A stretch of 54,654 nt of DNA from a virus (taxonomy: Duplodnaviria > Caudoviricetes), in IMG/VR virus record IMGVR_UViG_3300044515_000008, positions 1 through 54,654 of that record. One strand, written 5' to 3'. The position numbers and the translations under genes were made by a program. The notes under the pieces are model-generated. The model worked only from the letters and a program-made list of their open reading frames with translations. It ran no database searches and was not told the DNA's origin. Of the stretch, positions 1-54,654 are shown piece by piece (within the stretch, counting starts at the first letter, position 1; the number at the start of each line of letters is the position of its first letter).

Positions 1-164
1 GTCGTCTAGTGGATCACCCATGATCTTCGCGGCGGGGTACCCCCCCTACGTATCCGCCTGCCCGGTGGTGGCGTGATCGTTCGCGTCGAGCCGTGTGCAC
101 AGTGGACGGTGGCTATGCCCGCATTGCCTATGGGCTATGCCATTGGAGGCAAGGCGGCATCGGA

Positions 165-470
165 CTAAATGAATCTACGATTGTTCCATCCGTAGTTACA
201 CTTGGTGCACTCAACCTGGTAGTTGCTAGCCATGCTGCGACCGCCATGACGTAGCGGGGTGGCGTGGCCTAGCGTCTTCGTCTCGCCGCGTGTGAACTCG
301 TGTCCGCATGTTGCACAGTGTGTGGCTTGTGGAATCATGCGTGCTCTAATCCGTCTATGTTCTGTGCCGTAGCCCCGGGCAGTAGTGCCCCCCCGTTGGC
401 ACCCCGCACGGTGGCAGCGTGTGCCTACGTTGGTGAGTCTGTTGCATATGAGACATGGTCGCGTGGGCAT
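165..470 (-). CDS. HNH endonuclease (packaging-associated)
   Basis: RGYGxxHRR, CATC...GH...PLRHGG...SNYQVECTKCN motifs; immediately upstream of terS across the genome end. Confidence 0.85.
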   Translation of the reverse strand: MPTRPCLICNRLTNVGTRCHRAGCQRGGTTARGYGTEHRRIRARMIPQATHCATCGHEFTRGETKTLGHATPLRHGGRSMASNYQVECTKCNYGWNNRRFI

Positions 471-556
471 GGCATCCCTGTATCCTCGTGCTCAATACTT
501 CGATCACTCATGTATCCACTGTGTACTCATGCACCTATGCCCCGTGTACATAAGGA

Positions 557-587
557 AAGGCCAGGCATGTTAACCATGCCTGGCCTT
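557..587 (-). terminator. Intrinsic terminator-like hairpin
   Basis: 13-bp perfect stem AAGGCCAGGCATG/CATGCCTGGCCTT followed by a T-rich run on the minus strand. Confidence 0.6.
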
Positions 588-706
588 GTTCCCGTTGGGC
601 TAACGATCTCTCCCCCGAGAGTGACGATCTCCCGCTGCTGGCCGTCCATTGTGTCCGGTGTCGCCACTGCGATATGGGCACACGTCCGGCAAGCAACGTC
701 ACCGTA

Positions 707-1363
707 TCACGGGATAGGTGAGCAGCCTAAGGCGCGCGCGAGTGATTCCAATTCGGACGGTGGCCACACACGTTGGCACGCAAGGCATGTGCACCCGGTG
801 GTCGCGTCGAGGGTGAGCGCGGCGCGTTGGACCAGCTCACCGGTGGTGTCGGGCCGGAGCACGACGGCCGTCGAGCAGGCGGGGCAGCGTGCCGCGATAC
901 TCAATCGGCGTGGCGGGTTGAGTAGTTCACGGATGGCGTTCACGATGGATTGCACACCAATGACTAGTGCGCTCATGTCTGTAACTTGGCTATATACAGC
1001 GGCTTGTGCGGGCAGCATGCGGAGACTGTCCACAAGGGTGTGACCTGGTGTCCGCCATGATTGATCAATCTCGGTGTAGAGGTCCCATGCTGCTATGCAT
1101 AGTGTCGGCTTGCTACCGAACGCCGATGATCCACCGGCCCCCTTCTCTATGCCGTTGCCGGTGGCCTCTATCAATTGGTCGAGCAGTGGCGCACCTATGT
1201 GGATGCCGAGATACCCGCCGTCGTCGTCGCGTTGGGTCATGCTGCCCGGTGAGATCAGCACCGCTACCGCGCTCACGAGATCATCACGCAATTCGTGCAT
1301 GATGCGTGTCTCAATGGTGTTCATACGCCGTTGATACCGAGCATATCGAGTAGCGTTGCGCAA
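707..1363 (-). CDS. Phage protein with C-terminal Zn ribbon (possible transcription regulator)
   Basis: CPAC...CLAC..W motif; typical position near the end of actinophage early regions; start uncertain. Confidence 0.6.
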   Translation of the reverse strand: MRNATRYARYQRRMNTIETRIMHELRDDLVSAVAVLISPGSMTQRDDDGGYLGIHIGAPLLDQLIEATGNGIEKGAGGSSAFGSKPTLCIAAWDLYTEIDQSWRTPGHTLVDSLRMLPAQAAVYSQVTDMSALVIGVQSIVNAIRELLNPPRRLSIAARCPACSTAVVLRPDTTGELVQRAALTLDATTGCTCLACQRVWPPSELESLARALGCSPIP

Positions 1364-1420
1364 TCGGCTTTGTCGGTGGCCATTCGCTCGACCAATCGCA
1401 CCGCTTTAGATATGCCAACG

Positions 1421-1915
1421 TCAATCACCGGGAATGGCTTCAACGCTGTTCGGTTCGCTAGCTCGTAATCGAAATGTCCGCTCATTAGTGATCAGAACCG
1501 TTCGTGCCGGTGGATTCAATAGGTATTCGGCGCCGCGTGCGAAGATCGCCGGATCATCGCGGTACAGCCCGAGAATGTCATTACACGTGCGGCACAGCAG
1601 GCCGCGTACCTCGTTCGTTTCGTGGTTGTGGTCAACCGACAATCGTCGTGTCTTTCCACTTCGACCACTTCGCGGCCCGCATATCGCACATACGCCGTTC
1701 TGCGCCGCGTAGATCTTCCAATAGTCGCCAGGCTCTAGCGCGTACACGGCTTGTACGCGCTTCTCATGCGCGGCGGCCCGTCGAGCGTGGATAACCGCCC
1801 GGTGATGAGTGGCGCACCGGGGGCCGGGGTGCGGAACCGGCCGTTTGGCGGTGATCCCGGATGTGAGGCAGTCCTTGCAAGCCGGTTGTGCCGCCTGAGT
1901 TGTCCGTGGGGGCAT
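1421..1915 (-). CDS. Endonuclease VII (Holliday junction resolvase)
   Basis: QNGVCAIC...LSVDHNHETNEVRGLLCRTCNDILG signature. Confidence 0.9.
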   Translation of the reverse strand: MPPRTTQAAQPACKDCLTSGITAKRPVPHPGPRCATHHRAVIHARRAAAHEKRVQAVYALEPGDYWKIYAAQNGVCAICGPRSGRSGKTRRLSVDHNHETNEVRGLLCRTCNDILGLYRDDPAIFARGAEYLLNPPARTVLITNERTFRLRASEPNSVEAIPGD

Positions 1916-1975
1916 TTTGGCGCCTTCCGAGGGTGGTTATACCGGGGAGGCACGAAAAGCGGCTTAGATTCAAGA

Positions 1976-2440
1976 TCAAAATGGTGGCGGTCCTGCCTCG
2001 ATGGCGACCACTCGGCCGCCGAGCAGGTCGGACACCGAAAACAACGCTTCCGATTCCGCCGCCGACGGTGGCGTGTCGCCTTGTGCGATCACTTCCCGCG
2101 TTGCCTTATCGATCATGTCTGTGATGAATGCCGCTTTGGATGCTTCAATGTCGGCAATGTCGGGGGATTGATTGCATCGATGCGTGGCGACCACTGCTGG
2201 TCGCCCGTACTTCTCATCGGTATTGATACGGCCCACGTTGCGATGACACGCGTAACCGGAATAGATTCCGTAGCTGAGTTTGCCGCCCAGTCGCGCGTTG
2301 ATTTCACCCATGATCGTGAGCGGCAATGGTTCAATCTTGTAAACGAGTCCTTCGTCTATGCCCGATAGGACTAGGCGTCCACAGGCAGGGCAGGGCCGAC
2401 CGCGCGGCCGTCGGGAGATCAGGTGAACGGCGCCCATCAA
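1976..2440 (-). CDS. Hypothetical protein with N-terminal CxxC
   Basis: ORF in operon orientation, CPACG motif. Confidence 0.6.
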   Translation of the reverse strand: MMGAVHLISRRPRGRPCPACGRLVLSGIDEGLVYKIEPLPLTIMGEINARLGGKLSYGIYSGYACHRNVGRINTDEKYGRPAVVATHRCNQSPDIADIEASKAAFITDMIDKATREVIAQGDTPPSAAESEALFSVSDLLGGRVVAIEAGPPPF

Positions 2441-2489
2441 AGATCAACTTCTCTCGGGGTCGGCGGGGGTCCGGTGTCGCATGGGGTCG

Positions 2490-2720
2490 GGTTTTTATAT
2501 AAGCGCCATCACACATATATGTATGTGTCTGTGTATATGAGTTAACAAATATAAATCAGGCACCAGACACCATTAGGCTCTCGGGGTGCCCGATGGTGAC
2601 CGGTTTTTGGTGTTGCGAAAAGTTCATTCACTAGGCTTTCTGCAACACCAAAAATCGGGCACCATCGGTCACCCGGGTCGGGTGCTCGATTGTGGCTTTC
2701 GGGACCCCGGACCGGACACC
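2490..2720. other. Putative replication origin
   Basis: AT-rich tract at ~2490-2560 plus a 33-bp imperfect inverted repeat (2584-2616 / 2642-2674) directly downstream of the primase-helicase. Confidence 0.5.
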
Positions 2721-2727
2721 ATCGCGG

Positions 2728-5295
2728 TCAGTCGAAGCCGTGGTCGCCGTAGCGGTCCGGCCGTGGTGTCTCTTCGGTTTCGCCCGCCGGGCCGTCTTCG
2801 ATGACTAGTCGGTCGTAAAATCGGTACCCGTGGGACCGGCTTTGGGTGAGTCCGAACTTGCCAAGCATGGTCATTCCGAACCGCTTCGGATTGACGGGTA
2901 ATTCACCCTCACCTCTACACCATTTCTCGTATGCGGTGCGGGCAACCGCCGTTGCTACTTTCACGGCGTCCGTTGTGGACACGCGGCATCGCTCGTCGAA
3001 CCATCGCGCTACCGAGTCTTGCGAGTACGCGTATCCGACGGTTGCTGCCTTGACGGAATTCGGTTCCTGCAATCCGCCGGTGAAGTAGTTCACCGCGCCA
3101 CTGATGATCCATGCGAGGATTGCTGGTCCGTGATCACGGATGAACGTCTCTTGTAGACCAATGATGCGCCTCTCTTCGGGCACGATGTTTGAGAATCCGA
3201 TGATGCGTAGGCGTGCCCAAAACGCGGGTCCGCCGCTGGCGACGGTTGGTTGATCGTTGCCGACTAGCCATAGTTTGTGCGTGGGATCGAACGTGAAGTG
3301 ATCTTGCCTAATGAATCGTGCGGTGATCCTGTCGCCGCCGGTGAGGTGTTTTACCTTCGCTTCGTCGAAACGATCATCGATGTTCACTTCCGAGCAGAGG
3401 ACCATTCGGCACCCGGCTAGCCGCGCAATCTCTGTTTCGTGGCCGGGGAACTGTTTCACCATGAGAAAATCGTTGGGCGCGGTTGTCGCGTAGTCGCCCA
3501 ATATGCTCACGATGGATTCCAGGAATACACCCTTACCGTTGCGGCCGAGTCCGTAGGCGAACGGCAATGCGTGTTCGCCTACTATGCCGCTTGCCGAGTA
3601 TCCGGCTAGCCGTTGCAGGTAGGGAATCGTTTCCTCGTGTCCTGCGAACGTTTCGGCAATGAAGTTTCGCCACGGTGCGGGGTCCGCGTTGTAGTCGGGT
3701 GCGCAACTCGTCATCTTGGTATGCAGGTGGCTAGGGTCATGTGGGTGCACGTGGCCGGTTTTCAGGTCAACCATTCCTGCCGGGGTGTTCAGTTCATAGG
3801 GCCGGTTGTCCAGCTCGTCGACGGTCACAATCACGCGGGGGTCAGTGGACGCCTGCATAAGGATGGCGGTTGTCCCGCTTGCCGACAGTGAATAGTGCTT
3901 GTGTGCTATCGACTTTTTGTCGCCGTCGGTCAGTCCGCGTGCGACCATCTTTGCCGCTTCGCGTGCCGGTCCGCCTAGCGAGCTTGCCGCCCATTCCCAT
4001 TTAGTGCCGTGCCAACACAACCACCGTCCTTTTTCGGGGCAGTAACGAATGATGTGCCCGTATGTCTCAATGAGCAATTCGGCGTTGCCGTCATCGCTTG
4101 CCGCGTGCGTTGTGACCGTAGGTTCGTCCACAGTGGCCGTTGGCGGTGCGGCGGCCGTTGGTGTGGCGGTCACCGGCTGGTCGAGCCAACGCGCGTCTAG
4201 CGGTGTCGGCGGGCCGTCCACACCGCCCACGGTGCGCAACTCTGGCCGTAGCGGCGACCCGTAGCCCAGTGCGCGGAGCGCCGAGGCAGCACGTGCGAAG
4301 TCCCCCCCGTGGTTCAGAAACGCGTACGTGCGCCATTTTGAGAGCTGTTCGTTGTCGGGTAGGCCGGTCGAGGTTGACCACACGCATAGGTAGTCGCCGA
4401 TGTCGCCGCCGGTCACGGCCGATGTGCCGTCATGCTTGCCGGGTCGCCGCCAGAACGTTCGAACGCCGATCGTGCGTAGCCGGGTCCAGCCGTGCGTGTC
4501 GAGCACGTCGGCCCAGGTGGCGCGCGCGTTGTAATCCTCGCCGGGCATGACGTCACCGGGCCGCATGGTCGCCGGTCGTTCTAGGTCTGTGTCCGGGACG
4601 GGTGGCGGTAGCGGGACGGTGTCGAGGGTGCGCGCTATCGCGTGGATGAGGTCGCGCTCGTCGGCGGTGATCGTGGCGACGGTGGTTGGTGAGCCATTGA
4701 GGACTGTCCACGGTTCCCCGCTGGGGTGGACGGTGCCGTGCGACGGTGCGATGACGACGAAGCCGTGTTCCCCGCGTGTTTCCACGAGGGTGCGGCGCGC
4801 ACGGATGCCTTTGTCTGCCAGCGTCGCGGTCTCTTCGGGTGTTAGTTCGTCGTCGAGCGCTAGCCGCTGGCAGAGTTTGGTGTTGCCGCCGACGGGGCCG
4901 GTTGCTATGCGGTAGTAGAAGTGGAGGCCACCCGAGGGTGAGGTTTCGAGGTATCCGGCGGTGATGCGTGTCAGTAGGTCGGAGTGTCCTGCTGCTGCCA
5001 TTGCGTGGAAGAATCCGACGTGTACACGCTCGACGATTGCGCGGCCCTCGAATTCGAGCATTTCGAGGTTGCCCGATACGGCGCCGGTGACAACCCCTAT
5101 GCCCGGATGATCTTCGCTAAACCATTCCGCTAGTTGTTCGTCGGTGGCGGCCGTTGTCTGATAGGGTTTCCACTTGTAAGCCGTTGCGGCCCCCACTTCG
5201 GGGGATTTAGTGCCGTCGGCTTTCACCCGGATTATGCTCAATCCGGACGCTCGGAGCTCTAAAGCCACGTCGAGCATAGTTCCCATATGATCCAC
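2728..5295 (-). CDS. Bifunctional primase/polymerase fused to D5/P4-type SF3 helicase
   Basis: N-terminal prim-pol motifs (GIGVVTG, TSPSGGLHFYY, ETRGEHGFVVIAPS); Walker A GLGRNGKG; KHLTGGDRITAR. Confidence 0.92.
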   Translation of the reverse strand: MDHMGTMLDVALELRASGLSIIRVKADGTKSPEVGAATAYKWKPYQTTAATDEQLAEWFSEDHPGIGVVTGAVSGNLEMLEFEGRAIVERVHVGFFHAMAAAGHSDLLTRITAGYLETSPSGGLHFYYRIATGPVGGNTKLCQRLALDDELTPEETATLADKGIRARRTLVETRGEHGFVVIAPSHGTVHPSGEPWTVLNGSPTTVATITADERDLIHAIARTLDTVPLPPPVPDTDLERPATMRPGDVMPGEDYNARATWADVLDTHGWTRLRTIGVRTFWRRPGKHDGTSAVTGGDIGDYLCVWSTSTGLPDNEQLSKWRTYAFLNHGGDFARAASALRALGYGSPLRPELRTVGGVDGPPTPLDARWLDQPVTATPTAAAPPTATVDEPTVTTHAASDDGNAELLIETYGHIIRYCPEKGRWLCWHGTKWEWAASSLGGPAREAAKMVARGLTDGDKKSIAHKHYSLSASGTTAILMQASTDPRVIVTVDELDNRPYELNTPAGMVDLKTGHVHPHDPSHLHTKMTSCAPDYNADPAPWRNFIAETFAGHEETIPYLQRLAGYSASGIVGEHALPFAYGLGRNGKGVFLESIVSILGDYATTAPNDFLMVKQFPGHETEIARLAGCRMVLCSEVNIDDRFDEAKVKHLTGGDRITARFIRQDHFTFDPTHKLWLVGNDQPTVASGGPAFWARLRIIGFSNIVPEERRIIGLQETFIRDHGPAILAWIISGAVNYFTGGLQEPNSVKAATVGYAYSQDSVARWFDERCRVSTTDAVKVATAVARTAYEKWCRGEGELPVNPKRFGMTMLGKFGLTQSRSHGYRFYDRLVIEDGPAGETEETPRPDRYGDHGFD

Positions 5296-5306
5296 CCAAC
5301 GGGTTT

Positions 5307-5350
5307 AATCCCCCGGCAAACTCTCTGCGATAAGAGCTTGCCGGGGGATT
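5307..5350. terminator. Hairpin between SSB and primase genes
   Basis: AATCCCCCGGCAA...TTGCCGGGGGATT inverted repeat. Confidence 0.45.
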
Positions 5351-5359
5351 GCTGTTTGT

Positions 5360-6094
5360 TTACGGGGTTGGGTTTTCCACTCGCGCTAGCAATGCCTGCA
5401 CTTCGGGTGAGTCGGCAGGGTTGCTAGTTGCTGCTGCCATCCCGGGCTGCCCTTGCGGGAATGTCATGGTCGGGTGCGGTGCGGGAATGTCGTAAACGGC
5501 GCGTGCCGCCGCGAGCTGCTCGGCTGCCCCTACGGTGGGCGCCACCGTCGCCGGTACGGCCATAGCGGGAAGTGCGGCCGGTGCGGCAGGGGCCGTCTGG
5601 ACGGGCGGGGCAGGCATCGGGGCCGGTGCCGCTGGCGCCGGTGCGCCTTGCATGATCATGCCGGACGCTGGGGGAACGTACACGGCCGTGTAAAGCTTCT
5701 TTGGTGAACCGGCGCCGGTTTCCTCTTCGCCGATGAATTGAATGCCGAGTACCGCACCGACAAGGATATCGGTTGCGCCGGATGCGCGAACGGCGACGGC
5801 TAGCGCGCGCTGGGTTTCACTCGACGCCCGGATGTAGACGCCACGAATACCGTCGTCGTAGGCAATGAGCGGGTCACGCACGATTGTTTGCAGGTCAATG
5901 CGGACCTGGTAAATGGGCTGCGTCTTGAGATCATCCCAGTATTCGAGGTCGCCGAGCTTGCCGTCAGTGCGGAATTTCCGCGACTGCTGCTTGTCGTGAA
6001 TGGCAACAATAGTGCCTTGAACGAAGTCACCAATGGTGGCGAACTTAGCCGAGGCAACCCCGCTTCCCAGAATTAGGTCGCGTGCGTCTGACAT
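5360..6094 (-). CDS. Probable single-stranded DNA-binding protein (actinophage type)
   Basis: AKF..IGD.V.G.I...WDD...Q..IDLQT..RDP...DDG.R.VY pattern, Pro/Ala-rich tail, position in replication module. Confidence 0.55.
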   Translation of the reverse strand: MSDARDLILGSGVASAKFATIGDFVQGTIVAIHDKQQSRKFRTDGKLGDLEYWDDLKTQPIYQVRIDLQTIVRDPLIAYDDGIRGVYIRASSETQRALAVAVRASGATDILVGAVLGIQFIGEEETGAGSPKKLYTAVYVPPASGMIMQGAPAPAAPAPMPAPPVQTAPAAPAALPAMAVPATVAPTVGAAEQLAAARAVYDIPAPHPTMTFPQGQPGMAAATSNPADSPEVQALLARVENPTP

Positions 6095-6112
6095 TAGTGC
6101 CTTTCGATTGGG

Positions 6113-6430
6113 TCACGAGCCGACCGCCTGTGAGGTTCCGTCCCAACGGAATTCGCCGACCGGCCGGTGCATAGAGCAGCCAACGCAATACGTTGACCCG
6201 TAAAAGTGGGGATCACGCGCGTAGGTTTCGGAAATGGCTAGGGACATAGTGGTGACGGCGCCACACACCGTGTGTACATAAGACATCCGGAGTGGACGGA
6301 CATACTCCTTTGCGCGTTCCCCCTCGGAGAGCACTAGGTACACGTCCGCTTGCGGCGCCGGTTCGTCGTCATGCCCGCGCGTGAGTCGCGGATCTAACGG
6401 GTTGTCGGTGTGGTGCTCATGATCAGTCAT
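6113..6430 (-). CDS. Conserved phage hypothetical protein (Cys/His, possible Zn binding)
   Basis: YLVLSE.ERAK..VRP...YVH..CG...ETYARDP.FYG.TYC..C motif. Confidence 0.7.
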   Translation of the reverse strand: MTDHEHHTDNPLDPRLTRGHDDEPAPQADVYLVLSEGERAKEYVRPLRMSYVHTVCGAVTTMSLAISETYARDPHFYGSTYCVGCSMHRPVGEFRWDGTSQAVGS

Positions 6431-6810
6431 GGAATCTCAACCTCGATGATCTTGGCGTTGGGCATCATTTCGCGAAGCTCCGCGAGCGGGTCACGGCCGA
6501 CGTACGCGCCGGACGGGAGAGCGGTCACCGTGTGCCGTTCGCCGTACTGTGTGGCGACCACTGCAAGCCATGCGGTCACTTCGGCTTCACTGGCAAAGTC
6601 GTCGGGTACGTCGACGTCGTCAAGCCACGGGTGTTGCCGGAGTAGTTCCGGCGCAACCACTTCGCACGCGCGTTTGAGCTGATGAGTGAAGTGGATTCCG
6701 CCGGTGACGAAGTCCACCACGTTGTGGACGCCACCCATTCGGTCGGGGGATACGAGTATCCCGGTGTACACGGACACCAGGTCACCAAGATGGAATGAGC
6801 GGCCGGTCAC
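6427..6810 (-). CDS. Hypothetical protein
   Basis: 4-bp overlaps with both neighbours; FHLGDLVSV.TG.L..HQL.RA pattern. Confidence 0.7.
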   Translation of the reverse strand: MTGRSFHLGDLVSVYTGILVSPDRMGGVHNVVDFVTGGIHFTHQLKRACEVVAPELLRQHPWLDDVDVPDDFASEAEVTAWLAVVATQYGERHTVTALPSGAYVGRDPLAELREMMPNAKIIEVEIP

Positions 6811-7100
6811 GGTTCCCTTTCTGCGTTGCGGGCTTCTGTACGGCGTTCGCGTTCAAGTTTCAGCTTTTTTGCCGCACTGTTGCGGATCGATCGAACCGCG
6901 TGCAATGAGAATGAATCCTTGCGCTTAAGCGGTTTCCCGTCGGCGGCCCACCCCGCGTGGTTCATAGCGTCGGCCCAACCGTCGAGATAGCCCACTTCGT
7001 ACGAAACGGCAGACAGTCCCGGTTGGTCTAGCGTGACGTCTGCGATGGCCTGATATCCGGCATAAAGTTCATCGAAGGCGGCCGTCTTGGCTCGTTTCAT
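6807..7100 (-). CDS. Hypothetical protein
   Basis: ATGA overlap start at 7100; C-terminus shared with 7331-7504. Confidence 0.6.
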   Translation of the reverse strand: MKRAKTAAFDELYAGYQAIADVTLDQPGLSAVSYEVGYLDGWADAMNHAGWAADGKPLKRKDSFSLHAVRSIRNSAAKKLKLERERRTEARNAEREP

Positions 7101-7321
7101 AGGTTGTGTGCGCACGGTGGACAGACGCCACCGGCCCGGACTCGTTCGGATAGAGCAAGTGCATTGCGAGCGTCGTTTAGATCTTTTGACAAGCGCGACA
7201 CCGTGTTATTATTCTCCTCATATTCTTTAGCTATGTCGTCAATCAACAGTCCCGCGCGCACGTCAGCATTGAATAGTTTGCGCCTAAGCTTCTTAATCTT
7301 CTTATGATCGTGCTTGCACAT
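7097..7321 (-). CDS. Hypothetical coiled-coil protein
   Basis: Operon-coupled ORF; C-terminus shared with 7501-7869. Confidence 0.55.
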   Translation of the reverse strand: MCKHDHKKIKKLRRKLFNADVRAGLLIDDIAKEYEENNNTVSRLSKDLNDARNALALSERVRAGGVCPPCAHNL

Positions 7322-7330
7322 TGCGGCCGG

Positions 7331-7504
7331 TCACGGTTCCCTTTCTGCGTTGCGGGCTTCTGTACGTCCCTCACGGCGTTCGCGCCGGTTGGTGCGGTGC
7401 TTTGCCCGGCTGGTCGCCCCCGCGCGGCTGGCCCAGCAGTACAGCCGCCGCCAGCGGGTGTGTACGTCTTGCTCTTCGCCGGTGATGATGCGTCGGGGCT
7501 TCAT
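7331..7504 (-). CDS. Small basic hypothetical protein
   Basis: ATGA overlap start; EQDVHTRWRRLY..RRERR. Confidence 0.55.
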   Translation of the reverse strand: MKPRRIITGEEQDVHTRWRRLYCWASRAGATSRAKHRTNRRERREGRTEARNAEREP

Positions 7505-7869
7505 AGGTCGTGTGCGCATAGTGGACAGACGCCACCGGTTCGGACGCGTTCGGCTTCTGCGTGCTTGACGTTGACGTTGCCGTCAAAGAAGTCACCGTGC
7601 AGTCTGGTCACTTCGTCCGGGTCGACACCGGCCCGTAGGCCGATTGTGGTTAGTTCGGCGAACGCGTCGATCATCGCGTGACGTCCTGCGTTTAGATCCG
7701 TGCCCCAACCTTTAAGTACGCCTTCGTCCATCGCTTCGGCGCACCGTCGACAGTCCTTAACGAACTCGTCTTCGGTCTGCCACGCGTGCAAGCACTCGCC
7801 GCACACTTTGTACGTGTCGGGTGTGATCGGTTCGCGTTCGCCGTGGTACGCGCAATAGTCAGTCCCCAT
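7501..7869 (-). CDS. Hypothetical Cys-rich protein
   Basis: Start at MGTDYC overlapping the upstream stop; CGEC.H motif. Confidence 0.55.
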   Translation of the reverse strand: MGTDYCAYHGEREPITPDTYKVCGECLHAWQTEDEFVKDCRRCAEAMDEGVLKGWGTDLNAGRHAMIDAFAELTTIGLRAGVDPDEVTRLHGDFFDGNVNVKHAEAERVRTGGVCPLCAHDL

Positions 7870-8038
7870 CGTCGCCGTCCACAATGCGAATGAAGTTGTC
7901 CGCATTCCTGAACCCGCACCGCGCGTAGTCGTTGCCGCCGTCGACGAAGATCTCACCACACGCGCATTCCACGAAGTCGTGTCGGTACTTGGATTCAATG
8001 ACTGTCCCGCACAGTGCGCATTTCGCTTTGTTCGTCAT
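7859..8038 (-). CDS. Small Zn-finger phage protein (DUF7695-like), missing from ORF track
   Basis: Manual translation MTNKAKCALCGTVIESKYRHDFVECACGEIFVDGGNDY...; TAATG coupling to the upstream gene. Confidence 0.8.
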   Translation of the reverse strand: MTNKAKCALCGTVIESKYRHDFVECACGEIFVDGGNDYARCGFRNADNFIRIVDGDDGD

Positions 8039-8358
8039 TATTTCCAGGATTCCGGGACGGTGTCGGGCGTCTTGTCCATCATCATTGAACCGGCCAGCGC
8101 GACGATGTTCGACACGATGACGGTAGGTACCTGGTCGCCGTAGCGTTCAATGAGTCCACCGATCAATCCGGACACGAGCAGCATTGCGCGGCTTACGGTG
8201 CTCGTCTCGTCGGCCGCGAAGTTGATCCGAACCTCGGTTGTCATGCATGCGGCTAGGTCGCTAATGGACTGGGCGACAATGTCGGAGTCGGTGTGTTCGC
8301 GCACTTCGTCGAGCATCGCGTACGCGTGGTCAAAGTCGTAAAGCTCTTTGTCGTTCAC
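8038..8358 (-). CDS. Hypothetical protein
   Basis: Translationally coupled ORF. Confidence 0.65.
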   Translation of the reverse strand: MNDKELYDFDHAYAMLDEVREHTDSDIVAQSISDLAACMTTEVRINFAADETSTVSRAMLLVSGLIGGLIERYGDQVPTVIVSNIVALAGSMMMDKTPDTVPESWK

Positions 8359-8726
8359 AGTTCCTCCGCGCGGTAGAGTTTGCCGTCTTCGTCTTGAATA
8401 ATGATCCCGGTCTTTGCCTCCCCGACTAGCTCGTACATGCTCGACGGGCCGGGTCCGCGTAGTGGTGTCTTTGTGTTGGCACTACTGCCGTTTGCCTTGT
8501 CCTTGGCCAGTTGTTCGGCTTCCGTTTCCGGCCGGTAGCGCCATAGGTTGCCGGACACAATGGACTGGACGTTGAGCCCGTAGCGTGTGCGTAGGTTGTT
8601 CATACCAATTTGCACCTGGCTCTTGGTCAGCTCGGTTGCCTCCATTAGTTCGGTCACCGTGATATTCACGTTCGCGTGACCGTTGAGATAGCCGAGGATT
8701 TTGTCTGTCGTGCGTGCCGATCCCAT
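8355..8726 (-). CDS. Probable winged-helix DNA-binding protein
   Basis: ILGYL...ITVTELMEATELTKSQVQIGMNNLR HTH-like pattern. Confidence 0.55.
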   Translation of the reverse strand: MGSARTTDKILGYLNGHANVNITVTELMEATELTKSQVQIGMNNLRTRYGLNVQSIVSGNLWRYRPETEAEQLAKDKANGSSANTKTPLRGPGPSSMYELVGEAKTGIIIQDEDGKLYRAEEL

Positions 8727-8727
8727 A

Positions 8728-9207
8728 TTACTTCGCCCCCTGTACGTGAATGCTCGCTACGCGGCCGTTCTCGTCGTAGTTGATCGTGACGCCTTCGAGC
8801 CCGTAAACCCTGTGGTGTACAGGGTTCCCGTTCAAGTCGATAGTGATCAAGCCCGTGTCATGATCACGCGAGAGCAACACGGGACAGTGGACGCCGTTGT
8901 GCGCGGTGAAGTTGCTGGCAGCCCCGGCCGGTCGAGGCTCGACGGGTCCCATTGGTGCCAACAAGTTGCGGTATTGGTCATAGGTATAGGCGGACACAAT
9001 GGACTTGCGGAACACGTGCCCGTACACGTCATAGTCCATCTTGGACGCGACGGTGATTCCGCATCGCACGAGCGCGGCGCGCAACCGCTCGTATCCGGAG
9101 TCCTCGACGAAGCCCACTTCGGAACCCTTGCCGTCTATCAGGATGAACCCGCGTCGCGGTGTGCCTACGGACGAATTGGGGCCGGTGATCAAACGCGCGC
9201 GGATCAT
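8728..9207 (-). CDS. Hypothetical protein
   Basis: ATGA-coupled start (MIRARL) within the 8728-9534 ORF. Confidence 0.55.
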   Translation of the reverse strand: MIRARLITGPNSSVGTPRRGFILIDGKGSEVGFVEDSGYERLRAALVRCGITVASKMDYDVYGHVFRKSIVSAYTYDQYRNLLAPMGPVEPRPAGAASNFTAHNGVHCPVLLSRDHDTGLITIDLNGNPVHHRVYGLEGVTINYDENGRVASIHVQGAK

Positions 9208-9674
9208 GTGACGGTCTGCGGTAGCAGGGATACGAAATTGCAGTCGAGTCCGTCGGTGCCGGAATACTGCCATTGGCGCACGCACGTGATATTGAGCGTG
9301 TCGCCGGGCCGGATGCCGGATGCTCGGGTGTCGGTCACGCCGTACTGTTGGGTGTGGCCGACGAACGTCACCACGAATTTCTGATCTGTGGAGTGGTCGC
9401 CAGCGACTAGCCGTGAGTCCACTGTGGCCACTACGCCACCGGTTGGCGTCCACTCGTGGTACTGCCATTCCCACGGGTACATACCCCACGCGGTGGCCGC
9501 GAGGATTATGGCGACGACGACACCGAACACCCACGGGACAACGCGCAACGCGTCGGCATCACCGTCGTCGGTGTCGTAGATGATCACCACCCGCGCGAGT
9601 GCCGCCGCGCCTACGCACACCGCGAGTAGGACGGGAATGCAGATCATCGTTGCGATGGTGCCGCCGGTGATCAC
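9204..9674 (-). CDS. Membrane protein
   Basis: Two hydrophobic segments followed by a beta-rich domain; coupled overlaps. Confidence 0.7.
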   Translation of the reverse strand: MITGGTIATMICIPVLLAVCVGAAALARVVIIYDTDDGDADALRVVPWVFGVVVAIILAATAWGMYPWEWQYHEWTPTGGVVATVDSRLVAGDHSTDQKFVVTFVGHTQQYGVTDTRASGIRPGDTLNITCVRQWQYSGTDGLDCNFVSLLPQTVT

Positions 9675-10078
9675 TGGTCACCGTCTTTGCCGTGGTCGGG
9701 TAGGTCGAGCGACGAACGGACGAAACAATCCTTGGCCTCCAACAACTTCTGCAACCCCAGGTCGCGTTGTTCGTTGGGTGGAAGGTGTGCGATCATCTCG
9801 CCGCACAGCTCGACGCACAGTTTCGATACGCTGCGCATAGGTTCGCCTAGGTGCGTATAACTGAAATATTGCTGTACTGGCAACACTTTCGTCTCCAGGT
9901 AGGTACTGCATATGCCGCACTGGTCGCGCGCGCTGCCTTGTGACCAGAATCGATCGGTGCTCACTTCGGCATTGCACGTTGGGCACCAGTCGGTACCGGT
10001 GCGTGTGTCGGCGATTGTGGGCCGTTGGTTGCTGGCCGCCGCAATGAGCAGTGCGCGGTACTCTTCTTCGCTGGTCAC
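9671..10078 (-). CDS. Zn-ribbon plus helical hairpin domain protein
   Basis: CPTC..CGIC then YFSYTHL...LP..EQRDLGLQKLLEAKDCFVR; GTGA-coupled start. Confidence 0.65.
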   Translation of the reverse strand: MTSEEEYRALLIAAASNQRPTIADTRTGTDWCPTCNAEVSTDRFWSQGSARDQCGICSTYLETKVLPVQQYFSYTHLGEPMRSVSKLCVELCGEMIAHLPPNEQRDLGLQKLLEAKDCFVRSSLDLPDHGKDGDQ

Positions 10079-10839
10079 TTGACCGTCCATCCTGGACACC
10101 CGGTGCCCGTGTCGTCGCCTGGTTTGAACCAGTTGCAGTACGTGCATGCGTGGCCTTTGGTGGCCGGTATGCGCATGTAGTTTTCGGGGAAGTGCTCGAC
10201 GTCGAGCGCTAGCGCAAGCTCGGTGGTGCCGTAGTACCGGGCTAACGCCGCGTCCGCTATGGCTACATCAAAGGGTTCCGACCATATGTGCATCCCGGAC
10301 AGCATGCCGCCGCGAGGAAAGAACACGATAGCCACATCCTTGACGGGCGCGCCGAGTTGCGACCAGCCCTTGCCGTAGAGATGCGCTTGCGAGCGGTATT
10401 GAAGAGACGGCCCCCCCTTCTTATAGGCCGTCATCTTCGTGACACCAGGGAATTTCCAGTCAATGACTGTGGCCGTGTCGACGTCGTAGCAGTCACAGTG
10501 ACCCGGCATCCCCGGCACGATAGGGAAAGCCGCTTCGGCTATGTAGCGCGTCCGTCCTATGTGGGCATTCCATTGGTTGCACGCGTCTTCCATCCACAAG
10601 TGCGACGCGGTACCGATGATAGACGGCAACGGGTCGCCGCCGTCGTTCAACTTCGGTTCCCGCATGATGTTATAAGCGAGCTTGCGTAGGCAGTCCTCGC
10701 CGATCTCGGACGGCCCGATTTCCTGTTGCAGCGAGCGCGGGGCACGGTGGTACTTGTGCATGATCAGGTCGGTGATCGATTGGGTTAGCGCGTGCTGTTT
10801 GGGCTTCTCGAAACTCAGGATGTCCACAAAGGTCAGCAA
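10075..10839 (-). CDS. Cas4-like / RecB-family PD-(D/E)xK exonuclease
   Basis: IGPSEIG.DCLRK, GTASH, GHCD..D....IDWK, Q.HLYG, C-terminal CTYC...C. Confidence 0.85.
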   Translation of the reverse strand: MLTFVDILSFEKPKQHALTQSITDLIMHKYHRAPRSLQQEIGPSEIGEDCLRKLAYNIMREPKLNDGGDPLPSIIGTASHLWMEDACNQWNAHIGRTRYIAEAAFPIVPGMPGHCDCYDVDTATVIDWKFPGVTKMTAYKKGGPSLQYRSQAHLYGKGWSQLGAPVKDVAIVFFPRGGMLSGMHIWSEPFDVAIADAALARYYGTTELALALDVEHFPENYMRIPATKGHACTYCNWFKPGDDTGTGCPGWTVK

Positions 10840-11279
10840 GTCTCGTGCTCGGCGGGGGCCTCTTGATAGACGCCCGTAGCCACTAGCTCATGCAACATTT
10901 GGCTAGCTGTAATGGCTTTCGTGAACGCGCGCGTGATCAACCCGGCCGTGGCCTTCGTGAGCCGTGGCTTGTCGAGGCTCCGCGCGTACATCCGGTCAAC
11001 GAGTGCCGTCTTGTTCTGTGCGGCTTCGCGCCACGTGTCCCGCGAATTACGCATGCACGTGAGCGATAGATTGCGGCGCCGGATCGCTACGTTCAATGTG
11101 GACAGTTCCGCCTTGAGTCGAGCCTGTTGCAGCTCTAGCGCGATGATCTGCCGGTGTAGTTCGAGGTTGACTTGCACGTTATGGTCCTCTAAGGACTTGT
11201 CTTCACGTTCGAGCAGAGCGGGCATATCGATGCTCGCGAGTTTCGCGAGCAGCTTCTTTTTGCTCTCCATTGTGGACAC
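10833..11279 (-). CDS. Hypothetical coiled-coil protein
   Basis: ORF with heptad pattern, overlapping the downstream gene. Confidence 0.6.
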   Translation of the reverse strand: MSTMESKKKLLAKLASIDMPALLEREDKSLEDHNVQVNLELHRQIIALELQQARLKAELSTLNVAIRRRNLSLTCMRNSRDTWREAAQNKTALVDRMYARSLDKPRLTKATAGLITRAFTKAITASQMLHELVATGVYQEAPAEHETC

Positions 11280-11282
11280 CCC

Positions 11283-11453
11283 TTACTTCCGGCTTCCGGC
11301 CACGAGCCAACACCCGGTGACGACGGCGACGGCGAACACGAGCGCGAGGGTTGCGTATAGCCAACCGTTAATGATGGTGGCCCACACCTGTACGCCGACG
11401 GCGCTTGCCGCGAGCAGGCCGAGGCCGAGGGCTTGCCGGGCGCGTGGCCTCAC
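11283..11453 (-). CDS. Small two-TM membrane protein (not in ORF track)
   Basis: Manual translation MRPRARQALGLGLLAASAVGVQVWATIINGWLYATLALVFAVAVVTGCWLVAGSRK; GTGA overlap. Confidence 0.65.
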   Translation of the reverse strand: MRPRARQALGLGLLAASAVGVQVWATIINGWLYATLALVFAVAVVTGCWLVAGSRK

Positions 11454-11623
11454 GAGTCGACCTCAATTGTGGTCACTCGCAACAGGTGGTTCCGTTTGGA
11501 CTCTGGCCAGCCGTCGGAAATCTCGTCGACGCGGGCACCGGCTTTGTCGTCGGTGGACCAGATCGAATCGAACGACCAGGCACCGAAACCGGTGTCGTCT
11601 TGCTCGACAAGGTGGACGTTCAC
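11450..11623 (-). CDS. Small hypothetical protein (not in ORF track)
   Basis: Manual translation MNVHLVEQDDTGFGAWSFDSIWS...IEVDS fills the gap exactly. Confidence 0.6.
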   Translation of the reverse strand: MNVHLVEQDDTGFGAWSFDSIWSTDDKAGARVDEISDGWPESKRNHLLRVTTIEVDS

Positions 11624-11935
11624 TTACACCACCCACCTAATTGGACGGTTCATCGATGCCGCGTGGGAGATTTCCGCGCGTACCGATTCGCCGACGTAGC
11701 CGTCATGCGCGACGACGATAACCTCGTCGGCCATGTTGATCTTCTCTAGGTGTAGCTCGTCGAGCATCTTCTTTTGCTCGACGTCGTGTCCGACGGTGGT
11801 CACGAACGGCATGAGCACAATGTGTCCGTTGGCGGTCTCACTGGTCGCCACCTCGTGCATAAGGTCTAGATGCTTCATTGATCCGCAGATTGTCACGACG
11901 TGGCTTCGCGTCACACCGGCATTGACGAAGTTCAT
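11624..11935 (-). CDS. Nucleoside 2-deoxyribosyltransferase-like protein
   Basis: VTICGSM...GHIVLMP...HLEKINMADEVIVV..DGYVGESVRAEI.HA pattern. Confidence 0.65.
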   Translation of the reverse strand: MNFVNAGVTRSHVVTICGSMKHLDLMHEVATSETANGHIVLMPFVTTVGHDVEQKKMLDELHLEKINMADEVIVVAHDGYVGESVRAEISHAASMNRPIRWVV

Positions 11936-12123
11936 TGGTCGGCTTCTTTCTCCGCTATCCGGTCCATTCGCGCCCATTTCTTCCTATCGCGCTCGACGGC
12001 GCGGCGATCTCGCCAGGCATGCCACACACGCAAGATCCGGCTTATCAGCGTTTCATTCATTTGCGCGCCGGTTGGTTCGGGCACGGTGCGCGGGTCACGA
12101 TCTTCCCGCAAGGGCATATCCAT
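11932..12123 (-). CDS. Hypothetical protein
   Basis: Coupled small ORF. Confidence 0.5.
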   Translation of the reverse strand: MDMPLREDRDPRTVPEPTGAQMNETLISRILRVWHAWRDRRAVERDRKKWARMDRIAEKEADQ

Positions 12124-12128
12124 GCCAT

Positions 12129-12539
12129 TTAGTCATCATCCTTCGGGGCCGTAGCGGCAATGAATGCCGCATCGAATCCGGGGGACTTGCGGGCTTCGTC
12201 GAGGTACGGGATAAATTCGTCCGGGAATTGGGCGTCCCAGCAATGCGAGTGGGTGCCGGTCATGAGTAGCTCGCGCTCGTCGTCGGTGAGCGTGGGTAGC
12301 GCGCGCTGAATCAATTGGCCGCCCTGCCACTTCACGTATCCGGCTTCCGGAACCTCGACGGCCGCGCGCTTGCCGCACACCGTGCACGGTTGGGTCTCTA
12401 CTAGCATGACGGGTTTTTCCTCAATGGCCGTTGCTGCCCACACGGTTGCCGCTACCGCGATGGCGCCCACTGTCCGGGCGCGTGGTGCCGGTGGTCGCCG
12501 GTGTCGGCCACCGGCCGTTTCAGCGCTTGCGCTGGTCAC
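12129..12539 (-). CDS. Hypothetical protein (CxxC...HxxCW)
   Basis: C..CG.....W..G.LIQ.A.P.L..DERELL.TG.H..CWD pattern seen in phage proteins. Confidence 0.65.
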   Translation of the reverse strand: MTSASAETAGGRHRRPPAPRARTVGAIAVAATVWAATAIEEKPVMLVETQPCTVCGKRAAVEVPEAGYVKWQGGQLIQRALPTLTDDERELLMTGTHSHCWDAQFPDEFIPYLDEARKSPGFDAAFIAATAPKDDD

Positions 12540-12699
12540 GTCGTATGTCTCGCTTGCTGGTCATGTGCCACGTCTCGGCGGCATGCTTGCCGCACCGATA
12601 GACACGGAACTCTGGCCGGTCGATTGGCATTGATCGGGAGTGGTGTAGAGCGGCTGCTTTATTCGGGTACCGGACTTTCGTGCACTTCGCTTTTGGCAT
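12520..12699 (-). CDS. Small basic Zn-binding phage protein
   Basis: C.K.RY...AA...RVYRC..H...WHMTS. Confidence 0.6.
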   Translation of the reverse strand: MPKAKCTKVRYPNKAAALHHSRSMPIDRPEFRVYRCGKHAAETWHMTSKRDIRRDQRKR

Positions 12700-12952
12700 G
12701 GTCGGCCCTGTCTTTGGTGCTCCATTTCGACAGTCGACCGTCACGTTTCCGGCTTATGCTTCGTGTGCTTTGCTTCAATTGGTCGCGGTACGCTCGACGG
12801 GCAAGCCGGTTCATTTCGGCCCAGCCCGATTCGGTGCGCTGCCAATATTTGCCGCACGGTGTGCACTGCTCAATTTCGGACTGGGAGTCTTGCCGGAAGT
12901 CGCATACGTGCGGTTCGGGCGGAACGTATTCGGGCGGGTCGTATTCGTTCAC
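12659..12952 (-). CDS. Hypothetical protein
   Basis: GTGA-coupled start (MNEYDPP); HVC..CTPCG. Confidence 0.5.
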   Translation of the reverse strand: MNEYDPPEYVPPEPHVCDFRQDSQSEIEQCTPCGKYWQRTESGWAEMNRLARRAYRDQLKQSTRSISRKRDGRLSKWSTKDRADHAKSEVHESPVPE

Positions 12953-13116
12953 GCGTCCCCCTCGATAGCGTCGATAGCCGCGTTTAGGCGGATAGTGACA
13001 AGATGAGCGTAAGACGCAACGAAGCAAACACAGAATAGCTCGTCTTCGTCGGTCGGTTCAGTGGCGCGCTGGATATAGACAAGTCGGTTGTTGTGTCGCC
13101 CTACTCGGTATCTCAT
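12949..13116 (-). CDS. Small hypothetical protein (not in ORF track)
   Basis: Manual translation MRYRVGRHNNRLVYIQ...IEGDA with overlaps at both ends. Confidence 0.6.
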   Translation of the reverse strand: MRYRVGRHNNRLVYIQRATEPTDEDELFCVCFVASYAHLVTIRLNAAIDAIEGDA

Positions 13117-13301
13117 ACCCTGTCCCAACCCATGTAGAGTTTCGCGACCGCGTCCGCGCTACGGCGGTAAACGTTCTTCCGGTACTCGTCTGTGTTCTCC
13201 CACTGGTCCACCGGTTCGCCTATGGGTGAGTTGGCGCGGAACAAGTAGCGTGCTGCCTTGTCGCGGTTCTCTGCCTCTACCTGGTGTCTCGTGGCGGTCA
13301 T
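13113..13301 (-). CDS. Small hypothetical protein
   Basis: ATGA-coupled start MTATRHQ. Confidence 0.55.
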   Translation of the reverse strand: MTATRHQVEAENRDKAARYLFRANSPIGEPVDQWENTDEYRKNVYRRSADAVAKLYMGWDRV

Positions 13302-13615
13302 TTCGCGGTGAACCGGACGCGGTCGGATTGCGTGGTGAACTCTTCGAGTAGCTCGGGATACTCGGCGCGGAACTTGTCTTTGTGGAACACGTCTTGCACG
13401 TACTCGGTGATGCGGATTGCATCCACCGTGGACACGGTGCCGACGTTGGCGCCCACTGCTGTGAGCTTGTTGATCAAGTGCTGTTGAAAGGTTTCCTTGA
13501 CGACTTTCCAATCGGCCTCGTTCTGCCGTGCCGCCTTGTATCCGTCCACGTAGGCCGACCACTCGTCAAGCTCGGCGCGTACATCCGGCCGTCGAGCTGC
13601 ACTCTTCTCTGTCAC
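13298..13615 (-). CDS. Hypothetical protein
   Basis: GGGAG RBS; FHKDKFRAEYPELLEEF...RF tail seen in phage recombination-module proteins. Confidence 0.7.
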   Translation of the reverse strand: MTEKSAARRPDVRAELDEWSAYVDGYKAARQNEADWKVVKETFQQHLINKLTAVGANVGTVSTVDAIRITEYVQDVFHKDKFRAEYPELLEEFTTQSDRVRFTAK

Positions 13616-13644
13616 GGTGGCGCTCCCTGATGAGTAGTTATAGA

Positions 13645-14077
13645 GCGGGGGGACCGCATATCCGGCGATCCCCCCGCATTAATTGTGTAATGGATTTCAA
13701 GTCCATTGCTCGGTGAGAGCGACAATTTAGCTACGACTGGGGACGAATGACGCATTTAAAATGTACGGGTCAAGCTGAGTTAACGTCGGGTTCTGCCATT
13801 GAACTATGGGACCACGTTGGAGGTTCCAGCCGGACTCGAACCGGCATTACGACGAAAGGCGCACGCACATAGTAGATTCACAAGTCCGTAGCAATACTGA
13901 CTATAAGGGCGAGAGTTTGACGTTTGCGTCCTGCTGCCTCTACCAATTGGGCTACCGGGGCAAGCGTGCCCCGGGGAGGATTCGAACCTTCACTGTCGCG
14001 GGATGTGTCGCATTGAGTCTAAGCCTTGTGCTGAGTCTGAGTCTGTGCCCTAATTCCCCGAACATGTGTCCGGGGAA
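13645..14077 (-). ncRNA. Structured non-coding RNA with two circularly permuted tRNA-like domains
   Basis: Domains at 13929-14003 and 13784-13854 each read T-arm, loop-closed acceptor stem, D-arm; flanked by hairpins at 14054-14077 and 13645-13677. Confidence 0.8.
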
Positions 14078-14083
14078 GCTTTA

Positions 14084-14815
14084 TTATGCGAACAGGTAGC
14101 CGAACACGGTGCCGCCGATATTGTTTTCGATGGCTTCGGCCCCGTTCGCCACTTCGCGTGCGACCTTGACCGCACGAGCGAGAGTGTCCACACGCGTCAC
14201 TAACTCGGCGACCCGCGATGCCTGTACGGCGCCCGAAAAGTTAACGGTCGTCCACGTACCGGCTACGATATCTTCGTACCACATCTCCACTTGCGCCGCG
14301 TGCTTGTCGGTTGCCATGGCCTTGACGTGGTTACGGGGCACCTTTTTCGTCTTCGTGGTCTCTCGTGCGTCCGTCGCAAAACAGTCCGCAGATTGGCTGT
14401 AAGACCAATGCTCGGCGGGGTCAAGTACGGGCAACTTGCGAACAAACGTGCGCAAGTCGGCTAGCTGCTTTTCGAGGAATAGCAGCACCGTTACCGGCAC
14501 GGCGGTCAGCAGTGCGACACCGTCGACGACGATATCGGCCCGCGCTACCGTGTTCGTGGTTTCCTTCGTGGCGACCACATCGAACATGCGCGTCAAGTCC
14601 TTTACTACCAACGAAATCACGTCGTCGGTGCGAACCTGAACGCGGGTCGATTCCGGCGGCAACCGGTCGCCGTCGTCGTCTTTCGGCGAGTACGTGCGGG
14701 AGATTCCCGACAAGAGAGACTGTGTCTGTAGTTCGTGGTACGCCTTCGTGAGCGACGCAACCCCTTGCCCCTTAACGGTTTTCTCGATAGCGATGATCTG
14801 ATTTAGCTTGGCCAC
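14084..14815 (-). CDS. Conserved helical protein (DUF7873-like)
   Basis: AAGGAG RBS, GTG start; AKLNQIIAIEK...LLSGISRTY.PKDDDGDRLPPESTRVQ...LLFLEKQL..LPVLDP family pattern recognised from memory. Confidence 0.75.
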   Translation of the reverse strand: MAKLNQIIAIEKTVKGQGVASLTKAYHELQTQSLLSGISRTYSPKDDDGDRLPPESTRVQVRTDDVISLVVKDLTRMFDVVATKETTNTVARADIVVDGVALLTAVPVTVLLFLEKQLADLRTFVRKLPVLDPAEHWSYSQSADCFATDARETTKTKKVPRNHVKAMATDKHAAQVEMWYEDIVAGTWTTVNFSGAVQASRVAELVTRVDTLARAVKVAREVANGAEAIENNIGGTVFGYLFA

Positions 14816-14911
14816 AACGGATTCAACTCCTTGTCGGTGTGCGAAGTAGGGGCCGGGACACCCCCGCAGACGACGACGTCTCGCCATGTCCCGACCCCAA
14901 AACTGTGGTGC

Positions 14912-16381
14912 TTACGCGGCGCGCTTCAAGCTATAGATGGTGTTCTGCTCGTGCGGCTCCACACCGGACACGAAACCCATGCCGTTGACACTGTCCTTAA
15001 TCAACTCCGCGAGCTGGTGATCAAGCGGGTTGACCGCCACACCTTCCTTGGCGTCTTGCATAAGGTCATGCTGGGGACGTAGGCCGTCGGCGGCGTTCAC
15101 CAGGTCGGCCGTGCCGATGACGTCCGGCACACCGTCGTTTCGGGAGATGGTGTACATGAGTGCCCGGTCAATGGCGGACTTCGCGAACGCGGGAAGGAAA
15201 CCGTCGAAAGCCTTAGCTACCACCGAATAGTTGATCGATCCGAGCAGCTTTTCCGGGATCACTACCTTGATCAGCTTCTCGTATCCGGCCGCGTCGAGTC
15301 CAGCAATCTCGACCAGCGCGTCAATGCGTCCCGGCCGCAACACTCCCTTTTGGATCTGATCAAGGTGGTTCGTGGTGAACCCAGCGAGAATCGCCACGCC
15401 TTTATTAGCGATGCCGTCGAGCGAATCGAGCAGGCCGCTAATCTGCTGCGCGCTGGTGCCCTTTGCCACGTTGTCAATGTCCTCGTACCAGACGACGGCG
15501 GGCGCGTACAATTCGGCCGTGTGCAACACTTCCTGAAGATCATCCTTGCCGGGACGGGCGAGAATGAAAGTCCACCCGTTGGCTACGGCCTCTTTCGCGG
15601 TGAGCTGCCCGGCAAGTGTCTTGCCCGTACCGTACGGCCCGTACACCAACACGCTTCGCTTGAGCGGGATTCCGTTGTCCCGCATGGTGTCCGTGTATCG
15701 GAGCATTGACCAGAAATTCGTGTCGAGCTGCGTCTGTACCGCATCGGAGTACACGACTCGTGACGGGTCGATTGACGCGGTGTCAAGGAAAGCGGGGTCA
15801 TCGCCGCCGGTAATGGCCTTGCCCCGGTAGATCGAATTCGTCTTGAGCTCGTTCTCTACGACCTGAAAGAACGCTTCGATGTAGGCGCGGTACCGGCGCG
15901 GTGCCTCGACGCCGATAGCGAACACGAGTCCGAAGTCATTGTGTGTCGTGTGCAAAGTGAATTCGGCAGAGAGCGGGGAAAAGCTGACCGTGCCCCACGG
16001 AATTTGAATCGACTGCGTCGAGCTAACCGGGATGGTGCGGTATTGCGGCTTGTACTCGCCGAACATGTCCGACACGGTGACTCCGATACCGACGGTTCCG
16101 AACGTGTTTTTCATGGCGTTCTGAAACGCGTTGGCCCCGTCCCACGGGCGGTAGTCGAATACGCGGGTGAATTCGAAAGTGTTGTTCTGCTGCTTGTCGT
16201 ATTCATTGAGGTACCGTCGCGCCCCCTGAATATCGCCGCTCATGCTCTCGGGGAGAATGAACTTGGTCCCCTCAAAGATGAGACTGTCATCCCCAATGGT
16301 GATCTTCCCCAGCTCGCCGAGCTTCGCCAGGATAGCCGCGCGGGTTTTCTCTTCGGCCGTCGTGGCCTCTGCTGTAGACAT
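14912..16381 (-). CDS. AAA+ ATPase
   Basis: Walker A GPYGTGKT, Walker B VVWYEDID, TTN and RPGRID second region of homology. Confidence 0.9.
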   Translation of the reverse strand: MSTAEATTAEEKTRAAILAKLGELGKITIGDDSLIFEGTKFILPESMSGDIQGARRYLNEYDKQQNNTFEFTRVFDYRPWDGANAFQNAMKNTFGTVGIGVTVSDMFGEYKPQYRTIPVSSTQSIQIPWGTVSFSPLSAEFTLHTTHNDFGLVFAIGVEAPRRYRAYIEAFFQVVENELKTNSIYRGKAITGGDDPAFLDTASIDPSRVVYSDAVQTQLDTNFWSMLRYTDTMRDNGIPLKRSVLVYGPYGTGKTLAGQLTAKEAVANGWTFILARPGKDDLQEVLHTAELYAPAVVWYEDIDNVAKGTSAQQISGLLDSLDGIANKGVAILAGFTTNHLDQIQKGVLRPGRIDALVEIAGLDAAGYEKLIKVVIPEKLLGSINYSVVAKAFDGFLPAFAKSAIDRALMYTISRNDGVPDVIGTADLVNAADGLRPQHDLMQDAKEGVAVNPLDHQLAELIKDSVNGMGFVSGVEPHEQNTIYSLKRAA

Positions 16382-16487
16382 ACGGTGTCGCCTCGCTGTT
16401 TGTCGTTGAATGATGCGTGACACTGTGAGGAATCGGACCTCATGCGGCTAACGTCGGGGTAACCGTCTTTACTCGTCCAGTGCCGTT

Positions 16488-16532
16488 CGGAGTGGGCGCG
16501 GCCTTAGTCGACGTTGACCGGCGCCCACTCCG
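16488..16532. terminator. Intergenic hairpin
   Basis: CGGAGTGGGCGC...GCGCCCACTCCG inverted repeat. Confidence 0.4.
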
Positions 16533-16546
16533 GGCCTAGTGGGTTC

Positions 16547-17002
16547 TTAAACCGAAACGGGCTCGGCGAGGGGAAGCTGAACCTGCATTGAATCGAATTC
16601 CACAATGCGGGTAGCGATTTCGCGCTTTGTTCCGGTGACCGTCAATCCGCGCTGCTGCGCAAGCTCGCGAAGCTGCGGACGGTCCGTGACACCGGCAAGG
16701 TTCCGCGCGGGGTCGCCGTCCGGGCCTAGGTACCGCACGTATACGGCGGACAGTTCCGTCTCGCCGTCGAGTCGCGCGGCCCGTGCCTCGAACGTTCCGG
16801 CCGGTGCGAATGCCTTAGAGACTGCCTTGTTCACGCGGTGCGAGAATGCCGATGCCTGCCCGTATCGTTCCGTGCGGGCAATGAGCGCCCACTGTCCGGC
16901 ATTCAACTTGAGCGTCTCGGCAATGACAGTCAGCTCGGGGGATACGGCCGCGCCGCCGGTGGTGACCCGTGTCGGTGCGACCGGCGGGCTTGCCCACGAC
17001 AT
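16547..17002 (-). CDS. DNA-binding protein with C-terminal SAP-like motif
   Basis: QLRELAQQRGLTVTGTKREIATRI matches the SAP consensus. Confidence 0.6.
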   Translation of the reverse strand: MSWASPPVAPTRVTTGGAAVSPELTVIAETLKLNAGQWALIARTERYGQASAFSHRVNKAVSKAFAPAGTFEARAARLDGETELSAVYVRYLGPDGDPARNLAGVTDRPQLRELAQQRGLTVTGTKREIATRIVEFDSMQVQLPLAEPVSV

Positions 17003-17105
17003 TTCCTGTTCGATGTGGATCATTAGTTGCAGACTCCTAGCGTGCACGGGTATTGCGGGATGAACTCAAAGTCTATCCCTTGTGGACTGGCGAATAGTGC
17101 GAGCG

Positions 17106-17510
17106 CTAGGGACTTTCTGCGTGGATGTGCCGGAAATTGGATTGACCCCGAACTGTCTTTGCTCGGTGCGGCCGGTCCGGATTGTGTACGGGCTTCGGTA
17201 GGACCCTTGTGGGCGCCGATGAGGACATGGGAACGACCTTGATAAGATCTTTGTCCGCCAGATTAACCGTGATCGGCATGACCTGGTCGCCTGAATCCCA
17301 ATGGTCTACAAAGGTGCGCGCGTTTGGTGGCGTCTGGTATTCGTAGCGAACGCGGGTCTTAACATCGCTGAATCGGATCTTGTCGCGGTCCACTTTGATG
17401 CATCGCGCATTGGGATACGCATATGCTATCGCGTCGGCAATCGCGCACTTGCCTTTATTCTGGCGCTGGGCTAACTCAATGGCCGCTTGCCGGACCCTTG
17501 CTTTGATCAT
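17106..17510 (-). CDS. Hypothetical protein
   Basis: CAIADAI...I.VD...IRF....RY.Y.TP; RBS present. Confidence 0.65.
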   Translation of the reverse strand: MIKARVRQAAIELAQRQNKGKCAIADAIAYAYPNARCIKVDRDKIRFSDVKTRVRYEYQTPPNARTFVDHWDSGDQVMPITVNLADKDLIKVVPMSSSAPTRVLPKPVHNPDRPHRAKTVRGQSNFRHIHAESP

Positions 17511-18129
17511 GCTGCGTTCCCTTTTCCAGGTAGCTAATGACTCTTTCCAGTACCTCCAGCAATAGCGCGCGCTCCCCGGTGGTCAATTCATCATTGGCCA
17601 ATTCCAGGGCTATGGACTCCAACTCGACAAGCCGATCAACAATCGCCGGTCGAGTGGGCGCCGAGCACGTCGGTTCTGTAGTGGTGGCGGTAATAGGTGG
17701 CGGCGACTCCACAAAGGTGCCGTCAATGACGATAGGTGGACGCGGGATAGGTGCATGTGGCATAGGCGGGTACGTCTTGCCGTCGAGCCCCCGGGTGTCA
17801 CCAGGTGTCCCGTTTGGGACACCTGCAATGTCCCTGCCTACGGTGCTTCTGCCTGCCCCGGTGGCCGCCGCAATCGCTCGCACTGATAGCCCCGCTTCAC
17901 TCAAGGTGGCTACGGCCTCACGTCGTCGCTCACGCGGTAGCCGGAGTGCGGCCCCGTGGAATTCCGCGACGCAATAGTCGTCCCACGATTCGTAGCCTAG
18001 TGCCTGGTCGGCCCGGCCGTAGTAAGCGGATTTAATCTTTGTCCACGCCATATCGATATGGCCATAGATTTGCGCGGTTAGTTCGCGCGCTTCATTCTCG
18101 GTGAGTAGCCGTAGATCCGGTTCATTCAT
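17476..18129 (-). CDS. HTH DNA-binding protein
   Basis: LGYESWDDYCVAEF...GLSVRAIAAATGAGRSTVGRDI...GLDGKTY. Confidence 0.75.
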   Translation of the reverse strand: MNEPDLRLLTENEARELTAQIYGHIDMAWTKIKSAYYGRADQALGYESWDDYCVAEFHGAALRLPRERRREAVATLSEAGLSVRAIAAATGAGRSTVGRDIAGVPNGTPGDTRGLDGKTYPPMPHAPIPRPPIVIDGTFVESPPPITATTTEPTCSAPTRPAIVDRLVELESIALELANDELTTGERALLLEVLERVISYLEKGTQHDQSKGPASGH

Positions 18130-18368
18130 CGGCGCGTCTTTCGCGGACGTCTCGGGGAAGGTGGCATTACGCATATCCCCAGTCTCCATATTACGTGGTG
18201 CACTTCGCGGGTGGTCGCATTGAAATACCAGGCCGCGTAGCCGCACTCCGAACACGTTGTGCCGATCAACGGCAATACCGTATCCTCTTGGCCCGCGCCT
18301 TGCGGCCTTTCCATCTTGACCCGTGGTTGACGGACCACCGGGGAATACGGGGTTTTGCGCTTACCCAT
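18126..18368 (-). CDS. Hypothetical protein
   Basis: Coupled ORF with CSECG. Confidence 0.5.
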   Translation of the reverse strand: MGKRKTPYSPVVRQPRVKMERPQGAGQEDTVLPLIGTTCSECGYAAWYFNATTREVHHVIWRLGICVMPPSPRRPRKTRR

Positions 18369-18903
18369 TCCCGCGCGTGCCTAGCGGCGACTCGTCGCTA
18401 TACGCGCCGCGCGTGCCCCAATCGAAGCGGTGCCACTCGCGTAGCGCCGTGCCACCGGCTTTAGGCGACAGTCCCTTGTGGCCCTCAACCGACCGGCCGC
18501 AATACGAGCAACCGCCCACGTCGTCGAGGCTAGGCGGGTCGCCGAGTCCTACCGGCAAACCATCGCGTAGCACGCGCTGCATTTCTTCCATCTGTGCAAG
18601 CGCCGATTCCGCCGGAATGTCCTTGACGTCGGCGATAGCGCGGACGACGTCTTGCGTGTAATGGCGTGCCGCGAACATGACTGGCCCCCACCTGGTGTAC
18701 TCCGCTGGCGTCCACCCGTCCGGGCCGCTCGTTCCGCTGACCTGAATGGACACCATAGCCGCGTGAATGGCTTTGAGTAGTTCGCCTAGGCATCCGGGAA
18801 TCTGGTCGACCTCGTTTGCCCACACCGCGATTTCCTCGGCGGGGTCGAGTGCCGGGACGCCCAGCGCTTCAAGCAAAGCCATTATTTCTTCGTCACTCGG
18901 CAT
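18361..18903 (-). CDS. Hypothetical protein
   Basis: AAAGGGA RBS, CSYCG motif. Confidence 0.65.
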   Translation of the reverse strand: MPSDEEIMALLEALGVPALDPAEEIAVWANEVDQIPGCLGELLKAIHAAMVSIQVSGTSGPDGWTPAEYTRWGPVMFAARHYTQDVVRAIADVKDIPAESALAQMEEMQRVLRDGLPVGLGDPPSLDDVGGCSYCGRSVEGHKGLSPKAGGTALREWHRFDWGTRGAYSDESPLGTRGNG

Positions 18904-18922
18904 GGTGTCCCTTTGATTGGAT

Positions 18923-19147
18923 TCAGCGTGTGATCTGTCGGGGCTTTAGTGGACGCTCACCGGCTAGCCACCGATCAACGTCCGCTTTTTGAATCGAGTA
19001 TTTCCCGTGAGCCTTCGGTTGGGAATTGCGTAGCCCTACGGTTCCGCCGCTTTTGTGATACTGCGCGCAAGCCCGTTGAATGGTTTCGTAGCTACGGCGT
19101 GCGTAGTCGACGGCCTCACGTGCGGTAAGCCAAGGTGAGTCATCCAC
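18923..19147 (-). CDS. Excisionase / Cro-like HTH protein
   Basis: PWLTAREAVDYARRSYETI...YSIQKADVDRWL MerR-like Xis pattern; divergent from the repressor. Confidence 0.75.
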   Translation of the reverse strand: MDDSPWLTAREAVDYARRSYETIQRACAQYHKSGGTVGLRNSQPKAHGKYSIQKADVDRWLAGERPLKPRQITR

Positions 19148-19440
19148 GCTTGCATCCCCGCTGGTCAGCGGCCGGTGGCCCCCTCACCCCTTGCTCTCTG
19201 TCGATGTTCATTCACAGAACGTAGGCCCGTTCCGTTGGGTTCCGCAAGATGCCGCATGGGTACACTTTTGGCCGTGACCTTCCCGTAACGTCCGGACATG
19301 GGCGTAGACTGTCGTATAGTGCCGCATTGTGCCGCATGATAGGCCGCTGACCAGCAGAAAGGCAGAAACGCATGAGCACCCGTGCACCCGACCTACGTCC
19401 GCCGCTAGCCCTGCTACGCGCTACCCAGCAGGATGACGGG
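19148..19440. promoter_or_regulatory. Divergent lysis/lysogeny switch region
   Basis: Intergenic region between divergent HTH genes; three TGCCGCAT copies (~19250, 19320, 19331). Confidence 0.55.
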
Positions 19441-19830
19441 ATGACAGATCTACAGTGGCAAGCTCTCGGCCACGCCGTGGCGTACCGGCTTGACGAACTC
19501 GGCTATAGGAGTGTCGCAAAATTCGTCGATCAATCCGGCACCGACTTCTCAATCAAAACAATTCGCCGTCTTGTGAATGGCGGCAAAGTCAGCCGGTCGA
19601 CTCTGATCAATGTCGAAAAGTATTTGTTCTGGGGACCCGGTTCAATGGATGCGATCTTAGCGGGAAAGAAGCCATTCCCAAAGAAGGTCGAACCGGTCAC
19701 CGATGATGAACGCATACTGTGGGATACGCTCGTTCAACTCAACGTGGACCAGATTGACAGGGTGGAACATATCGCATTGTTCCGCGCGCACGCGAGTAAG
19801 TCTGACTCGGCCGAAAGTGCGGGTGCGTGA
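19441..19830 (+). CDS. Putative immunity repressor (XRE-like HTH)
   Basis: LG.AV..R..ELG..S...FSIKTIRRLVNG..VSRSTL..VE..L.W.PGS..AILAG typical of actinophage repressors; start could be 19372. Confidence 0.7.
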   Translation: MTDLQWQALGHAVAYRLDELGYRSVAKFVDQSGTDFSIKTIRRLVNGGKVSRSTLINVEKYLFWGPGSMDAILAGKKPFPKKVEPVTDDERILWDTLVQLNVDQIDRVEHIALFRAHASKSDSAESAGA

Positions 19831-21011
19831 TGGCCTGGACAACGAAGAACACCAAAGGCGAATTCCGCGCACTGTACCGCGACCCTGCGGGTAAGGCGCT
19901 CACCGTAAAGGACAGCAACGGCGACACCGTTTACTACCCCGGCAAGCGTGCCGCTATGGCCGCTGGTCGCGATGCCGAGTCGACGGCCCGCCGCAAGGCA
20001 CCGCAACGCACAACCACCGGCGGCGATATTCCGTGGGGTGATTGGTGGGACCAGATCGGCGGCAACCGCCACAAGACCAGCGACGGTGACGCTAACGAAA
20101 AGATCGTTGTCGAAAAGCATATCCGCCCGACGTGGGGTACAACGCCGCTCAACCGCATTACCAACCATGACATTAAGGAATGGATTAAAGAGCTAGCGCT
20201 CAAGCACTCCCCGAAGTACGTCGAATACATTTACTATATTTTGAAGGTCAGCCTAGACCTCGCCGTCGATGAGAAATACGGCGTGCTCGACGCAACACCA
20301 TGCACCGCGAAAATGGGCCTGCCTAAAATCGTAAAGAAGGCAATGCCCTATATCACCGATGCGGATATCGAACTGTACCGCGTGCACGGCCTACGCAAGG
20401 ACTACCTAGCCGTACTCGAATTCGCTTACCAAAGTGGCATGCGGCCTAGCGAAGTTTGCGGGCTGCACACGGAAGCAATCAATTGGGATACCGGGTGGTG
20501 CTATGTCGCCAACTCACTTGTACCGGGAATGATGGCAATCCGGCCGTTCACCAAAAACGGCGAAACCCGGCCCGCTCCGCTTATCGACCAGGCACTCAAG
20601 CTAGTTGTCGCCGCACTGGACGGCCGCGAACTACGCAACGGGTGCGGCCTTGAACACCTCGACGGCAAGCCATGCGCGGACGACCTGATTTTCCGCACCG
20701 TACGCGGAGCACCGATCACCCCCCGCAATCTCGCGCAAGCCATGCGGAACGTAGCGAAGAAAGGTGGATTCAAAGGCAAGTCCCCATACGCGGCTCGACG
20801 CGGCGCGGCAACGGCCGCCATTGTCGGCGGTGCCCCACAACTCGACGTCGAGAAAGGTCTAGGTCACGCCAACCTTGACGAGACGCGCGGGTATCACCAG
20901 ATGACACCCGAAGTGCGCAACCGCCTGCAAACCGCGCGCGACGCGGCAAGCGCCGCACCGGCCGCACCGGCATTGACCATTGTCCGCCCGAACACCACCC
21001 ACGCGGCATAA
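19827..21011 (+). CDS. int: Tyrosine integrase
   Basis: GMRPSE (R), TKNG (K), YAARR, LGH, RGY (Y) catalytic motifs; N-terminal arm-binding and SAM-like regions. Confidence 0.9.
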   Translation: MMAWTTKNTKGEFRALYRDPAGKALTVKDSNGDTVYYPGKRAAMAAGRDAESTARRKAPQRTTTGGDIPWGDWWDQIGGNRHKTSDGDANEKIVVEKHIRPTWGTTPLNRITNHDIKEWIKELALKHSPKYVEYIYYILKVSLDLAVDEKYGVLDATPCTAKMGLPKIVKKAMPYITDADIELYRVHGLRKDYLAVLEFAYQSGMRPSEVCGLHTEAINWDTGWCYVANSLVPGMMAIRPFTKNGETRPAPLIDQALKLVVAALDGRELRNGCGLEHLDGKPCADDLIFRTVRGAPITPRNLAQAMRNVAKKGGFKGKSPYAARRGAATAAIVGGAPQLDVEKGLGHANLDETRGYHQMTPEVRNRLQTARDAASAAPAAPALTIVRPNTTHAA

Positions 21012-21026
21012 AGGAGGTTGACCGCA

Positions 21027-22199
21027 ATGCCCAGAGAATCCCGCGCGACGAAAGACATATTCAGAAACCTGTCCCACGGCGATGGAATGTGGGAATTAGT
21101 CGGCGAGAAATTCATCATGACCAGCGTTGAAGCATTCCGCAAAGACGCACGTAGCTATCTCGGCGACCAGACGGAATTGAGGTCAAGTACGCTCGACTCA
21201 CCGGATGTCGATTGGTATTCAATCTGGCGCTACTTCAAAACCGGTGTACCCCTTGCCGACGATGGCCCGTGGTCCCGCTATCTCCCATGCGAAACATGCG
21301 GCGCCGAATACGAACGACCGTGCCTAAGCATGAAGTCATCCGGCCGACGGCCCATCGCTCAACCCCACGATGGCCGCCACTTCGTAGGCCAGTACGTATC
21401 GGGCTCGACAGTGGACACCGACGCACCGGCGCACGCCGACACGGCGACCACCGAACCGGCCCCGGCAAACCCTGCCGTCGTCGAGCACGCCGAACCGGCC
21501 ACGATCACCCGGACACGCAAGCCCCCCGCCGGTTGGGACCGGTCCGCGCACCGCACCCCGTGGTACGTCCTAGCCGACGGTGAGTATGTGGGCTACGCCG
21601 ACCGCACGAGCGCGGACGGCTGGACGTGGTTCACCGCGCACACGATGGACGGCACACCGGTGGCGAACACGCGCCGCAAGCCGGGGCAAGACGAGTGGCG
21701 TTTCTCACACCTAGCCGGGGCTGAGATGGCCCTAGCGGGCCGCACGGCCACGGGCACGGCACAACCGGCCACCCGGCCCGGCCACGCCGACACGGCCACG
21801 CTCACCGGCCACGCCGACAACGGGCACGAGGTGGACGCCACCGACGACACGGCCACCCGGGCAGCGATCGGCCGGGCACACCGCGCGGACACGGTAGAGG
21901 CCCCGCTAGCCGGGTTCCCGGCCATGTTGTGGCGGTCCGCGTGTACGTGCCGGTGGGTGAGCGACCGATACGACGACAAGCGGACGGCCGGGCGCGCCCA
22001 CGATCGCCACGTCATGGACGTGCTCACGGCCGCCGGGTCTGTAGCGGAACCTGTAGCAAAGTCCTCCGGGAAGATTGCTACAGGTTCCGCAAAGCGGCCC
22101 GCAAAAATGCCCGCTGACCAGCGGAAGTATCGTCACAATGTCGATCATGCCCGAACACTGCCGGAAACCCGTTTTACCAGGTCAACGATTTATGCATAA
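21027..22199 (+). CDS. Multi-domain Zn-finger protein
   Basis: AAGGAGG RBS; CETCGA...PC...H.GR and WRSACTC.W...H..H motifs. Confidence 0.65.
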   Translation: MPRESRATKDIFRNLSHGDGMWELVGEKFIMTSVEAFRKDARSYLGDQTELRSSTLDSPDVDWYSIWRYFKTGVPLADDGPWSRYLPCETCGAEYERPCLSMKSSGRRPIAQPHDGRHFVGQYVSGSTVDTDAPAHADTATTEPAPANPAVVEHAEPATITRTRKPPAGWDRSAHRTPWYVLADGEYVGYADRTSADGWTWFTAHTMDGTPVANTRRKPGQDEWRFSHLAGAEMALAGRTATGTAQPATRPGHADTATLTGHADNGHEVDATDDTATRAAIGRAHRADTVEAPLAGFPAMLWRSACTCRWVSDRYDDKRTAGRAHDRHVMDVLTAAGSVAEPVAKSSGKIATGSAKRPAKMPADQRKYRHNVDHARTLPETRFTRSTIYA

Positions 22200-22271
22200 G
22201 GGTGGCCTCTAGATGGCATAGTGCCTTTGACCTGGTGATCCTTCGCGAATATGTAGCAGATCTGTAGCAAA
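22039..22271. other. Putative attP
   Basis: TGTAGC(A/G)(A/G) arm-type repeats at 22040, 22052, 22075-22082 (inverted), 22252 and 22263 flank a central segment bounded by ACCAGGTCAA/TTGACCTGGT. Confidence 0.6.
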
Positions 22272-22319
22272 CACCCCCGGCCGTCGGCCGCTACACAACC
22301 GGCGCACCGGGGGTGTTTT
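22269..22319 (+). terminator. Terminator-like hairpin
   Basis: AAACACCCCCGG...CCGGGGGTGTTT. Confidence 0.55.
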
Positions 22320-22384
22320 GCGTGCCCATGATTCGTGATCTGCCGTCGTGACTGTACGTGCCCCGACGGGGCTACTCTCGGTGC

Positions 22385-22882
22385 ATGAGAATCCCCCGGA
22401 TAGCCGGTGTGGTCGCGCTGGTCGCGGCATCCACCGTGGCATGCACGAGCGCGAGCACACCGGCCCCGGCCCCGTCGGTTGCACCCCCGGCCCCGTCGTC
22501 GAGCGCGGCGGACACGGTGCCGGGGCCGCTCGCGTGGAACGCACACGGCGACGCGCTAGGCGCGGACGTAGTGCTTGGTAAGCCGGTGCGGGGCAGTGAC
22601 GGAATCGCTACGGTGCCGGTGACGCTGGTCAACCACCGTCCGGCGGTGCTCACTGATCTTGTCGTCGACGGCATCACGGCCGACGGTGCGGCTACGGACC
22701 TAGACGACGACAATACCGAGCAGATCGGAATTGGTGTGGTGCAAGGGAAAAGCTTCACGTACACCATGCACCTGACGAAGGTTCCCGCTAGCGCCAAGGA
22801 AATCACGGTGACTGTCGAGGTCGATTGGACCAGCACCACGCAAAAGACCGTTCAACTCACGTGGGCCGGTGCGGTTGCGTGA
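22385..22882 (+). CDS. Lipoprotein (candidate superinfection exclusion)
   Basis: Signal peptide with lipobox TVA-C, Pro/Ser linker, beta-rich domain; next to attP. Confidence 0.7.
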   Translation: MRIPRIAGVVALVAASTVACTSASTPAPAPSVAPPAPSSSAADTVPGPLAWNAHGDALGADVVLGKPVRGSDGIATVPVTLVNHRPAVLTDLVVDGITADGAATDLDDDNTEQIGIGVVQGKSFTYTMHLTKVPASAKEITVTVEVDWTSTTQKTVQLTWAGAVA

Positions 22883-23166
22883 CGCAATACACCGTGACTT
22901 TGACCGTGAACGATGATCCTAGTTTGGTGATCACCGTTGCAGTATCGGCCGTGGACATCTTGGAAGCGTGGAAGAAAGGTGAGCGGCAGGCACGCGCGAT
23001 TCTGAACCGGCGGGCGCGCCTTAGTAAGTTGTCCGCGCACGCTGCCAACACGTTGCCGACGTTCACGTGCCCCGTGTGCGGCTTGGTGTCTTACAACCCG
23101 ACCGACCGCGCCAAGGGCTATTGCGGTGCGTGTCACGCGTACACGGGCGCCGGTACCATCGCATGA
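22879..23166 (+). CDS. Hypothetical protein with C-terminal Zn finger
   Basis: GTGA overlap; CPVCG..SYNP.D...GYCG.CH. Confidence 0.65.
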   Translation: MTQYTVTLTVNDDPSLVITVAVSAVDILEAWKKGERQARAILNRRARLSKLSAHAANTLPTFTCPVCGLVSYNPTDRAKGYCGACHAYTGAGTIA

Positions 23167-23170
23167 TTAA

Positions 23171-23203
23171 AGCCCCCATGCCGTGGTCTAGGGCATGGGG
23201 GCT
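23171..23203. terminator. Bidirectional terminator
   Basis: 12-bp stem AGCCCCCATGCC/GGCATGGGGGCT between convergent genes. Confidence 0.7.
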
Positions 23204-23215
23204 AGGCGAATATGG

Positions 23216-23800
23216 CTAGGACTGTGCGGACAGTTCCGCTATCAGATGTCTCGCGTGCTCGTCTTCGGGGGTGCCGCTATCTGTGTACCGGTCGCCTACC
23301 CATGAACACGAACACAATGCGCGCCACGTCATCAAGCCCCCTATCGTTTCCGGGGTAATGCTGCGCTTGTGGCCGGGGGCCGTCTCGACCCTCGCGCGAG
23401 TGCGGGTGATCGGGATCACCGACGCCCGGCCGGTGGGCGCCTCGATCCGCTCGCGTCCCTTATGGACACGGGCAAGAATCTTGCCGTGGTCATTGACCGA
23501 CAAGCACGCTTTCCCTGCCCGCTGAAAGCACACGCGGCACTTCCCGAACTCTGACCAATAGTCGTCGTCGGGGGTGGCGTCCACCGTGGCGGGCTCGTCG
23601 AGTATGGGGGCCGGTCGGAGTGGCGTGGGGTCGATCGGTTCGGGTGCGGGGCCGTCGACGTGCGGCCGTCCCTTGTGGTGGCGTAGTAGTTCCTTGCCCT
23701 TGCTGGCGTTGTTGCTTATGCCGACGCACGGGCGGGCCGGTCGGGCGCCGCACGTATCGCACGTGTCAAGATCAACGGCACGGTCTAGTATTGCTTGCAT
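23216..23800 (-). CDS. Multi Zn-finger protein, paralog of 21027-22199
   Basis: Two CxxC...C...HKGR units plus WRALCSC.W...H..H. Confidence 0.7.
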   Translation of the reverse strand: MQAILDRAVDLDTCDTCGARPARPCVGISNNASKGKELLRHHKGRPHVDGPAPEPIDPTPLRPAPILDEPATVDATPDDDYWSEFGKCRVCFQRAGKACLSVNDHGKILARVHKGRERIEAPTGRASVIPITRTRARVETAPGHKRSITPETIGGLMTWRALCSCSWVGDRYTDSGTPEDEHARHLIAELSAQS

Positions 23801-23837
23801 CGCAGTAGGTCCCTTAGCATCTATTCGATTGTGCTTG

Positions 23838-24026
23838 TTAGCGATTGGCGCTGGCGTCTTTCTCCACGGCCGCGCCGATTGCGGCAATTATCATGGTGAG
23901 GACCAGGCCATACACCATGTAATGCCATTGATCTAGCGCCACCCAGAGAACGATGCCCGCGCCGAGTGCTGTACTGGTCAGCGCGGCGAAAACTTTATTC
24001 GTCGTCACTTTCACTGTCACCGTCAG
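23838..24026 (-). CDS. Small two-TM membrane protein
   Basis: Two hydrophobic segments; start approximate. Confidence 0.55.
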   Translation of the reverse strand: MTVTVKVTTNKVFAALTSTALGAGIVLWVALDQWHYMVYGLVLTMIIAAIGAAVEKDASANR

Positions 24027-24261
24027 CACACCATTTCCATTTTGCGGTGAGGCGTCCGCGATTGTCGGTCGCGTGCACTGTGTGTCTTTCCATCTCGCCG
24101 CCATAAAGCCTCACTTTGTCCTTGCCGCATACCGGGCAAGTGACTTCTCTCGTGCCGGATTTACCGGCGCGCGGTGCTGGCGCCCCCCTGCTCTCGGTGC
24201 TGTAAACCCACCGCGTTCCGTCTGTCCTTAATGCATGGTCCGTTGTGGAACTCATGATCAC
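23995..24261 (-). CDS. Hypothetical Zn-binding protein
   Basis: CPVCGK...H...WC. Confidence 0.55.
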   Translation of the reverse strand: MIMSSTTDHALRTDGTRWVYSTESRGAPAPRAGKSGTREVTCPVCGKDKVRLYGGEMERHTVHATDNRGRLTAKWKWCADGDSESDDE

Positions 24262-24485
24262 AGACTAGCCGCTTGCCGGGTGCAATATGCACGGAGCGTC
24301 ACCCAAATGGCGGCATCGCTATTCCCCCGGCCGCCGGAAAAGTGGCCTAGACCAGCGGGTTTGCATTCCCGAATTTCGCGGCGACCGTCGCGCGCCGTAT
24401 CCGCGTGACGGTATTTATGACGTCACCGTCGAGGTAATCCACTGTGGATGGTGAGGCTACCCTTATCGAATTCTATTTTCCGTGA

Positions 24486-24956
24486 TCATAAGGCGCGGAC
24501 TAGTTCCAAAACGCGCGCGAGTAGCTCCGACGACGGATAAGAACCCGAGTCCCGGACGGGCCTTGCCGTCGTTTGCACGTGCACGCGCACGGGCAAAGGC
24601 TCGACCGGTTTCGGTGGCTGCTGCTGCTCAAGCTCTTTTGACACGCGAGTCCGCTTTCTTGTTGTGGGTGGCAGGCCGTTTCCGCCGGTCGGCCGAATCC
24701 GGACACCCGCGTTAATGAGCATCCGGCGCGTCTTGCTGTACGTGTAGCCAAAGGCTTCTGCTACCGCGCGGATAGTCTGCCCTGCGCGGTAGGCGTCGGC
24801 CATCCCCGGTGGGATGATCGGAACGTCTGAACGTATTGCGACCCTATGCCGCACCAGTATTTCGCGCACACGTGGACGTGACATTTCGTAGCGCGCTGAA
24901 AGTTTATTCATTGATTCGCCCTGCTGATAGAGGTCGACTAGTTCGTCGTCATCCAT
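24486..24956 (-). CDS. Tandem HTH DNA-binding protein
   Basis: Two LY..G.S...L...Y..S...VR..L...GV.IR repeats. Confidence 0.8.
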   Translation of the reverse strand: MDDDELVDLYQQGESMNKLSARYEMSRPRVREILVRHRVAIRSDVPIIPPGMADAYRAGQTIRAVAEAFGYTYSKTRRMLINAGVRIRPTGGNGLPPTTRKRTRVSKELEQQQPPKPVEPLPVRVHVQTTARPVRDSGSYPSSELLARVLELVRAL

Positions 24957-24977
24957 TAGTGGACACCCCCCAATTTC

Positions 24978-25145
24978 TCACCGTTCGATATGCCACATGC
25001 TTACCGGCCACAACACGGCCCGGCCGATCAACTCGTAAAACGCACTCGCCGGGAACGGGCGCCCGTGGTGCACCACCACGTATGCACCCCACGCGGCCCG
25101 TGCGGCTATGCCAGTCGTCCAGATGAACAGGAGAAGGGTGCTCAT
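24978..25145 (-). CDS. Small membrane protein
   Basis: Hydrophobic ORF, ATGA coupling. Confidence 0.5.
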   Translation of the reverse strand: MSTLLLFIWTTGIAARAAWGAYVVVHHGRPFPASAFYELIGRAVLWPVSMWHIER

Positions 25146-25390
25146 GCCCGCACCCCGGCTAGGCACGCTCGTCGACGTACACGGATGGCCTTGCGTACGG
25201 CGACGACAAGGCGCCGCGCGTGGCGTGTCTCATAGCGCCACTGGTCGCCGTCGCGCCGGTACGCCCAAAGCTCGTATGCACGAGTGGGTGCCAGTAGGCC
25301 ACCGTCACAATTGCCGTGCGGGTCAAAGGCCCCGTCGGCGCCCACCGGGCAAAGCGTATCGCACAGTGCACAGAGCTTGGTGTCGATCAT
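25142..25390 (-). CDS. Hypothetical protein
   Basis: CALC...H..C; GGAAGG RBS before MIDTK. Confidence 0.5.
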   Translation of the reverse strand: MIDTKLCALCDTLCPVGADGAFDPHGNCDGGLLAPTRAYELWAYRRDGDQWRYETRHARRLVVAVRKAIRVRRRACLAGVRA

Positions 25391-25492
25391 GGGTGGACCT
25401 TCCGCAATGGAACACGGCGGGGGCATTTTGCGTCGGGCGTCTGCTCGGGGTGGACGCCTAGCAAAGGAATGCCCCCGCCGTGGGTATCGGGG

Positions 25493-25783
25493 TTATCGCC
25501 GTTGAATCAAGCGCTTGACGAATGCATTGACGTCGTGAACTCGGGGGGTTCTCGTCGGATTGAATACGACGACGACGGCCACGTCATTGCGCCGATCAAA
25601 CGCAACCGGAATGTGGACCGCGTCGCATGCCGCTTGCACGCGGGTGATCCACTCCTCAACGTCGATGTTGTCCAGCGCTGCCCATTCATAGAGGTACACA
25701 CCGAATCTGCCGATCACGAGGTCTGGCAGAAGCCTCGCGATAGTCGCGGCTACCTTCGGTTCCCCTGCTGCGCTGTTCAACAT
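25493..25783 (-). CDS. Hypothetical protein
   Basis: ORF downstream of the DUF397 genes. Confidence 0.55.
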   Translation of the reverse strand: MLNSAAGEPKVAATIARLLPDLVIGRFGVYLYEWAALDNIDVEEWITRVQAACDAVHIPVAFDRRNDVAVVVVFNPTRTPRVHDVNAFVKRLIQRR

Positions 25784-25798
25784 TTCATTCTCTCTCGG

Positions 25799-26011
25799 CT
25801 ATGCGGCGACGATTGCGCGCGCGAATTCGCCGAACGTTGCGGGGCTGGTGCTGAGTCCCGGCCGCGTGTCGACGGGCATGCCTGCCTGCTTGGTGTCGCG
25901 GATACCGACGGTGTTGCCGGATCGGCCCACCTCGACACAAGCGTTTTCCTCGTGGTGCGTTTTGAGGGACTTGTGCCAGTTGCCGATAATGTGATGAATG
26001 TTGATGATCAC
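25799..26011 (-). CDS. DUF397 domain protein
   Basis: WHKS.....ACVEVG....VGIRDTK signature. Confidence 0.85.
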   Translation of the reverse strand: MIINIHHIIGNWHKSLKTHHEENACVEVGRSGNTVGIRDTKQAGMPVDTRPGLSTSPATFGEFARAIVAA

Positions 26012-26292
26012 GAAATTTCCTTTCCGTTGACGCCGAAAGGGGACAGTCCCATTTCGACGTTGAACTCACCTTTGGACACGCCGTCCTTAAAGGCGTCCCA
26101 CTCACGCGAAGTGAAAACTAGGGTGGAGTGGTTGACGTTGTCGTCGCGAACGAGGGTCAACGTCTCGCCGTCACATTCCAGGGTGACGTATTGCAACCGG
26201 TCGCCGTCGTCACCAACGGTTTCCCAACCGTCGAAAAGTTGACGGCCGAGTGTCGCGGCATGAGCGATGGCAAGACAAATGCTGGCGTCCAC
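26008..26292 (-). CDS. Divergent DUF397-like protein
   Basis: LVRDD....LVFTSREWDAFKDGVSKGEF C-terminal signature; N-terminal WxKS/CVEV degenerate. Confidence 0.65.
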   Translation of the reverse strand: MDASICLAIAHAATLGRQLFDGWETVGDDGDRLQYVTLECDGETLTLVRDDNVNHSTLVFTSREWDAFKDGVSKGEFNVEMGLSPFGVNGKEIS

Positions 26293-26312
26293 GGTGGGGT
26301 TTCCTCCAATGA

Positions 26313-26675
26313 TCAGGAATGTTGCAGTGTCCGACGGCGGGCCGGTTCGGGCTCGTCGCGTGGTTCACGGTCTGGCCGGTTCGTCATGTACGGCCGGGTG
26401 AGTGGCGGCCGTTGCCGGGGTATGGGTGACGGCCGCTCGACGGTTGGCCAGTCGGCGGCAAAGTCGCCGCGCGCGGCATGCTTGTCGTCGACACGGTCCA
26501 GCTCGGCGCGTCGCTCGCGTTCGAGGATCACGGCCACGTCTATCGGGTTCCACCCGTCGGCGCGTGCTCTGGCCTGCCGCCGTTCCCGGTGGTCACGTAC
26601 CAAGATCGCTACCGCTAGGACGGCGGCACCGCCTATGAGCAGGCAACCAACGATCACGGCCCCCATGCCGCACAC
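26313..26675 (-). CDS. Single-TM hypothetical protein
   Basis: N-terminal TM segment then charged region; divergent from the XRE gene. Confidence 0.55.
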   Translation of the reverse strand: MCGMGAVIVGCLLIGGAAVLAVAILVRDHRERRQARARADGWNPIDVAVILERERRAELDRVDDKHAARGDFAADWPTVERPSPIPRQRPPLTRPYMTNRPDREPRDEPEPARRRTLQHS

Positions 26676-26856
26676 CCCACTTTCTGCCGTTGACCTGGGC
26701 TAGCGGGCCGGTCGAGCGTGACCGTGCCAGCGTGCCGAGTTGTACCGGTCCCCACAGTGGCCGTCGGTACGATCGGTACGCAATAGCCCATACGTGTGAA
26801 GTAGCAAGTACGCACCGTAGTCGAGCGCGGAAGTCGCCACCCACTATGATCGGTGC

Positions 26857-27705
26857 ATGACGGACACAATCCAGAGTCGGCTACTGGGGCAAAAGCTGAG
26901 GTCAGCGCGCGAAAACGCGGAGCTTGCCCGTGAGGAAATGGCTACGCTGCTCGGGGTCCAGCCGCCGACGGTCAGCCGGTGGGAGCGCGGTAGCCGCAAG
27001 ATCAGCAACCGCGACCTGGTCCGTTACCTCCAGCACTGCAATGCGACCACCGAAGAAATGGACGAATTGCAGTTGCTTGCGGACGACTCGGAAGTATCCG
27101 TGTGGATAAAGTTTCAAGCGCACACCGATCAAAGTCTAATCATGGCCGCCATCCTTCGAGCCGAAGAGCAGGCAATCCGTATCACGTACTTGTGCAACGG
27201 AACTGTGCCGGGGCTTCTGCAAGCGCCCGCCTATTCGCGCGCCATTATGCAAACCGCCGGTGTATCCGATGACGTAGCTAGGCAGCGCGTAGCCGAACGG
27301 CAGGGACGCGGGCAAGTTATAAGACGTCGAGATACCCCAGTCCAGCTAATTGCAATACTTGATGAGTCGGTCATTCATCGCCAAGTGGGCGGCCCGGAAA
27401 CATTCTTGCAGCAACTACGATATCTCGTGGAGTGCGCAGAGCTTCCGAACGTCACCCTTAATATCGTTCCCTTTACGGCAGGATGGACACAGCTACAACG
27501 TGGACAGTTTTTCATCATTGATTCAGCTGACACTAAGTCGGTAGTGCATCAAGAGATCCAAGATGCGAGCTTCTTTTTCAATGATGCCGTTCACGTCGAC
27601 GACGTCTATCGTCATGCCGTCGAGGAAACGAAAGGGAAGGCATTGAGTCACGAAGACTCAATCCGACTCATTGTTAATCAGATTGAGAAATTGGAGAAGG
27701 AATAA
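26857..27705 (+). CDS. XRE-family HTH + DUF5753 regulator (Scr1/WhiJ-like)
   Basis: LG.KLR.ARE...VSRWERG HTH; VPGLLQ.PAY.RA, R..RQ, ILDESV.HR.VGG, QL.YL, PNVTL.IVPF. Confidence 0.92.
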   Translation: MTDTIQSRLLGQKLRSARENAELAREEMATLLGVQPPTVSRWERGSRKISNRDLVRYLQHCNATTEEMDELQLLADDSEVSVWIKFQAHTDQSLIMAAILRAEEQAIRITYLCNGTVPGLLQAPAYSRAIMQTAGVSDDVARQRVAERQGRGQVIRRRDTPVQLIAILDESVIHRQVGGPETFLQQLRYLVECAELPNVTLNIVPFTAGWTQLQRGQFFIIDSADTKSVVHQEIQDASFFFNDAVHVDDVYRHAVEETKGKALSHEDSIRLIVNQIEKLEKE

Positions 27706-27899
27706 TGTCGTCACTCCCCACAAATTGGCGCAAGTCGATTCGCAGCAATGAGAAGGCCGATTGTGTCGAGGTTGCGAACGACTCGGAAACCGCGCTCGTT
27801 CGCGACACGAAAGACCGCGCGGCGGGTTACCTCACCCTTAGCCCGACCGCGTTCGTTGCGTTCGCGGCATCGATCACAAAGGGCCACCCCGCACCCTAG
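27705..27899 (+). CDS. DUF397 domain protein (Scr2/BldB-like)
   Basis: WRKS.RS....CVEVA....VRDTKD; TAATG coupling to the XRE gene. Confidence 0.92.
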   Translation: MSSLPTNWRKSIRSNEKADCVEVANDSETALVRDTKDRAAGYLTLSPTAFVAFAASITKGHPAP

Positions 27900-27913
27900 G
27901 TAGCCCACAGACG

Positions 27914-27961
27914 AACGGAACCCCCGTACCTGGTGACGCAAGCCGGGTGCGGGGGTTCTGT
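27914..27961 (+). terminator. Terminator-like hairpin after XRE-DUF397
   Basis: ACGGAACCCCCGTACC...GGTGCGGGGGTTCTGT stem with G-U pairs. Confidence 0.55.
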
Positions 27962-28225
27962 GCGCTCTCCGGGGCAACGCGGGGCCGGGCACGCTGGCCA
28001 GTCGGCGGGGGCAACACGCACCGTCAAAGAGCAGTCACTAAACGTGCACCATCGTGGGCGGGGCACTGCTGGCCGGTGGCGTCCACCCGCTAGCAAGATC
28101 TCTCCGGGCGCGTGCGTCCATGCCTGCCTGACACCGGTCACGCGGCAGAGAGCGCTACAGGGGCAGCACGCGCGACGCCACCCGGAACGCACCACCCGGC
28201 AACCGGGCGCGCCGACACCGGGCAC

Positions 28226-28273
28226 AAAAAAAGCCCCCCGCCCACCGGCATCACTGCCAGGGACGGGGGGCTT
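28226..28273 (-). terminator. Intrinsic terminator
   Basis: AAGCCCCCCG...CGGGGGGCTT stem with A7 on the left (U-tract on minus strand). Confidence 0.75.
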
Positions 28274-28288
28274 GCTTGTCGGCGGGGG

Positions 28289-28702
28289 CTAGCCGTCGGC
28301 CGCTACGGGCTCGACGGCCGGGAACACTGCGGCGGCCGGAACACGGACGACGTCGAGCACTTCCCACGAACCGGCATCTTTGACGTACCGCACAACCGCG
28401 ATTTCCCGGATAGGTTCGTCGGCAACGCCACCATCATGCCGTAGTCGCCATTCCGTGCCGCCGAGTCGACGCGTGAGGGTGTCGAGGTTGCGGAATGTGT
28501 AGCGCGTCCCGTGTCGACCGTAGCCGGTGTGCATTGCCGTACCCGGCTGAACCTCGACAAGCGGGATCATATCGACGGGGCATATCGGCGGCCCTACGTC
28601 GAGCCACCCGCGCGCTACGCGAACGAGGTAATCACACTTGGGGCATTGTGCCCCGATAAGTCTTGACCGCTGCTGTTTCGGAATGTTGTCGCTGGCGTCC
28701 AC
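28289..28702 (-). CDS. Hypothetical protein with N-terminal Zn ribbon
   Basis: CPKCDY.VRV.R.WL..G.PICP; RBS AGAAGGTAGGA. Confidence 0.65.
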   Translation of the reverse strand: MDASDNIPKQQRSRLIGAQCPKCDYLVRVARGWLDVGPPICPVDMIPLVEVQPGTAMHTGYGRHGTRYTFRNLDTLTRRLGGTEWRLRHDGGVADEPIREIAVVRYVKDAGSWEVLDVVRVPAAAVFPAVEPVAADG

Positions 28703-28729
28703 CGTCCTACCTTCTTTCCGTCGGTCGGG

Positions 28730-29197
28730 TTACTTGCCGTACGTGGAATAGTGACGCTTGCCGGTGCGTTCGTAGCCGGTGCGCTTTAGCAATTCTTCGT
28801 CGCTGATTTCACCACGGAAGTGCGCGCGGAAAACATCGTATTGTTCGGCGACTTGTTCGGCCGTGGTCGGCGGATAGAACCCAGCGAGGCAATGACAGTA
28901 TTTCCGGGACGGGTTGTCCCGTTCCGATGATGACGGGAGAGCCGCGTATGCCGCGCCGAGGGGCAGCGTTCGCGTGACGTCCGCGAAGTCACCCTCAATG
29001 CGGTACTGCCCCGGTGGCCACCCGTTGAGTTTGTGCACGGCCTCTAAGAAACGCTCCGGTCCTATCCAGGGTGAATCAGTCGGGTACTGCTGTGGAGTGG
29101 TCGCCGCCGGAACGGTGTTGATTGAAAGCGGTTGGTTATCGGGGTCACCCCCAACGCGGGTGATCTTGTAGGGGCCGGGCGCGCCGTAGTTCGACAC
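28730..29197 (-). CDS. Hypothetical protein
   Basis: ORF in operon; AAGGA RBS. Confidence 0.6.
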   Translation of the reverse strand: MSNYGAPGPYKITRVGGDPDNQPLSINTVPAATTPQQYPTDSPWIGPERFLEAVHKLNGWPPGQYRIEGDFADVTRTLPLGAAYAALPSSSERDNPSRKYCHCLAGFYPPTTAEQVAEQYDVFRAHFRGEISDEELLKRTGYERTGKRHYSTYGK

Positions 29198-29200
29198 GTG

Positions 29201-29374
29201 CTATTTCCTTTCACTCGCTTTAGCTGCGGCAAATAGATTGGCCGATGTCTTCATGCTTGACTTGAGTAGGTCCACTAGCACGTTGAGTGTTGCGCGGCCC
29301 CACCAGTAAATGCCGATGGGGAGAAGGGCCACGGTCCATGCGAGAAGTATGAAAGTGAAATCGCGCTCGTTCAT
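29201..29374 (-). CDS. Small membrane protein
   Basis: GGGGAG RBS; MNERDFTFILLAW... single TM segment. Confidence 0.6.
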   Translation of the reverse strand: MNERDFTFILLAWTVALLPIGIYWWGRATLNVLVDLLKSSMKTSANLFAAAKASERK

Positions 29375-29379
29375 TATGC

Positions 29380-29748
29380 TTACTCCCCTGGTAAGGGGTT
29401 GTGGTGGCGGCCTGCGTCGGCGTAATCGACTAGCTTCGTTATGGTCTCGTTGGTGAGTCCGCCTTTGTCGCCGGTGAATACCGCCGTGCCGACGAACGGT
29501 TGCATAGGCGTGAGATCTAGGCCCCGCATGATCCGGGTGACGAAATGATTCACCGGTAGCTTGCGCGATATTCCGTCTTCGTCCAGCCACATAGTGACGT
29601 CGTCAGGTAGCCGGACGGGTTCAGCGCAATCGCAACCCCCGCCGATCAATCGGTAATGGTCTTTGAGCGAGTCGGGCGCCACCTCAACAACGCCGATAAC
29701 ACCACTGGGGTCTACGCGTAGCGCTTTCATTTTGGCGACCACTGTCAC
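29380..29748 (-). CDS. DUF3846-like protein
   Basis: L...Y.LIGG...E.V.L....MWLDEDG...LPVN..........VG.AVFTG. Confidence 0.75.
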   Translation of the reverse strand: MTVVAKMKALRVDPSGVIGVVEVAPDSLKDHYRLIGGGCDCAEPVRLPDDVTMWLDEDGISRKLPVNHFVTRIMRGLDLTPMQPFVGTAVFTGDKGGLTNETITKLVDYADAGRHHNPLPGE

Positions 29749-29957
29749 ACCTTCCGTTTCTTTTTGCCTGTAAGAGTGGTCGCCGCTACGCGACTAGCGA
29801 ACCAAAGGCTAAACATTTCGATTGCGAAACATGCAACTATGTACAGATACGCATTGGCGATTAGGTGGACGTTGGCGGCAAGTATGGTGTTCACCGTCAT
29901 ACCAATGAACACCATTGCAAATAGTTCGTAGCGTGGCTGTCGTGTCACTGTGCCCAC
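29745..29957 (-). CDS. Small two-TM membrane protein
   Basis: Two hydrophobic segments, basic tail. Confidence 0.6.
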   Translation of the reverse strand: MGTVTRQPRYELFAMVFIGMTVNTILAANVHLIANAYLYIVACFAIEMFSLWFASRVAATTLTGKKKRKV

Positions 29958-30355
29958 GGCCGGTACTTGATCGGCGCTATGTCGTGTCCGTCTTTCACGT
30001 CGACCATATCGAATCTCATGAGCGGGTACTGTTCGCGAAACTCGCGCATGCGGTCAACGATGAACTCCTTATCGGGGCTCGACGATGAATCCGTGCGATA
30101 CCACACGCGGCCCCGTTCGCCCTTGACGATTACGGCCCATTGCACCGGGGCTGTCAGCTCGGCGATACGGGCGCGCAACTCGTTATTTTCCTCTTGCAGC
30201 TCGGCTAGCGCGGCGGCCCTATCGGCGCGAATTTGTTCACCCATTTCATAGCGGTCGCCGCCGAACCATTCGTCAAGTTCTTCTGGCGTCCACTCCCGTC
30301 GGTGGTCGCGGATCGGCTCTTCGCCGACGGATTGAGCCATTGTCATATCGTGCAT
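29945..30355 (-). CDS. Hypothetical protein (cassette gene)
   Basis: Preceded by the conserved leader and GAGG RBS. Confidence 0.7.
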   Translation of the reverse strand: MHDMTMAQSVGEEPIRDHRREWTPEELDEWFGGDRYEMGEQIRADRAAALAELQEENNELRARIAELTAPVQWAVIVKGERGRVWYRTDSSSSPDKEFIVDRMREFREQYPLMRFDMVDVKDGHDIAPIKYRPWAQ

Positions 30356-30437
30356 GGTGCCTCTTTTCGTTGTCTCTTCGCTGGCGTGCCCTAGCCGGAT
30401 ACGTGAATCCGTGCCCGGCTTTCCCGGGTGCTAGGGC
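30356..30437 (-). repeat. Structured leader repeat copy 1
   Basis: GCCCTAGC-A-CCCGGGAAAGCCGGG-CA-CGGATTCACGTATCCG-GCTAGGGC..CCAGCGAAGAGAC..GAGGCACC-ATG. Confidence 0.9.
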
Positions 30438-30447
30438 GGTTGTCTAG

Positions 30448-30687
30448 CTAGTCTTCGTCCCACGATTCACCGGCATACGTGGGGTCGAAATCGGCCGGTG
30501 GCAGGCTGCCCGGAGTGTCGTATCCGGGATAGCGCGAGCTGACATCTGCGTGCACTTTGTCCGTGCGCACCTCGTGTATGCGCTGGTGAGTCTCGCAACG
30601 TGCGCTCACCGTGGCGCCAGAACGTGAACGGTGTTCCTGAATCTCGCCGTCGCAACCGCCGTCGCGCTCTTCGATGCATTCCAACAT
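30448..30687 (-). CDS. Hypothetical protein
   Basis: GGAAGGA RBS; ends PADFDPTYAGESWDED. Confidence 0.7.
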   Translation of the reverse strand: MLECIEERDGGCDGEIQEHRSRSGATVSARCETHQRIHEVRTDKVHADVSSRYPGYDTPGSLPPADFDPTYAGESWDED

Positions 30688-30699
30688 AATCGTTCCTTC

Positions 30700-30924
30700 C
30701 TAGGCTTCGTTGTCTAGCGTCACGACGTCAAGCTCGAACACGTTCGCGTAGTACTCGTTCCGGTATTCGTCGGGCCATTCCACGAGTACCTTAGCCGTGC
30801 CGTTGTATTCGACACCCCGCGTCACGCTTACGAATTTCACAGTGTCGCCCCGGAAGTCGGTGACGGTGTCGCCTTCGGCCACTTCTTTGCCGGTCCGGGT
30901 ATCGGTCACGCGGTACTTTGTCAT
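30700..30924 (-). CDS. Hypothetical protein (cassette gene)
   Basis: Preceded by the leader repeat; GD.VTDFRG pattern. Confidence 0.75.
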   Translation of the reverse strand: MTKYRVTDTRTGKEVAEGDTVTDFRGDTVKFVSVTRGVEYNGTAKVLVEWPDEYRNEYYANVFELDVVTLDNEA

Positions 30925-31006
30925 GGTGCCTCTTTCCGTTGTCTCTTCGCTGGGCGTGCCCTAGCCGGATCTTGAATCCGTGCCCGGCTTTCCCGGGTGC
31001 TAAGGC
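30925..31006 (-). repeat. Structured leader repeat copy 2
   Basis: Same architecture; loop TTCAAGA. Confidence 0.9.
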
Positions 31007-31013
31007 GGGTAGT

Positions 31014-31277
31014 TCACATATCGTCGCGCGGGTAGTGGTTCGGTCCCTCGCACAGTGAAGCTGAAAGGCCGTGCGGGCAAGTGGGGTAAAGCCGTTCCGC
31101 CAGTAGCGGGTACAGCTTGCCGTCGAACGGGGATTCTTCAACCTCGCAAAAAGCGTGTGTGCTTGACCGGCCGTCCATAAAGGCAAGCACCCGGGCTTCC
31201 AAGTTGTCACCCTCGAAGGTGACCAGGTAGCCGTGTCGCGCGGCGCAATTGTGGGACTCGATTGTGATGGTGTCCAC
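31014..31277 (-). CDS. Hypothetical protein (cassette gene)
   Basis: GTG start after the leader; ends PTCPHGLSASLCEGPNHYP. Confidence 0.7.
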   Translation of the reverse strand: MDTITIESHNCAARHGYLVTFEGDNLEARVLAFMDGRSSTHAFCEVEESPFDGKLYPLLAERLYPTCPHGLSASLCEGPNHYPRDDM

Positions 31278-31360
31278 GGTGTCCTCTTTCGGTTGTCTCT
31301 TCGCTGGGAGCGCCCTAGCCGGAGCTTGCATCCGTGCCCGGCTTTCCCGGGTGCTAGGGC
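31278..31360 (-). repeat. Structured leader repeat copy 3
   Basis: Same architecture; loop TGCAAGC. Confidence 0.9.
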
Positions 31361-31366
31361 CGATTG

Positions 31367-31555
31367 CTACTGGCGTGCCTGAATCCGGTAACGAGCGGCC
31401 ATCGCGTATCCAACTTCGCCGTCGTCGGTTTCAATCCAGATACCGTCACCGTCCCGGTAGCGCGCGATGATCATTGTTCCACCGGCGAAAACGTCACCTT
31501 CGCGCAAGCTGTTGACCGACACGGTTTGTGTCTTGACTGCGGTTGCGTTCGTCAT
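31367..31555 (-). CDS. Hypothetical protein (cassette gene)
   Basis: ATG start after the leader; V.SL.EGD.F beta-rich pattern. Confidence 0.7.
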   Translation of the reverse strand: MTNATAVKTQTVSVNSLREGDVFAGGTMIIARYRDGDGIWIETDDGEVGYAMAARYRIQARQ

Positions 31556-31637
31556 GGTGCCTCTTTCCGTTATGTCTCTTCGCTGGGAGAGTCCTAGTCG
31601 GGGCTTGATACCCGCGCCCGGCAACCGGGGCTAGGAC
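31556..31637 (-). repeat. Structured leader repeat copy 4 (diverged, compensatory changes)
   Basis: GTCCTAG/CTAGGAC, CCCGG-TTG-CCGGG, CGGG-TATCAAGC-CCCG, then TCCCAGCGAAGAGAC. Confidence 0.85.
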
Positions 31638-31818
31638 CATTGTTCTCACGCTATTTTTTAGAACCCGGATTTTCCACTTCTGGCGTAGGTGGCGCGCGTC
31701 CCGTGTGAGACGCCTTCCGTGCCTAGCCGCGTGTCCCGAATTCCTGTTGCCGGTGCGGGGGCTGTAACCCCGGTGCCGGTCCCTCTTTCCTTGCACCCGT
31801 AGGGTATCCCGATTCGGG

Positions 31819-31834
31819 GGGTGTTTAAACACCC
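31819..31834. promoter_or_regulatory. Perfect 16-bp palindrome, candidate operator
   Basis: GGGTGTTTAAACACCC upstream of the cassette operon. Confidence 0.4.
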
Positions 31835-31889
31835 TAGCGGCAACGAACGTGTAACGATACCTAGCAACGGGTTGACACGAATGGGGGAC

Positions 31890-31935
31890 AAAAAAAATCC
31901 CCTGCCCATGACCCGTGAGGATCATGAACAGGGGA
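31890..31935 (-). terminator. Intrinsic terminator downstream of holin
   Basis: TCCCCTG..CATGA/TCATG..CAGGGGA stem followed by T8 on the minus strand. Confidence 0.75.
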
Positions 31936-32093
31936 CCCGCTCCACAGCGTCCCAGCGAAGAGACGAGAGAAGCAAGCACGAGGATACTAGGTCGAGCAGG
32001 ATCGATCTTCGAGCACACCGGTTTCGGCACATAACCGCAGGTCAGGACATGATCAACTCGGAGCCGGCAAAAGTTGTTGATCATGAAAATCCG

Positions 32094-32136
32094 GGCTCGT
32101 CGGCGGGGGCTCGTCGGCGGGGGCTCGTCGGCGGGG
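32094..32136. repeat. Short tandem repeat (GGCTCGTCGGCGGG x3)
   Basis: Directly visible 14-bp unit. Confidence 0.75.
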
Positions 32137-32155
32137 CCGGTGGCGTCCACCTGGC

Positions 32156-32440
32156 TTACGCGGCCGGATCGATCGGGGCAGGCAGCGTGACCGGCGGGGC
32201 CACGATGGGCGGCAGTGCAGTGGACGCCACGGGCAGCAGTGACGCCGTACCGGGGTCGCCGACACCACGGGCAACTAGACCTTTCAGCAGTGACACGAGC
32301 GCGGCCCCGCCACCGACACCTAGGGCCGCTTTCCAATCGAGGTGAAACGCGTCCACCCCGGACAGTCCGATCACCGATAGCGCGCCACCGACGAAACTCG
32401 ACACGACGCGTTCGGCTAGGTCTTTCAGGTAGGGCGACAT
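32156..32440 (-). CDS. Holin (r1t-like)
   Basis: DLAERVVSSF...DWKAALGV.GGAALVSLLK; follows the endolysin. Confidence 0.85.
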   Translation of the reverse strand: MSPYLKDLAERVVSSFVGGALSVIGLSGVDAFHLDWKAALGVGGGAALVSLLKGLVARGVGDPGTASLLPVASTALPPIVAPPVTLPAPIDPAA

Positions 32441-32452
32441 AGCGGGACCCCT

Positions 32453-33376
32453 TTACTTCGAGCGTTGCGGGAATGCGATGCCGAGTCGGCCGTTACCCTG
32501 ACTGGTGTAGTGAATGGCGATACCTTCGCACCCGTCGGGCAGCGCCCACACCGCACGCTGGCGATCTTTCAGCGTCCCGGCCGTGGGGTATCCGTTGCCG
32601 CCACTAGGGGCGACCAGCGTTGCACTGGCGCCAATGCAGATCAGCTGATAGTCGACGCTGCCCCACGTTGCATTGAGCACCACCCATTGCGAACCGATGA
32701 CGGAACTATTCGAACCAACCTCGATGGGGTATCCGATATAGTCACCGTTGGGTGCGAGTGGCAAAGTTTGAATAGCAATCCCGGTCATGATTCCATCCTC
32801 GACTGTCGGCGTAATCGCAGTGTCCCGCGTAGGCGTCCACCCGTTAACGTATTGATCGGTGTCGACGGTGCCGACGAAACCGGGCAGGTTCGCGGCCGAC
32901 GAATTTTGCCACAACACCAATTGTGGGTGACTCCACCCGAGCGAGCTGCCATACCGCGCTGCCCAGATATCGGTATTCCCGTCAATCCAATTGACGGGGT
33001 CGAGTGTCGTCGTGAGTAGGTATCTCGACGTGTACACGCGGAACGCTACCGTGCCGGTGCGCTTGCGGAATTGATCCCGGAACGCGCGGACCCATCCGGC
33101 CGTGGCGCTACTGTCCTCAATGTCCAGCACCGGCCGTAGCGTCCACGCACGCGTGAGATAGATATCCGCAAAATGATTAGCTTCCGTGACAGGGTTTCCC
33201 ATGTCGGAGAAATGGTAGGCGCCCACTTGCTTGACGTGCGCGTGATCCCAGTGCGACGACCATGCCGGGTCCACGCTCGTCGAGCCTTCCGTGATTTTGA
33301 TATAGAACCCGTCCGCGTCGCGAATAGCAGTCGGCCAATCAATCGAGCTTTGGTAGTGGCTGATATCAATGAGCAT
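32453..33376 (-). CDS. Endolysin, GH25 muramidase
   Basis: IDISHYQ, IKITEG, GAYHF, LDIE, VYT, LWQ, VDTD motifs. Confidence 0.9.
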   Translation of the reverse strand: MLIDISHYQSSIDWPTAIRDADGFYIKITEGSTSVDPAWSSHWDHAHVKQVGAYHFSDMGNPVTEANHFADIYLTRAWTLRPVLDIEDSSATAGWVRAFRDQFRKRTGTVAFRVYTSRYLLTTTLDPVNWIDGNTDIWAARYGSSLGWSHPQLVLWQNSSAANLPGFVGTVDTDQYVNGWTPTRDTAITPTVEDGIMTGIAIQTLPLAPNGDYIGYPIEVGSNSSVIGSQWVVLNATWGSVDYQLICIGASATLVAPSGGNGYPTAGTLKDRQRAVWALPDGCEGIAIHYTSQGNGRLGIAFPQRSK

Positions 33377-33387
33377 CGCGGGACCCT

Positions 33388-34395
33388 TTACTTGAGCGCC
33401 ATCCACCGGAAGGTTGTCGAACTCGAATACGTGCCGTCGAGCATGTCAAGGGTTGAACCGATTGTGCCACCACTTTTGAACACGCTAGTACGCGCACTCA
33501 CCGGGGTAAGCGGATTCGTGAAGTTGCCAGACACTACGGCGGACAGGCATGCGATAGACGCAATCGTCGACGCACCGGCGGTCAGTAGCGCCACGCAAAT
33601 TTGCATACCGGCCTCTAGCGTAATCGCGGTAAACGTCGCGCGTGCTACGGCGTCGGCAACCGTAAGGTTAATCGAGCCGGACGCGACCAGCGCAAGATCT
33701 CGCTGGGTATATCCCTTATAGATTCCCCACGTCGACGTGCCGCCAACCTGGGCAACGGTCGGGAATACCCGAATCTCGCTAATCGAATTCTCGGCTTGCG
33801 ACACCATGCGTTCGAGGTAAAGGAAACTCGCCGTCAAGGTAACCGTGCCGTTGCACTGCGCGCGAGACACCGACGAAAGCTTATCGGTGTAAAAGTTCTG
33901 GTCGTCCGTCACACACGAGTAGGGCACGCCACCGAATTGCCGGGCGTCCGTGACTTGCGCCGCGTCAATGGAAACGTCGGTAGCCGGAACCGCAATGGTC
34001 GCAAGGCTCACCTCGTACATTGCGGTATTCCGGGTGCACCCAATAGCAAGCCCGGAACCGGCGGTGCCCGTGAGCACGTCCACCACAATCTGATTAGCTA
34101 CGTAGTCAGCACGCGCCACGATACGATCAATCCTGGCAAGCGTCGCATGAGCGGTAGCAATGGGGACGATCTTTTCAATAGTGATCGTGCCCCATTCCCC
34201 TTCCATCCAAACCTCACCGGTCTTAACCTTTACCTGCATACCGGTCGAGTCGGCGTACACCAGCAATTCGTTAAGGACATTGCGGAGTACACCGGACACA
34301 GTGGGCCGTCGCATGATCTTTCGCCACGTGTCTTCACCGATCGAAGATCCCGGCCCCGAGTCAAACGGCGCGTAGACATCCATAAGCGTTGCCAT
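33388..34395 (-). CDS. Minor tail / receptor-binding protein
   Basis: PFDSG...W...GV...MQVKV..G...RIDRIV...YEVSLA.I.V...TDAR N-terminal domain. Confidence 0.8.
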   Translation of the reverse strand: MATLMDVYAPFDSGPGSSIGEDTWRKIMRRPTVSGVLRNVLNELLVYADSTGMQVKVKTGEVWMEGEWGTITIEKIVPIATAHATLARIDRIVARADYVANQIVVDVLTGTAGSGLAIGCTRNTAMYEVSLATIAVPATDVSIDAAQVTDARQFGGVPYSCVTDDQNFYTDKLSSVSRAQCNGTVTLTASFLYLERMVSQAENSISEIRVFPTVAQVGGTSTWGIYKGYTQRDLALVASGSINLTVADAVARATFTAITLEAGMQICVALLTAGASTIASIACLSAVVSGNFTNPLTPVSARTSVFKSGGTIGSTLDMLDGTYSSSTTFRWMALK

Positions 34396-34398
34396 AGA

Positions 34399-35550
34399 TC
34401 AATGCCTTTCGAGGTTGTCCAGCCGTGACGCGTCTTCCCGGAACCGACGGAAAAGCCGGTAGATCGATGACGCACTAGGGGTGCCGATAACCGGCCGGAG
34501 AGTTTGCGGCCCCGACTTAGTCAGGGCGATATCGACTTCCCGCACAATCTCGCTTACCGGATCTATCGGGCCTTCGAGCTGAATACTGATTCGGTCGCCT
34601 AGCGCGTAGTCCACTCCATATACGCACGTGTTGATATCAACGGGCGTAATAGTGAGACCGGTCTTTTCGTTGTGCTGACTCTGATACGTCGTCCCGGCTT
34701 GCGTCAATTCGGCCGTGACCGTTGTTCCTTGGTTGTCCACGAAAGACTCACGGCGTCCCCACGTGATGATGCTCGCAGAGTCGGGAACCTCCACAATGGT
34801 GCGTGCCGTTCCGACGCCATCGCCGCCGACATAGACGTACGTTGTTTCCGGCGACTCGGACGTGTATTCCCACGCCTGCAAATTGCCGAGACCTTCCGAG
34901 AGAATGACAGTGGCGGACCGGTCCACCGGTAGGTACGTCTGGAATTCCAGCCCGCCACCGACTTGCGCCATCCGGAACCCCACGTTGCCCGCTATCGCGA
35001 GGGTCTGCATAAGGGTGAACAACAGGTCATAGCGCGCGCGGCCGGTGACGGTGGCGCCCACTATGGGGTCTGTCCCTATGGTGAGTCCGGGGAACCGGCG
35101 GGGCGATATGGCACCCGGCCCTATGTTGGCGTTCACATACCCGGCTAGGACAGTGGACGCCACACCGGTGCGCACGTCGTCGGCGGTGATCGTGTACGGG
35201 GGAAATGATTCCGTGGGGCTAGGGTGAGCTAGTGCCCTGTTGAAAACAACGTCGTCGGAATAGCCGGTGACGGACAGGGTTTCAATGTCGGTTCCGCTGT
35301 TGTGTTTGCGTGTGTGTATCTGCCCGGAAATCAGCGGCACTTGTGTACCGTTGGGCAGATTCATTACCGCTTCGATTCCCCAACCGGGTGTGCTTAGCCA
35401 CACGGCTTCTTTGCGGCGCCGGTCGACAACTACTTCCCACGTACCAATGTCGTTGAACCGTAGGGCGAATGTCGCCGACTGGTAATCCTCTATGTAGCCT
35501 TCGCGGCCGAGGGTGGCGTTACGCGCATAGATGACGTACTTATCCACCAT
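34399..35550 (-). CDS. Minor tail protein (ReqiPepy6 Gp37-like hub)
   Basis: RFNDIGTW, VGGDG.G.AR, RRESFVD, YGVDYALGD motifs. Confidence 0.85.
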   Translation of the reverse strand: MVDKYVIYARNATLGREGYIEDYQSATFALRFNDIGTWEVVVDRRRKEAVWLSTPGWGIEAVMNLPNGTQVPLISGQIHTRKHNSGTDIETLSVTGYSDDVVFNRALAHPSPTESFPPYTITADDVRTGVASTVLAGYVNANIGPGAISPRRFPGLTIGTDPIVGATVTGRARYDLLFTLMQTLAIAGNVGFRMAQVGGGLEFQTYLPVDRSATVILSEGLGNLQAWEYTSESPETTYVYVGGDGVGTARTIVEVPDSASIITWGRRESFVDNQGTTVTAELTQAGTTYQSQHNEKTGLTITPVDINTCVYGVDYALGDRISIQLEGPIDPVSEIVREVDIALTKSGPQTLRPVIGTPSASSIYRLFRRFREDASRLDNLERH

Positions 35551-35553
35551 GGC

Positions 35554-36408
35554 TCACACGCTCAAATACTTGCAACGGTAAGAGAACGAGATCTGAGAAG
35601 TGATCGGGTCTGCCCCCGACATAGTCAGACGGATGGCGTTGTTGCCGGGAACGAGCGACCACAATGCAGACGTTGCACTAAGAGCAGCAAAGACGTTCAG
35701 GCCATCTTGCATAACCACAGTCTTAGCCCCCGGCCGCGTATCAATGATGACGCTCTGGCCGGTGCCGATCGAGCCCGTACCAAAGTCCAGGTATAGGCCG
35801 GTTGTTAGATTGGCCGCATTGATCACGGAACCCGGGCCGGTAATTGTGATCAGTGGCCACGCGTCGAGGTCGCCCAGATTATCGATTGTCGTATCGACCA
35901 CAACTTGAGACGACGACAACCGCAATGGGAAGAATGGAAAAAAGTTCGGCAACGCGCCCGTGGTGAACACGGCGGACGTGTCGGCCACGTCCGCCCAATA
36001 CGGGTCATGCGCCCGGAACGTCACGGCCGCAATTTGCACCGTAGGCCCGGATGACTCCCCGAGCTTTTCCCCCACCTCTAAGCCGCTGGCGTAGCTACAG
36101 GTGATCTGCCGTAGGTCGCCGACGGGGGTTGTAAACACGATCGCACCCGGCCCACGGTGCGGGTCCATTTTGGTCACCAGGTCCCGCATGGCAAGCCGCA
36201 AAGACGGGCCGTCTGCTGCGGTAATCCACAGTGTCAGCATAAAGGTTCTGACATCGTGGCGTACCGCGCGCAAACGTAGGCCCGGCTGCTGCGGAATGCC
36301 GTCTTCCTCGAAAACGATAGGCGGCATGAATCGCCCGCTTACGTCCCACGAAACTTCAAGGTCGGTAGCGACGCCGTCCGCGTCAATCCACTGTGCTGTT
36401 TCCGTCAC
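35554..36408 (-). CDS. Distal tail protein (Dit)
   Basis: F.A.DPYW, N.GD..AWP.ITITGP, L.PG.N; follows the tape measure gene. Confidence 0.85.
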   Translation of the reverse strand: MTETAQWIDADGVATDLEVSWDVSGRFMPPIVFEEDGIPQQPGLRLRAVRHDVRTFMLTLWITAADGPSLRLAMRDLVTKMDPHRGPGAIVFTTPVGDLRQITCSYASGLEVGEKLGESSGPTVQIAAVTFRAHDPYWADVADTSAVFTTGALPNFFPFFPLRLSSSQVVVDTTIDNLGDLDAWPLITITGPGSVINAANLTTGLYLDFGTGSIGTGQSVIIDTRPGAKTVVMQDGLNVFAALSATSALWSLVPGNNAIRLTMSGADPITSQISFSYRCKYLSV

Positions 36409-39302
36409 GGCGCGTCCATTAGTTGCATACGTGCGAACTGTGCACGTAGGTCGATAGTGGAATTAGCGGCTTCGTAAACATTGAGCACGTAGGTGTTGCC
36501 ACCCTTGTTATTGGTAATGGCGTTCCACTGCTGCTTATTCAATATCGCTTCCGGCTCGGACGTCTCATTGAACCCGAACTGTCCCGGCTTAAGAATCCCA
36601 CCGTTGACGTAGCCGCCCGGCTTGTCCATTGCGTACTGCAAAGACGGGTAGCGATGGATAGCGTAATTGACGCCAGCGTAGATATTTGCCAGCGGGTTTA
36701 GGATTCCCGCGCCCACGAACGGACCGGCATAAGACGCGAACGTCGAAGGGATTGTTTGCATGAGCCCTTGCGAGGGGTGCCCCTGCTGCGCGTTTATGTC
36801 GGTGCGGTTAATGGCGTTAGGGTTACCGCCAGACTCTTGATTCATCCGGCGCAACACATTGGGCACCAGCGAAAGCGACTGGCCCAGCATGGTAAGGACT
36901 TCCGTTACTAGTGCCGTCCACTGTGCCGTGCCACCGATGCCGCCGCCGCCACCACTACCGCCACCGCCACCGCCGGAGAAAATCCCGGTCACCTTATCCT
37001 TAAGGAACTTGACCACATTGGTCAGGATCTTCCGTGGGATTTCAATGATGGTCTTACCCAACACGGTGCCTTCGAACTTTTGCACACCATCAAAGACTTT
37101 CCCGAACAGACCGGCAAGCGTCCCCAGTGGATCGTTGAGAAACCCGTTTACCGCCTTTGACCAATTCGTATCGTTAGCGGTTGTGGTGCCGCCACCACCG
37201 GGGTCTGAACGGTTCTGCCCGGAGTTGCTGTTGACGCCGTAGCCAACGGTGCCGCCCTGCGCAAAGACTTGACCGGCGTTAATGGCTTCCACTAGTGCGC
37301 GGTTCTGGGCGTAGGCACTGGCCTTGACTACGTATTCCCCATTGGACAGTGCGGCGAGGATCTTGTCATCGGTCGGCCCGCCCGGCCCATTGATCGGGCC
37401 ACCACTGGCAAGCTTGATCGGCTTAATCGGATTGACATGCAAGCTCGGATCGATTTTGTCTGCTAGCCAGTTCCATACGCGCAAGATGCCATCATTGAAT
37501 ACCGTCTCAATGATAAAGTTGATAGGCGCAACCGCAATCGCCTTTAGCCCATTCCAGATCTTCTCAATGGCGGACGACCCGGATTGGAAACTATCCTTGA
37601 CGCGGTCAATCCCAGACTTGAGTGCTTCGAACGCTGGCTTGATTACGTTGTCCCACACCCATTTAATGACGGCGCCGATACCCTGGAACGCGGGCTTGAA
37701 TACGTTCATCCACAAAAACGTGATGATGTTCATGATGCCGTTAAGCGCGGGGCCAATCGCGGTCTGCCAGAGCCATTTAAAAATTCCACCTATGAGCGTG
37801 AGGATCGGAAAGACAATCGTCTTCCAAATGCTCAGCAGCAACGCGCCGAAAACGCCGAGCAGTACGAAGATCAATCCGAAGATCGGCCGAATGAAGTACG
37901 TCCACATCGTGGATACGATTACGCCGATAGCGGTAAACGTCGGCTTGAGTACCGTGTTCCACACGCTAAAGAGGATCGTTCCGACCTTGACGAGAATCTG
38001 CATTAGCGTGGTAAGGACCGGCTTAAGATAGTCGTTCCACACGAGACCGACGTACTGGCCGATGATCGTAAACACGGGCTTAAGTACGTTGATCCAAAGC
38101 CAATTTGCTTTGTCGCCCACCCATTGGAACGCGAGAATGAGCGCGGCTAGCGCGGGCTTGATGTAGCTATTCCACGCGATAGAACAGGCTTCCTGTACCG
38201 CCTTAAACGCGGCCTGGCAGATCTCCCGGAACTTCTGGCAATGGTTGTACGCGTACACAAGCATGACCGCCAGCGCTATCAAAGCAACGATGATGATCAC
38301 GACAATGTTGCCGGACATAATGATTTTCCATGCCTGCATTGCGAGCGAGACACCTTTAATACCAGTGATCAACGCGGCGAAACTAGCGGCTGCTGTTTCA
38401 AGCCCAACGATGACAATGCGGTTCTTTTCAAGCCACTGGTAGGCGTCTTGTAGTACGGGCACTAGATCCTTTTTGAAGATCCCAGCGGCAAACGATACCT
38501 TCGGGGAAAGAACCTTCTCTACCGTGTGGGCTAGTCTCTCCACTGCTGGCAATAGGGATATCGTGATCCACGTGACGGCCGCGTCGAATGCCGGTAGTAG
38601 CATCTTTCCGATTCCCTCGGAAAGCTCTTGGAACGCTACGTGCATCTTTGCGGAACTCGTGGCCGATGCTCCGGCCATGCCGCCAAACTCTGTGTTCAGT
38701 TCCTTAAGGATTACCTTCTGCGCGGAGAGCGTATCGCCCTTGGCGACCAGCGCTTTAATCTCGTCTTTCTGTTGCGCGGTGAAACTCACACCGGCTTTTT
38801 GCAGGGCGGTGATTCCCTTAATGGGATCGTTGAGCGCCTTGCCCACCTGGATAACAGAACCTTGAAGATCCTTGCCCAGTGCCGCCGACATATCAAGCGC
38901 GGCTTGAGAACCCTGGTTGAAAACGTCGTTGCCCTTACCGGCTTCGTTGCGCACCTTGGTAAAGGTCAGCAGAACGTTTTCGCCGGACGTGATGGTTTGC
39001 TTGTCCACACCGGACTTGAGCGCCATTGACTTTGCGAGAGACTCGACCTGTTCGCCGGTAACCTTCGCGATACCGCCGGTCGATTCCAGTACGGCGTTAG
39101 TTTGCCGCGTAACCTTCTCGGCCTTCTCGGCGTCTTCGATGGCTTTCTTAAAGAACTCGATACCGCCGAGTGCGCCACCGACGGCGGCAACCCCGGTGAG
39201 CATCTTGGTAAATCCGTTGACCTTATCGCCGACTTCGTCAACGGACTTTTGCAGATTCTTGGTGTCACCGATGAAGCGGACTACGAGACTGCGATCCGTC
39301 AA
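36405..39302 (-). CDS. Tape measure protein with C-terminal lytic transglycosylase
   Basis: GKALNDPIKGITAL, W-spaced repeats, QESGGNPNAIN..D.N...G.PS.GLMQTI.STF. Confidence 0.93.
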   Translation of the reverse strand: MTDRSLVVRFIGDTKNLQKSVDEVGDKVNGFTKMLTGVAAVGGALGGIEFFKKAIEDAEKAEKVTRQTNAVLESTGGIAKVTGEQVESLAKSMALKSGVDKQTITSGENVLLTFTKVRNEAGKGNDVFNQGSQAALDMSAALGKDLQGSVIQVGKALNDPIKGITALQKAGVSFTAQQKDEIKALVAKGDTLSAQKVILKELNTEFGGMAGASATSSAKMHVAFQELSEGIGKMLLPAFDAAVTWITISLLPAVERLAHTVEKVLSPKVSFAAGIFKKDLVPVLQDAYQWLEKNRIVIVGLETAAASFAALITGIKGVSLAMQAWKIIMSGNIVVIIIVALIALAVMLVYAYNHCQKFREICQAAFKAVQEACSIAWNSYIKPALAALILAFQWVGDKANWLWINVLKPVFTIIGQYVGLVWNDYLKPVLTTLMQILVKVGTILFSVWNTVLKPTFTAIGVIVSTMWTYFIRPIFGLIFVLLGVFGALLLSIWKTIVFPILTLIGGIFKWLWQTAIGPALNGIMNIITFLWMNVFKPAFQGIGAVIKWVWDNVIKPAFEALKSGIDRVKDSFQSGSSAIEKIWNGLKAIAVAPINFIIETVFNDGILRVWNWLADKIDPSLHVNPIKPIKLASGGPINGPGGPTDDKILAALSNGEYVVKASAYAQNRALVEAINAGQVFAQGGTVGYGVNSNSGQNRSDPGGGGTTTANDTNWSKAVNGFLNDPLGTLAGLFGKVFDGVQKFEGTVLGKTIIEIPRKILTNVVKFLKDKVTGIFSGGGGGGSGGGGGIGGTAQWTALVTEVLTMLGQSLSLVPNVLRRMNQESGGNPNAINRTDINAQQGHPSQGLMQTIPSTFASYAGPFVGAGILNPLANIYAGVNYAIHRYPSLQYAMDKPGGYVNGGILKPGQFGFNETSEPEAILNKQQWNAITNNKGGNTYVLNVYEAANSTIDLRAQFARMQLMDAP

Positions 39303-39308
39303 GAGTGG

Positions 39309-39742
39309 TCACCTTCTCGATTCGATACCGCAGACGTTGCAGCCTTTAGAGTGCTGGTCATTGAGCGCGCGTAGAAGTGCGTCGTATTCCCATAGCATCA
39401 ATGCGCGTACGTCCAGAATGGACATTGCGTAGTGGCGGCCGAATAGGGCTACGTCAACGATGCGGGACTCTTGTCGCTTTCGTCGGTCCCGCTGGTCAAA
39501 GGGACGGGGGTTTCCTCGCCGTCCTGCTCGACCTCGACGCGCATCTTTCGCGCCTGCTCCATTGTGTACTTTGGGTCATCGCGTCGGCCGACCGCAAAGG
39601 CAGTGGCAACCATCATCTTGCCTTGCGGCTTATCCGTGTTTCCGAGCCAACCGATAGGCTGCCCCGAAAGGTCTTCGATCATTTCGATATCCCCGAGCGT
39701 TAGCTCGTCGGGCTTAATCTTTAGGACGTTGTCGCCGGTCAC
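39309..39742 (-). CDS. Tail assembly chaperone, extended form via -1 frameshift
   Basis: Slippery C-CCT-TTG at 39503-39497; the -1 frame stays open to TGA at 39309. Confidence 0.75.
39449..39742 (-). CDS. Tail assembly chaperone, short form
   Basis: LTLGDIEMIED.SG; position before the tape measure gene. Confidence 0.8.
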   Translation of the reverse strand: MTGDNVLKIKPDELTLGDIEMIEDLSGQPIGWLGNTDKPQGKMMVATAFAVGRRDDPKYTMEQARKMRVEVEQDGEETPVPLTSGTDESDKSPASLT

Positions 39743-40152
39743 TTGAAACCTACCCTTGCCGCTATTGTGTCAATGACCTTGCCCGCGTCTTCGTAAAACT
39801 TCTCACGGTGGGCGGTCACTGCTGGGAACATAAAAGGCTTAGGCACCATTGGCACCCACTTGTTCGTACCGAAGAGTGGGTGCCTGCCGCCGAACTCGTT
39901 TGGCCGCGCGGCTGGATCATTGTTGGTAATCATCGCGTCGCCAACGGACGTAACGCGGGCCTTCGTTGCCTTGGCCATCTTGCCGGTTTTCTTTGCCGCG
40001 CGGCCCTTGGCGTCTTCTGCGGTTTCCTTGGCTAGCTGTAGGAATGCTCTGCGGGATTCCTTGGCAGCGTCATTGCTAAATGCCCGCAAGTCGCGCATGA
40101 GCACGCGGATTTCCTCTTGCGTCGAAGGCGCAACACTGGCCCCACCGTGCAT
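39739..40152 (-). CDS. HK97 gp10-like tail completion protein
   Basis: KTG.M, EFGGRHP.FG, PFMFPAV motifs. Confidence 0.75.
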   Translation of the reverse strand: MHGGASVAPSTQEEIRVLMRDLRAFSNDAAKESRRAFLQLAKETAEDAKGRAAKKTGKMAKATKARVTSVGDAMITNNDPAARPNEFGGRHPLFGTNKWVPMVPKPFMFPAVTAHREKFYEDAGKVIDTIAARVGFK

Positions 40153-40165
40153 GCCGCCACCACCT

Positions 40166-41131
40166 TTACGGCGTGATATCCGTCGTCTGGTATTCGACCT
40201 TGATAGACAGGGTGCCGTTATCAATCACCTTGAACGGCAAAGCCTGCGTGACGATTGACGGCCCCGCGACCGTAGGGGTTTCCCCATCAAAGCGAACGTT
40301 CATCGTGATTTTGGTTTGGTACATGAAAGCGTTGGAGATCACCGCACCCGCGAACAAGAGCACCACCGTGGCTTCGGCGCCACTGATGAAACGGTTGTAG
40401 TTCGTGAGCCCGTTGAACTCTGTATCGAATGATCCGCTAAGGTCGCGCAACGCATTCTCTAGCGGCTGCTTACGGAAGACCGAACCGAGGAAATAGCGCT
40501 GGTCAGCGAGGTTGTTCGCACCCTTGAACGTAAGCCCGGTAACGTCACTGGCGACACCGCCAATTGTCACCGTTCCGTCAATGAAGCGGTAAGGCTTGTT
40601 GCCGGTCGGGTAAGACGCGACGGCGAGAGAGGTCGCCGTCAGTTCCTCTTGGCCAATGACGGTAACCTTCAAACCGGCAAAGTCGCCGACCTTGCAATCA
40701 AGGTCCCATTCTTTGATCCGGCATCCCTGATAGGTGAATGGCTGCGCGGTGTCGGTGATATCCGGCTTGGCAATCTGCGTAGTGAAAGACGTAGGCAACG
40801 GCCCCGGGGTGAACGTGTGCAGGTACACCAGCGGGTCTGTGGACACGGCGGGTTGTGTGGTGACCACCGTTCCAAGAGCCTGGTTAAACCAAAATCCCAT
40901 TCCCTTTGGGCGCATTTCCATATCCATCGAACCGGAGACGTCGACCTTGCCGAGTGCCCAGTTATCCGTTGTCAGAACATGCGACAACGAACGTAGGGAC
41001 TTGGATTCCATACGGTCCTGCGCACGCTTGAAACCTTCTGTGATGAAGTCATAGAACTTCGTCACGACAACGGGTGTCCCGTAGGTCGACTCAGCAACTA
41101 CGCCGACTTGCGCCTTATTAGAGACTGCCAT
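40166..41131 (-). CDS. Major tail (tube) protein
   Basis: GVVAESTYGT, Y.HTFTP, SFT.QI, F.Y.GC.I; synteny. Confidence 0.88.
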   Translation of the reverse strand: MAVSNKAQVGVVAESTYGTPVVVTKFYDFITEGFKRAQDRMESKSLRSLSHVLTTDNWALGKVDVSGSMDMEMRPKGMGFWFNQALGTVVTTQPAVSTDPLVYLHTFTPGPLPTSFTTQIAKPDITDTAQPFTYQGCRIKEWDLDCKVGDFAGLKVTVIGQEELTATSLAVASYPTGNKPYRFIDGTVTIGGVASDVTGLTFKGANNLADQRYFLGSVFRKQPLENALRDLSGSFDTEFNGLTNYNRFISGAEATVVLLFAGAVISNAFMYQTKITMNVRFDGETPTVAGPSIVTQALPFKVIDNGTLSIKVEYQTTDITP

Positions 41132-41312
41132 TGGCTACGCCTTCTTTTCGAATCGAGACAGCAGGCTTAGTCGTCGTCGAAAGCCACGCGTCTTGCTGCA
41201 CAAGCGTTAGCCCCACGTCGTCGGCAACCTCGATGGATTCACCGCGCTTGCAAGACACCGCGAGCGTGGGCACCTCGACCTCATCGTGAGGCCCTACGTA
41301 CTGGACATTCAA
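41118..41312 (-). CDS. Small virion-associated protein
   Basis: YVGPHDEVEVP....RGE.IEV; coupled to the tail tube gene. Confidence 0.65.
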   Translation of the reverse strand: MNVQYVGPHDEVEVPTLAVSCKRGESIEVADDVGLTLVQQDAWLSTTTKPAVSIRKEGVANGSL

Positions 41313-41323
41313 GGGGTATTCCT

Positions 41324-41614
41324 TTAGCTAGTAAGGTTAAGGATCAGCGTATTGACTGCCCCTTGAATGACGGCATCGGATGATGCGGCCGTAATCGCTG
41401 GCGCCGAGGCAAGCGCCCACGCGGCCGTATCTACCATTCCGTTGGGCGTAGTGAGAATGGCAAGCGCGATAGCCTGCCGCCTAACGAACGGATCTTTCAA
41501 TGCGGTACCGAGAGCTTCGCTGCGAATCCCGCGAGCTGCGGTCACCATTGCCATAGTCACCACGGCGCGAAAGTTTGGATCGATCGCTAGGGCCGCTTGC
41601 GTTGCGTAGCTCAT
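41324..41614 (-). CDS. Hypothetical protein, paralog of 46079-46387
   Basis: TGATG coupling; A.LA.D..F..., AW.LA..P.ITAAS.D..IQ..V. Confidence 0.7.
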   Translation of the reverse strand: MSYATQAALAIDPNFRAVVTMAMVTAARGIRSEALGTALKDPFVRRQAIALAILTTPNGMVDTAAWALASAPAITAASSDAVIQGAVNTLILNLTS

Positions 41615-42108
41615 CAGGCCGCGCTCAATCGCGCACGGCAAGCAACCTCGAATTGCACGCGGGCCGCCGCACCGTCCGACGTCTGCAATGGAGTGAACGC
41701 AATCCGGCCGGTGACTTGCGCCCACTGAACCGTGCCGCGTAGCTCGACGTCCGAATTAGGGACACCCGGCCGTATCATGCGTTCGACGGCGGCAACCATT
41801 CCAAAAGCGCGGTCACGTTCGGCTTTCATCACCTTATTACCGGACCGCGACACCGCTTCGCAAAAGATGGAAAAGTGTTCATCCTTTTCACGGCCTGGCA
41901 TGGTAATCCAATCCTGTGTCCCGTCGACTCCAGCGGCGCCCACGTCGGCAGGCACCGCGATACTCAGGAAAGTCTCATCCGATGGCGCTATGACGTACCA
42001 CCCGTCATAGACGGTGATCCCTTCGAGCGTGCCACCGACGACGGTCTGATCAGTACACATTCCCACGAGCGCATCGATGGCCGCCGGAATGGCGGACGAT
42101 TCAAACAT
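41614..42108 (-). CDS. Tail terminator-like protein
   Basis: S.IPAAIDALV, VYDG, RDRAF...AAVE; synteny. Confidence 0.7.
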   Translation of the reverse strand: MFESSAIPAAIDALVGMCTDQTVVGGTLEGITVYDGWYVIAPSDETFLSIAVPADVGAAGVDGTQDWITMPGREKDEHFSIFCEAVSRSGNKVMKAERDRAFGMVAAVERMIRPGVPNSDVELRGTVQWAQVTGRIAFTPLQTSDGAAARVQFEVACRARLSAA

Positions 42109-42942
42109 CTATCCCACCTTCGGCTCACGGGCGTACGGCAATAGCAATTCGATTGCCCGGTTAGGCAACGCGAAACCTAGGCCGGTTACTTGCGTGGTGT
42201 TGTCGTGTCGGGCGTCGACGTCGTCGACGAACGGGTGTAGCGATGGCAGTCCCATAGTCCCGTTCTGCACAGACCAAATATGTTTCAAGATGATGCGGCC
42301 CGCGTCGCGGATAGCGGACGGTGTCACCGTGCGACCGGCGGTGAACGTCACACGTAGCGGCCCCACGAAAGCGTTGCCGTCCAGACGAAGAATGATCCCT
42401 GTCCCTAGGTCCACGTCGAGCAAGCTCACGTCATACGCGGTGCCGCTCGTCAACACGGGCACAATGGATTGCACGGAAATGATGGGCGTCTCGCGAAGCA
42501 CGATCATCGATCCGGTGGCGTGAACTTCGGCGACCGTCTGCCGCACCACCGGCCCTACGATGAATTCCACGGCCGCCGTGGTCGACTCGATAAAATCGCG
42601 GACCTCGTCGTCGTGCAAGTGGTTCGACAGATTCAGCGTGGCTTTCGCATCGCTCAAAGAGAAGAGCAACGGCGGCGCAATGTCGCGCACATCGAACGCG
42701 TCCGTGTGTGCGGACTGCGGACCGCTCGACGTCCACCGGACTCTGTACCGCCCGGCCGTCACTGGCGAATAATCGACCTCGTAAGTTCCGGTGACTAGCG
42801 GAGGATTGCTCACCGTCGGAACGGCGGTAGTCCCGTCTGGCAGCGTCACCGTGAGCGTGATCGTGTCGACGTTCGTTGGCTGGTCAAAGATATCCGTGAC
42901 AGAAACAGTCAGCGGCACGGCGTCGCCGAGATCAAAGGGCAT
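42109..42942 (-). CDS. Head-tail adaptor with N-terminal Ig-like domain
   Basis: TVTLPDGT..TG.Y...GRY.VRW Ig-like region, then SLSDAKA.LN...LPNRA.ELL.PY gp6-like region. Confidence 0.8.
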   Translation of the reverse strand: MPFDLGDAVPLTVSVTDIFDQPTNVDTITLTVTLPDGTTAVPTVSNPPLVTGTYEVDYSPVTAGRYRVRWTSSGPQSAHTDAFDVRDIAPPLLFSLSDAKATLNLSNHLHDDEVRDFIESTTAAVEFIVGPVVRQTVAEVHATGSMIVLRETPIISVQSIVPVLTSGTAYDVSLLDVDLGTGIILRLDGNAFVGPLRVTFTAGRTVTPSAIRDAGRIILKHIWSVQNGTMGLPSLHPFVDDVDARHDNTTQVTGLGFALPNRAIELLLPYAREPKVG

Positions 42943-42948
42943 ACCCGG

Positions 42949-45261
42949 CTATCCGCCTTTCATTGATACTGCTGGACGATCAACGTTGTGCATAGCCGAG
43001 ACGGCCCGATCCACAAGGGACATACGCGGTGCATCCCGATCCACGTCCGTCATGAACCCCACTTGCGATTTCAACGTCACGTCAAAGGCAACGGCTCCAA
43101 CGAGCGCGCAACCCGCAACGGTCGTGATCACGATTCGAGGATCGAACGCCGAACCGGCCGACGTGCTGCCACCGTCCGCAACGGACACCGCCGCGACACC
43201 GTCCACTGCGGAACCGGCCGACAACCCGGCACCGGCCGGGGCACCGACAGACGTACTCGTCGTCACCGTCGCGTCGAGCGCGGCACCGGAACCACTGGCC
43301 GTATCCGTCGGCCACACCGTCACGGTTGTGGCGTCCACCGGGGCAGCGATCCCGACCGCGTATCCAGCCGCAACGGCGACGAACGCAAACGTCACCACGG
43401 CCGGATCATCGGCCAGTACCGAACCGGCCGCGCCGGTGTCGAGCACGCCCGTGGCCGGAGTGGCGTCGAGCGCCGCGCCCGTGGCCGTCGAGCCCGTGTC
43501 TACCGCCACGGTGCCCGGGGTGGCGTCGAGCGCGGCGCCGGTCGCCGACGGCCCGGTGTCGACGGCCCCGATACCCGGGGCGATGTCGTCCGCTAGCGCA
43601 CCGCCAACGGCATTGACCGCACCAACAGAAACCGCGCCTTGCGGGTCCCCAGCTTGCCCGCTACCGGACGCTACGTCCGCCGGTGCCGTAGCGGCCGTGG
43701 ACGTCGTCACCGTGGCGTCAGCGGCGGAACCCGTGGCCGTCGAGCCCGTGTCTGCTGCCCCGTTGGCCGGGGTGGCGTCGAGTGCGGCGCCGGTTGCCGA
43801 CGGCCCGGTGTCGAGCACGCCCGTGGCCGGGGTGGCGTCGAGCGCCGCGCCCGTGGCCGTCGAGCCCGTGTCTGCTGCCCCGTTGGCCGGGGTGGCGTCG
43901 AGCGCGGCACCGGTCGCGGGTGCTACGTCCGCCGGTGCCGTAGTGGCCGTGGACGTCGACACCGTGGCGTCGAGCGCGGAACCCGTTCCGGCCGGGCCGG
44001 TGTCGAGCGCGCCGGTTGCCCCGGTGGCGTCGAGCGCGGCGGCCGTGGCCGTCGAGCCCGTGTCTGCTGCCCCGTTGGCGGGGGTGGCGTCGAGAGCGGC
44101 GCCCGTTGCCGACGGCCCGGTGTCGAGCGCGCCGGTAGCACCGGTGGCGTCGAGCGCGGCGCCGGTCGCGGGTGCTACGTCGGCCGGTGCCGTAGTGGCC
44201 GTGGCCGTCGACACCGTTGCGTCGAGCGCGGCGCCCGTAGCCGTCGAGCCCGTATCGAGCGCGCCGGTTGCTGGGGTGGCGTCGAGCGCGGCGCCGATCG
44301 CCGACGGCCCGGTGTCGAGCGCGCCCGTGGCCCCGGTGGCGTCGAGTGCCGCGCCGGTCGCCGTCGAGCCCGTACCCGCCGTGCCGGTAGCACCGGTGGC
44401 GTCGAGTGCGGCGCCGGTGGCCGTCGAGCCCGTGTCTGCTGCCCCGTTGGCCGGGGTGGCGTCGAGCGCGGAACCGGTCGCCGTCGAGCCTGTACCGGCC
44501 GTGCCGGTGGCGCCGGTGGCGTCGAGCGCGGCGCCCGTTGCCGACGGCCCGGTGTCGAGCGCGCCGGTGGCCCCGGTTGCGTCGGCGGTCGCGACAGTCC
44601 CGTCACCCTGTACCGCGTTGGCCGATGTTCCGCTAGCGCCAAGGACTTCGAGCGAAACGATGGCGTATTTCTGGCCGGTGGGTGCGGTGAGCCCGGTGGT
44701 TTTCGCACCGGCCGCACCGGCATCGGAGTAGTACGCGCCATAGTTCGTTTCGTCGCCGGTGACGTCGACGTACGTCACTTCGCTTGCCGCGACATTGATT
44801 GTCTGCCATGTACGGCTAGCGCCGGAAATTTCGTTCCAGTCGGACGTTGCCGTGACCACAATGGAGTTTGCTTGTGTTGTGGTCAGGGACAATGTCGGTG
44901 CGCCCGTGGTGTTTGTCTTCGCGGTCGCGCCGATGCCGGATGATCCGGAGAACCGTAGACAGTTGTAGCCCCATGACGTTGGGCTACCGGTAATCGCTTG
45001 TGACAGGGTGAACGTTTGCGAGGTTGGGCACGGTGCCGTCCACACCGAAACGCGGCAATATTGGTGTACCGCAACGTCTTGCTTGAGTGTGTAGGTGAGG
45101 CTGCCACCGGTAGGCGTCGCCGGTGTAAAGGCCGTGCCGTCTGGCGCAATGGTGAAGATCACCAGGACATCACCGGCGACTACCGTCACCGACTCGGTTT
45201 TCGGTGTGGTGCTACCGGTCCATGTTGTCTCGTATTTCGCGACGAACGTAGGTCCGGCCAC
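42949..45261 (-). CDS. Large Ala/Thr/Gly repeat virion protein (head fibre/appendage candidate)
   Basis: Beta-rich N-terminal domain then many ATGAALDAT-containing repeats. Confidence 0.75.
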   Translation of the reverse strand: MAGPTFVAKYETTWTGSTTPKTESVTVVAGDVLVIFTIAPDGTAFTPATPTGGSLTYTLKQDVAVHQYCRVSVWTAPCPTSQTFTLSQAITGSPTSWGYNCLRFSGSSGIGATAKTNTTGAPTLSLTTTQANSIVVTATSDWNEISGASRTWQTINVAASEVTYVDVTGDETNYGAYYSDAGAAGAKTTGLTAPTGQKYAIVSLEVLGASGTSANAVQGDGTVATADATGATGALDTGPSATGAALDATGATGTAGTGSTATGSALDATPANGAADTGSTATGAALDATGATGTAGTGSTATGAALDATGATGALDTGPSAIGAALDATPATGALDTGSTATGAALDATVSTATATTAPADVAPATGAALDATGATGALDTGPSATGAALDATPANGAADTGSTATAAALDATGATGALDTGPAGTGSALDATVSTSTATTAPADVAPATGAALDATPANGAADTGSTATGAALDATPATGVLDTGPSATGAALDATPANGAADTGSTATGSAADATVTTSTAATAPADVASGSGQAGDPQGAVSVGAVNAVGGALADDIAPGIGAVDTGPSATGAALDATPGTVAVDTGSTATGAALDATPATGVLDTGAAGSVLADDPAVVTFAFVAVAAGYAVGIAAPVDATTVTVWPTDTASGSGAALDATVTTSTSVGAPAGAGLSAGSAVDGVAAVSVADGGSTSAGSAFDPRIVITTVAGCALVGAVAFDVTLKSQVGFMTDVDRDAPRMSLVDRAVSAMHNVDRPAVSMKGG
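43420..44590. repeat. Intragenic ~60-78 bp tandem repeats
   Basis: Recurring GTGGCGTCGAGCGCGG core. Confidence 0.9.
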
Positions 45262-45280
45262 CGTCGCCCCTCAACTGTCC

Positions 45281-45574
45281 TTAGTAGATACCGATCCCGA
45301 GGAATAGCTTGCTGAACGTCCGGTAGTCGTATGCCGGTGTGCGCGTTGCGGTTCCCTCGAACACGGTGCGGAGCTGATCAAGGTCGGTCATTCCCGACTT
45401 GAGCTGCGCTACTTCCCCAACAGAGAATCCCATTGCGGTCAGCGTCACATCGGGTGTCCCGGCAAGGTACGCCGTGAATTCCTTAATTGTCTGAAAGAGA
45501 CTGAAAGCCTGTCGACCAATTGCGGCCGCTGCCTGATTAACTTCAACCTGCGTGACCGTGGCGCCGAGAGTCAT
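45281..45574 (-). CDS. Hypothetical virion-region protein
   Basis: ORF in the late operon. Confidence 0.7.
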   Translation of the reverse strand: MTLGATVTQVEVNQAAAAIGRQAFSLFQTIKEFTAYLAGTPDVTLTAMGFSVGEVAQLKSGMTDLDQLRTVFEGTATRTPAYDYRTFSKLFLGIGIY

Positions 45575-45590
45575 ATCTAAATCGTCCGTC

Positions 45591-46070
45591 CTACAGGGTG
45601 AATCGGAATAGCCCGTTAGCGGACCATACGATGGTGAATGTTCCGGCGGTCACAGACTGCGCGCCACCGAAGTAATTGAAACAAACACCTTGCTTGGCTA
45701 CTGGCGACGCGAGGGTGTTGTCATACACAAGGCAACCCATGACCCCGGCTAGTGTGACGTTGCCACCACCGGAAAGGTTGACACCACTAAAGAAGACGAC
45801 ACCGGCCGTACCTACGTCAATGGCAGGGGTGACCAGCGCGCGACCACCGGCAACCCAGTTAGTAGCGTCGGTAACTTCGTTGGCTGTAACCCATTGCCCG
45901 GTGTTGTAAGCCGTGGACGCCGCTGCGGCATTCTGGTCAGGGGTACCGGTGTTGTTGAACAACGCCACATTGAACGTGTCAACGCCAGAACCGGAAAGGT
46001 CGAACGCGGCAGTGTTGGCCAGCGCATCACCGAGGAATGAGCGGAAGATCTTACTAGCGGTAAAGGCCAT
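45591..46070 (-). CDS. Virion structural protein (fibre base / decoration-like)
   Basis: F.VALF...Y...NEV....W.AGG.AL...FGG.QSVT.GTFTI.W..NG.F pattern. Confidence 0.7.
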   Translation of the reverse strand: MAFTASKIFRSFLGDALANTAAFDLSGSGVDTFNVALFNNTGTPDQNAAAASTAYNTGQWVTANEVTDATNWVAGGRALVTPAIDVGTAGVVFFSGVNLSGGGNVTLAGVMGCLVYDNTLASPVAKQGVCFNYFGGAQSVTAGTFTIVWSANGLFRFTL

Positions 46071-46078
46071 TAGGTCAC

Positions 46079-46387
46079 CTATCCAATAGTGACACCGGCG
46101 AGCAAGTCCCACATACCCGATACCTGCGCTTGAATGTCGTCATCGATTGAAGCCGCCGTAATCGTCGGCGTAGTTGCCAGCGACCAGGCGAAGTTACGCC
46201 CGTACATACTGGAATTGTCGAGCACCGCTTTGCAGAAGATAAGCCGTAGCTTATCGATCGGCGTAGGCGTAGTGGTCGCGAGAATCGCTACACCTTGAGC
46301 GGACGCGGTGCGCGCAACGCACGCCGTGACGCGCGCGAGGAAACCTGTATCAACGGCCAGCGTTGCCGCGTCGGTGAGTGATGCCAA
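46079..46387 (-). CDS. Hypothetical protein, paralog of 41324-41614
   Basis: GGAGG RBS; shared motifs. Confidence 0.65.
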   Translation of the reverse strand: MASLTDAATLAVDTGFLARVTACVARTASAQGVAILATTTPTPIDKLRLIFCKAVLDNSSMYGRNFAWSLATTPTITAASIDDDIQAQVSGMWDLLAGVTIG

Positions 46388-46390
46388 CGG

Positions 46391-46666
46391 TTATCCTCCC
46401 GTGGCCGTCGGTGCGTAAATCGCGCAATCCTGGCCGTCATCGCGCGTGGTGATCACGGACATAATCGGGCGGCCGTTCGCGTCGAGCTGCACTAGCTCGT
46501 CGCCGATGTAGTCTTCCCGCTCGACCGCCTCGACCTTTGCTCTCACACCGGCTTTGATCAATGGCGACATTAAGCCCGGGATATGCGGGCAATTGTGGTG
46601 CGGTAGCCGCGTCGAGTACGTCACTGCCTGCGCGTCACAATTGGGGCAGCTCCACAATGTACGCAC
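46391..46666 (-). CDS. Hypothetical protein (CxxC..H.C)
   Basis: W.CPNC...H.C...EREDY.G.E...D.NGRP.M. Confidence 0.65.
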   Translation of the reverse strand: MRTLWSCPNCDAQAVTYSTRLPHHNCPHIPGLMSPLIKAGVRAKVEAVEREDYIGDELVQLDANGRPIMSVITTRDDGQDCAIYAPTATGG

Positions 46667-46671
46667 CCGAG

Positions 46672-46986
46672 CTACGGCTTAATGACGATTGTCGGATTGA
46701 CCGCCGTGGCGGTAGCCGTGGCCACCGGCAGTGCCGGAAGTTCCGTCCGCGTGGTCAGACGCTTCTCACCCGGTGTCGCCGTGGCCTGCTCGACGGGCGC
46801 GTTTTCCGCACGATCAAGCAACCGGCGCTGTTGTTCGACGTGCGTTGCTACGTCATCGAAGTAGTCTGGGAAACCCTTAAAGGCGGCATCATCGCTGGAC
46901 ACGAGTTGACCGGACGTCACAACCCGAGTCATTCCATTGACGTCGAATCCAAAGGGGGTCTTGCAACGCTTAATGCTTACAGCCAT
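46672..46986 (-). CDS. Hypothetical head-region protein
   Basis: VEQATA.PGEKR motif frequent after actinophage capsid genes. Confidence 0.7.
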   Translation of the reverse strand: MAVSIKRCKTPFGFDVNGMTRVVTSGQLVSSDDAAFKGFPDYFDDVATHVEQQRRLLDRAENAPVEQATATPGEKRLTTRTELPALPVATATATAVNPTIVIKP

Positions 46987-46988
46987 TC

Positions 46989-47396
46989 TTAACGCCTCCA
47001 CCCGGCCGTACCGAAGAGCACCGCGAGTGCCCCAAAAATGCCGCCGGTCGTAGTTCCGGAACTCACGGCGACAAGCCGCGCGTACCGCTTGGGACCGACG
47101 TAGCCGACGTCCTTAGCCACGTCGTCGTCAGTCAGTGTCAGAGTGGGCGCGGTGCCGCCGACGTCGGTAGTTGCGGCCGTGGCCCACGTAGTGCCGTCGT
47201 CGGAATCCTGGACGGTAAAGGCGTGCGATCCGTCGGTGATCGTCGCGGTCTGAATCACAAACAGAATCGACTGATAGTCGCCGACCCCCGCCTGTAGCCG
47301 GTCGACGGTGTCACCGTTGACGGTGCCGGTTACTTTCGCGCCGGTCGCGGTCATTGCACGAATAGACTTTGAATTGTGGTAAAGCGAGCTGCGCAT
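46989..47396 (-). CDS. Capsid decoration-like protein
   Basis: NG.TVD, QDSDDGTTW, GY.G.KRY.R; follows the capsid gene. Confidence 0.7.
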   Translation of the reverse strand: MRSSLYHNSKSIRAMTATGAKVTGTVNGDTVDRLQAGVGDYQSILFVIQTATITDGSHAFTVQDSDDGTTWATAATTDVGGTAPTLTLTDDDVAKDVGYVGPKRYARLVAVSSGTTTGGIFGALAVLFGTAGWRR

Positions 47397-47414
47397 GAGT
47401 TGGCATCCGTTCGG

Positions 47415-47456
47415 AAAAAAGTGGGGCCTTGACTAAGGTTCTAATCAAGGCCCCAC
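47415..47456 (-). terminator. Intrinsic terminator after major capsid
   Basis: GTGGGGCCTTGA/TCAAGGCCCCAC stem plus T6 on the minus strand. Confidence 0.85.
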
Positions 47457-47468
47457 GATTGGATCGGC

Positions 47469-48947
47469 TTACGTGCTCTTGTTCATCCGGAATCCGTCGC
47501 TGTTCACCACGGCCGCACCAACGCGGTAGTAGGCATACCAACCACGCTGACCGGTCGGCCGCTGGTTGGCACCGACCAGGTGCGGAATGAATTCAATGCT
47601 CATACCGACGCGGTCCGCGATGACGTAGTTAGAGAAGTCACCGTAGATAAGGTTCCGCTTCGTGGTCGCGGTTGTGCTATCCATTGCCTCAGCTTCGTAT
47701 GCCTCGCGCCCAACGAGCTGCGCGGGAACGTCTGCGGGCAGCTGAACCCACATACCGGCACCACCGGCAGTGTCAAACTGTCGAATGGTGTTGTAGATCG
47801 CACGGTGCGCAAGCCACGATGCATTGCTTCGGTACCGGGCAGGCAGCGCGTTATCCAGGCCGTACACGGAAGTGATCGGCAGGCCAGCAGCCTGCGTAAC
47901 TTCCGACGCCGTACCGGTAAGCGCGGTAACAATACCGAACGGCTCACCCGAACCGGAACCCGAAATGAACTTCTGCGCTTCGAGCGCTTCCTTGCCGAAT
48001 GCGAGCAGACGCGCAACTTCCTGCGTCACGTTCGCTTCGTCTTCGAGCGCTTCAATCGAGATCGGCACAAAACCCTGTGCCTTATAGGTATTGATCGTCG
48101 GCTGAACAAACGTCGGGCTGTTGTCACTAGCCTGCGTCGCTTCTGCCGCGAACGACCACGTAACCTGTCCGGCGGAAATGCCGTTCCACACATCACCCGT
48201 GGCGACCACCTGGCGTGCGATCTTACGAATCTGGTTCAGCGAACCGGCAGACGTGATGATCACCGTGGGGTCGAGCTGGAATGGAACCATGTACCCACCG
48301 GCAGAGTCCGTAAGGGACATTGCCCGAACGAGCGCGCCTTGTTCCTCCTGCGTAACAAGTTCCTTCTTACCGCGTGCAAGCTTGGACCATGCGCGAAGGT
48401 ATTCGGGGCTCGACGTAGCAAGCACAATCTTGGCGATGCGGCTATCGCTATCGTCCCAGTTCTCAATGATCGAGGTTCCACCCTTACGGATGGTGTCCGA
48501 TGCGCCGGGCATCTTCGAGATAGCGGACAGTGCCCGCGCTCGAAGCTCGGCATTCACTGCCGACTTGTCACGCCCATACGAGCGGAGGTCCCGAAGATCC
48601 CACGGGTTGCGGAATCGGCAGTCCTCAATGGAATCGGGATTGAGAATAGGGTCCTTGTCGTAGCCGTCATCCTTCGGCGCAACCCCGTTTTCCAGGACAA
48701 CGTTTCCGCCGTGACGGGCAGCGTTGCGAACCTGGTCCCGCTCAAGCACGCTGGCGACGCGGCCCTTTTCAGCCGTCCGCTCAAGTACCTTGCGGTGTGA
48801 GTCCAGCTCGTCGAACTCGTCGCCGAGTGCCTTAAAAGCGCGCTCTTCGTCTTCGGTCAGTTCCGGCTTTTCACTGAGACGCTCGATTTCGTCGCTGATA
48901 TCTTTCATGCGACTCAGTGCGCCCATGTGAGTTAGCTCAACGCTCAT
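47469..48947 (-). CDS. HK97-fold major capsid protein with delta domain
   Basis: AGGYMVP, G.GSGEP.GI, YGDFSNYVIADRVG; coiled-coil N-terminus. Confidence 0.95.
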   Translation of the reverse strand: MSVELTHMGALSRMKDISDEIERLSEKPELTEDEERAFKALGDEFDELDSHRKVLERTAEKGRVASVLERDQVRNAARHGGNVVLENGVAPKDDGYDKDPILNPDSIEDCRFRNPWDLRDLRSYGRDKSAVNAELRARALSAISKMPGASDTIRKGGTSIIENWDDSDSRIAKIVLATSSPEYLRAWSKLARGKKELVTQEEQGALVRAMSLTDSAGGYMVPFQLDPTVIITSAGSLNQIRKIARQVVATGDVWNGISAGQVTWSFAAEATQASDNSPTFVQPTINTYKAQGFVPISIEALEDEANVTQEVARLLAFGKEALEAQKFISGSGSGEPFGIVTALTGTASEVTQAAGLPITSVYGLDNALPARYRSNASWLAHRAIYNTIRQFDTAGGAGMWVQLPADVPAQLVGREAYEAEAMDSTTATTKRNLIYGDFSNYVIADRVGMSIEFIPHLVGANQRPTGQRGWYAYYRVGAAVVNSDGFRMNKST

Positions 48948-50124
48948 TGCGTTCCGCTTCTTTCACAATTAAGGAAAGGTAGTCCTGCATGAATGCCGCC
49001 TTGCGGCGCACGCGGGCCTTTCCTACGGTTGGCTTGAATGGCGTCACTGAGTGCTTATTGAGCGGCTCAACGATGGTGGTTCCTGCGGCTCGCTTATCGA
49101 TCTCTGCCTTAACGGCGTCGAGGTCGACAAGTGGAGTGCGCTTGTGTGAAGTGGCGCGAGTACCCGGCTTCACGGTTGTTGAATTCATTTCCGACATTGC
49201 AGGCGGTGCCATTGATCCATCGGCCGGGACGGGTTCCGCATCATCCGTGCCGTCGTCGTCGTCCGGATCATCGACACCCATGCAATCGAGCAGGCCGTCA
49301 CTAATAGTTTCCGCCGCGTACACAAGCGCGATGGCTTGCAGTAGGACGGGGTCGAGATCGGCCGTGTCGACCCCGGCCAGCAGAGCTACCGCCTGGTCTA
49401 GAACGGCGTCGAGCGATCCGGCCATCGTGCCGGGGTCTGCTGTGTCCTTAGACGGCTTAGCCTTCGGTGCCGGGGCCGTGGCACGCACGGCGTGTTTCAT
49501 GCTCTGTGCGCGCGATACGAGGTCTGCGTATGCCTCGGGTTGGCGCGAGCGCACCCGGCCGTAGTACTCGTCAGTCAGCGCCCGCACACCGGCCGTACTG
49601 TCCGGGTTAGCGGGGAACGTGACCGGCCCGAATTCCATTAGCCGCACTTCTTTGATGGACCGTTCCGGCAACCCCTTGGGATTCCAGTCAGATTCCCCGG
49701 GCTCGTCGTTCCATTCCTCTTTGATCACGCGGAAACGAAACGATGATCCGTACACTCCGGCTTCGAGTCCAGGGAGTAGGTCCCGGTTATACGAAGTGTC
49801 GAATAGCGGAACTTCGGCGTGCGGCCCGGTGACCTCTTCGGACAGTGTCGCAATCGAGCCGAGGACTTTGTTCCCAATCTGACTATCCATGCCATGATCA
49901 AAAAGAACTTTGACGTTGTCGCCGTTCTCCTGAATCGTCTTCTTAAACGAGCCTGGCATGGTGCGTTCTAGGAACTGTCCCTCGAACCACGAATCAATCT
50001 CATACCACGTGCCGAACACGGAGAAATCAACCGTCATCGTGGGCATATCGTCGCCGGTAGCGCGGAGCAGACCTGGACGCGGTGAAGCTGCCCGGACTAG
50101 GTCCAGGTCTTTTAGTGTGTCCAT
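48937..50124 (-). CDS. HK97-type prohead protease with C-terminal extension
   Basis: LFDHG, GSSFRF, EVRLMEFGPVTFPA. Confidence 0.92.
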   Translation of the reverse strand: MDTLKDLDLVRAASPRPGLLRATGDDMPTMTVDFSVFGTWYEIDSWFEGQFLERTMPGSFKKTIQENGDNVKVLFDHGMDSQIGNKVLGSIATLSEEVTGPHAEVPLFDTSYNRDLLPGLEAGVYGSSFRFRVIKEEWNDEPGESDWNPKGLPERSIKEVRLMEFGPVTFPANPDSTAGVRALTDEYYGRVRSRQPEAYADLVSRAQSMKHAVRATAPAPKAKPSKDTADPGTMAGSLDAVLDQAVALLAGVDTADLDPVLLQAIALVYAAETISDGLLDCMGVDDPDDDDGTDDAEPVPADGSMAPPAMSEMNSTTVKPGTRATSHKRTPLVDLDAVKAEIDKRAAGTTIVEPLNKHSVTPFKPTVGKARVRRKAAFMQDYLSLIVKEAERNER

Positions 50125-51566
50125 TATTTAGCCGCTCCGATTGCTTTCGTCTTAGGCGGTCCCTTGGTCGGCACAAGCGTTTTAGGATCCGGTGTGGGCA
50201 CTGCCGGTACGGGGGCAACCGGTGGCGCGGTACTTCCGGGCGGTTGAAGTTGGACGCTGAATAGGCCGGTGTGTTCGAGCGCGGAAAAGTCGCTGGCGTC
50301 CACTGCTGCCACCACGGTGTCAGGCTTATATCCGGCATCGATGAGACGCGCGATGGTGTCGGCTTGTCGGCCCTGGATATCGGCCGCGTCTTTCTCGTCT
50401 TCCCGCAGGAATGGCACGTCTCGCGCGTCATACCAAAGGCGGACGCCGTTACGCGGTGCGGGCTTGTCTAGCAAGATGCCGAGTGATCCCGCGAGGTTCT
50501 GCCACAACGGGTGCATGGTCGCGTCCGCGAATCGTCGGCGTGCCTGCCCGTAATTGCTATAGGTCGCGGACTCCAGACCTTCGCTCAATCCCACGATGAT
50601 TGGCGGTACGCCAGCAGCAGCCGCGATGCGGGTTTCCCCGTGTCCCTGCAACTCCTTGAAGTTCAGCCCTTGCATGTCGGCGCCAACGACTTTCACGTCC
50701 GCGCCCGCGCCGAGATACATTGTCTTGTAAGCGTTCTCGGTTCCACGGTGGTCTTTTTCCATGGTGGCCTTGAACTTCTGGAAATTATCCCAGCTCACGG
50801 CCTTGTCCATGGATACGACCATGTTCGGTGTAGCGCCGTTCTCTAGGAACTTTTGCTTATGCCGTTGCATGGTCTTGTCGCCTTGCAACTCCGGGATAAT
50901 CGAGGATATCCACGACTGTCCCCGGTAGCTCGCTTCCGGGTCCGGGCTCGGCGCGAAGTGCGCAACTTCGTCGAGGGTAAGGAAAGTCGGTTCGCTCGAC
51001 GCCGAGATGCCTCGGTGATGGTAGGCGTAGCCAATCTTTTTCCAGCCGATCGGCTGGCCATCCGGCAAGACTCGTTCCTGTAGAACGATTTGCACCCAAT
51101 CGGGCCGTAGCCGTACTAGCTCGTTCGACTCCAAAATCCAATACGAGTTTCCACAAAGGTCAGCGTCTTGGATCATGCGCACGAGCAGGTCCTGAGTGGT
51201 GGCACCGGGCCACGGGTTCTCAAAGACTTCGAGAGCGTTGGTGCCAAACAACTTCGTCGGCTTGCCGTCGGAGTTTTGGCGCTGCCACTGTAGGCGGATC
51301 GATGAGAACACCGACATGCGCACGGACATGCACGCGAAGATCACACCGTTTGTGCGGTGCGCCAACGCATACGCGCGAAAGTCGTTCGGGATCGGCTCGA
51401 CGGGCGTGGCCGCTAGGGTCTGCTGGGTGCTGGTCCCGTACTGGCCGAAACCGTAGGAGAATCCGTTGTACGCAAATTGGTTTAGCGCGGTGATGTAGTC
51501 GTCAACCGAGACGATCTCTCGCTGTTCGGTGCGGGGTGCGATCATCGCGCGTAGCGGGTTTCTCAC
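50124..51566 (-). CDS. Portal protein (HK97 family)
   Basis: GNSY, LRPDWV, F.NGATP, IAAAAGVPP..VG, TYSN. Confidence 0.93.
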   Translation of the reverse strand: MRNPLRAMIAPRTEQREIVSVDDYITALNQFAYNGFSYGFGQYGTSTQQTLAATPVEPIPNDFRAYALAHRTNGVIFACMSVRMSVFSSIRLQWQRQNSDGKPTKLFGTNALEVFENPWPGATTQDLLVRMIQDADLCGNSYWILESNELVRLRPDWVQIVLQERVLPDGQPIGWKKIGYAYHHRGISASSEPTFLTLDEVAHFAPSPDPEASYRGQSWISSIIPELQGDKTMQRHKQKFLENGATPNMVVSMDKAVSWDNFQKFKATMEKDHRGTENAYKTMYLGAGADVKVVGADMQGLNFKELQGHGETRIAAAAGVPPIIVGLSEGLESATYSNYGQARRRFADATMHPLWQNLAGSLGILLDKPAPRNGVRLWYDARDVPFLREDEKDAADIQGRQADTIARLIDAGYKPDTVVAAVDASDFSALEHTGLFSVQLQPPGSTAPPVAPVPAVPTPDPKTLVPTKGPPKTKAIGAAK

Positions 51567-51724
51567 GTCTCAACACCTAGGTTGGCGAGTGCTATACCAG
51601 CGACCAAAATTTCCGCACCGACTACGAGTAGCGAGTACGCGAGTCCTATTAGGAGATACACGCCGACCGTGTTTACCGCGATGCCCGCAACAGAAATAGC
51701 CCACGCTAGACGTAGTCGACCCAT
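51563..51724 (-). CDS. Small membrane protein between terL and portal
   Basis: Two short hydrophobic segments. Confidence 0.6.
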   Translation of the reverse strand: MGRLRLAWAISVAGIAVNTVGVYLLIGLAYSLLVVGAEILVAGIALANLGVET

Positions 51725-53310
51725 GGCTCTACCTCGTCTTCTGCTGGCACTTCGAGGAGAACCCATATCCCCATGGTCATAGCGACACACGCGTCAATGT
51801 GCCTTTTGGAACGTCCTTTTGAGAGCGTGAATCCGCCGCGCTCTTGCGGCTTACCGGCCGCCGATAGGACGTGTGCGGACAACTCAGCGTCGCCGTTGTG
51901 CACCACCGCTTTATCGAGAATCCGCCGGTACGCCTCGCCGCATGCGGGGGCCATACGTTGCGGGTTCTGATCAAATTGGATTGTGCGCACACCGTCGTCT
52001 TCGAGCATCCGGGCGGGAAGCTCGAAGAATCTGGGGTCATACACGACACCACGGAAGCCGAGTCCGCGCGCCTGGTCCTTTATGTACTCCCACACTTCGG
52101 CGTGGTTGATCTTCTGTTGCTGGCCGTCTATCGCGTCCCAGATTTTCGCCGTGACCGCAATGCGCCCGTCGGGCAATAGCTCGACGCGGTCAACCGCAAC
52201 AGAGTCATGCTTGAGTGCCATGTCGACGACAAGCACCCACGGGTTTTCGTCGTCGGATTCCCATGCGCCTTTGCAGTCGGCCCACGCGGCAGGATGGTCT
52301 TTCAACCATGAATCCGTACCGACGTCCACCCACTTGTTAGCGAAATACCGAATCCACTCGTGCGACGGATAGTCAGGCTTGCCCCAACTGTCAACGCGAG
52401 CTTGCACCGACCACTGTTTGTCAGCGGCGGCAGAACCGGCTTTGACGGCTATCACGCGGTCCGCGCGGTTGTGGAAGTCGAGGCCGTTAGGGGCCTCCTG
52501 CCAGTCGAACAACAGACGCGGTGCAATCGTTGGGTCTTTGCGGGCACGGACGCCACGCTTGTATATGGCGCCTAGCAATGAGTGGTCTACGTCAAAGCCT
52601 GCCGTGGACAGACTGAGTACCCGGCCCGGCCCGCGTAGCGTCTGCCGCTTGCTGGTCGACTTGCCGATGACGGTTCCGACACGGGCTTTCGTTGATCCTT
52701 CGTCGCCCCACTCGTGCAACTCGTCACGGACGAATAGATGGGGTAGCCCACCTTCGTTCGTTCCGGCGACGGCGGCGACGCGGTAGACCTTGCCGGGCCT
52801 GTTGTCATTGAATGTGGCGCGCGTGTCGTAAACCTCGAAGTACCCGCACAGTGGCGCCGCGCGGACGACGTTGTCCCGTCCGCCGATCATCGTTGCAAAG
52901 GCGCCATACAATAGGTCGGCCTGATCGAATGACGCGGCGGCAATGGGAATGTTGGGCGATTCCGGCGCGATGCCTCGAACGATTCCCGTTACGGGGTCGC
53001 GGTGCTGTGTAGGACCGGCGAATTCCAGCGCGACGATACCGGCGACGAATTGGGTCTTGCCGTCGCCGGTCGCCGCGCCGCGTACACCTTCGTCGTATCG
53101 CCATTGGTTGCAACCGGGGCAGTACTCGTACCACCGGTACAGAAAAAGCTTTTGATCCGGCCGCAACTTGAACGGCAGACCGTAGAAGTCGCCTTCCCCG
53201 AGGATCAGATTTTCCTCAATCCACCGGACGCCTGTTGGCCCTTCCGTGGGCCAGAGCTGCCCCTTGGCTGGCGTCCACTCGCATCCCGGGCACGCGTCCC
53301 TATCAACCAT
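51706..53310 (-). CDS. terL: Terminase large subunit
   Basis: GDGKT Walker A, AAASFDQA, VRDELHEW Walker B, STAG, VDMA..HD, YDP, IDACVA. Confidence 0.93.
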   Translation of the reverse strand: MVDRDACPGCEWTPAKGQLWPTEGPTGVRWIEENLILGEGDFYGLPFKLRPDQKLFLYRWYEYCPGCNQWRYDEGVRGAATGDGKTQFVAGIVALEFAGPTQHRDPVTGIVRGIAPESPNIPIAAASFDQADLLYGAFATMIGGRDNVVRAAPLCGYFEVYDTRATFNDNRPGKVYRVAAVAGTNEGGLPHLFVRDELHEWGDEGSTKARVGTVIGKSTSKRQTLRGPGRVLSLSTAGFDVDHSLLGAIYKRGVRARKDPTIAPRLLFDWQEAPNGLDFHNRADRVIAVKAGSAAADKQWSVQARVDSWGKPDYPSHEWIRYFANKWVDVGTDSWLKDHPAAWADCKGAWESDDENPWVLVVDMALKHDSVAVDRVELLPDGRIAVTAKIWDAIDGQQQKINHAEVWEYIKDQARGLGFRGVVYDPRFFELPARMLEDDGVRTIQFDQNPQRMAPACGEAYRRILDKAVVHNGDAELSAHVLSAAGKPQERGGFTLSKGRSKRHIDACVAMTMGIWVLLEVPAEDEVEPWVDYV

Positions 53311-53674
53311 CGTCGTTCGTGTAGATGCGTAACTCTTTGCGCAGCATGACGATTTCCGTTTCCATATCGGTGATGCGACCCTTAGCAATCGCCATGCGCT
53401 TTTCCCAATCGGACTCAATCTCTTGGACGCGTTCCCTAGAGCGGGCTTCGCTTTCCTTGAGTTGTGCGCGAATGTCGTCACGCTCTTTTTGAATCGCAAT
53501 GGTGAGGCTTTGCCATGACACAACGCTTGTGGCGTCTGCCGCCGCGCGTAGCTTCTCTGCTGCGACTATCGCTTCTGCGCGCCGTTTGCGGCGCTGCAAC
53601 CACACGGGAATGAATACGGTTCCGACGCCCGCCATGACGACGGTTGCAACGGCAGTGGCGTCAACAACATTCAC
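53303..53674 (-). CDS. Single-TM coiled-coil protein
   Basis: N-terminal TM segment plus heptad region. Confidence 0.7.
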   Translation of the reverse strand: MNVVDATAVATVVMAGVGTVFIPVWLQRRKRRAEAIVAAEKLRAAADATSVVSWQSLTIAIQKERDDIRAQLKESEARSRERVQEIESDWEKRMAIAKGRITDMETEIVMLRKELRIYTNDDG

Positions 53675-54069
53675 CGCTCACCCACCGCTTCGGATTCCCT
53701 GTCCACCTCGACGGCCGTCTGTAATGCCACATATAGAAAGACGCCCCATGACAGAACATTGACCACTGTCGTTGCGCTATCGGTGAACCAACGCACGACA
53801 AAGCCCACCCACCACGAACCGACTAATACGATATTCAATGTGTGGGTAAGCGTGATCAGCGTTCGCGAATGGCGGAATTTCAAACTCGCAAGCGTGAGGA
53901 TTCCGGCGACCAGATACAGGCATGCCCAGACGAGAGGCCCGAAGATCTGCAACAGGTTCGCGTATGCGGCGCCGCGCTCAAAGCGCCCGGTTTGAAACCA
54001 CAAACTCAGCGCGAGCGCGATAAACACCGTTGATAGCATGATGATATGCGACCGCGAATCGCGGATCAT
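53671..54069 (-). CDS. Four-TM membrane protein
   Basis: Four hydrophobic segments; ATGA coupling. Confidence 0.7.
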   Translation of the reverse strand: MIRDSRSHIIMLSTVFIALALSLWFQTGRFERGAAYANLLQIFGPLVWACLYLVAGILTLASLKFRHSRTLITLTHTLNIVLVGSWWVGFVVRWFTDSATTVVNVLSWGVFLYVALQTAVEVDRESEAVGER

Positions 54070-54587
54070 GCCCGAGCTTCGATCAACCGTGGATCGGCCT
54101 GGTGCTCGACGTCGTCCGGCGCCGTGTCTCCATACCGCTTGTTCATTTCGGCCAGTGAGGATTGCTGCTGGACTACCGCAATGCCCAATGCTGCGCGGTT
54201 CTTCGGGCCGTAGCCGATCTGTGCTTCGTCGGCGCGGATCGATGTTTCCAGCTTGAGCGCCATTTCAAATGCGGGATTCTTTGTTGCCTTTGTAATGGCG
54301 TCGTCGTCATCGCGCATTGTCAGAACTGGGCTTCGGTCCGACCTATCCATTAGCCCATTGTATCGATCAATGTTTCTAATCCATCGTTCGACAATCATTG
54401 TTTCTGATTCATGGACTAAACCACTAACGACGTCTTCCCAATAGGCATGCCACAATTCCTTAGACCCTTTGCGCTTTAGTCCACGCGGCAATGCCGGTGC
54501 CGTCGTGCGTACATGCGCGGTCAATTCGACTTGCTGCCCATTGCGGGAATCAACCGCCGTGCCTGCTGGCTTCTTTGTGCGAGGCAT
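54066..54587 (-). CDS. terS: Terminase small subunit (P27-like)
   Basis: P.LP..L.....W..YW...NPA.......E.QIG..PK.RA.LG. Confidence 0.85.
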   Translation of the reverse strand: MPRTKKPAGTAVDSRNGQQVELTAHVRTTAPALPRGLKRKGSKELWHAYWEDVVSGLVHESETMIVERWIRNIDRYNGLMDRSDRSPVLTMRDDDDAITKATKNPAFEMALKLETSIRADEAQIGYGPKNRAALGIAVVQQQSSLAEMNKRYGDTAPDDVEHQADPRLIEARA

Positions 54588-54654
54588 GCCCGCATGCCCC
54601 TTTCCTGATTCGGCGCCACGGCCTTGACGTTTGGTACCACGAATAAAGATGAGG

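Follow-up and report, generated by a model that had tools for sequence, protein, structure and literature searches.

A start-codon-anchored leader repeated four times in one actinophage operon as a candidate post-transcriptional module

Repeats such as SAS/ESAS and CR3/CR4 have been catalogued in actinophages since 2011, and their function is still undemonstrated. In the parts of the Cluster K mycobacteriophage study drawn on here (Pope et al. 2011, PMC3203893), the SAS is described as a 13-nt asymmetric, near-invariant sequence at the starts of some non-structural genes, which holds the Shine-Dalgarno core 3-7(9) nt from the start and occurs in 11-19 copies across the genome arm, about half of them with an upstream inverted repeat. 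This inverted repeat, the ESAS, is an imperfect one of 15-17 bp, and the passages on it in the 2024 work on Adephagia now read it as overlapping a SigA-like promoter (PMC11373665). For Cluster M phages, the summary description of the repeats states that inserted genes bring their own repeat copy (PMC7953290). Experimental verification of actinophage start-associated repeats was still being asked for in a 2025 paper on Yasnaya_Polyana (PMC12699233).

The small-gene operon and its four leaders

The DNA analysed here, referred to as the window, is a stretch of 54,654 nt from an uncultivated temperate actinophage (IMGVR_UViG_3300044515_000008), which encodes a tyrosine integrase (19827-21011) matching phage integrase families. 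Its small-gene operon is on the minus strand and begins directly past the terminator of the lysis cassette, an intrinsic terminator of the structural/lysis operon with 20 pairs in its stem and a T8 run after it (31887..31938, minus strand). A terminator-like hairpin closes the small-gene operon (27881..27906, minus strand). Upstream of its first leader there is a non-coding stretch (31641..31800, minus strand), blocks of which are kept at two places in the related phage described below. A TAGCGT hexamer upstream of this leader, considered by eye as a candidate operon promoter, was set aside as it is not conserved in that relative.

The first gene of the operon encodes 62 aa (31367..31555), has no family match and gave no tblastn match in the phages collection. 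It is followed by an 87-aa gene with a GTG start at 31277 (31014..31277), which has homologues in Streptomyces, Mycobacterium and Arthrobacter phages (12 records, 35-44% identity), and by a 74-aa gene of phrog_35924 (30700..30924), which has three tandem paralogues in the relative. These three genes, and a 136-aa gene further down (29945..30355), sit behind leaders c4, c3, c2 and c1, respectively. The 79-aa gene of phrog_6230 between the last two (30448..30687) carries no leader and is separated from the preceding gene by a 12-nt spacer. All five genes are on the minus strand. The leader-borne genes are mutually unrelated, with scattered homologues in distant actinophages.

All four leaders are co-oriented with their own genes on the minus strand, and each terminates exactly at the start codon. 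Counted from the outermost 5' base of the closing stem through the base preceding the start codon, they are 82 nt (c1, 30356-30437), 82 nt (c2, 30925-31006), 83 nt (c3, 31278-31360) and 82 nt (c4, 31556-31637) long, with GTG (31277) following c3 and ATG following the others. As the leader of the first gene in the operon, c4 has no gene upstream. The closing stem of c3 begins 6 nt past the stop of the 62-aa gene (ORF end at 31367), that of c2 7 nt past the stop of the 87-aa gene (31014) and that of c1 10 nt past the stop of the 79-aa gene (30448). The repeat is bounded by coding sequence on one side and by the previous stop plus 6-10 nt on the other. The initial annotation had described four elements of ~82 nt ending at start codons, three of them starting 6-10 nt past the previous stop, as leaders of unrelated small genes in one operon, and it was correct on all of these points.

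With filters off, a covariance model of the leader scored the four copies at 106.4 (c1), 114.5 (c2), 108.9 (c3) and 86.8 bits (c4), and the next match in the 54.6-kb window was at 15.7 bits. The first three copies are 92-95% identical to each other and c4 is the most diverged. The copies have exact runs of about 27-30 nt in common.

The 5' part of each leader has a Y-shaped fold of 17 consensus pairs, in which the closing stem and two hairpins described from the sequence beforehand can be recognised as P1 (8 bp), P2 (5 bp) and P3 (4-5 bp). In all four copies P3 joins directly onto the 3' strand of P1, and the two helices make a stack of 12-13 bp. There are two compensatory pairs, C-G to U-A in P1 and A-U to G-C in P3, which are confined to c4 and make up four of its five stem substitutions. 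With a single broken pair (C.A), c4 keeps 16 of the 17 pairs, and c2 has one U.G pair, in P1. The loops are less constant: c1-c3 have a P2 loop of 5 nt and c4 one of 3 nt, and the T-like P3 loop TTCAAGA, which had been ascribed to every copy, is present only in c2, the other three loops being TTCACGTA, TGCAAGC and TATCAAG. Loop sequence and length vary across all four copies.

It had been suggested that the structure is selected in view of the compensatory changes in c4. Both changes are real and the stems are kept, but the statistics are weak, with 37 of 500 column shuffles matching the observed covariation. When the partner columns were slid, pairing fell from 98.5% to 18-52%. The energy z-scores of the four copies were -3.8, -2.5, -1.7 and -0.04, the last of these belonging to c4, which is therefore no stabler than shuffled sequence. 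The sense and antisense fold energies are nearly equal in c1 and c3 and the antisense is better in c4, so that, judged from the window alone, either strand could be the one that folds. Support for the structure coming from four copies, three of them so closely alike, is only suggestive.

The fold is followed by a tail of ~33 nt, which is near-invariant, purine-rich, almost U-free and predicted to be unstructured. It contains a 13-mer, CCAGCGAAGAGAC, then a separate Shine-Dalgarno sequence, GGAAAGAGG, and finally CACC ahead of the start codon, with the end of the 13-mer 16-18 nt from the start codon. An invariant sequence and RBS after the fold had been noted previously, and they are there in 4/4 copies. 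The tail is more strongly conserved than the fold: between c4 and the other copies 11-12 of the 46 folded positions differ, versus 0-1 of 29-30 tail positions (Fisher p 0.002-0.02), so that the folded part of c4 is ~25% diverged and its tail is unchanged. There are five exact occurrences of CCAGCGAAGAGAC in the window, all within 1.6 kb (30372-31964), four of them in the leaders and the other at 31952-31964 of the plus strand. Allowing up to 2 mismatches raises the count to 6, versus 1.29 expected, and none of 100 shuffles reached 6. The predicted accessibility of the 13-mer windows falls at the 85th-94th percentile for the operon RNA.

A -10 hexamer of the TANNNT type was found in none of c1-c3 (0/3) on either strand, the promoter scan gave nothing inside the elements, and no U tract follows the fold. 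The element is therefore neither an ESAS-type promoter nor a terminator.

A parallel leader family in the syntenic relative

The sole syntenic relative found was another IMG/VR record (60,393 bp, loci L130/L160), here called G001. The leader model had no match in G001 (best E 0.95) and CCAGCGAAGAGAC is absent from it. However, the corresponding operon of G001 carries a four-copy leader family of its own, after the lysin, the holin and the terminator. These leaders consist of a long hairpin, a second small hairpin, GAAAGAAGG and the ATG. As in the phage studied here, each copy ends at the start codon and has a structure followed by a purine-rich RBS, and the G001 tail partly resembles the tail here (CGAAGAGA...AAAGAGG). 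The structures differ in being hairpins rather than a Y, and the G001 leaders belong to another sequence family. The inner stem of the long hairpin is wholly different in sequence between the G001 copies while its pairing is kept, and the sense-strand fold is better in three of the four copies, with 3-4 G.U pairs. Two related phages have thus kept the layout and replaced the sequence, which points to selection on the architecture.

The initial annotation had proposed a covariance-model search of other genomes, and no homologue of the element was found in collections of viruses, genomes or metagenomes. Among 50,697 phage records the element was matched by neither megablast nor blastn, the 6 blastn hits being inside two of the small genes. 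A 14-mer scan of the viral contigs returned 115 stretches, and the 80 listed had one match each; the leader model scored the matched loci at 21.7 bits at best, compared with 87-115 bits for the true copies. A 20-base tail pattern had 0 matches in the viral contigs, 6 single matches in genome contigs, all in non-actinobacterial MAGs, and 12 single matches in metagenomes (≤14.8 bits), of which the one inspected was embedded in unrelated sequence. A structure pattern also had 0 matches in the viral contigs, and the Rfam scan of the full window at gathering scores had 0 matches.

Relatives were also sought through the neighbouring genes. One further contig, of 54,903 bp, encodes the identical lysin. 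No relatives were found by lysin alone, and none of the 33 loci in the lysin alignment or the 7 in the holin alignment had a leader-model match; among the 5/33 lysin loci and 5/7 holin loci checked, there were no comparable repeats beyond those of G001. The alignment of the 74-aa family recovered G001 only, and the pattern of the conserved non-coding block recovered G001 and one chance match in a coding region. As the element has no homologue anywhere searched, there is no independent covariation for its fold.

Possible roles of the leaders

We propose, with moderate confidence, that a single post-transcriptional leader module, present here in four copies, acts in the mRNA of the small-gene operon. 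This reading is drawn from the compensation in c4, the conservation of the tail beyond that of the fold, the start-codon register, the lack of promoter and terminator signals in the elements, the parallel family in G001 and the accessibility of the 13-mer, together with the actinophage parallels in the consulted portions of the SAS/ESAS (PMC3203893) and CR3/CR4 (PMC7953290) descriptions. The Y-fold could insulate the RBS region from whichever gene is upstream, and it may mark or protect an RNA 5' end, which would be primary at c4 and processed at c1-c3. The tail could be a standardised ribosome landing site, and could also be a sequence tag common to one regulator. The leader RNA would then be expected to fold in vivo, to be processed, and to be read by a nuclease or another factor. 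A Pfam scan of 69 ORFs found no RNA-binding or RNase domain.

A further copy of the tail offers a more tentative alternative. At 31950..31983 on the plus strand there is an inverted, partial fifth tail copy (15.7 bits); in the minus-strand reading this places an anti-tail within the late-operon 3' UTR. Its TCCCAGCGAAGAGAC matches c3 and c4 at 15/15 positions and a purine-rich stretch follows; it has neither the Y-fold nor a start codon. RNA from this copy might pair with the 13-mer and Shine-Dalgarno sequence of all four leaders, as an off-switch or as insulation from read-through late in infection, and it might take the form of the late-operon 3' UTR itself or of a ~90-nt terminator-anchored small RNA. 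The perfect complement is 15 nt long and lies on the transcribed strand, 11 nt upstream of a strong terminator. A predicted hairpin loop presents UUCGCU, complementary to the centre of the 13-mer, and the closing pair of this hairpin is U.G on the minus strand versus a C.A mismatch on the plus strand. A TAGTAT hexamer of the TANNNT type, 19 nt upstream of the anti-tail (31984..31989, minus strand), is a possible -10 box for the small RNA, but the promoter scan did not flag it.

In a duplex scan with 32-nt and 40-nt partners, the 7 best of 5,462 minus-strand windows were all on leaders (-36 to -42 versus a median of -17 kcal/mol). As the fifth copy is homologous to the tail, this complementarity is automatic, and the ranking is therefore not independent evidence. 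A comparison of longer duplexes, using 71-nt and 88-nt partners, was uninformative, with GC-rich windows scoring equally. Antisense pairing would account for the tail being conserved more than the fold, and the ~98-nt stretch with the fifth copy is missing from G001, as is this tail. However, the anti-tail is partly paired itself in the predicted fold, and the case is built from one genome: G001 contains no comparable anti-leader and no inverted leader copy, its matches being on the same strand only. It is a doubtful idea that one antisense RNA silences or insulates four unrelated accessory genes at once through a common address tag, in which case the Y-fold might hold the tag single-stranded and stabilise the message.

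The same five 13-mers could also be read at the level of DNA. A phage regulator could bind the 13-bp asymmetric sequence, the P2/P3 palindromes or both and silence the operon, which we consider rather unlikely. There are five exact sites in 1.6 kb, and for a duplex-DNA site it is irrelevant that one is reversed. The neighbourhood encodes several HTH proteins (24486-24956; 26857-27705, with DUF5753), a further HTH protein of the phage lies at 17476-18255, and precedents can be found in the excerpted descriptions of stoperators (PMC9283540) and of the ESAS as a promoter plus inverted repeat (PMC11373665). However, the 156-aa HTH protein has no sequence similarity to any solved repressor (the best match, at E 0.1, being an unrelated protein), the 13-bp sites are limited to one operon, and no promoter motif was found for a DNA-bound regulator to act on. 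The start-codon register is fixed, and conservation extends beyond the 13 bp to all 33 nt of the tail. The changes in c4 are symmetric on the two arms and the spacing between the arms is altered, which is more in keeping with base pairing in a stem than with an operator bound by protein.

It is similarly improbable that the repeats are chiefly homology blocks by which accessory genes are moved or swapped, although gene shuffling through them had also been suggested in the initial annotation. The unrelated leader-borne genes with their scattered homologues, and the exact runs between copies, would suit such blocks. Thin evidence comes from G001, in which one leader follows the common phrog_6230 gene and the next gene differs from that of this phage, so that phrog_6230, a leader and a different gene follow each other in each of the two phages. 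Precedents are given by the PeSL cassettes (PMC2839356) and by CR3-bearing insertions in Cluster M (PMC7953290), as far as these two accounts were used. However, synteny with G001 is also lost at a leaderless junction, from the 74-aa to the 79-aa gene, and G001 is a single relative with leaders from another sequence family. The units are flanked by neither target-site duplications nor terminal repeats. Homology alone would also leave the retained fold and the fixed RBS register unexplained.

The proposal that the leaders are tRNA-like punctuation, with P1 and P3 mimicking an acceptor/T minihelix from which RNase P, or RNase Z on the 3' side, frees separate mRNAs, is very unlikely. The 12-13-bp stack it builds on is real, with P3 adjoining P1 on its 3' strand, and P1 opens with a G-C pair in all four copies. 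The T-loop pattern is UUCRANN, 7 nt, and the loop of c2 fits it fully; c3 keeps U1, C3 and A5, and c1 (8 nt) and c4 do not fit. In bacterial type A recognition the discriminator base is directly followed by CCA. Here, the 3' flanks are ACGCCA, ACGCCCA, GCTCCCA and TCTCCCA, so the first CCA starts 4-5 nt past the stem, and on its 5' side the stem is preceded by C, C, G and G. The Rfam tRNA model had no match at E≤10, and six ARAGORN runs detected no tRNA-like gene (the window with standard settings; 30300-31700 with default settings, two relaxed thresholds and two mitochondrial modes, which are D-armless). Both the sequence and the length of the loop differ among the four copies, and G001 uses plain long hairpins instead.

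The only Rfam match of the elements is to mascRNA-menRNA (MEN-beta, RF01684), a family which is processed by RNase P/Z and has an acceptor-like stem on a T-like arm plus one more hairpin. The alignment of c4 to this model runs end to end, but at 23.6 bits (E 0.07) it is a weak match, well under the gathering score of 42.5, and it concerns one copy in four, c1-c3 being unreported at E≤10. The family is eukaryotic, and in our elements the D region is absent and the CCA misplaced.

Finally, it is just as hard to believe that one intergenic region with a good RBS was recently copied, three or four times over, as genes were acquired, with its fold having no role, since, despite the high identity of c1-c3, the weak covariation statistics and the absence of the element from every other record searched, c4 has kept 16/17 pairs and an unchanged tail at ~25% divergence in the fold, and G001 maintains an independent family of the same layout.

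Comparison with known systems

The early genes of T7 have RNase III sites, irregular hairpins of ~20 bp at which the polycistronic mRNA is cut into stable units. These are also repeated intercistronic structures, and the mechanism is the same as that first envisaged for the leaders. The helices predicted here are 4-8 bp long in a three-way junction. The attC of integrons is at the 3' end of its cassette; the repeat here goes with the start codon that follows it, and no attC core of the GTTRRRY type was seen by eye at the repeat borders.

Stoperators of Cluster A phages are likewise asymmetric repeats of 13 bp placed in the short gaps between operon genes, but in the sections of PMC9283540 that describe them they number dozens genome-wide, have no start register and are bound by a cognate monomeric repressor. 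The phage studied here has five exact sites in one region, and no repressor was recognised among its proteins. The PeSL cassettes of T4-type phages are small repeated cassettes by non-essential genes in a plastic region and were proposed as recombination substrates; the portion of PMC2839356 on their make-up gives them a strong sigma-70 promoter and a terminator stem-loop, whereas there is neither a promoter motif nor a U tract in our elements.

The leader module is best read as probably close in kind to the repeats of Clusters M and K. In Cluster M, judged by the summary description of CR3/CR4 (PMC7953290), the repeats also lie between small genes of one region, with stem-loops upstream. With the SAS/ESAS our elements have in common a 13-nt sequence at gene starts, long intergenic gaps and restriction to one phage group. 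Another likeness is the single orientation, save for one reversed copy that is not at a gene start: 17 SAS sites, 16 forward and 1 reverse, were counted in the right part of phage Anaya, and the window has 4 + 1 (31952-31964). The differences are that the 13-mer here is 16-18 nt from the start with a separate Shine-Dalgarno sequence, GGAAAGAGG, that the ESAS is replaced by a three-helix junction (8, 5 and 4-5 bp) in which c1-c3 have no -10 motif, and that four copies occur in one operon. The SAS consensus, GGGATAGGAGCCC, is absent from the window even when 2 mismatches are allowed.

With four copies in one operon, a fold that has drifted with compensation, a tail that has not drifted, no promoter or terminator signals and an inverted copy placed for antisense, this locus lends itself well to asking whether repeats of this kind act via RNA structure, via a common trans-acting RNA or protein, or both. 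The new point is the anti-tail inverted copy near the late-operon terminator, which could act as an antisense regulator of the four leaders. If this were true, the single reversed SAS of Cluster K phages might act likewise, which would give these repeats a testable mechanism.

Operon setting and leader anatomy

The window, an entire IMG/VR virus record (54,654 bp, approximately 91% complete, 59.9% G+C), looks like a temperate siphovirus infecting an actinobacterium, and by sequence none of the cultured phages is close to it, the top terminase identity being 26%. On the minus strand, the late region with terminase and tail genes (Sipho_Gp37, Dit domain; 54.6 to 33.4 kb) is followed by a GH25 lysin (32453-33406), an r1t-type holin (32156-32440), a strong intrinsic terminator (31938 to 31895, a 20-pair stem then T8) and an operon of approximately eleven small genes, running from 31555 down to 27896 with a terminator-like hairpin at its end. 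Converging on that end, on the plus strand, is an Xre-type HTH_31/DUF5753 regulator with its DUF397 partner directly 3' (26857-27899), a pair which we take to be typical of Streptomyces-like actinomycetes and a hint of the host group. The tyrosine integrase lies at 19827-21011 (plus strand), with weak, sub-cut-off Pfam matches to PF24623, a phage zinc-finger DNA-binding domain, nearby (21018-22199, plus; 23216-23887, minus). Other repeats include approximately 15 tandem units with a 60-nt period (20 aa) at 43150-44600, within a 770-aa tail-region ORF (42949-45261, minus), and two early-region pairs of 53-54-nt repeats (6799-6851/7323-7375 and 7096-7149/7500-7553; 89-92% identical), which span gene ends and overlapping starts and look like a two-gene module duplicated in tandem rather than a leader family.

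The initial annotation had described four leaders of about 82 nt, each ending at a start codon and three of them 6-10 nt past the previous stop, and the coordinates agree. From the first base of the closing stem to the base before the start codon, the minus-strand copies span 30437 to 30356 (c1), 31006 to 30925 (c2), 31360 to 31278 (c3) and 31637 to 31556 (c4), giving lengths of 82-83 nt; c1, c2 and c3 lie 10, 7 and 6 nt after the preceding stop, respectively, while c4 is placed ahead of the operon's first gene. Folding gave a three-way junction in every copy, reproducing the closing stem P1 (GCCCUAGC/GCUAGGGC), the hairpin P2 (CCCGG/CCGGG) and the third arm P3 (CGGA(U)/(A)UCCG), which continues directly into the P1 3' strand, with a P1+P3 stack of 12-13 bp. 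The nearly U-free tail then runs CCAGCGAAGAGAC, AAC, GGAAAGAGG, CACC and the start codon. The covariance model proposed earlier was built, and in the window it recovered only c1-c4 (87-115 bits), the next-best match (15.7 bits) being a partial copy on the opposite strand.

Conservation of fold, tail and layout

The RNAalifold consensus of c1-c4 contains 17 pairs. The compensatory changes reported for copy 4 are real for two pairs: five of its stem positions are altered compared with the other copies, four of which make up a C-G to U-A change in P1 and an A-U to G-C change in P3, while the fifth disrupts the final P1 pair. The P2 stem is retained in copy 4 despite a loop shortened from 5 to 3 nt, and copy 2 has one U.G pair. 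Selection on the structure, as had been claimed, is however weakly indicated, as the same covariation was reached in 37 of 500 shuffles and the stability of copy 4 is at the level of shuffled sequence (z -0.04). Sense and antisense fold energies differ little, the antisense being favoured in c4. Given a set of four sequences in which c1-c3 are 92-95% alike, we regard the structure as plausible, short of proof.

The divergence of copy 4 is concentrated in the folded part, where 11-12 of 46 aligned positions differ from the other copies, compared with 0-1 of 29-30 in the tail (p 0.002-0.02). This suggests that the tail is read by its sequence and the fold, if read at all, by its shape. When the operon RNA was modelled by local folding, the windows of the tail's 13-mer ranked at the 85th-94th percentile of accessibility, which predicts that it is fairly accessible.

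No leader homologue was found in any scanned collection (viral, genome and metagenome contigs; phage records), and the model scored at most 21.7 bits on the hit loci among the matches listed. One syntenic relative, IMG/VR record G001 (60,393 bp, with terminal repeats), was reached via the lysin and holin (38% and 64% identity to the window; phrog_6230 gene, 44%) and holds three paralogues of the 74-aa gene. The model had no match in G001, whose same operon carries a separate four-copy leader family, in which a conserved 5' box precedes a long hairpin, followed by a second hairpin (CGUCC-AUUGC-GGACG), GAAAGAAGG and ATG. The inner stem of the long hairpin is wholly unlike between copies a/c, b and d with pairing preserved, and the sense strand folds better in three of the four, with 3-4 G.U pairs; the first gene of G001 also has a Y-shaped leader. 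The layout is therefore kept between both phages and the sequence replaced, and of the comparative evidence we consider this the strongest sign that leaders of this type function as RNA.

Further conserved stretches lie outside the leaders. Upstream of the first one, non-coding 31641-31800 (minus) contains the blocks GGGACACGCGG ... CCAGA(A)GTG and a CCGGGG/CCCCGG hairpin, which also occur in two long intergenic regions of G001 (L130 1960-2140 and 8170-8350), each before a gene block; it had no Rfam match and may be a promoter region, 5' UTR or small RNA. In the late-operon 3' UTR (32095-32139, plus coordinates), directly past the holin stop, three tandem 14-nt units (CCGCCGACGAGCCC, minus strand) precede a 10-bp inverted repeat (CATGATCAAC/GTTGATCATG), and the block AGTTGATCATGyyCTGACCTGC is kept in G001. 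An unrelated high-GC viral contig (L139/L140, 8265-8324 and 9916-10001) gave several weak model matches of hairpin, GAAGGGAC and start codon, which may be another leader family of similar general layout.

Function of the leaders and alternative readings

Copies c1-c4 make up a genuine family of structured, phage-specific leaders. Most likely, in our view, though with middling confidence, they are a post-transcriptional module which would give each unrelated accessory gene a uniform translation start and would insulate and stabilise it. The genes behind them belong to unrelated families: one encodes a 62-aa orphan, another an 87-aa protein whose homologues occur in phages of Streptomyces, Mycobacterium and Arthrobacter, and the other two phrog_35924 and a 136-aa protein.

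Shuffling of these genes had also been proposed, and the comparison of gene content with G001 divides on it. In both phages the phrog_6230 gene is followed by a leader and then by a different gene, which fits leaders as junctions, but synteny is also broken between the 74-aa and 79-aa genes, at a leaderless spacer of only 12 nt. Recombination between copies is possible given their shared exact runs (approximately 27-30 nt), and it looks like a side effect of the leaders, not their purpose.

The opposite-strand partial copy (31950-31983, plus) consists of TCCCAGCGAAGAGAC, 15/15 identical to c3 and c4, then a purine-rich stretch, and lacks the fold and a start codon. It is unlikely, yet conceivable, that an antisense RNA from this inverted copy at the late-transcript end uses the invariant tail as its address. 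On the minus strand the copy lies in the late-operon 3' UTR, 11 nt before the terminator, and in the predicted fold of 31980 to 31886 a first hairpin, ahead of the terminator, exposes UUCGCU, the complement of the 13-mer centre. In a scan of 5,462 minus-strand windows, the top seven duplexes with this anti-tail all fell on the c1-c4 leaders, Shine-Dalgarno included; however, this ranking is a consequence of homology to the tail and no independent proof. G001 has neither the approximately 98-nt stretch with this copy nor an inverted copy of its own leader. A TANNNT hexamer (TAGTAT) occurs 19 nt upstream of the anti-tail. A protein site on duplex DNA would also explain the reversed copy.

RNase P action at the leaders, for which a tRNA-minihelix geometry had been invoked, is a minority option that we consider improbable, retained because the P1+P3 stack is genuine. 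The sole result in favour of the tRNA-like idea is a sub-threshold Rfam match of c4 (23.6 bits against 42.5, E 0.07; no match for c1-c3) to mascRNA-menRNA, a family of tRNA-like RNAs matured by RNase P and Z. Against it, the base 5' of the stem is C, C, G and G in the four copies, the first CCA begins 4-5 nt past the stem, and the tRNA detectors were empty: ARAGORN found no tRNA-like gene in the window, its relaxed and D-armless runs on 30300-31700 were likewise negative, and Rfam tRNA gave no match at E<=10. No Rfam family matched at gathering score, and no evidence here prefers RNase P to RNase E, J or III. An ESAS- or PeSL-type promoter was rejected (no TANNNT hexamer on either strand of c1-c3, no promoter-scan site within the leaders), as was a terminator (no U tract 3' of the fold).

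Comparison with known actinophage repeats

The closest described kind is the SAS/ESAS of Cluster K phages. According to PMC3203893, SAS is a 13-nt asymmetric repeat of unknown function at the starts of some non-structural genes, with an upstream inverted repeat in about half and a single orientation except for one reversed copy. In the right-hand part of Mycobacterium phage Anaya, we counted 16 forward sites and one reverse site, the latter in the 385-bp gp96-gp97 spacer (L185 34871-34883; record 59870-59882), approximately 150 nt past a terminator-like hairpin, where it would read as anti-SAS in a rightward transcript. By contrast, the SAS consensus is absent from the window, the distance to the start codon is different, and our leaders lack the promoter that the current reading (PMC11373665) places within ESAS. 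Failing all three comparisons, the present leaders are an analogue of SAS/ESAS and not a member. They are also similar in kind, compared by description only, to the Cluster M CR3/CR4 repeats, which according to PMC7953290 have stem-loops upstream, with inserted genes carrying a CR3 copy. The structured leaders extend a known kind of actinophage repeat.

Follow-up and report, generated by a model that had tools for sequence, protein, structure and literature searches.

A single inverted copy of a repeated leader tag in the 3′ untranslated region of a phage late operon, a candidate antisense element

The window analyzed here spans a complete IMG/VR virus record (54,654 bases) whose G+C content is ~60% and whose completeness is estimated at 91%. 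Its minus-strand genes run, from high to low coordinates, through terminase, portal, and structural genes to a GH25 endolysin and an r1t-type holin. Past the terminator of this late operon and a gene-free spacer lies a second minus-strand operon of small genes with repeated leaders (Table 1), which by our own reading would end at a second hairpin-plus-T-run near 28272-28228. The replication genes are also encoded on the minus strand, beyond the plus-strand regulator and integrase. The large terminase shared only ~24-26% identity with actinobacteriophage terminases among the matches listed, and DNA searches for both near and distant relatives returned no DNA-level match to the locus among cultured phages. 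Scanning the entire window for Rfam families and tRNAs likewise gave no match. An ORF on the plus strand that overlies the site (31821-32345, 174 aa) was judged spurious, because it had no family match and is antisense to the holin.

Table 1. Coordinates of the features described in the text, numbered from the first base of the window (CM, covariance model)
Feature	Coordinates	Strand	Details
Endolysin (GH25 muramidase domain)	32453..33406	-	PF01183 6e-22; phrog_291
Holin (r1t type), final gene of the late operon	32156..32440	-	PF16945 3.8e-16; phrog_443 6e-18
Holin 3′ UTR carrying the seed (217 nt)	31939..32155	-	holin stop 32156; no other intervening minus-strand terminator
Overlapping -10-like words TAGTAT and TATCCT	31981..31989	-	letters only; promoter scan negative
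Candidate anti-leader seed	31950..31964	-	minus-strand RNA reads GUCUCUUCGCUGGGA, reverse complement of the leader tag
Intrinsic terminator of the late/lysis operon	31890..31938	-	stem 31938-31895, then T8 31897-31890
Gene-free spacer, terminator to leader 1 (255 nt)	31640..31894	-	shares blocks with G001
Leader cassette 1	31553..31639	-	tag 31588-31574 (0 mismatches); ATG 31555; gene 31555-31367 (62 aa); CM 85.6 bits
Leader cassette 2	31275..31362	-	tag 31309-31295 (0 mismatches); GTG 31277; gene 31277-31014 (87 aa); CM 108.7 bits
Leader cassette 3	30922..31008	-	tag 30955-30941 (14/15, 1 mismatch); ATG 30924; gene 30924-30700 (74 aa); CM 115.3 bits
Leader cassette 4	30353..30439	-	tag 30386-30372 (13/15, 2 mismatches); ATG 30355; gene 30355-29945 (136 aa); CM 106.4 bits
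HTH_31+DUF5753 regulator	26857-27702	+	domain matches
HTH_58 protein	24489-24956	-	domain match
Tyrosine integrase	19827-21008	+	only recombinase found in the window

The intrinsic terminator that the initial annotation had placed after the motif on the minus strand was confirmed with slightly different bounds. Its stem comprises 20 pairs (9 of them G-C) with a loop of 4, and the 106-nt segment that contains it folded at -50.5 kcal/mol (z-score -5.9), a stability equaled in 0 of 200 shuffles. The seed is located on the strand transcribed in the late operon, 192 nt past the holin stop, with another 11 nt separating it from the terminator stem. That the site belongs primarily to the 3′ UTR of the holin/endolysin late operon, and is not a free-standing gene locus, is anatomically secure, since it lies between the holin stop and the only subsequent minus-strand terminator; a late-mRNA 3′ UTR had been mentioned in the initial annotation as the alternative to a separate small RNA, and this alternative was borne out. 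Judging from the gene order, the seed-bearing RNA would be transcribed with the operon and ended at the intrinsic terminator, and late transcripts should end in GUCUCUUCGCUGGGA, followed by 11 nt and the terminator. Because the seed is part of this UTR, the antisense sequence would be made every time the late operon is transcribed, and a promoter of its own would be unneeded.

Repeats of other kinds were also observed around the two operon ends. Directly past the holin stop, C-rich (minus strand) tandem repeats occupy 32093-32136 (14 nt × 3.1, 100% identical), and similar C-rich repeats (18 nt × 2) occupy 28266-28300, directly past the stop of the last small gene; each set precedes the terminator of its own operon. 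The near-palindrome GGTGGCGTCCACC was found in 9 copies at ≤1 mismatch against 0.13 expected, with exact sites at 32139-32151, 28075-28087, 23573-23585, and 21830-21842 and five further sites with 1 mismatch, some copies lying within coding sequence. By our own reading, the copies at 32135-32151 and 28071-28087 have 17 identical bases in common, and these two bracket the terminator together with the small-gene operon.

We then analyzed the distribution of the 15-nt tag, TCCCAGCGAAGAGAC, which is present exactly on the plus strand at the site and on the minus strand in the four leaders, where 15, 15, 14, and 13 of its 15 bases match. At ≤3 mismatches, the window contained these five matches and no seed match outside the five sites, against a shuffle mean of 1.16, and at least five matches were reached in 0 of 100 shuffles. 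The 13-mer core CCAGCGAAGAGAC occurred at exactly five sites in the whole record, namely the four leaders and the inverted copy, whereas its backwards control gave 0 matches. All five sites fall inside 1.6 kb, and the inverted copy is the sole one in its orientation in the record. When the 217-nt UTR was shuffled, complementarity of at least 15 nt to the four leaders arose in 0 of 300 cases, the largest being 11 nt. Two claims of the initial annotation were thus upheld: the 15-mer on the plus strand is opposite in orientation to the four leaders, and a minus-strand RNA from the site would be complementary to the segment upstream of each ribosome-binding site, perfectly so over 13-15 nt in all four. 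As a separate candidate, we considered the tag as an enhancer that pairs with 16S rRNA and rejected it: against an actinobacterial stand-in 16S, the longest complement was 6 nt, and 45 of 200 shuffled tags bound equally well.

The leaders, ~87 nt long, share a common layout in which a CCCTAG/CTAGGG stem closes two short hairpins and is followed by the tag, 5-7 nt, an AAAGAGG Shine-Dalgarno (SD) sequence, and the start codon. In all four, the tag is positioned 16-18 nt upstream of the start codon. The consensus leader fold comprises 17 pairs, 2 of them with compensatory changes, which is weak support given that only four sequences contribute. Single-sequence folds recovered the element in cassettes 2-4 and a variant of it in cassette 1, with the tag unpaired, and the z-scores of ~100-nt leader segments were modest, ranging from -0.25 to -2.76. 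A window scan with a covariance model of the cassette detected exactly four copies plus a 16-bit echo at the inverted tag, and the cassette matched no Rfam family. Upstream of the first leader, a promoter-like TGGAAA-17-TAGCGT at ~31676-31648, which is among the blocks shared with the relative G001, would place the start of the small-gene transcript at the first cassette, although the promoter scan did not call it.

When we examined the four ORFs behind these leaders, we found that they encode acidic, soluble proteins with no hydrophobic segment: their net charges range from -1 to -9, and their highest 19-residue Kyte-Doolittle mean is ≤0.72, compared with 1.69 in the holin. One of them matches a phrog of unknown function, with three paralogues in the relative G001 by our own reading, while the other three had no phrog match at E up to 0.01, one having a sub-threshold Pfam match only. 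In type I toxin-antitoxin systems, an antisense RNA pairs with the leader of an mRNA and prevents its translation, the targets being small hydrophobic toxins. The present site resembles them in offering a candidate antisense to an mRNA leader; it differs in that the targets are four different, non-hydrophobic proteins and that the antisense sits in the 3′ UTR of another operon. The earlier suggestion that the targets are possibly toxic and that the site acts like a multi-target type I antitoxin was therefore abandoned, because nothing marks the targets as toxins and the defining feature of such systems is missing.

The initial annotation had further proposed an ~85-nt small RNA starting from a TATCCT -10-like hexamer at 31986-31981. 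The seed-plus-terminator layout of this proposal stood, and the letters of the hexamer are as described; the separate gene and the promoter signal did not stand, as the site belongs to the late 3′ UTR, the promoter scan over the site called nothing, and the -10-like words have neither a -35 element nor conservation. An independent ~85-nt RNA, running from its own promoter with a -10 at 31989-31981 to the terminator and made in lysogeny too, would find its best -10 in the overlapping TAGTAT (31989-31984), which matches TATAAT at 5 of 6 positions, fits TANNNT, and lies ~20 nt upstream of the seed; the arrangement of seed, hairpin, and U-run is also typical for small RNAs. TANNNT words are nevertheless at chance level in the 191 nt upstream of the seed, where two overlapping ones were seen against ~1.5 expected by our own arithmetic from base composition. 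Given also that the stretch is absent from the syntenic relative G001 and that the late operon would already supply the RNA, we regard an independent small RNA as quite unlikely.

We next considered whether the predicted RNA could pair with the leaders. Computed duplexes of the seed alone ranged from -25 to -29 kcal/mol, and opening costs were 2-4 kcal/mol for the target tags and ~10 kcal/mol for the seed. The latter cost arises because GUCUC/GGGAC forms a small local hairpin with UUCGCU in its loop, in which the seed is predicted to be half buried. With a net energy of ~-13 to -16 kcal/mol, pairing between seed and leaders is predicted to be favorable, and the seed is perfectly complementary over 13-15 nt to predicted-accessible sites near the translation start regions. 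Complementarity running on from the seed over the SD was rejected as a signal: duplexes that included the flanks were no more stable than flank-shuffled ones (fraction of shuffles equally good, 0.19-0.64), so that pairing past the seed toward the SD is explained by composition alone. Because the duplex would lie upstream of the SD, at ~-33 to -17 counted from the start codon, and pairing beyond it reflects composition, a block of ribosome binding is not assured. In a modeled read-through RNA (32000-31545), the helix between the seed and leader 1 had pair probabilities of 0.83-1.0 and continued over the SD and the AUG.

Taken as a whole, the reading that we tentatively place first, at well below even confidence, is that the inverted copy is an antisense element directed at the leaders and carried in the 3′ end of the late (lysis) transcript. 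The late operon would be read on the minus strand through 31964-31950, stopping at the hairpin plus U8 (31938-31890), and its 3′ end, whether still joined to the full mRNA or released by processing as a stable fragment, would pair with the 13-15-nt single-stranded tags. The paired tags would lie between the structured element and the SD of the genes of the next operon, which start at 31555, 31277, 30924, and 30355, and the duplex might lower translation or mark the leaders for double-strand-specific cleavage, so that the next operon would be shut down once the late genes are on. Repression may proceed by a standby-site effect, through a CU-rich flank, or by cleavage of the duplex; in RNA that reads through the terminator, the seed could form a helix with leader 1 in cis, hiding the SD and AUG of that leader. 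Should seed and leaders indeed pair, this would provide a compact coupling of the late programme to the shut-off of another operon, by means of an mRNA tail and a repeated leader tag. The broader notion that the tag works as an address label, a 13-nt mark placed before several genes and read by a complementary seed at the 3′ end of the lysis mRNA, is rather doubtful; were it true, the onset of late genes would automatically silence the neighboring operon without a dedicated regulator gene.

Small RNAs derived from bacterial 3′ UTRs offer a comparison for this antisense reading. Their seeds lie just upstream of the terminator of the parental operon, they are made with the mRNA or cut from it, and they act on several targets near translation start regions. 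They are host RNAs, mostly Hfq-dependent and from Gram-negative bacteria; their seeds are short and imperfect, and their targets are unrelated. The present element is like them in the placement of its seed just before the operon's own terminator and in having several candidate targets near gene starts; unlike them, it belongs to a phage, its complementarity is perfect over 13-15 nt, and its candidate targets are four copies of one leader within the same genome. [quoted passage not shown] A non-exhaustive search of the literature turned up no phage late operon described as carrying, in its 3′ UTR, an antisense to repeated leaders.

The comparison was further extended to relatives of the virus. 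A portal search gave 51 viral loci and 4 genome loci, of which the best, G001, was 79% identical, whereas no close relative of the endolysin was found. Across five relatives (G001-G005), the tag had 5 matches, one in each and all with 2 mismatches, and the backwards control also had 5, so the tag is absent from them beyond control level. Among viral contigs, the tag was found in 115 stretches; these were treated as chance matches, because each of the 80 listed holds a single copy. A scan with a 22-mer of the structured element gave 0 matches, and candidates with both tag and SD (2 metagenome-contig and 3 genome-contig loci) were all dismissed as lying in unrelated contexts. No relative carrying the tag, and hence no conservation or covariation of seed and target, was found in the collections searched, and the arrangement so far appears private to this record.

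The closest relative nevertheless preserves parts of the surroundings. In G001, the holin is followed by an extra gene, a conserved block ending in CTGACCTGC, the terminator, a partly conserved spacer, and small genes, some of which have a repeated structured leader of different sequence. The longest complement between the G001 UTR and its 17 leaders was 8 nt, a value equaled in 247 of 300 shuffles, which argues that the device is not a conserved trait of the lineage. The conserved block, GTTGATCATG..CTGACCTGC with an ATGATC/GATCAT hairpin (32035-32090 on the minus strand against L184 1760-1806), is kept in different reading frames, which points to a signal at the nucleotide level ahead of the terminator. 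A search with this block as the pattern returned 3 loci, two of them probably by chance (18 specified bases, by our own arithmetic) and not syntenic. The spacer (31640-31894, minus strand, against L184 1860-2250 in G001) shares the blocks GGGACACGCGG and CAGAAGTG.AAAA.CCG…AAATAGC, for which an operon promoter or a small RNA are possible readings. The ~92 nt from the conserved block to the terminator (roughly 31943-32034), with the seed inside, are absent from G001.

G006 (L192), found via a 79-aa protein, had one weak match to the structured leader (3308-3401, 17.4 bits); its linker differs, and that linker has no exact copy in reverse. G002 and G003 have, by our own reading, a different layout after the holin. 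In the 5 of 6 holin-linked loci analyzed (all except L238, which is G002), no UTR arm matched several downstream leaders. One of the loci, L239, has inverted repeats of 22, 16, and 13 nt (with a second direct copy) at 5216-5760, which flank a reverse-strand 76-aa gene just past the holin. This arrangement differs from the present one and was set aside as an equivalent device; it looks like an operator-flanked regulatory module.

Whether the inverted copy is itself under selection was assessed from its flanks. The 26 nt after and the 30 nt before the copy were aligned with the leader flanks, and in the 8 comparisons 170-999 of 1,000 shuffles reached the observed score; neither homology nor complementarity to the leader flanks was found beyond shuffles. 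The 13-mer is invariant across all five copies while the adjoining bases vary, and the copy thus appears as a sharply bounded 15-nt island that coincides with the block invariant among the leaders. An island whose flanks are at shuffle level argues for selection on the tag itself. A recent large inverted duplication would have brought flanks along, and an old one would not hold 15/15 by drift. A functionless by-product, in which recombination or template switching among the cassettes left behind a short inverted patch too young to have decayed, could draw on the patch being unique to this record and missing from the nearest relative, on its location in the ~92-nt stretch that resembles an insertion relative to G001, and on the repeated cassettes, which would be natural recombination substrates. 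Such an accident must, however, have copied exactly the invariant leader block with zero flanking homology. Because the island lacks flanks yet keeps 15/15, we consider a remnant of this kind unlikely.

A regulator of phage or host origin that recognizes the 13-15-bp tag in double-stranded DNA, making it a site comparable to stoperators or start-associated sequences, would explain the island equally well, since the island is kept intact in either orientation and its flanks are unrelated. Under this explanation, the four same-sense sites would act on the small-gene operon, and the lone inverted site might help to loop the ~360-bp promoter region or block opposite-strand transcription from the plus-strand regulator and integrase genes into the late genes. 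The five sites lie within 1.6 kb around the promoter-like, partly conserved spacer, and the window encodes candidate binders in the HTH_31+DUF5753 regulator and the HTH_58 protein, with a further phage HTH protein at 17479-18255. Weighing against a DNA site, there are only five sites, none of them by the regulator genes or elsewhere in the genome, and the tag has no dyad symmetry. Its constant, predicted single-stranded place between a structured RNA element and the SD also fits an RNA-level signal better. Our ranking leaves the antisense 3′-end reading in front by a small margin over a DNA site that is read in either orientation, which we likewise hold only as a tentative possibility. If the tag is a DNA site, the locus would still define a regulon beside the lysis cassette that is small and self-contained and comprises four soluble proteins, all of unknown function.

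The same pair of repeats could in principle delimit an invertible switch, with a recombinase flipping the segment between 31574-31588 and 31950-31964. The arms are 15 nt long, 100% complementary, and 361 nt apart, a geometry that resembles known promoter inversion switches, and the segment holds the terminator together with what may be a promoter block. There is, however, no invertase nearby, the only candidate being the tyrosine integrase 11 kb away; three more direct copies make the repeat primarily a leader element; and repeats flanking the homologous segment are missing in G001. A switch of this type is very improbable.

Among known systems, the closest analogue that we found is the start-associated sequence (SAS) of Cluster K mycobacteriophages, which also has a lone reverse copy. 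SAS is described as a 13-bp asymmetric motif, GGGATAGGAGCCC, that includes the SD and stands in one orientation before 11-19 non-structural genes, 3-9 bp from the start codon, and is often preceded by an inverted-repeat element (ESAS) (PMC3203893). The same paper describes a single SAS copy in the opposite orientation and away from a gene start in K1 phages, and leaves the ligand as "RNA or protein". Two reports from 2024-2025 still termed the role of SAS ill-defined (PMC11373665, PMC12699233). The ESAS repeats are described as showing no RNA covariation and as holding putative promoters (PMC3203893, PMC11373665). The present tag shares with SAS and ESAS a short asymmetric motif upstream of starts with a structured or inverted-repeat element before it, as well as the pattern of forward copies (here four) plus one reverse copy off the gene starts, here in a UTR. 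It differs in its sequence, in its distance of 16-18 nt from the start, in its place upstream of a separate SD, and in being limited to 4 copies, and its upstream element, unlike ESAS, shows 2 compensatory pairs among 17.

We examined the reverse SAS copy in the phage Anaya, which has 16 forward SAS copies and 1 reverse copy at 59870-59882. The latter is located within a 385-bp gene-free region after a terminator (59682-60066), and conservation of this region extends to 182 Cluster K records. An alignment of 7 phages showed an exact reverse SAS in 4, a degenerate one in 2, and a deletion of it in 1, and the copy was conserved no better than its surroundings. Unlike the inverted copy of the tag, it does not adjoin the terminator. 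The SAS parallel is suggestive and favors neither the RNA nor the DNA reading; if the pairing proposed here is real, it would offer a testable RNA-based answer to the role of start-associated repeats in actinobacteriophages. In the gene-free region of Anaya (L215 883-1267), an invariant TAGACT word and a conserved hairpin precede the anti-SAS, features that would suit a long leader or a transcribed non-coding RNA.

Precedents for a DNA-level explanation come from the same group of phages. Stoperators of Cluster A mycobacteriophages are described as established repressor sites, asymmetric and 13-14 bp long, that occupy short intergenic regions and down-regulate the genes downstream; they are many, spread genome-wide, bound by the immunity repressor, and set in one orientation relative to transcription (PMC9262239). 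For the inverted repeats adjoining SAS in Cluster K, the authors favored DNA-binding proteins (PMC3203893). The tag is like stoperators in forming asymmetric 13-15-bp sites in short intergenic regions. Unlike them, it comprises five sites in 1.6 kb, one of which is reversed within minus-strand transcription, and this inverted copy breaks the single-orientation rule described for stoperators (PMC9262239). Elsewhere in the window, many 12-mers recur at multiples of 60 nt at 43270-44560 on the minus strand, an internal tandem repeat inside a 770-aa ORF (42949-45261) that, judged from its size and position, is taken to be the tape-measure gene.
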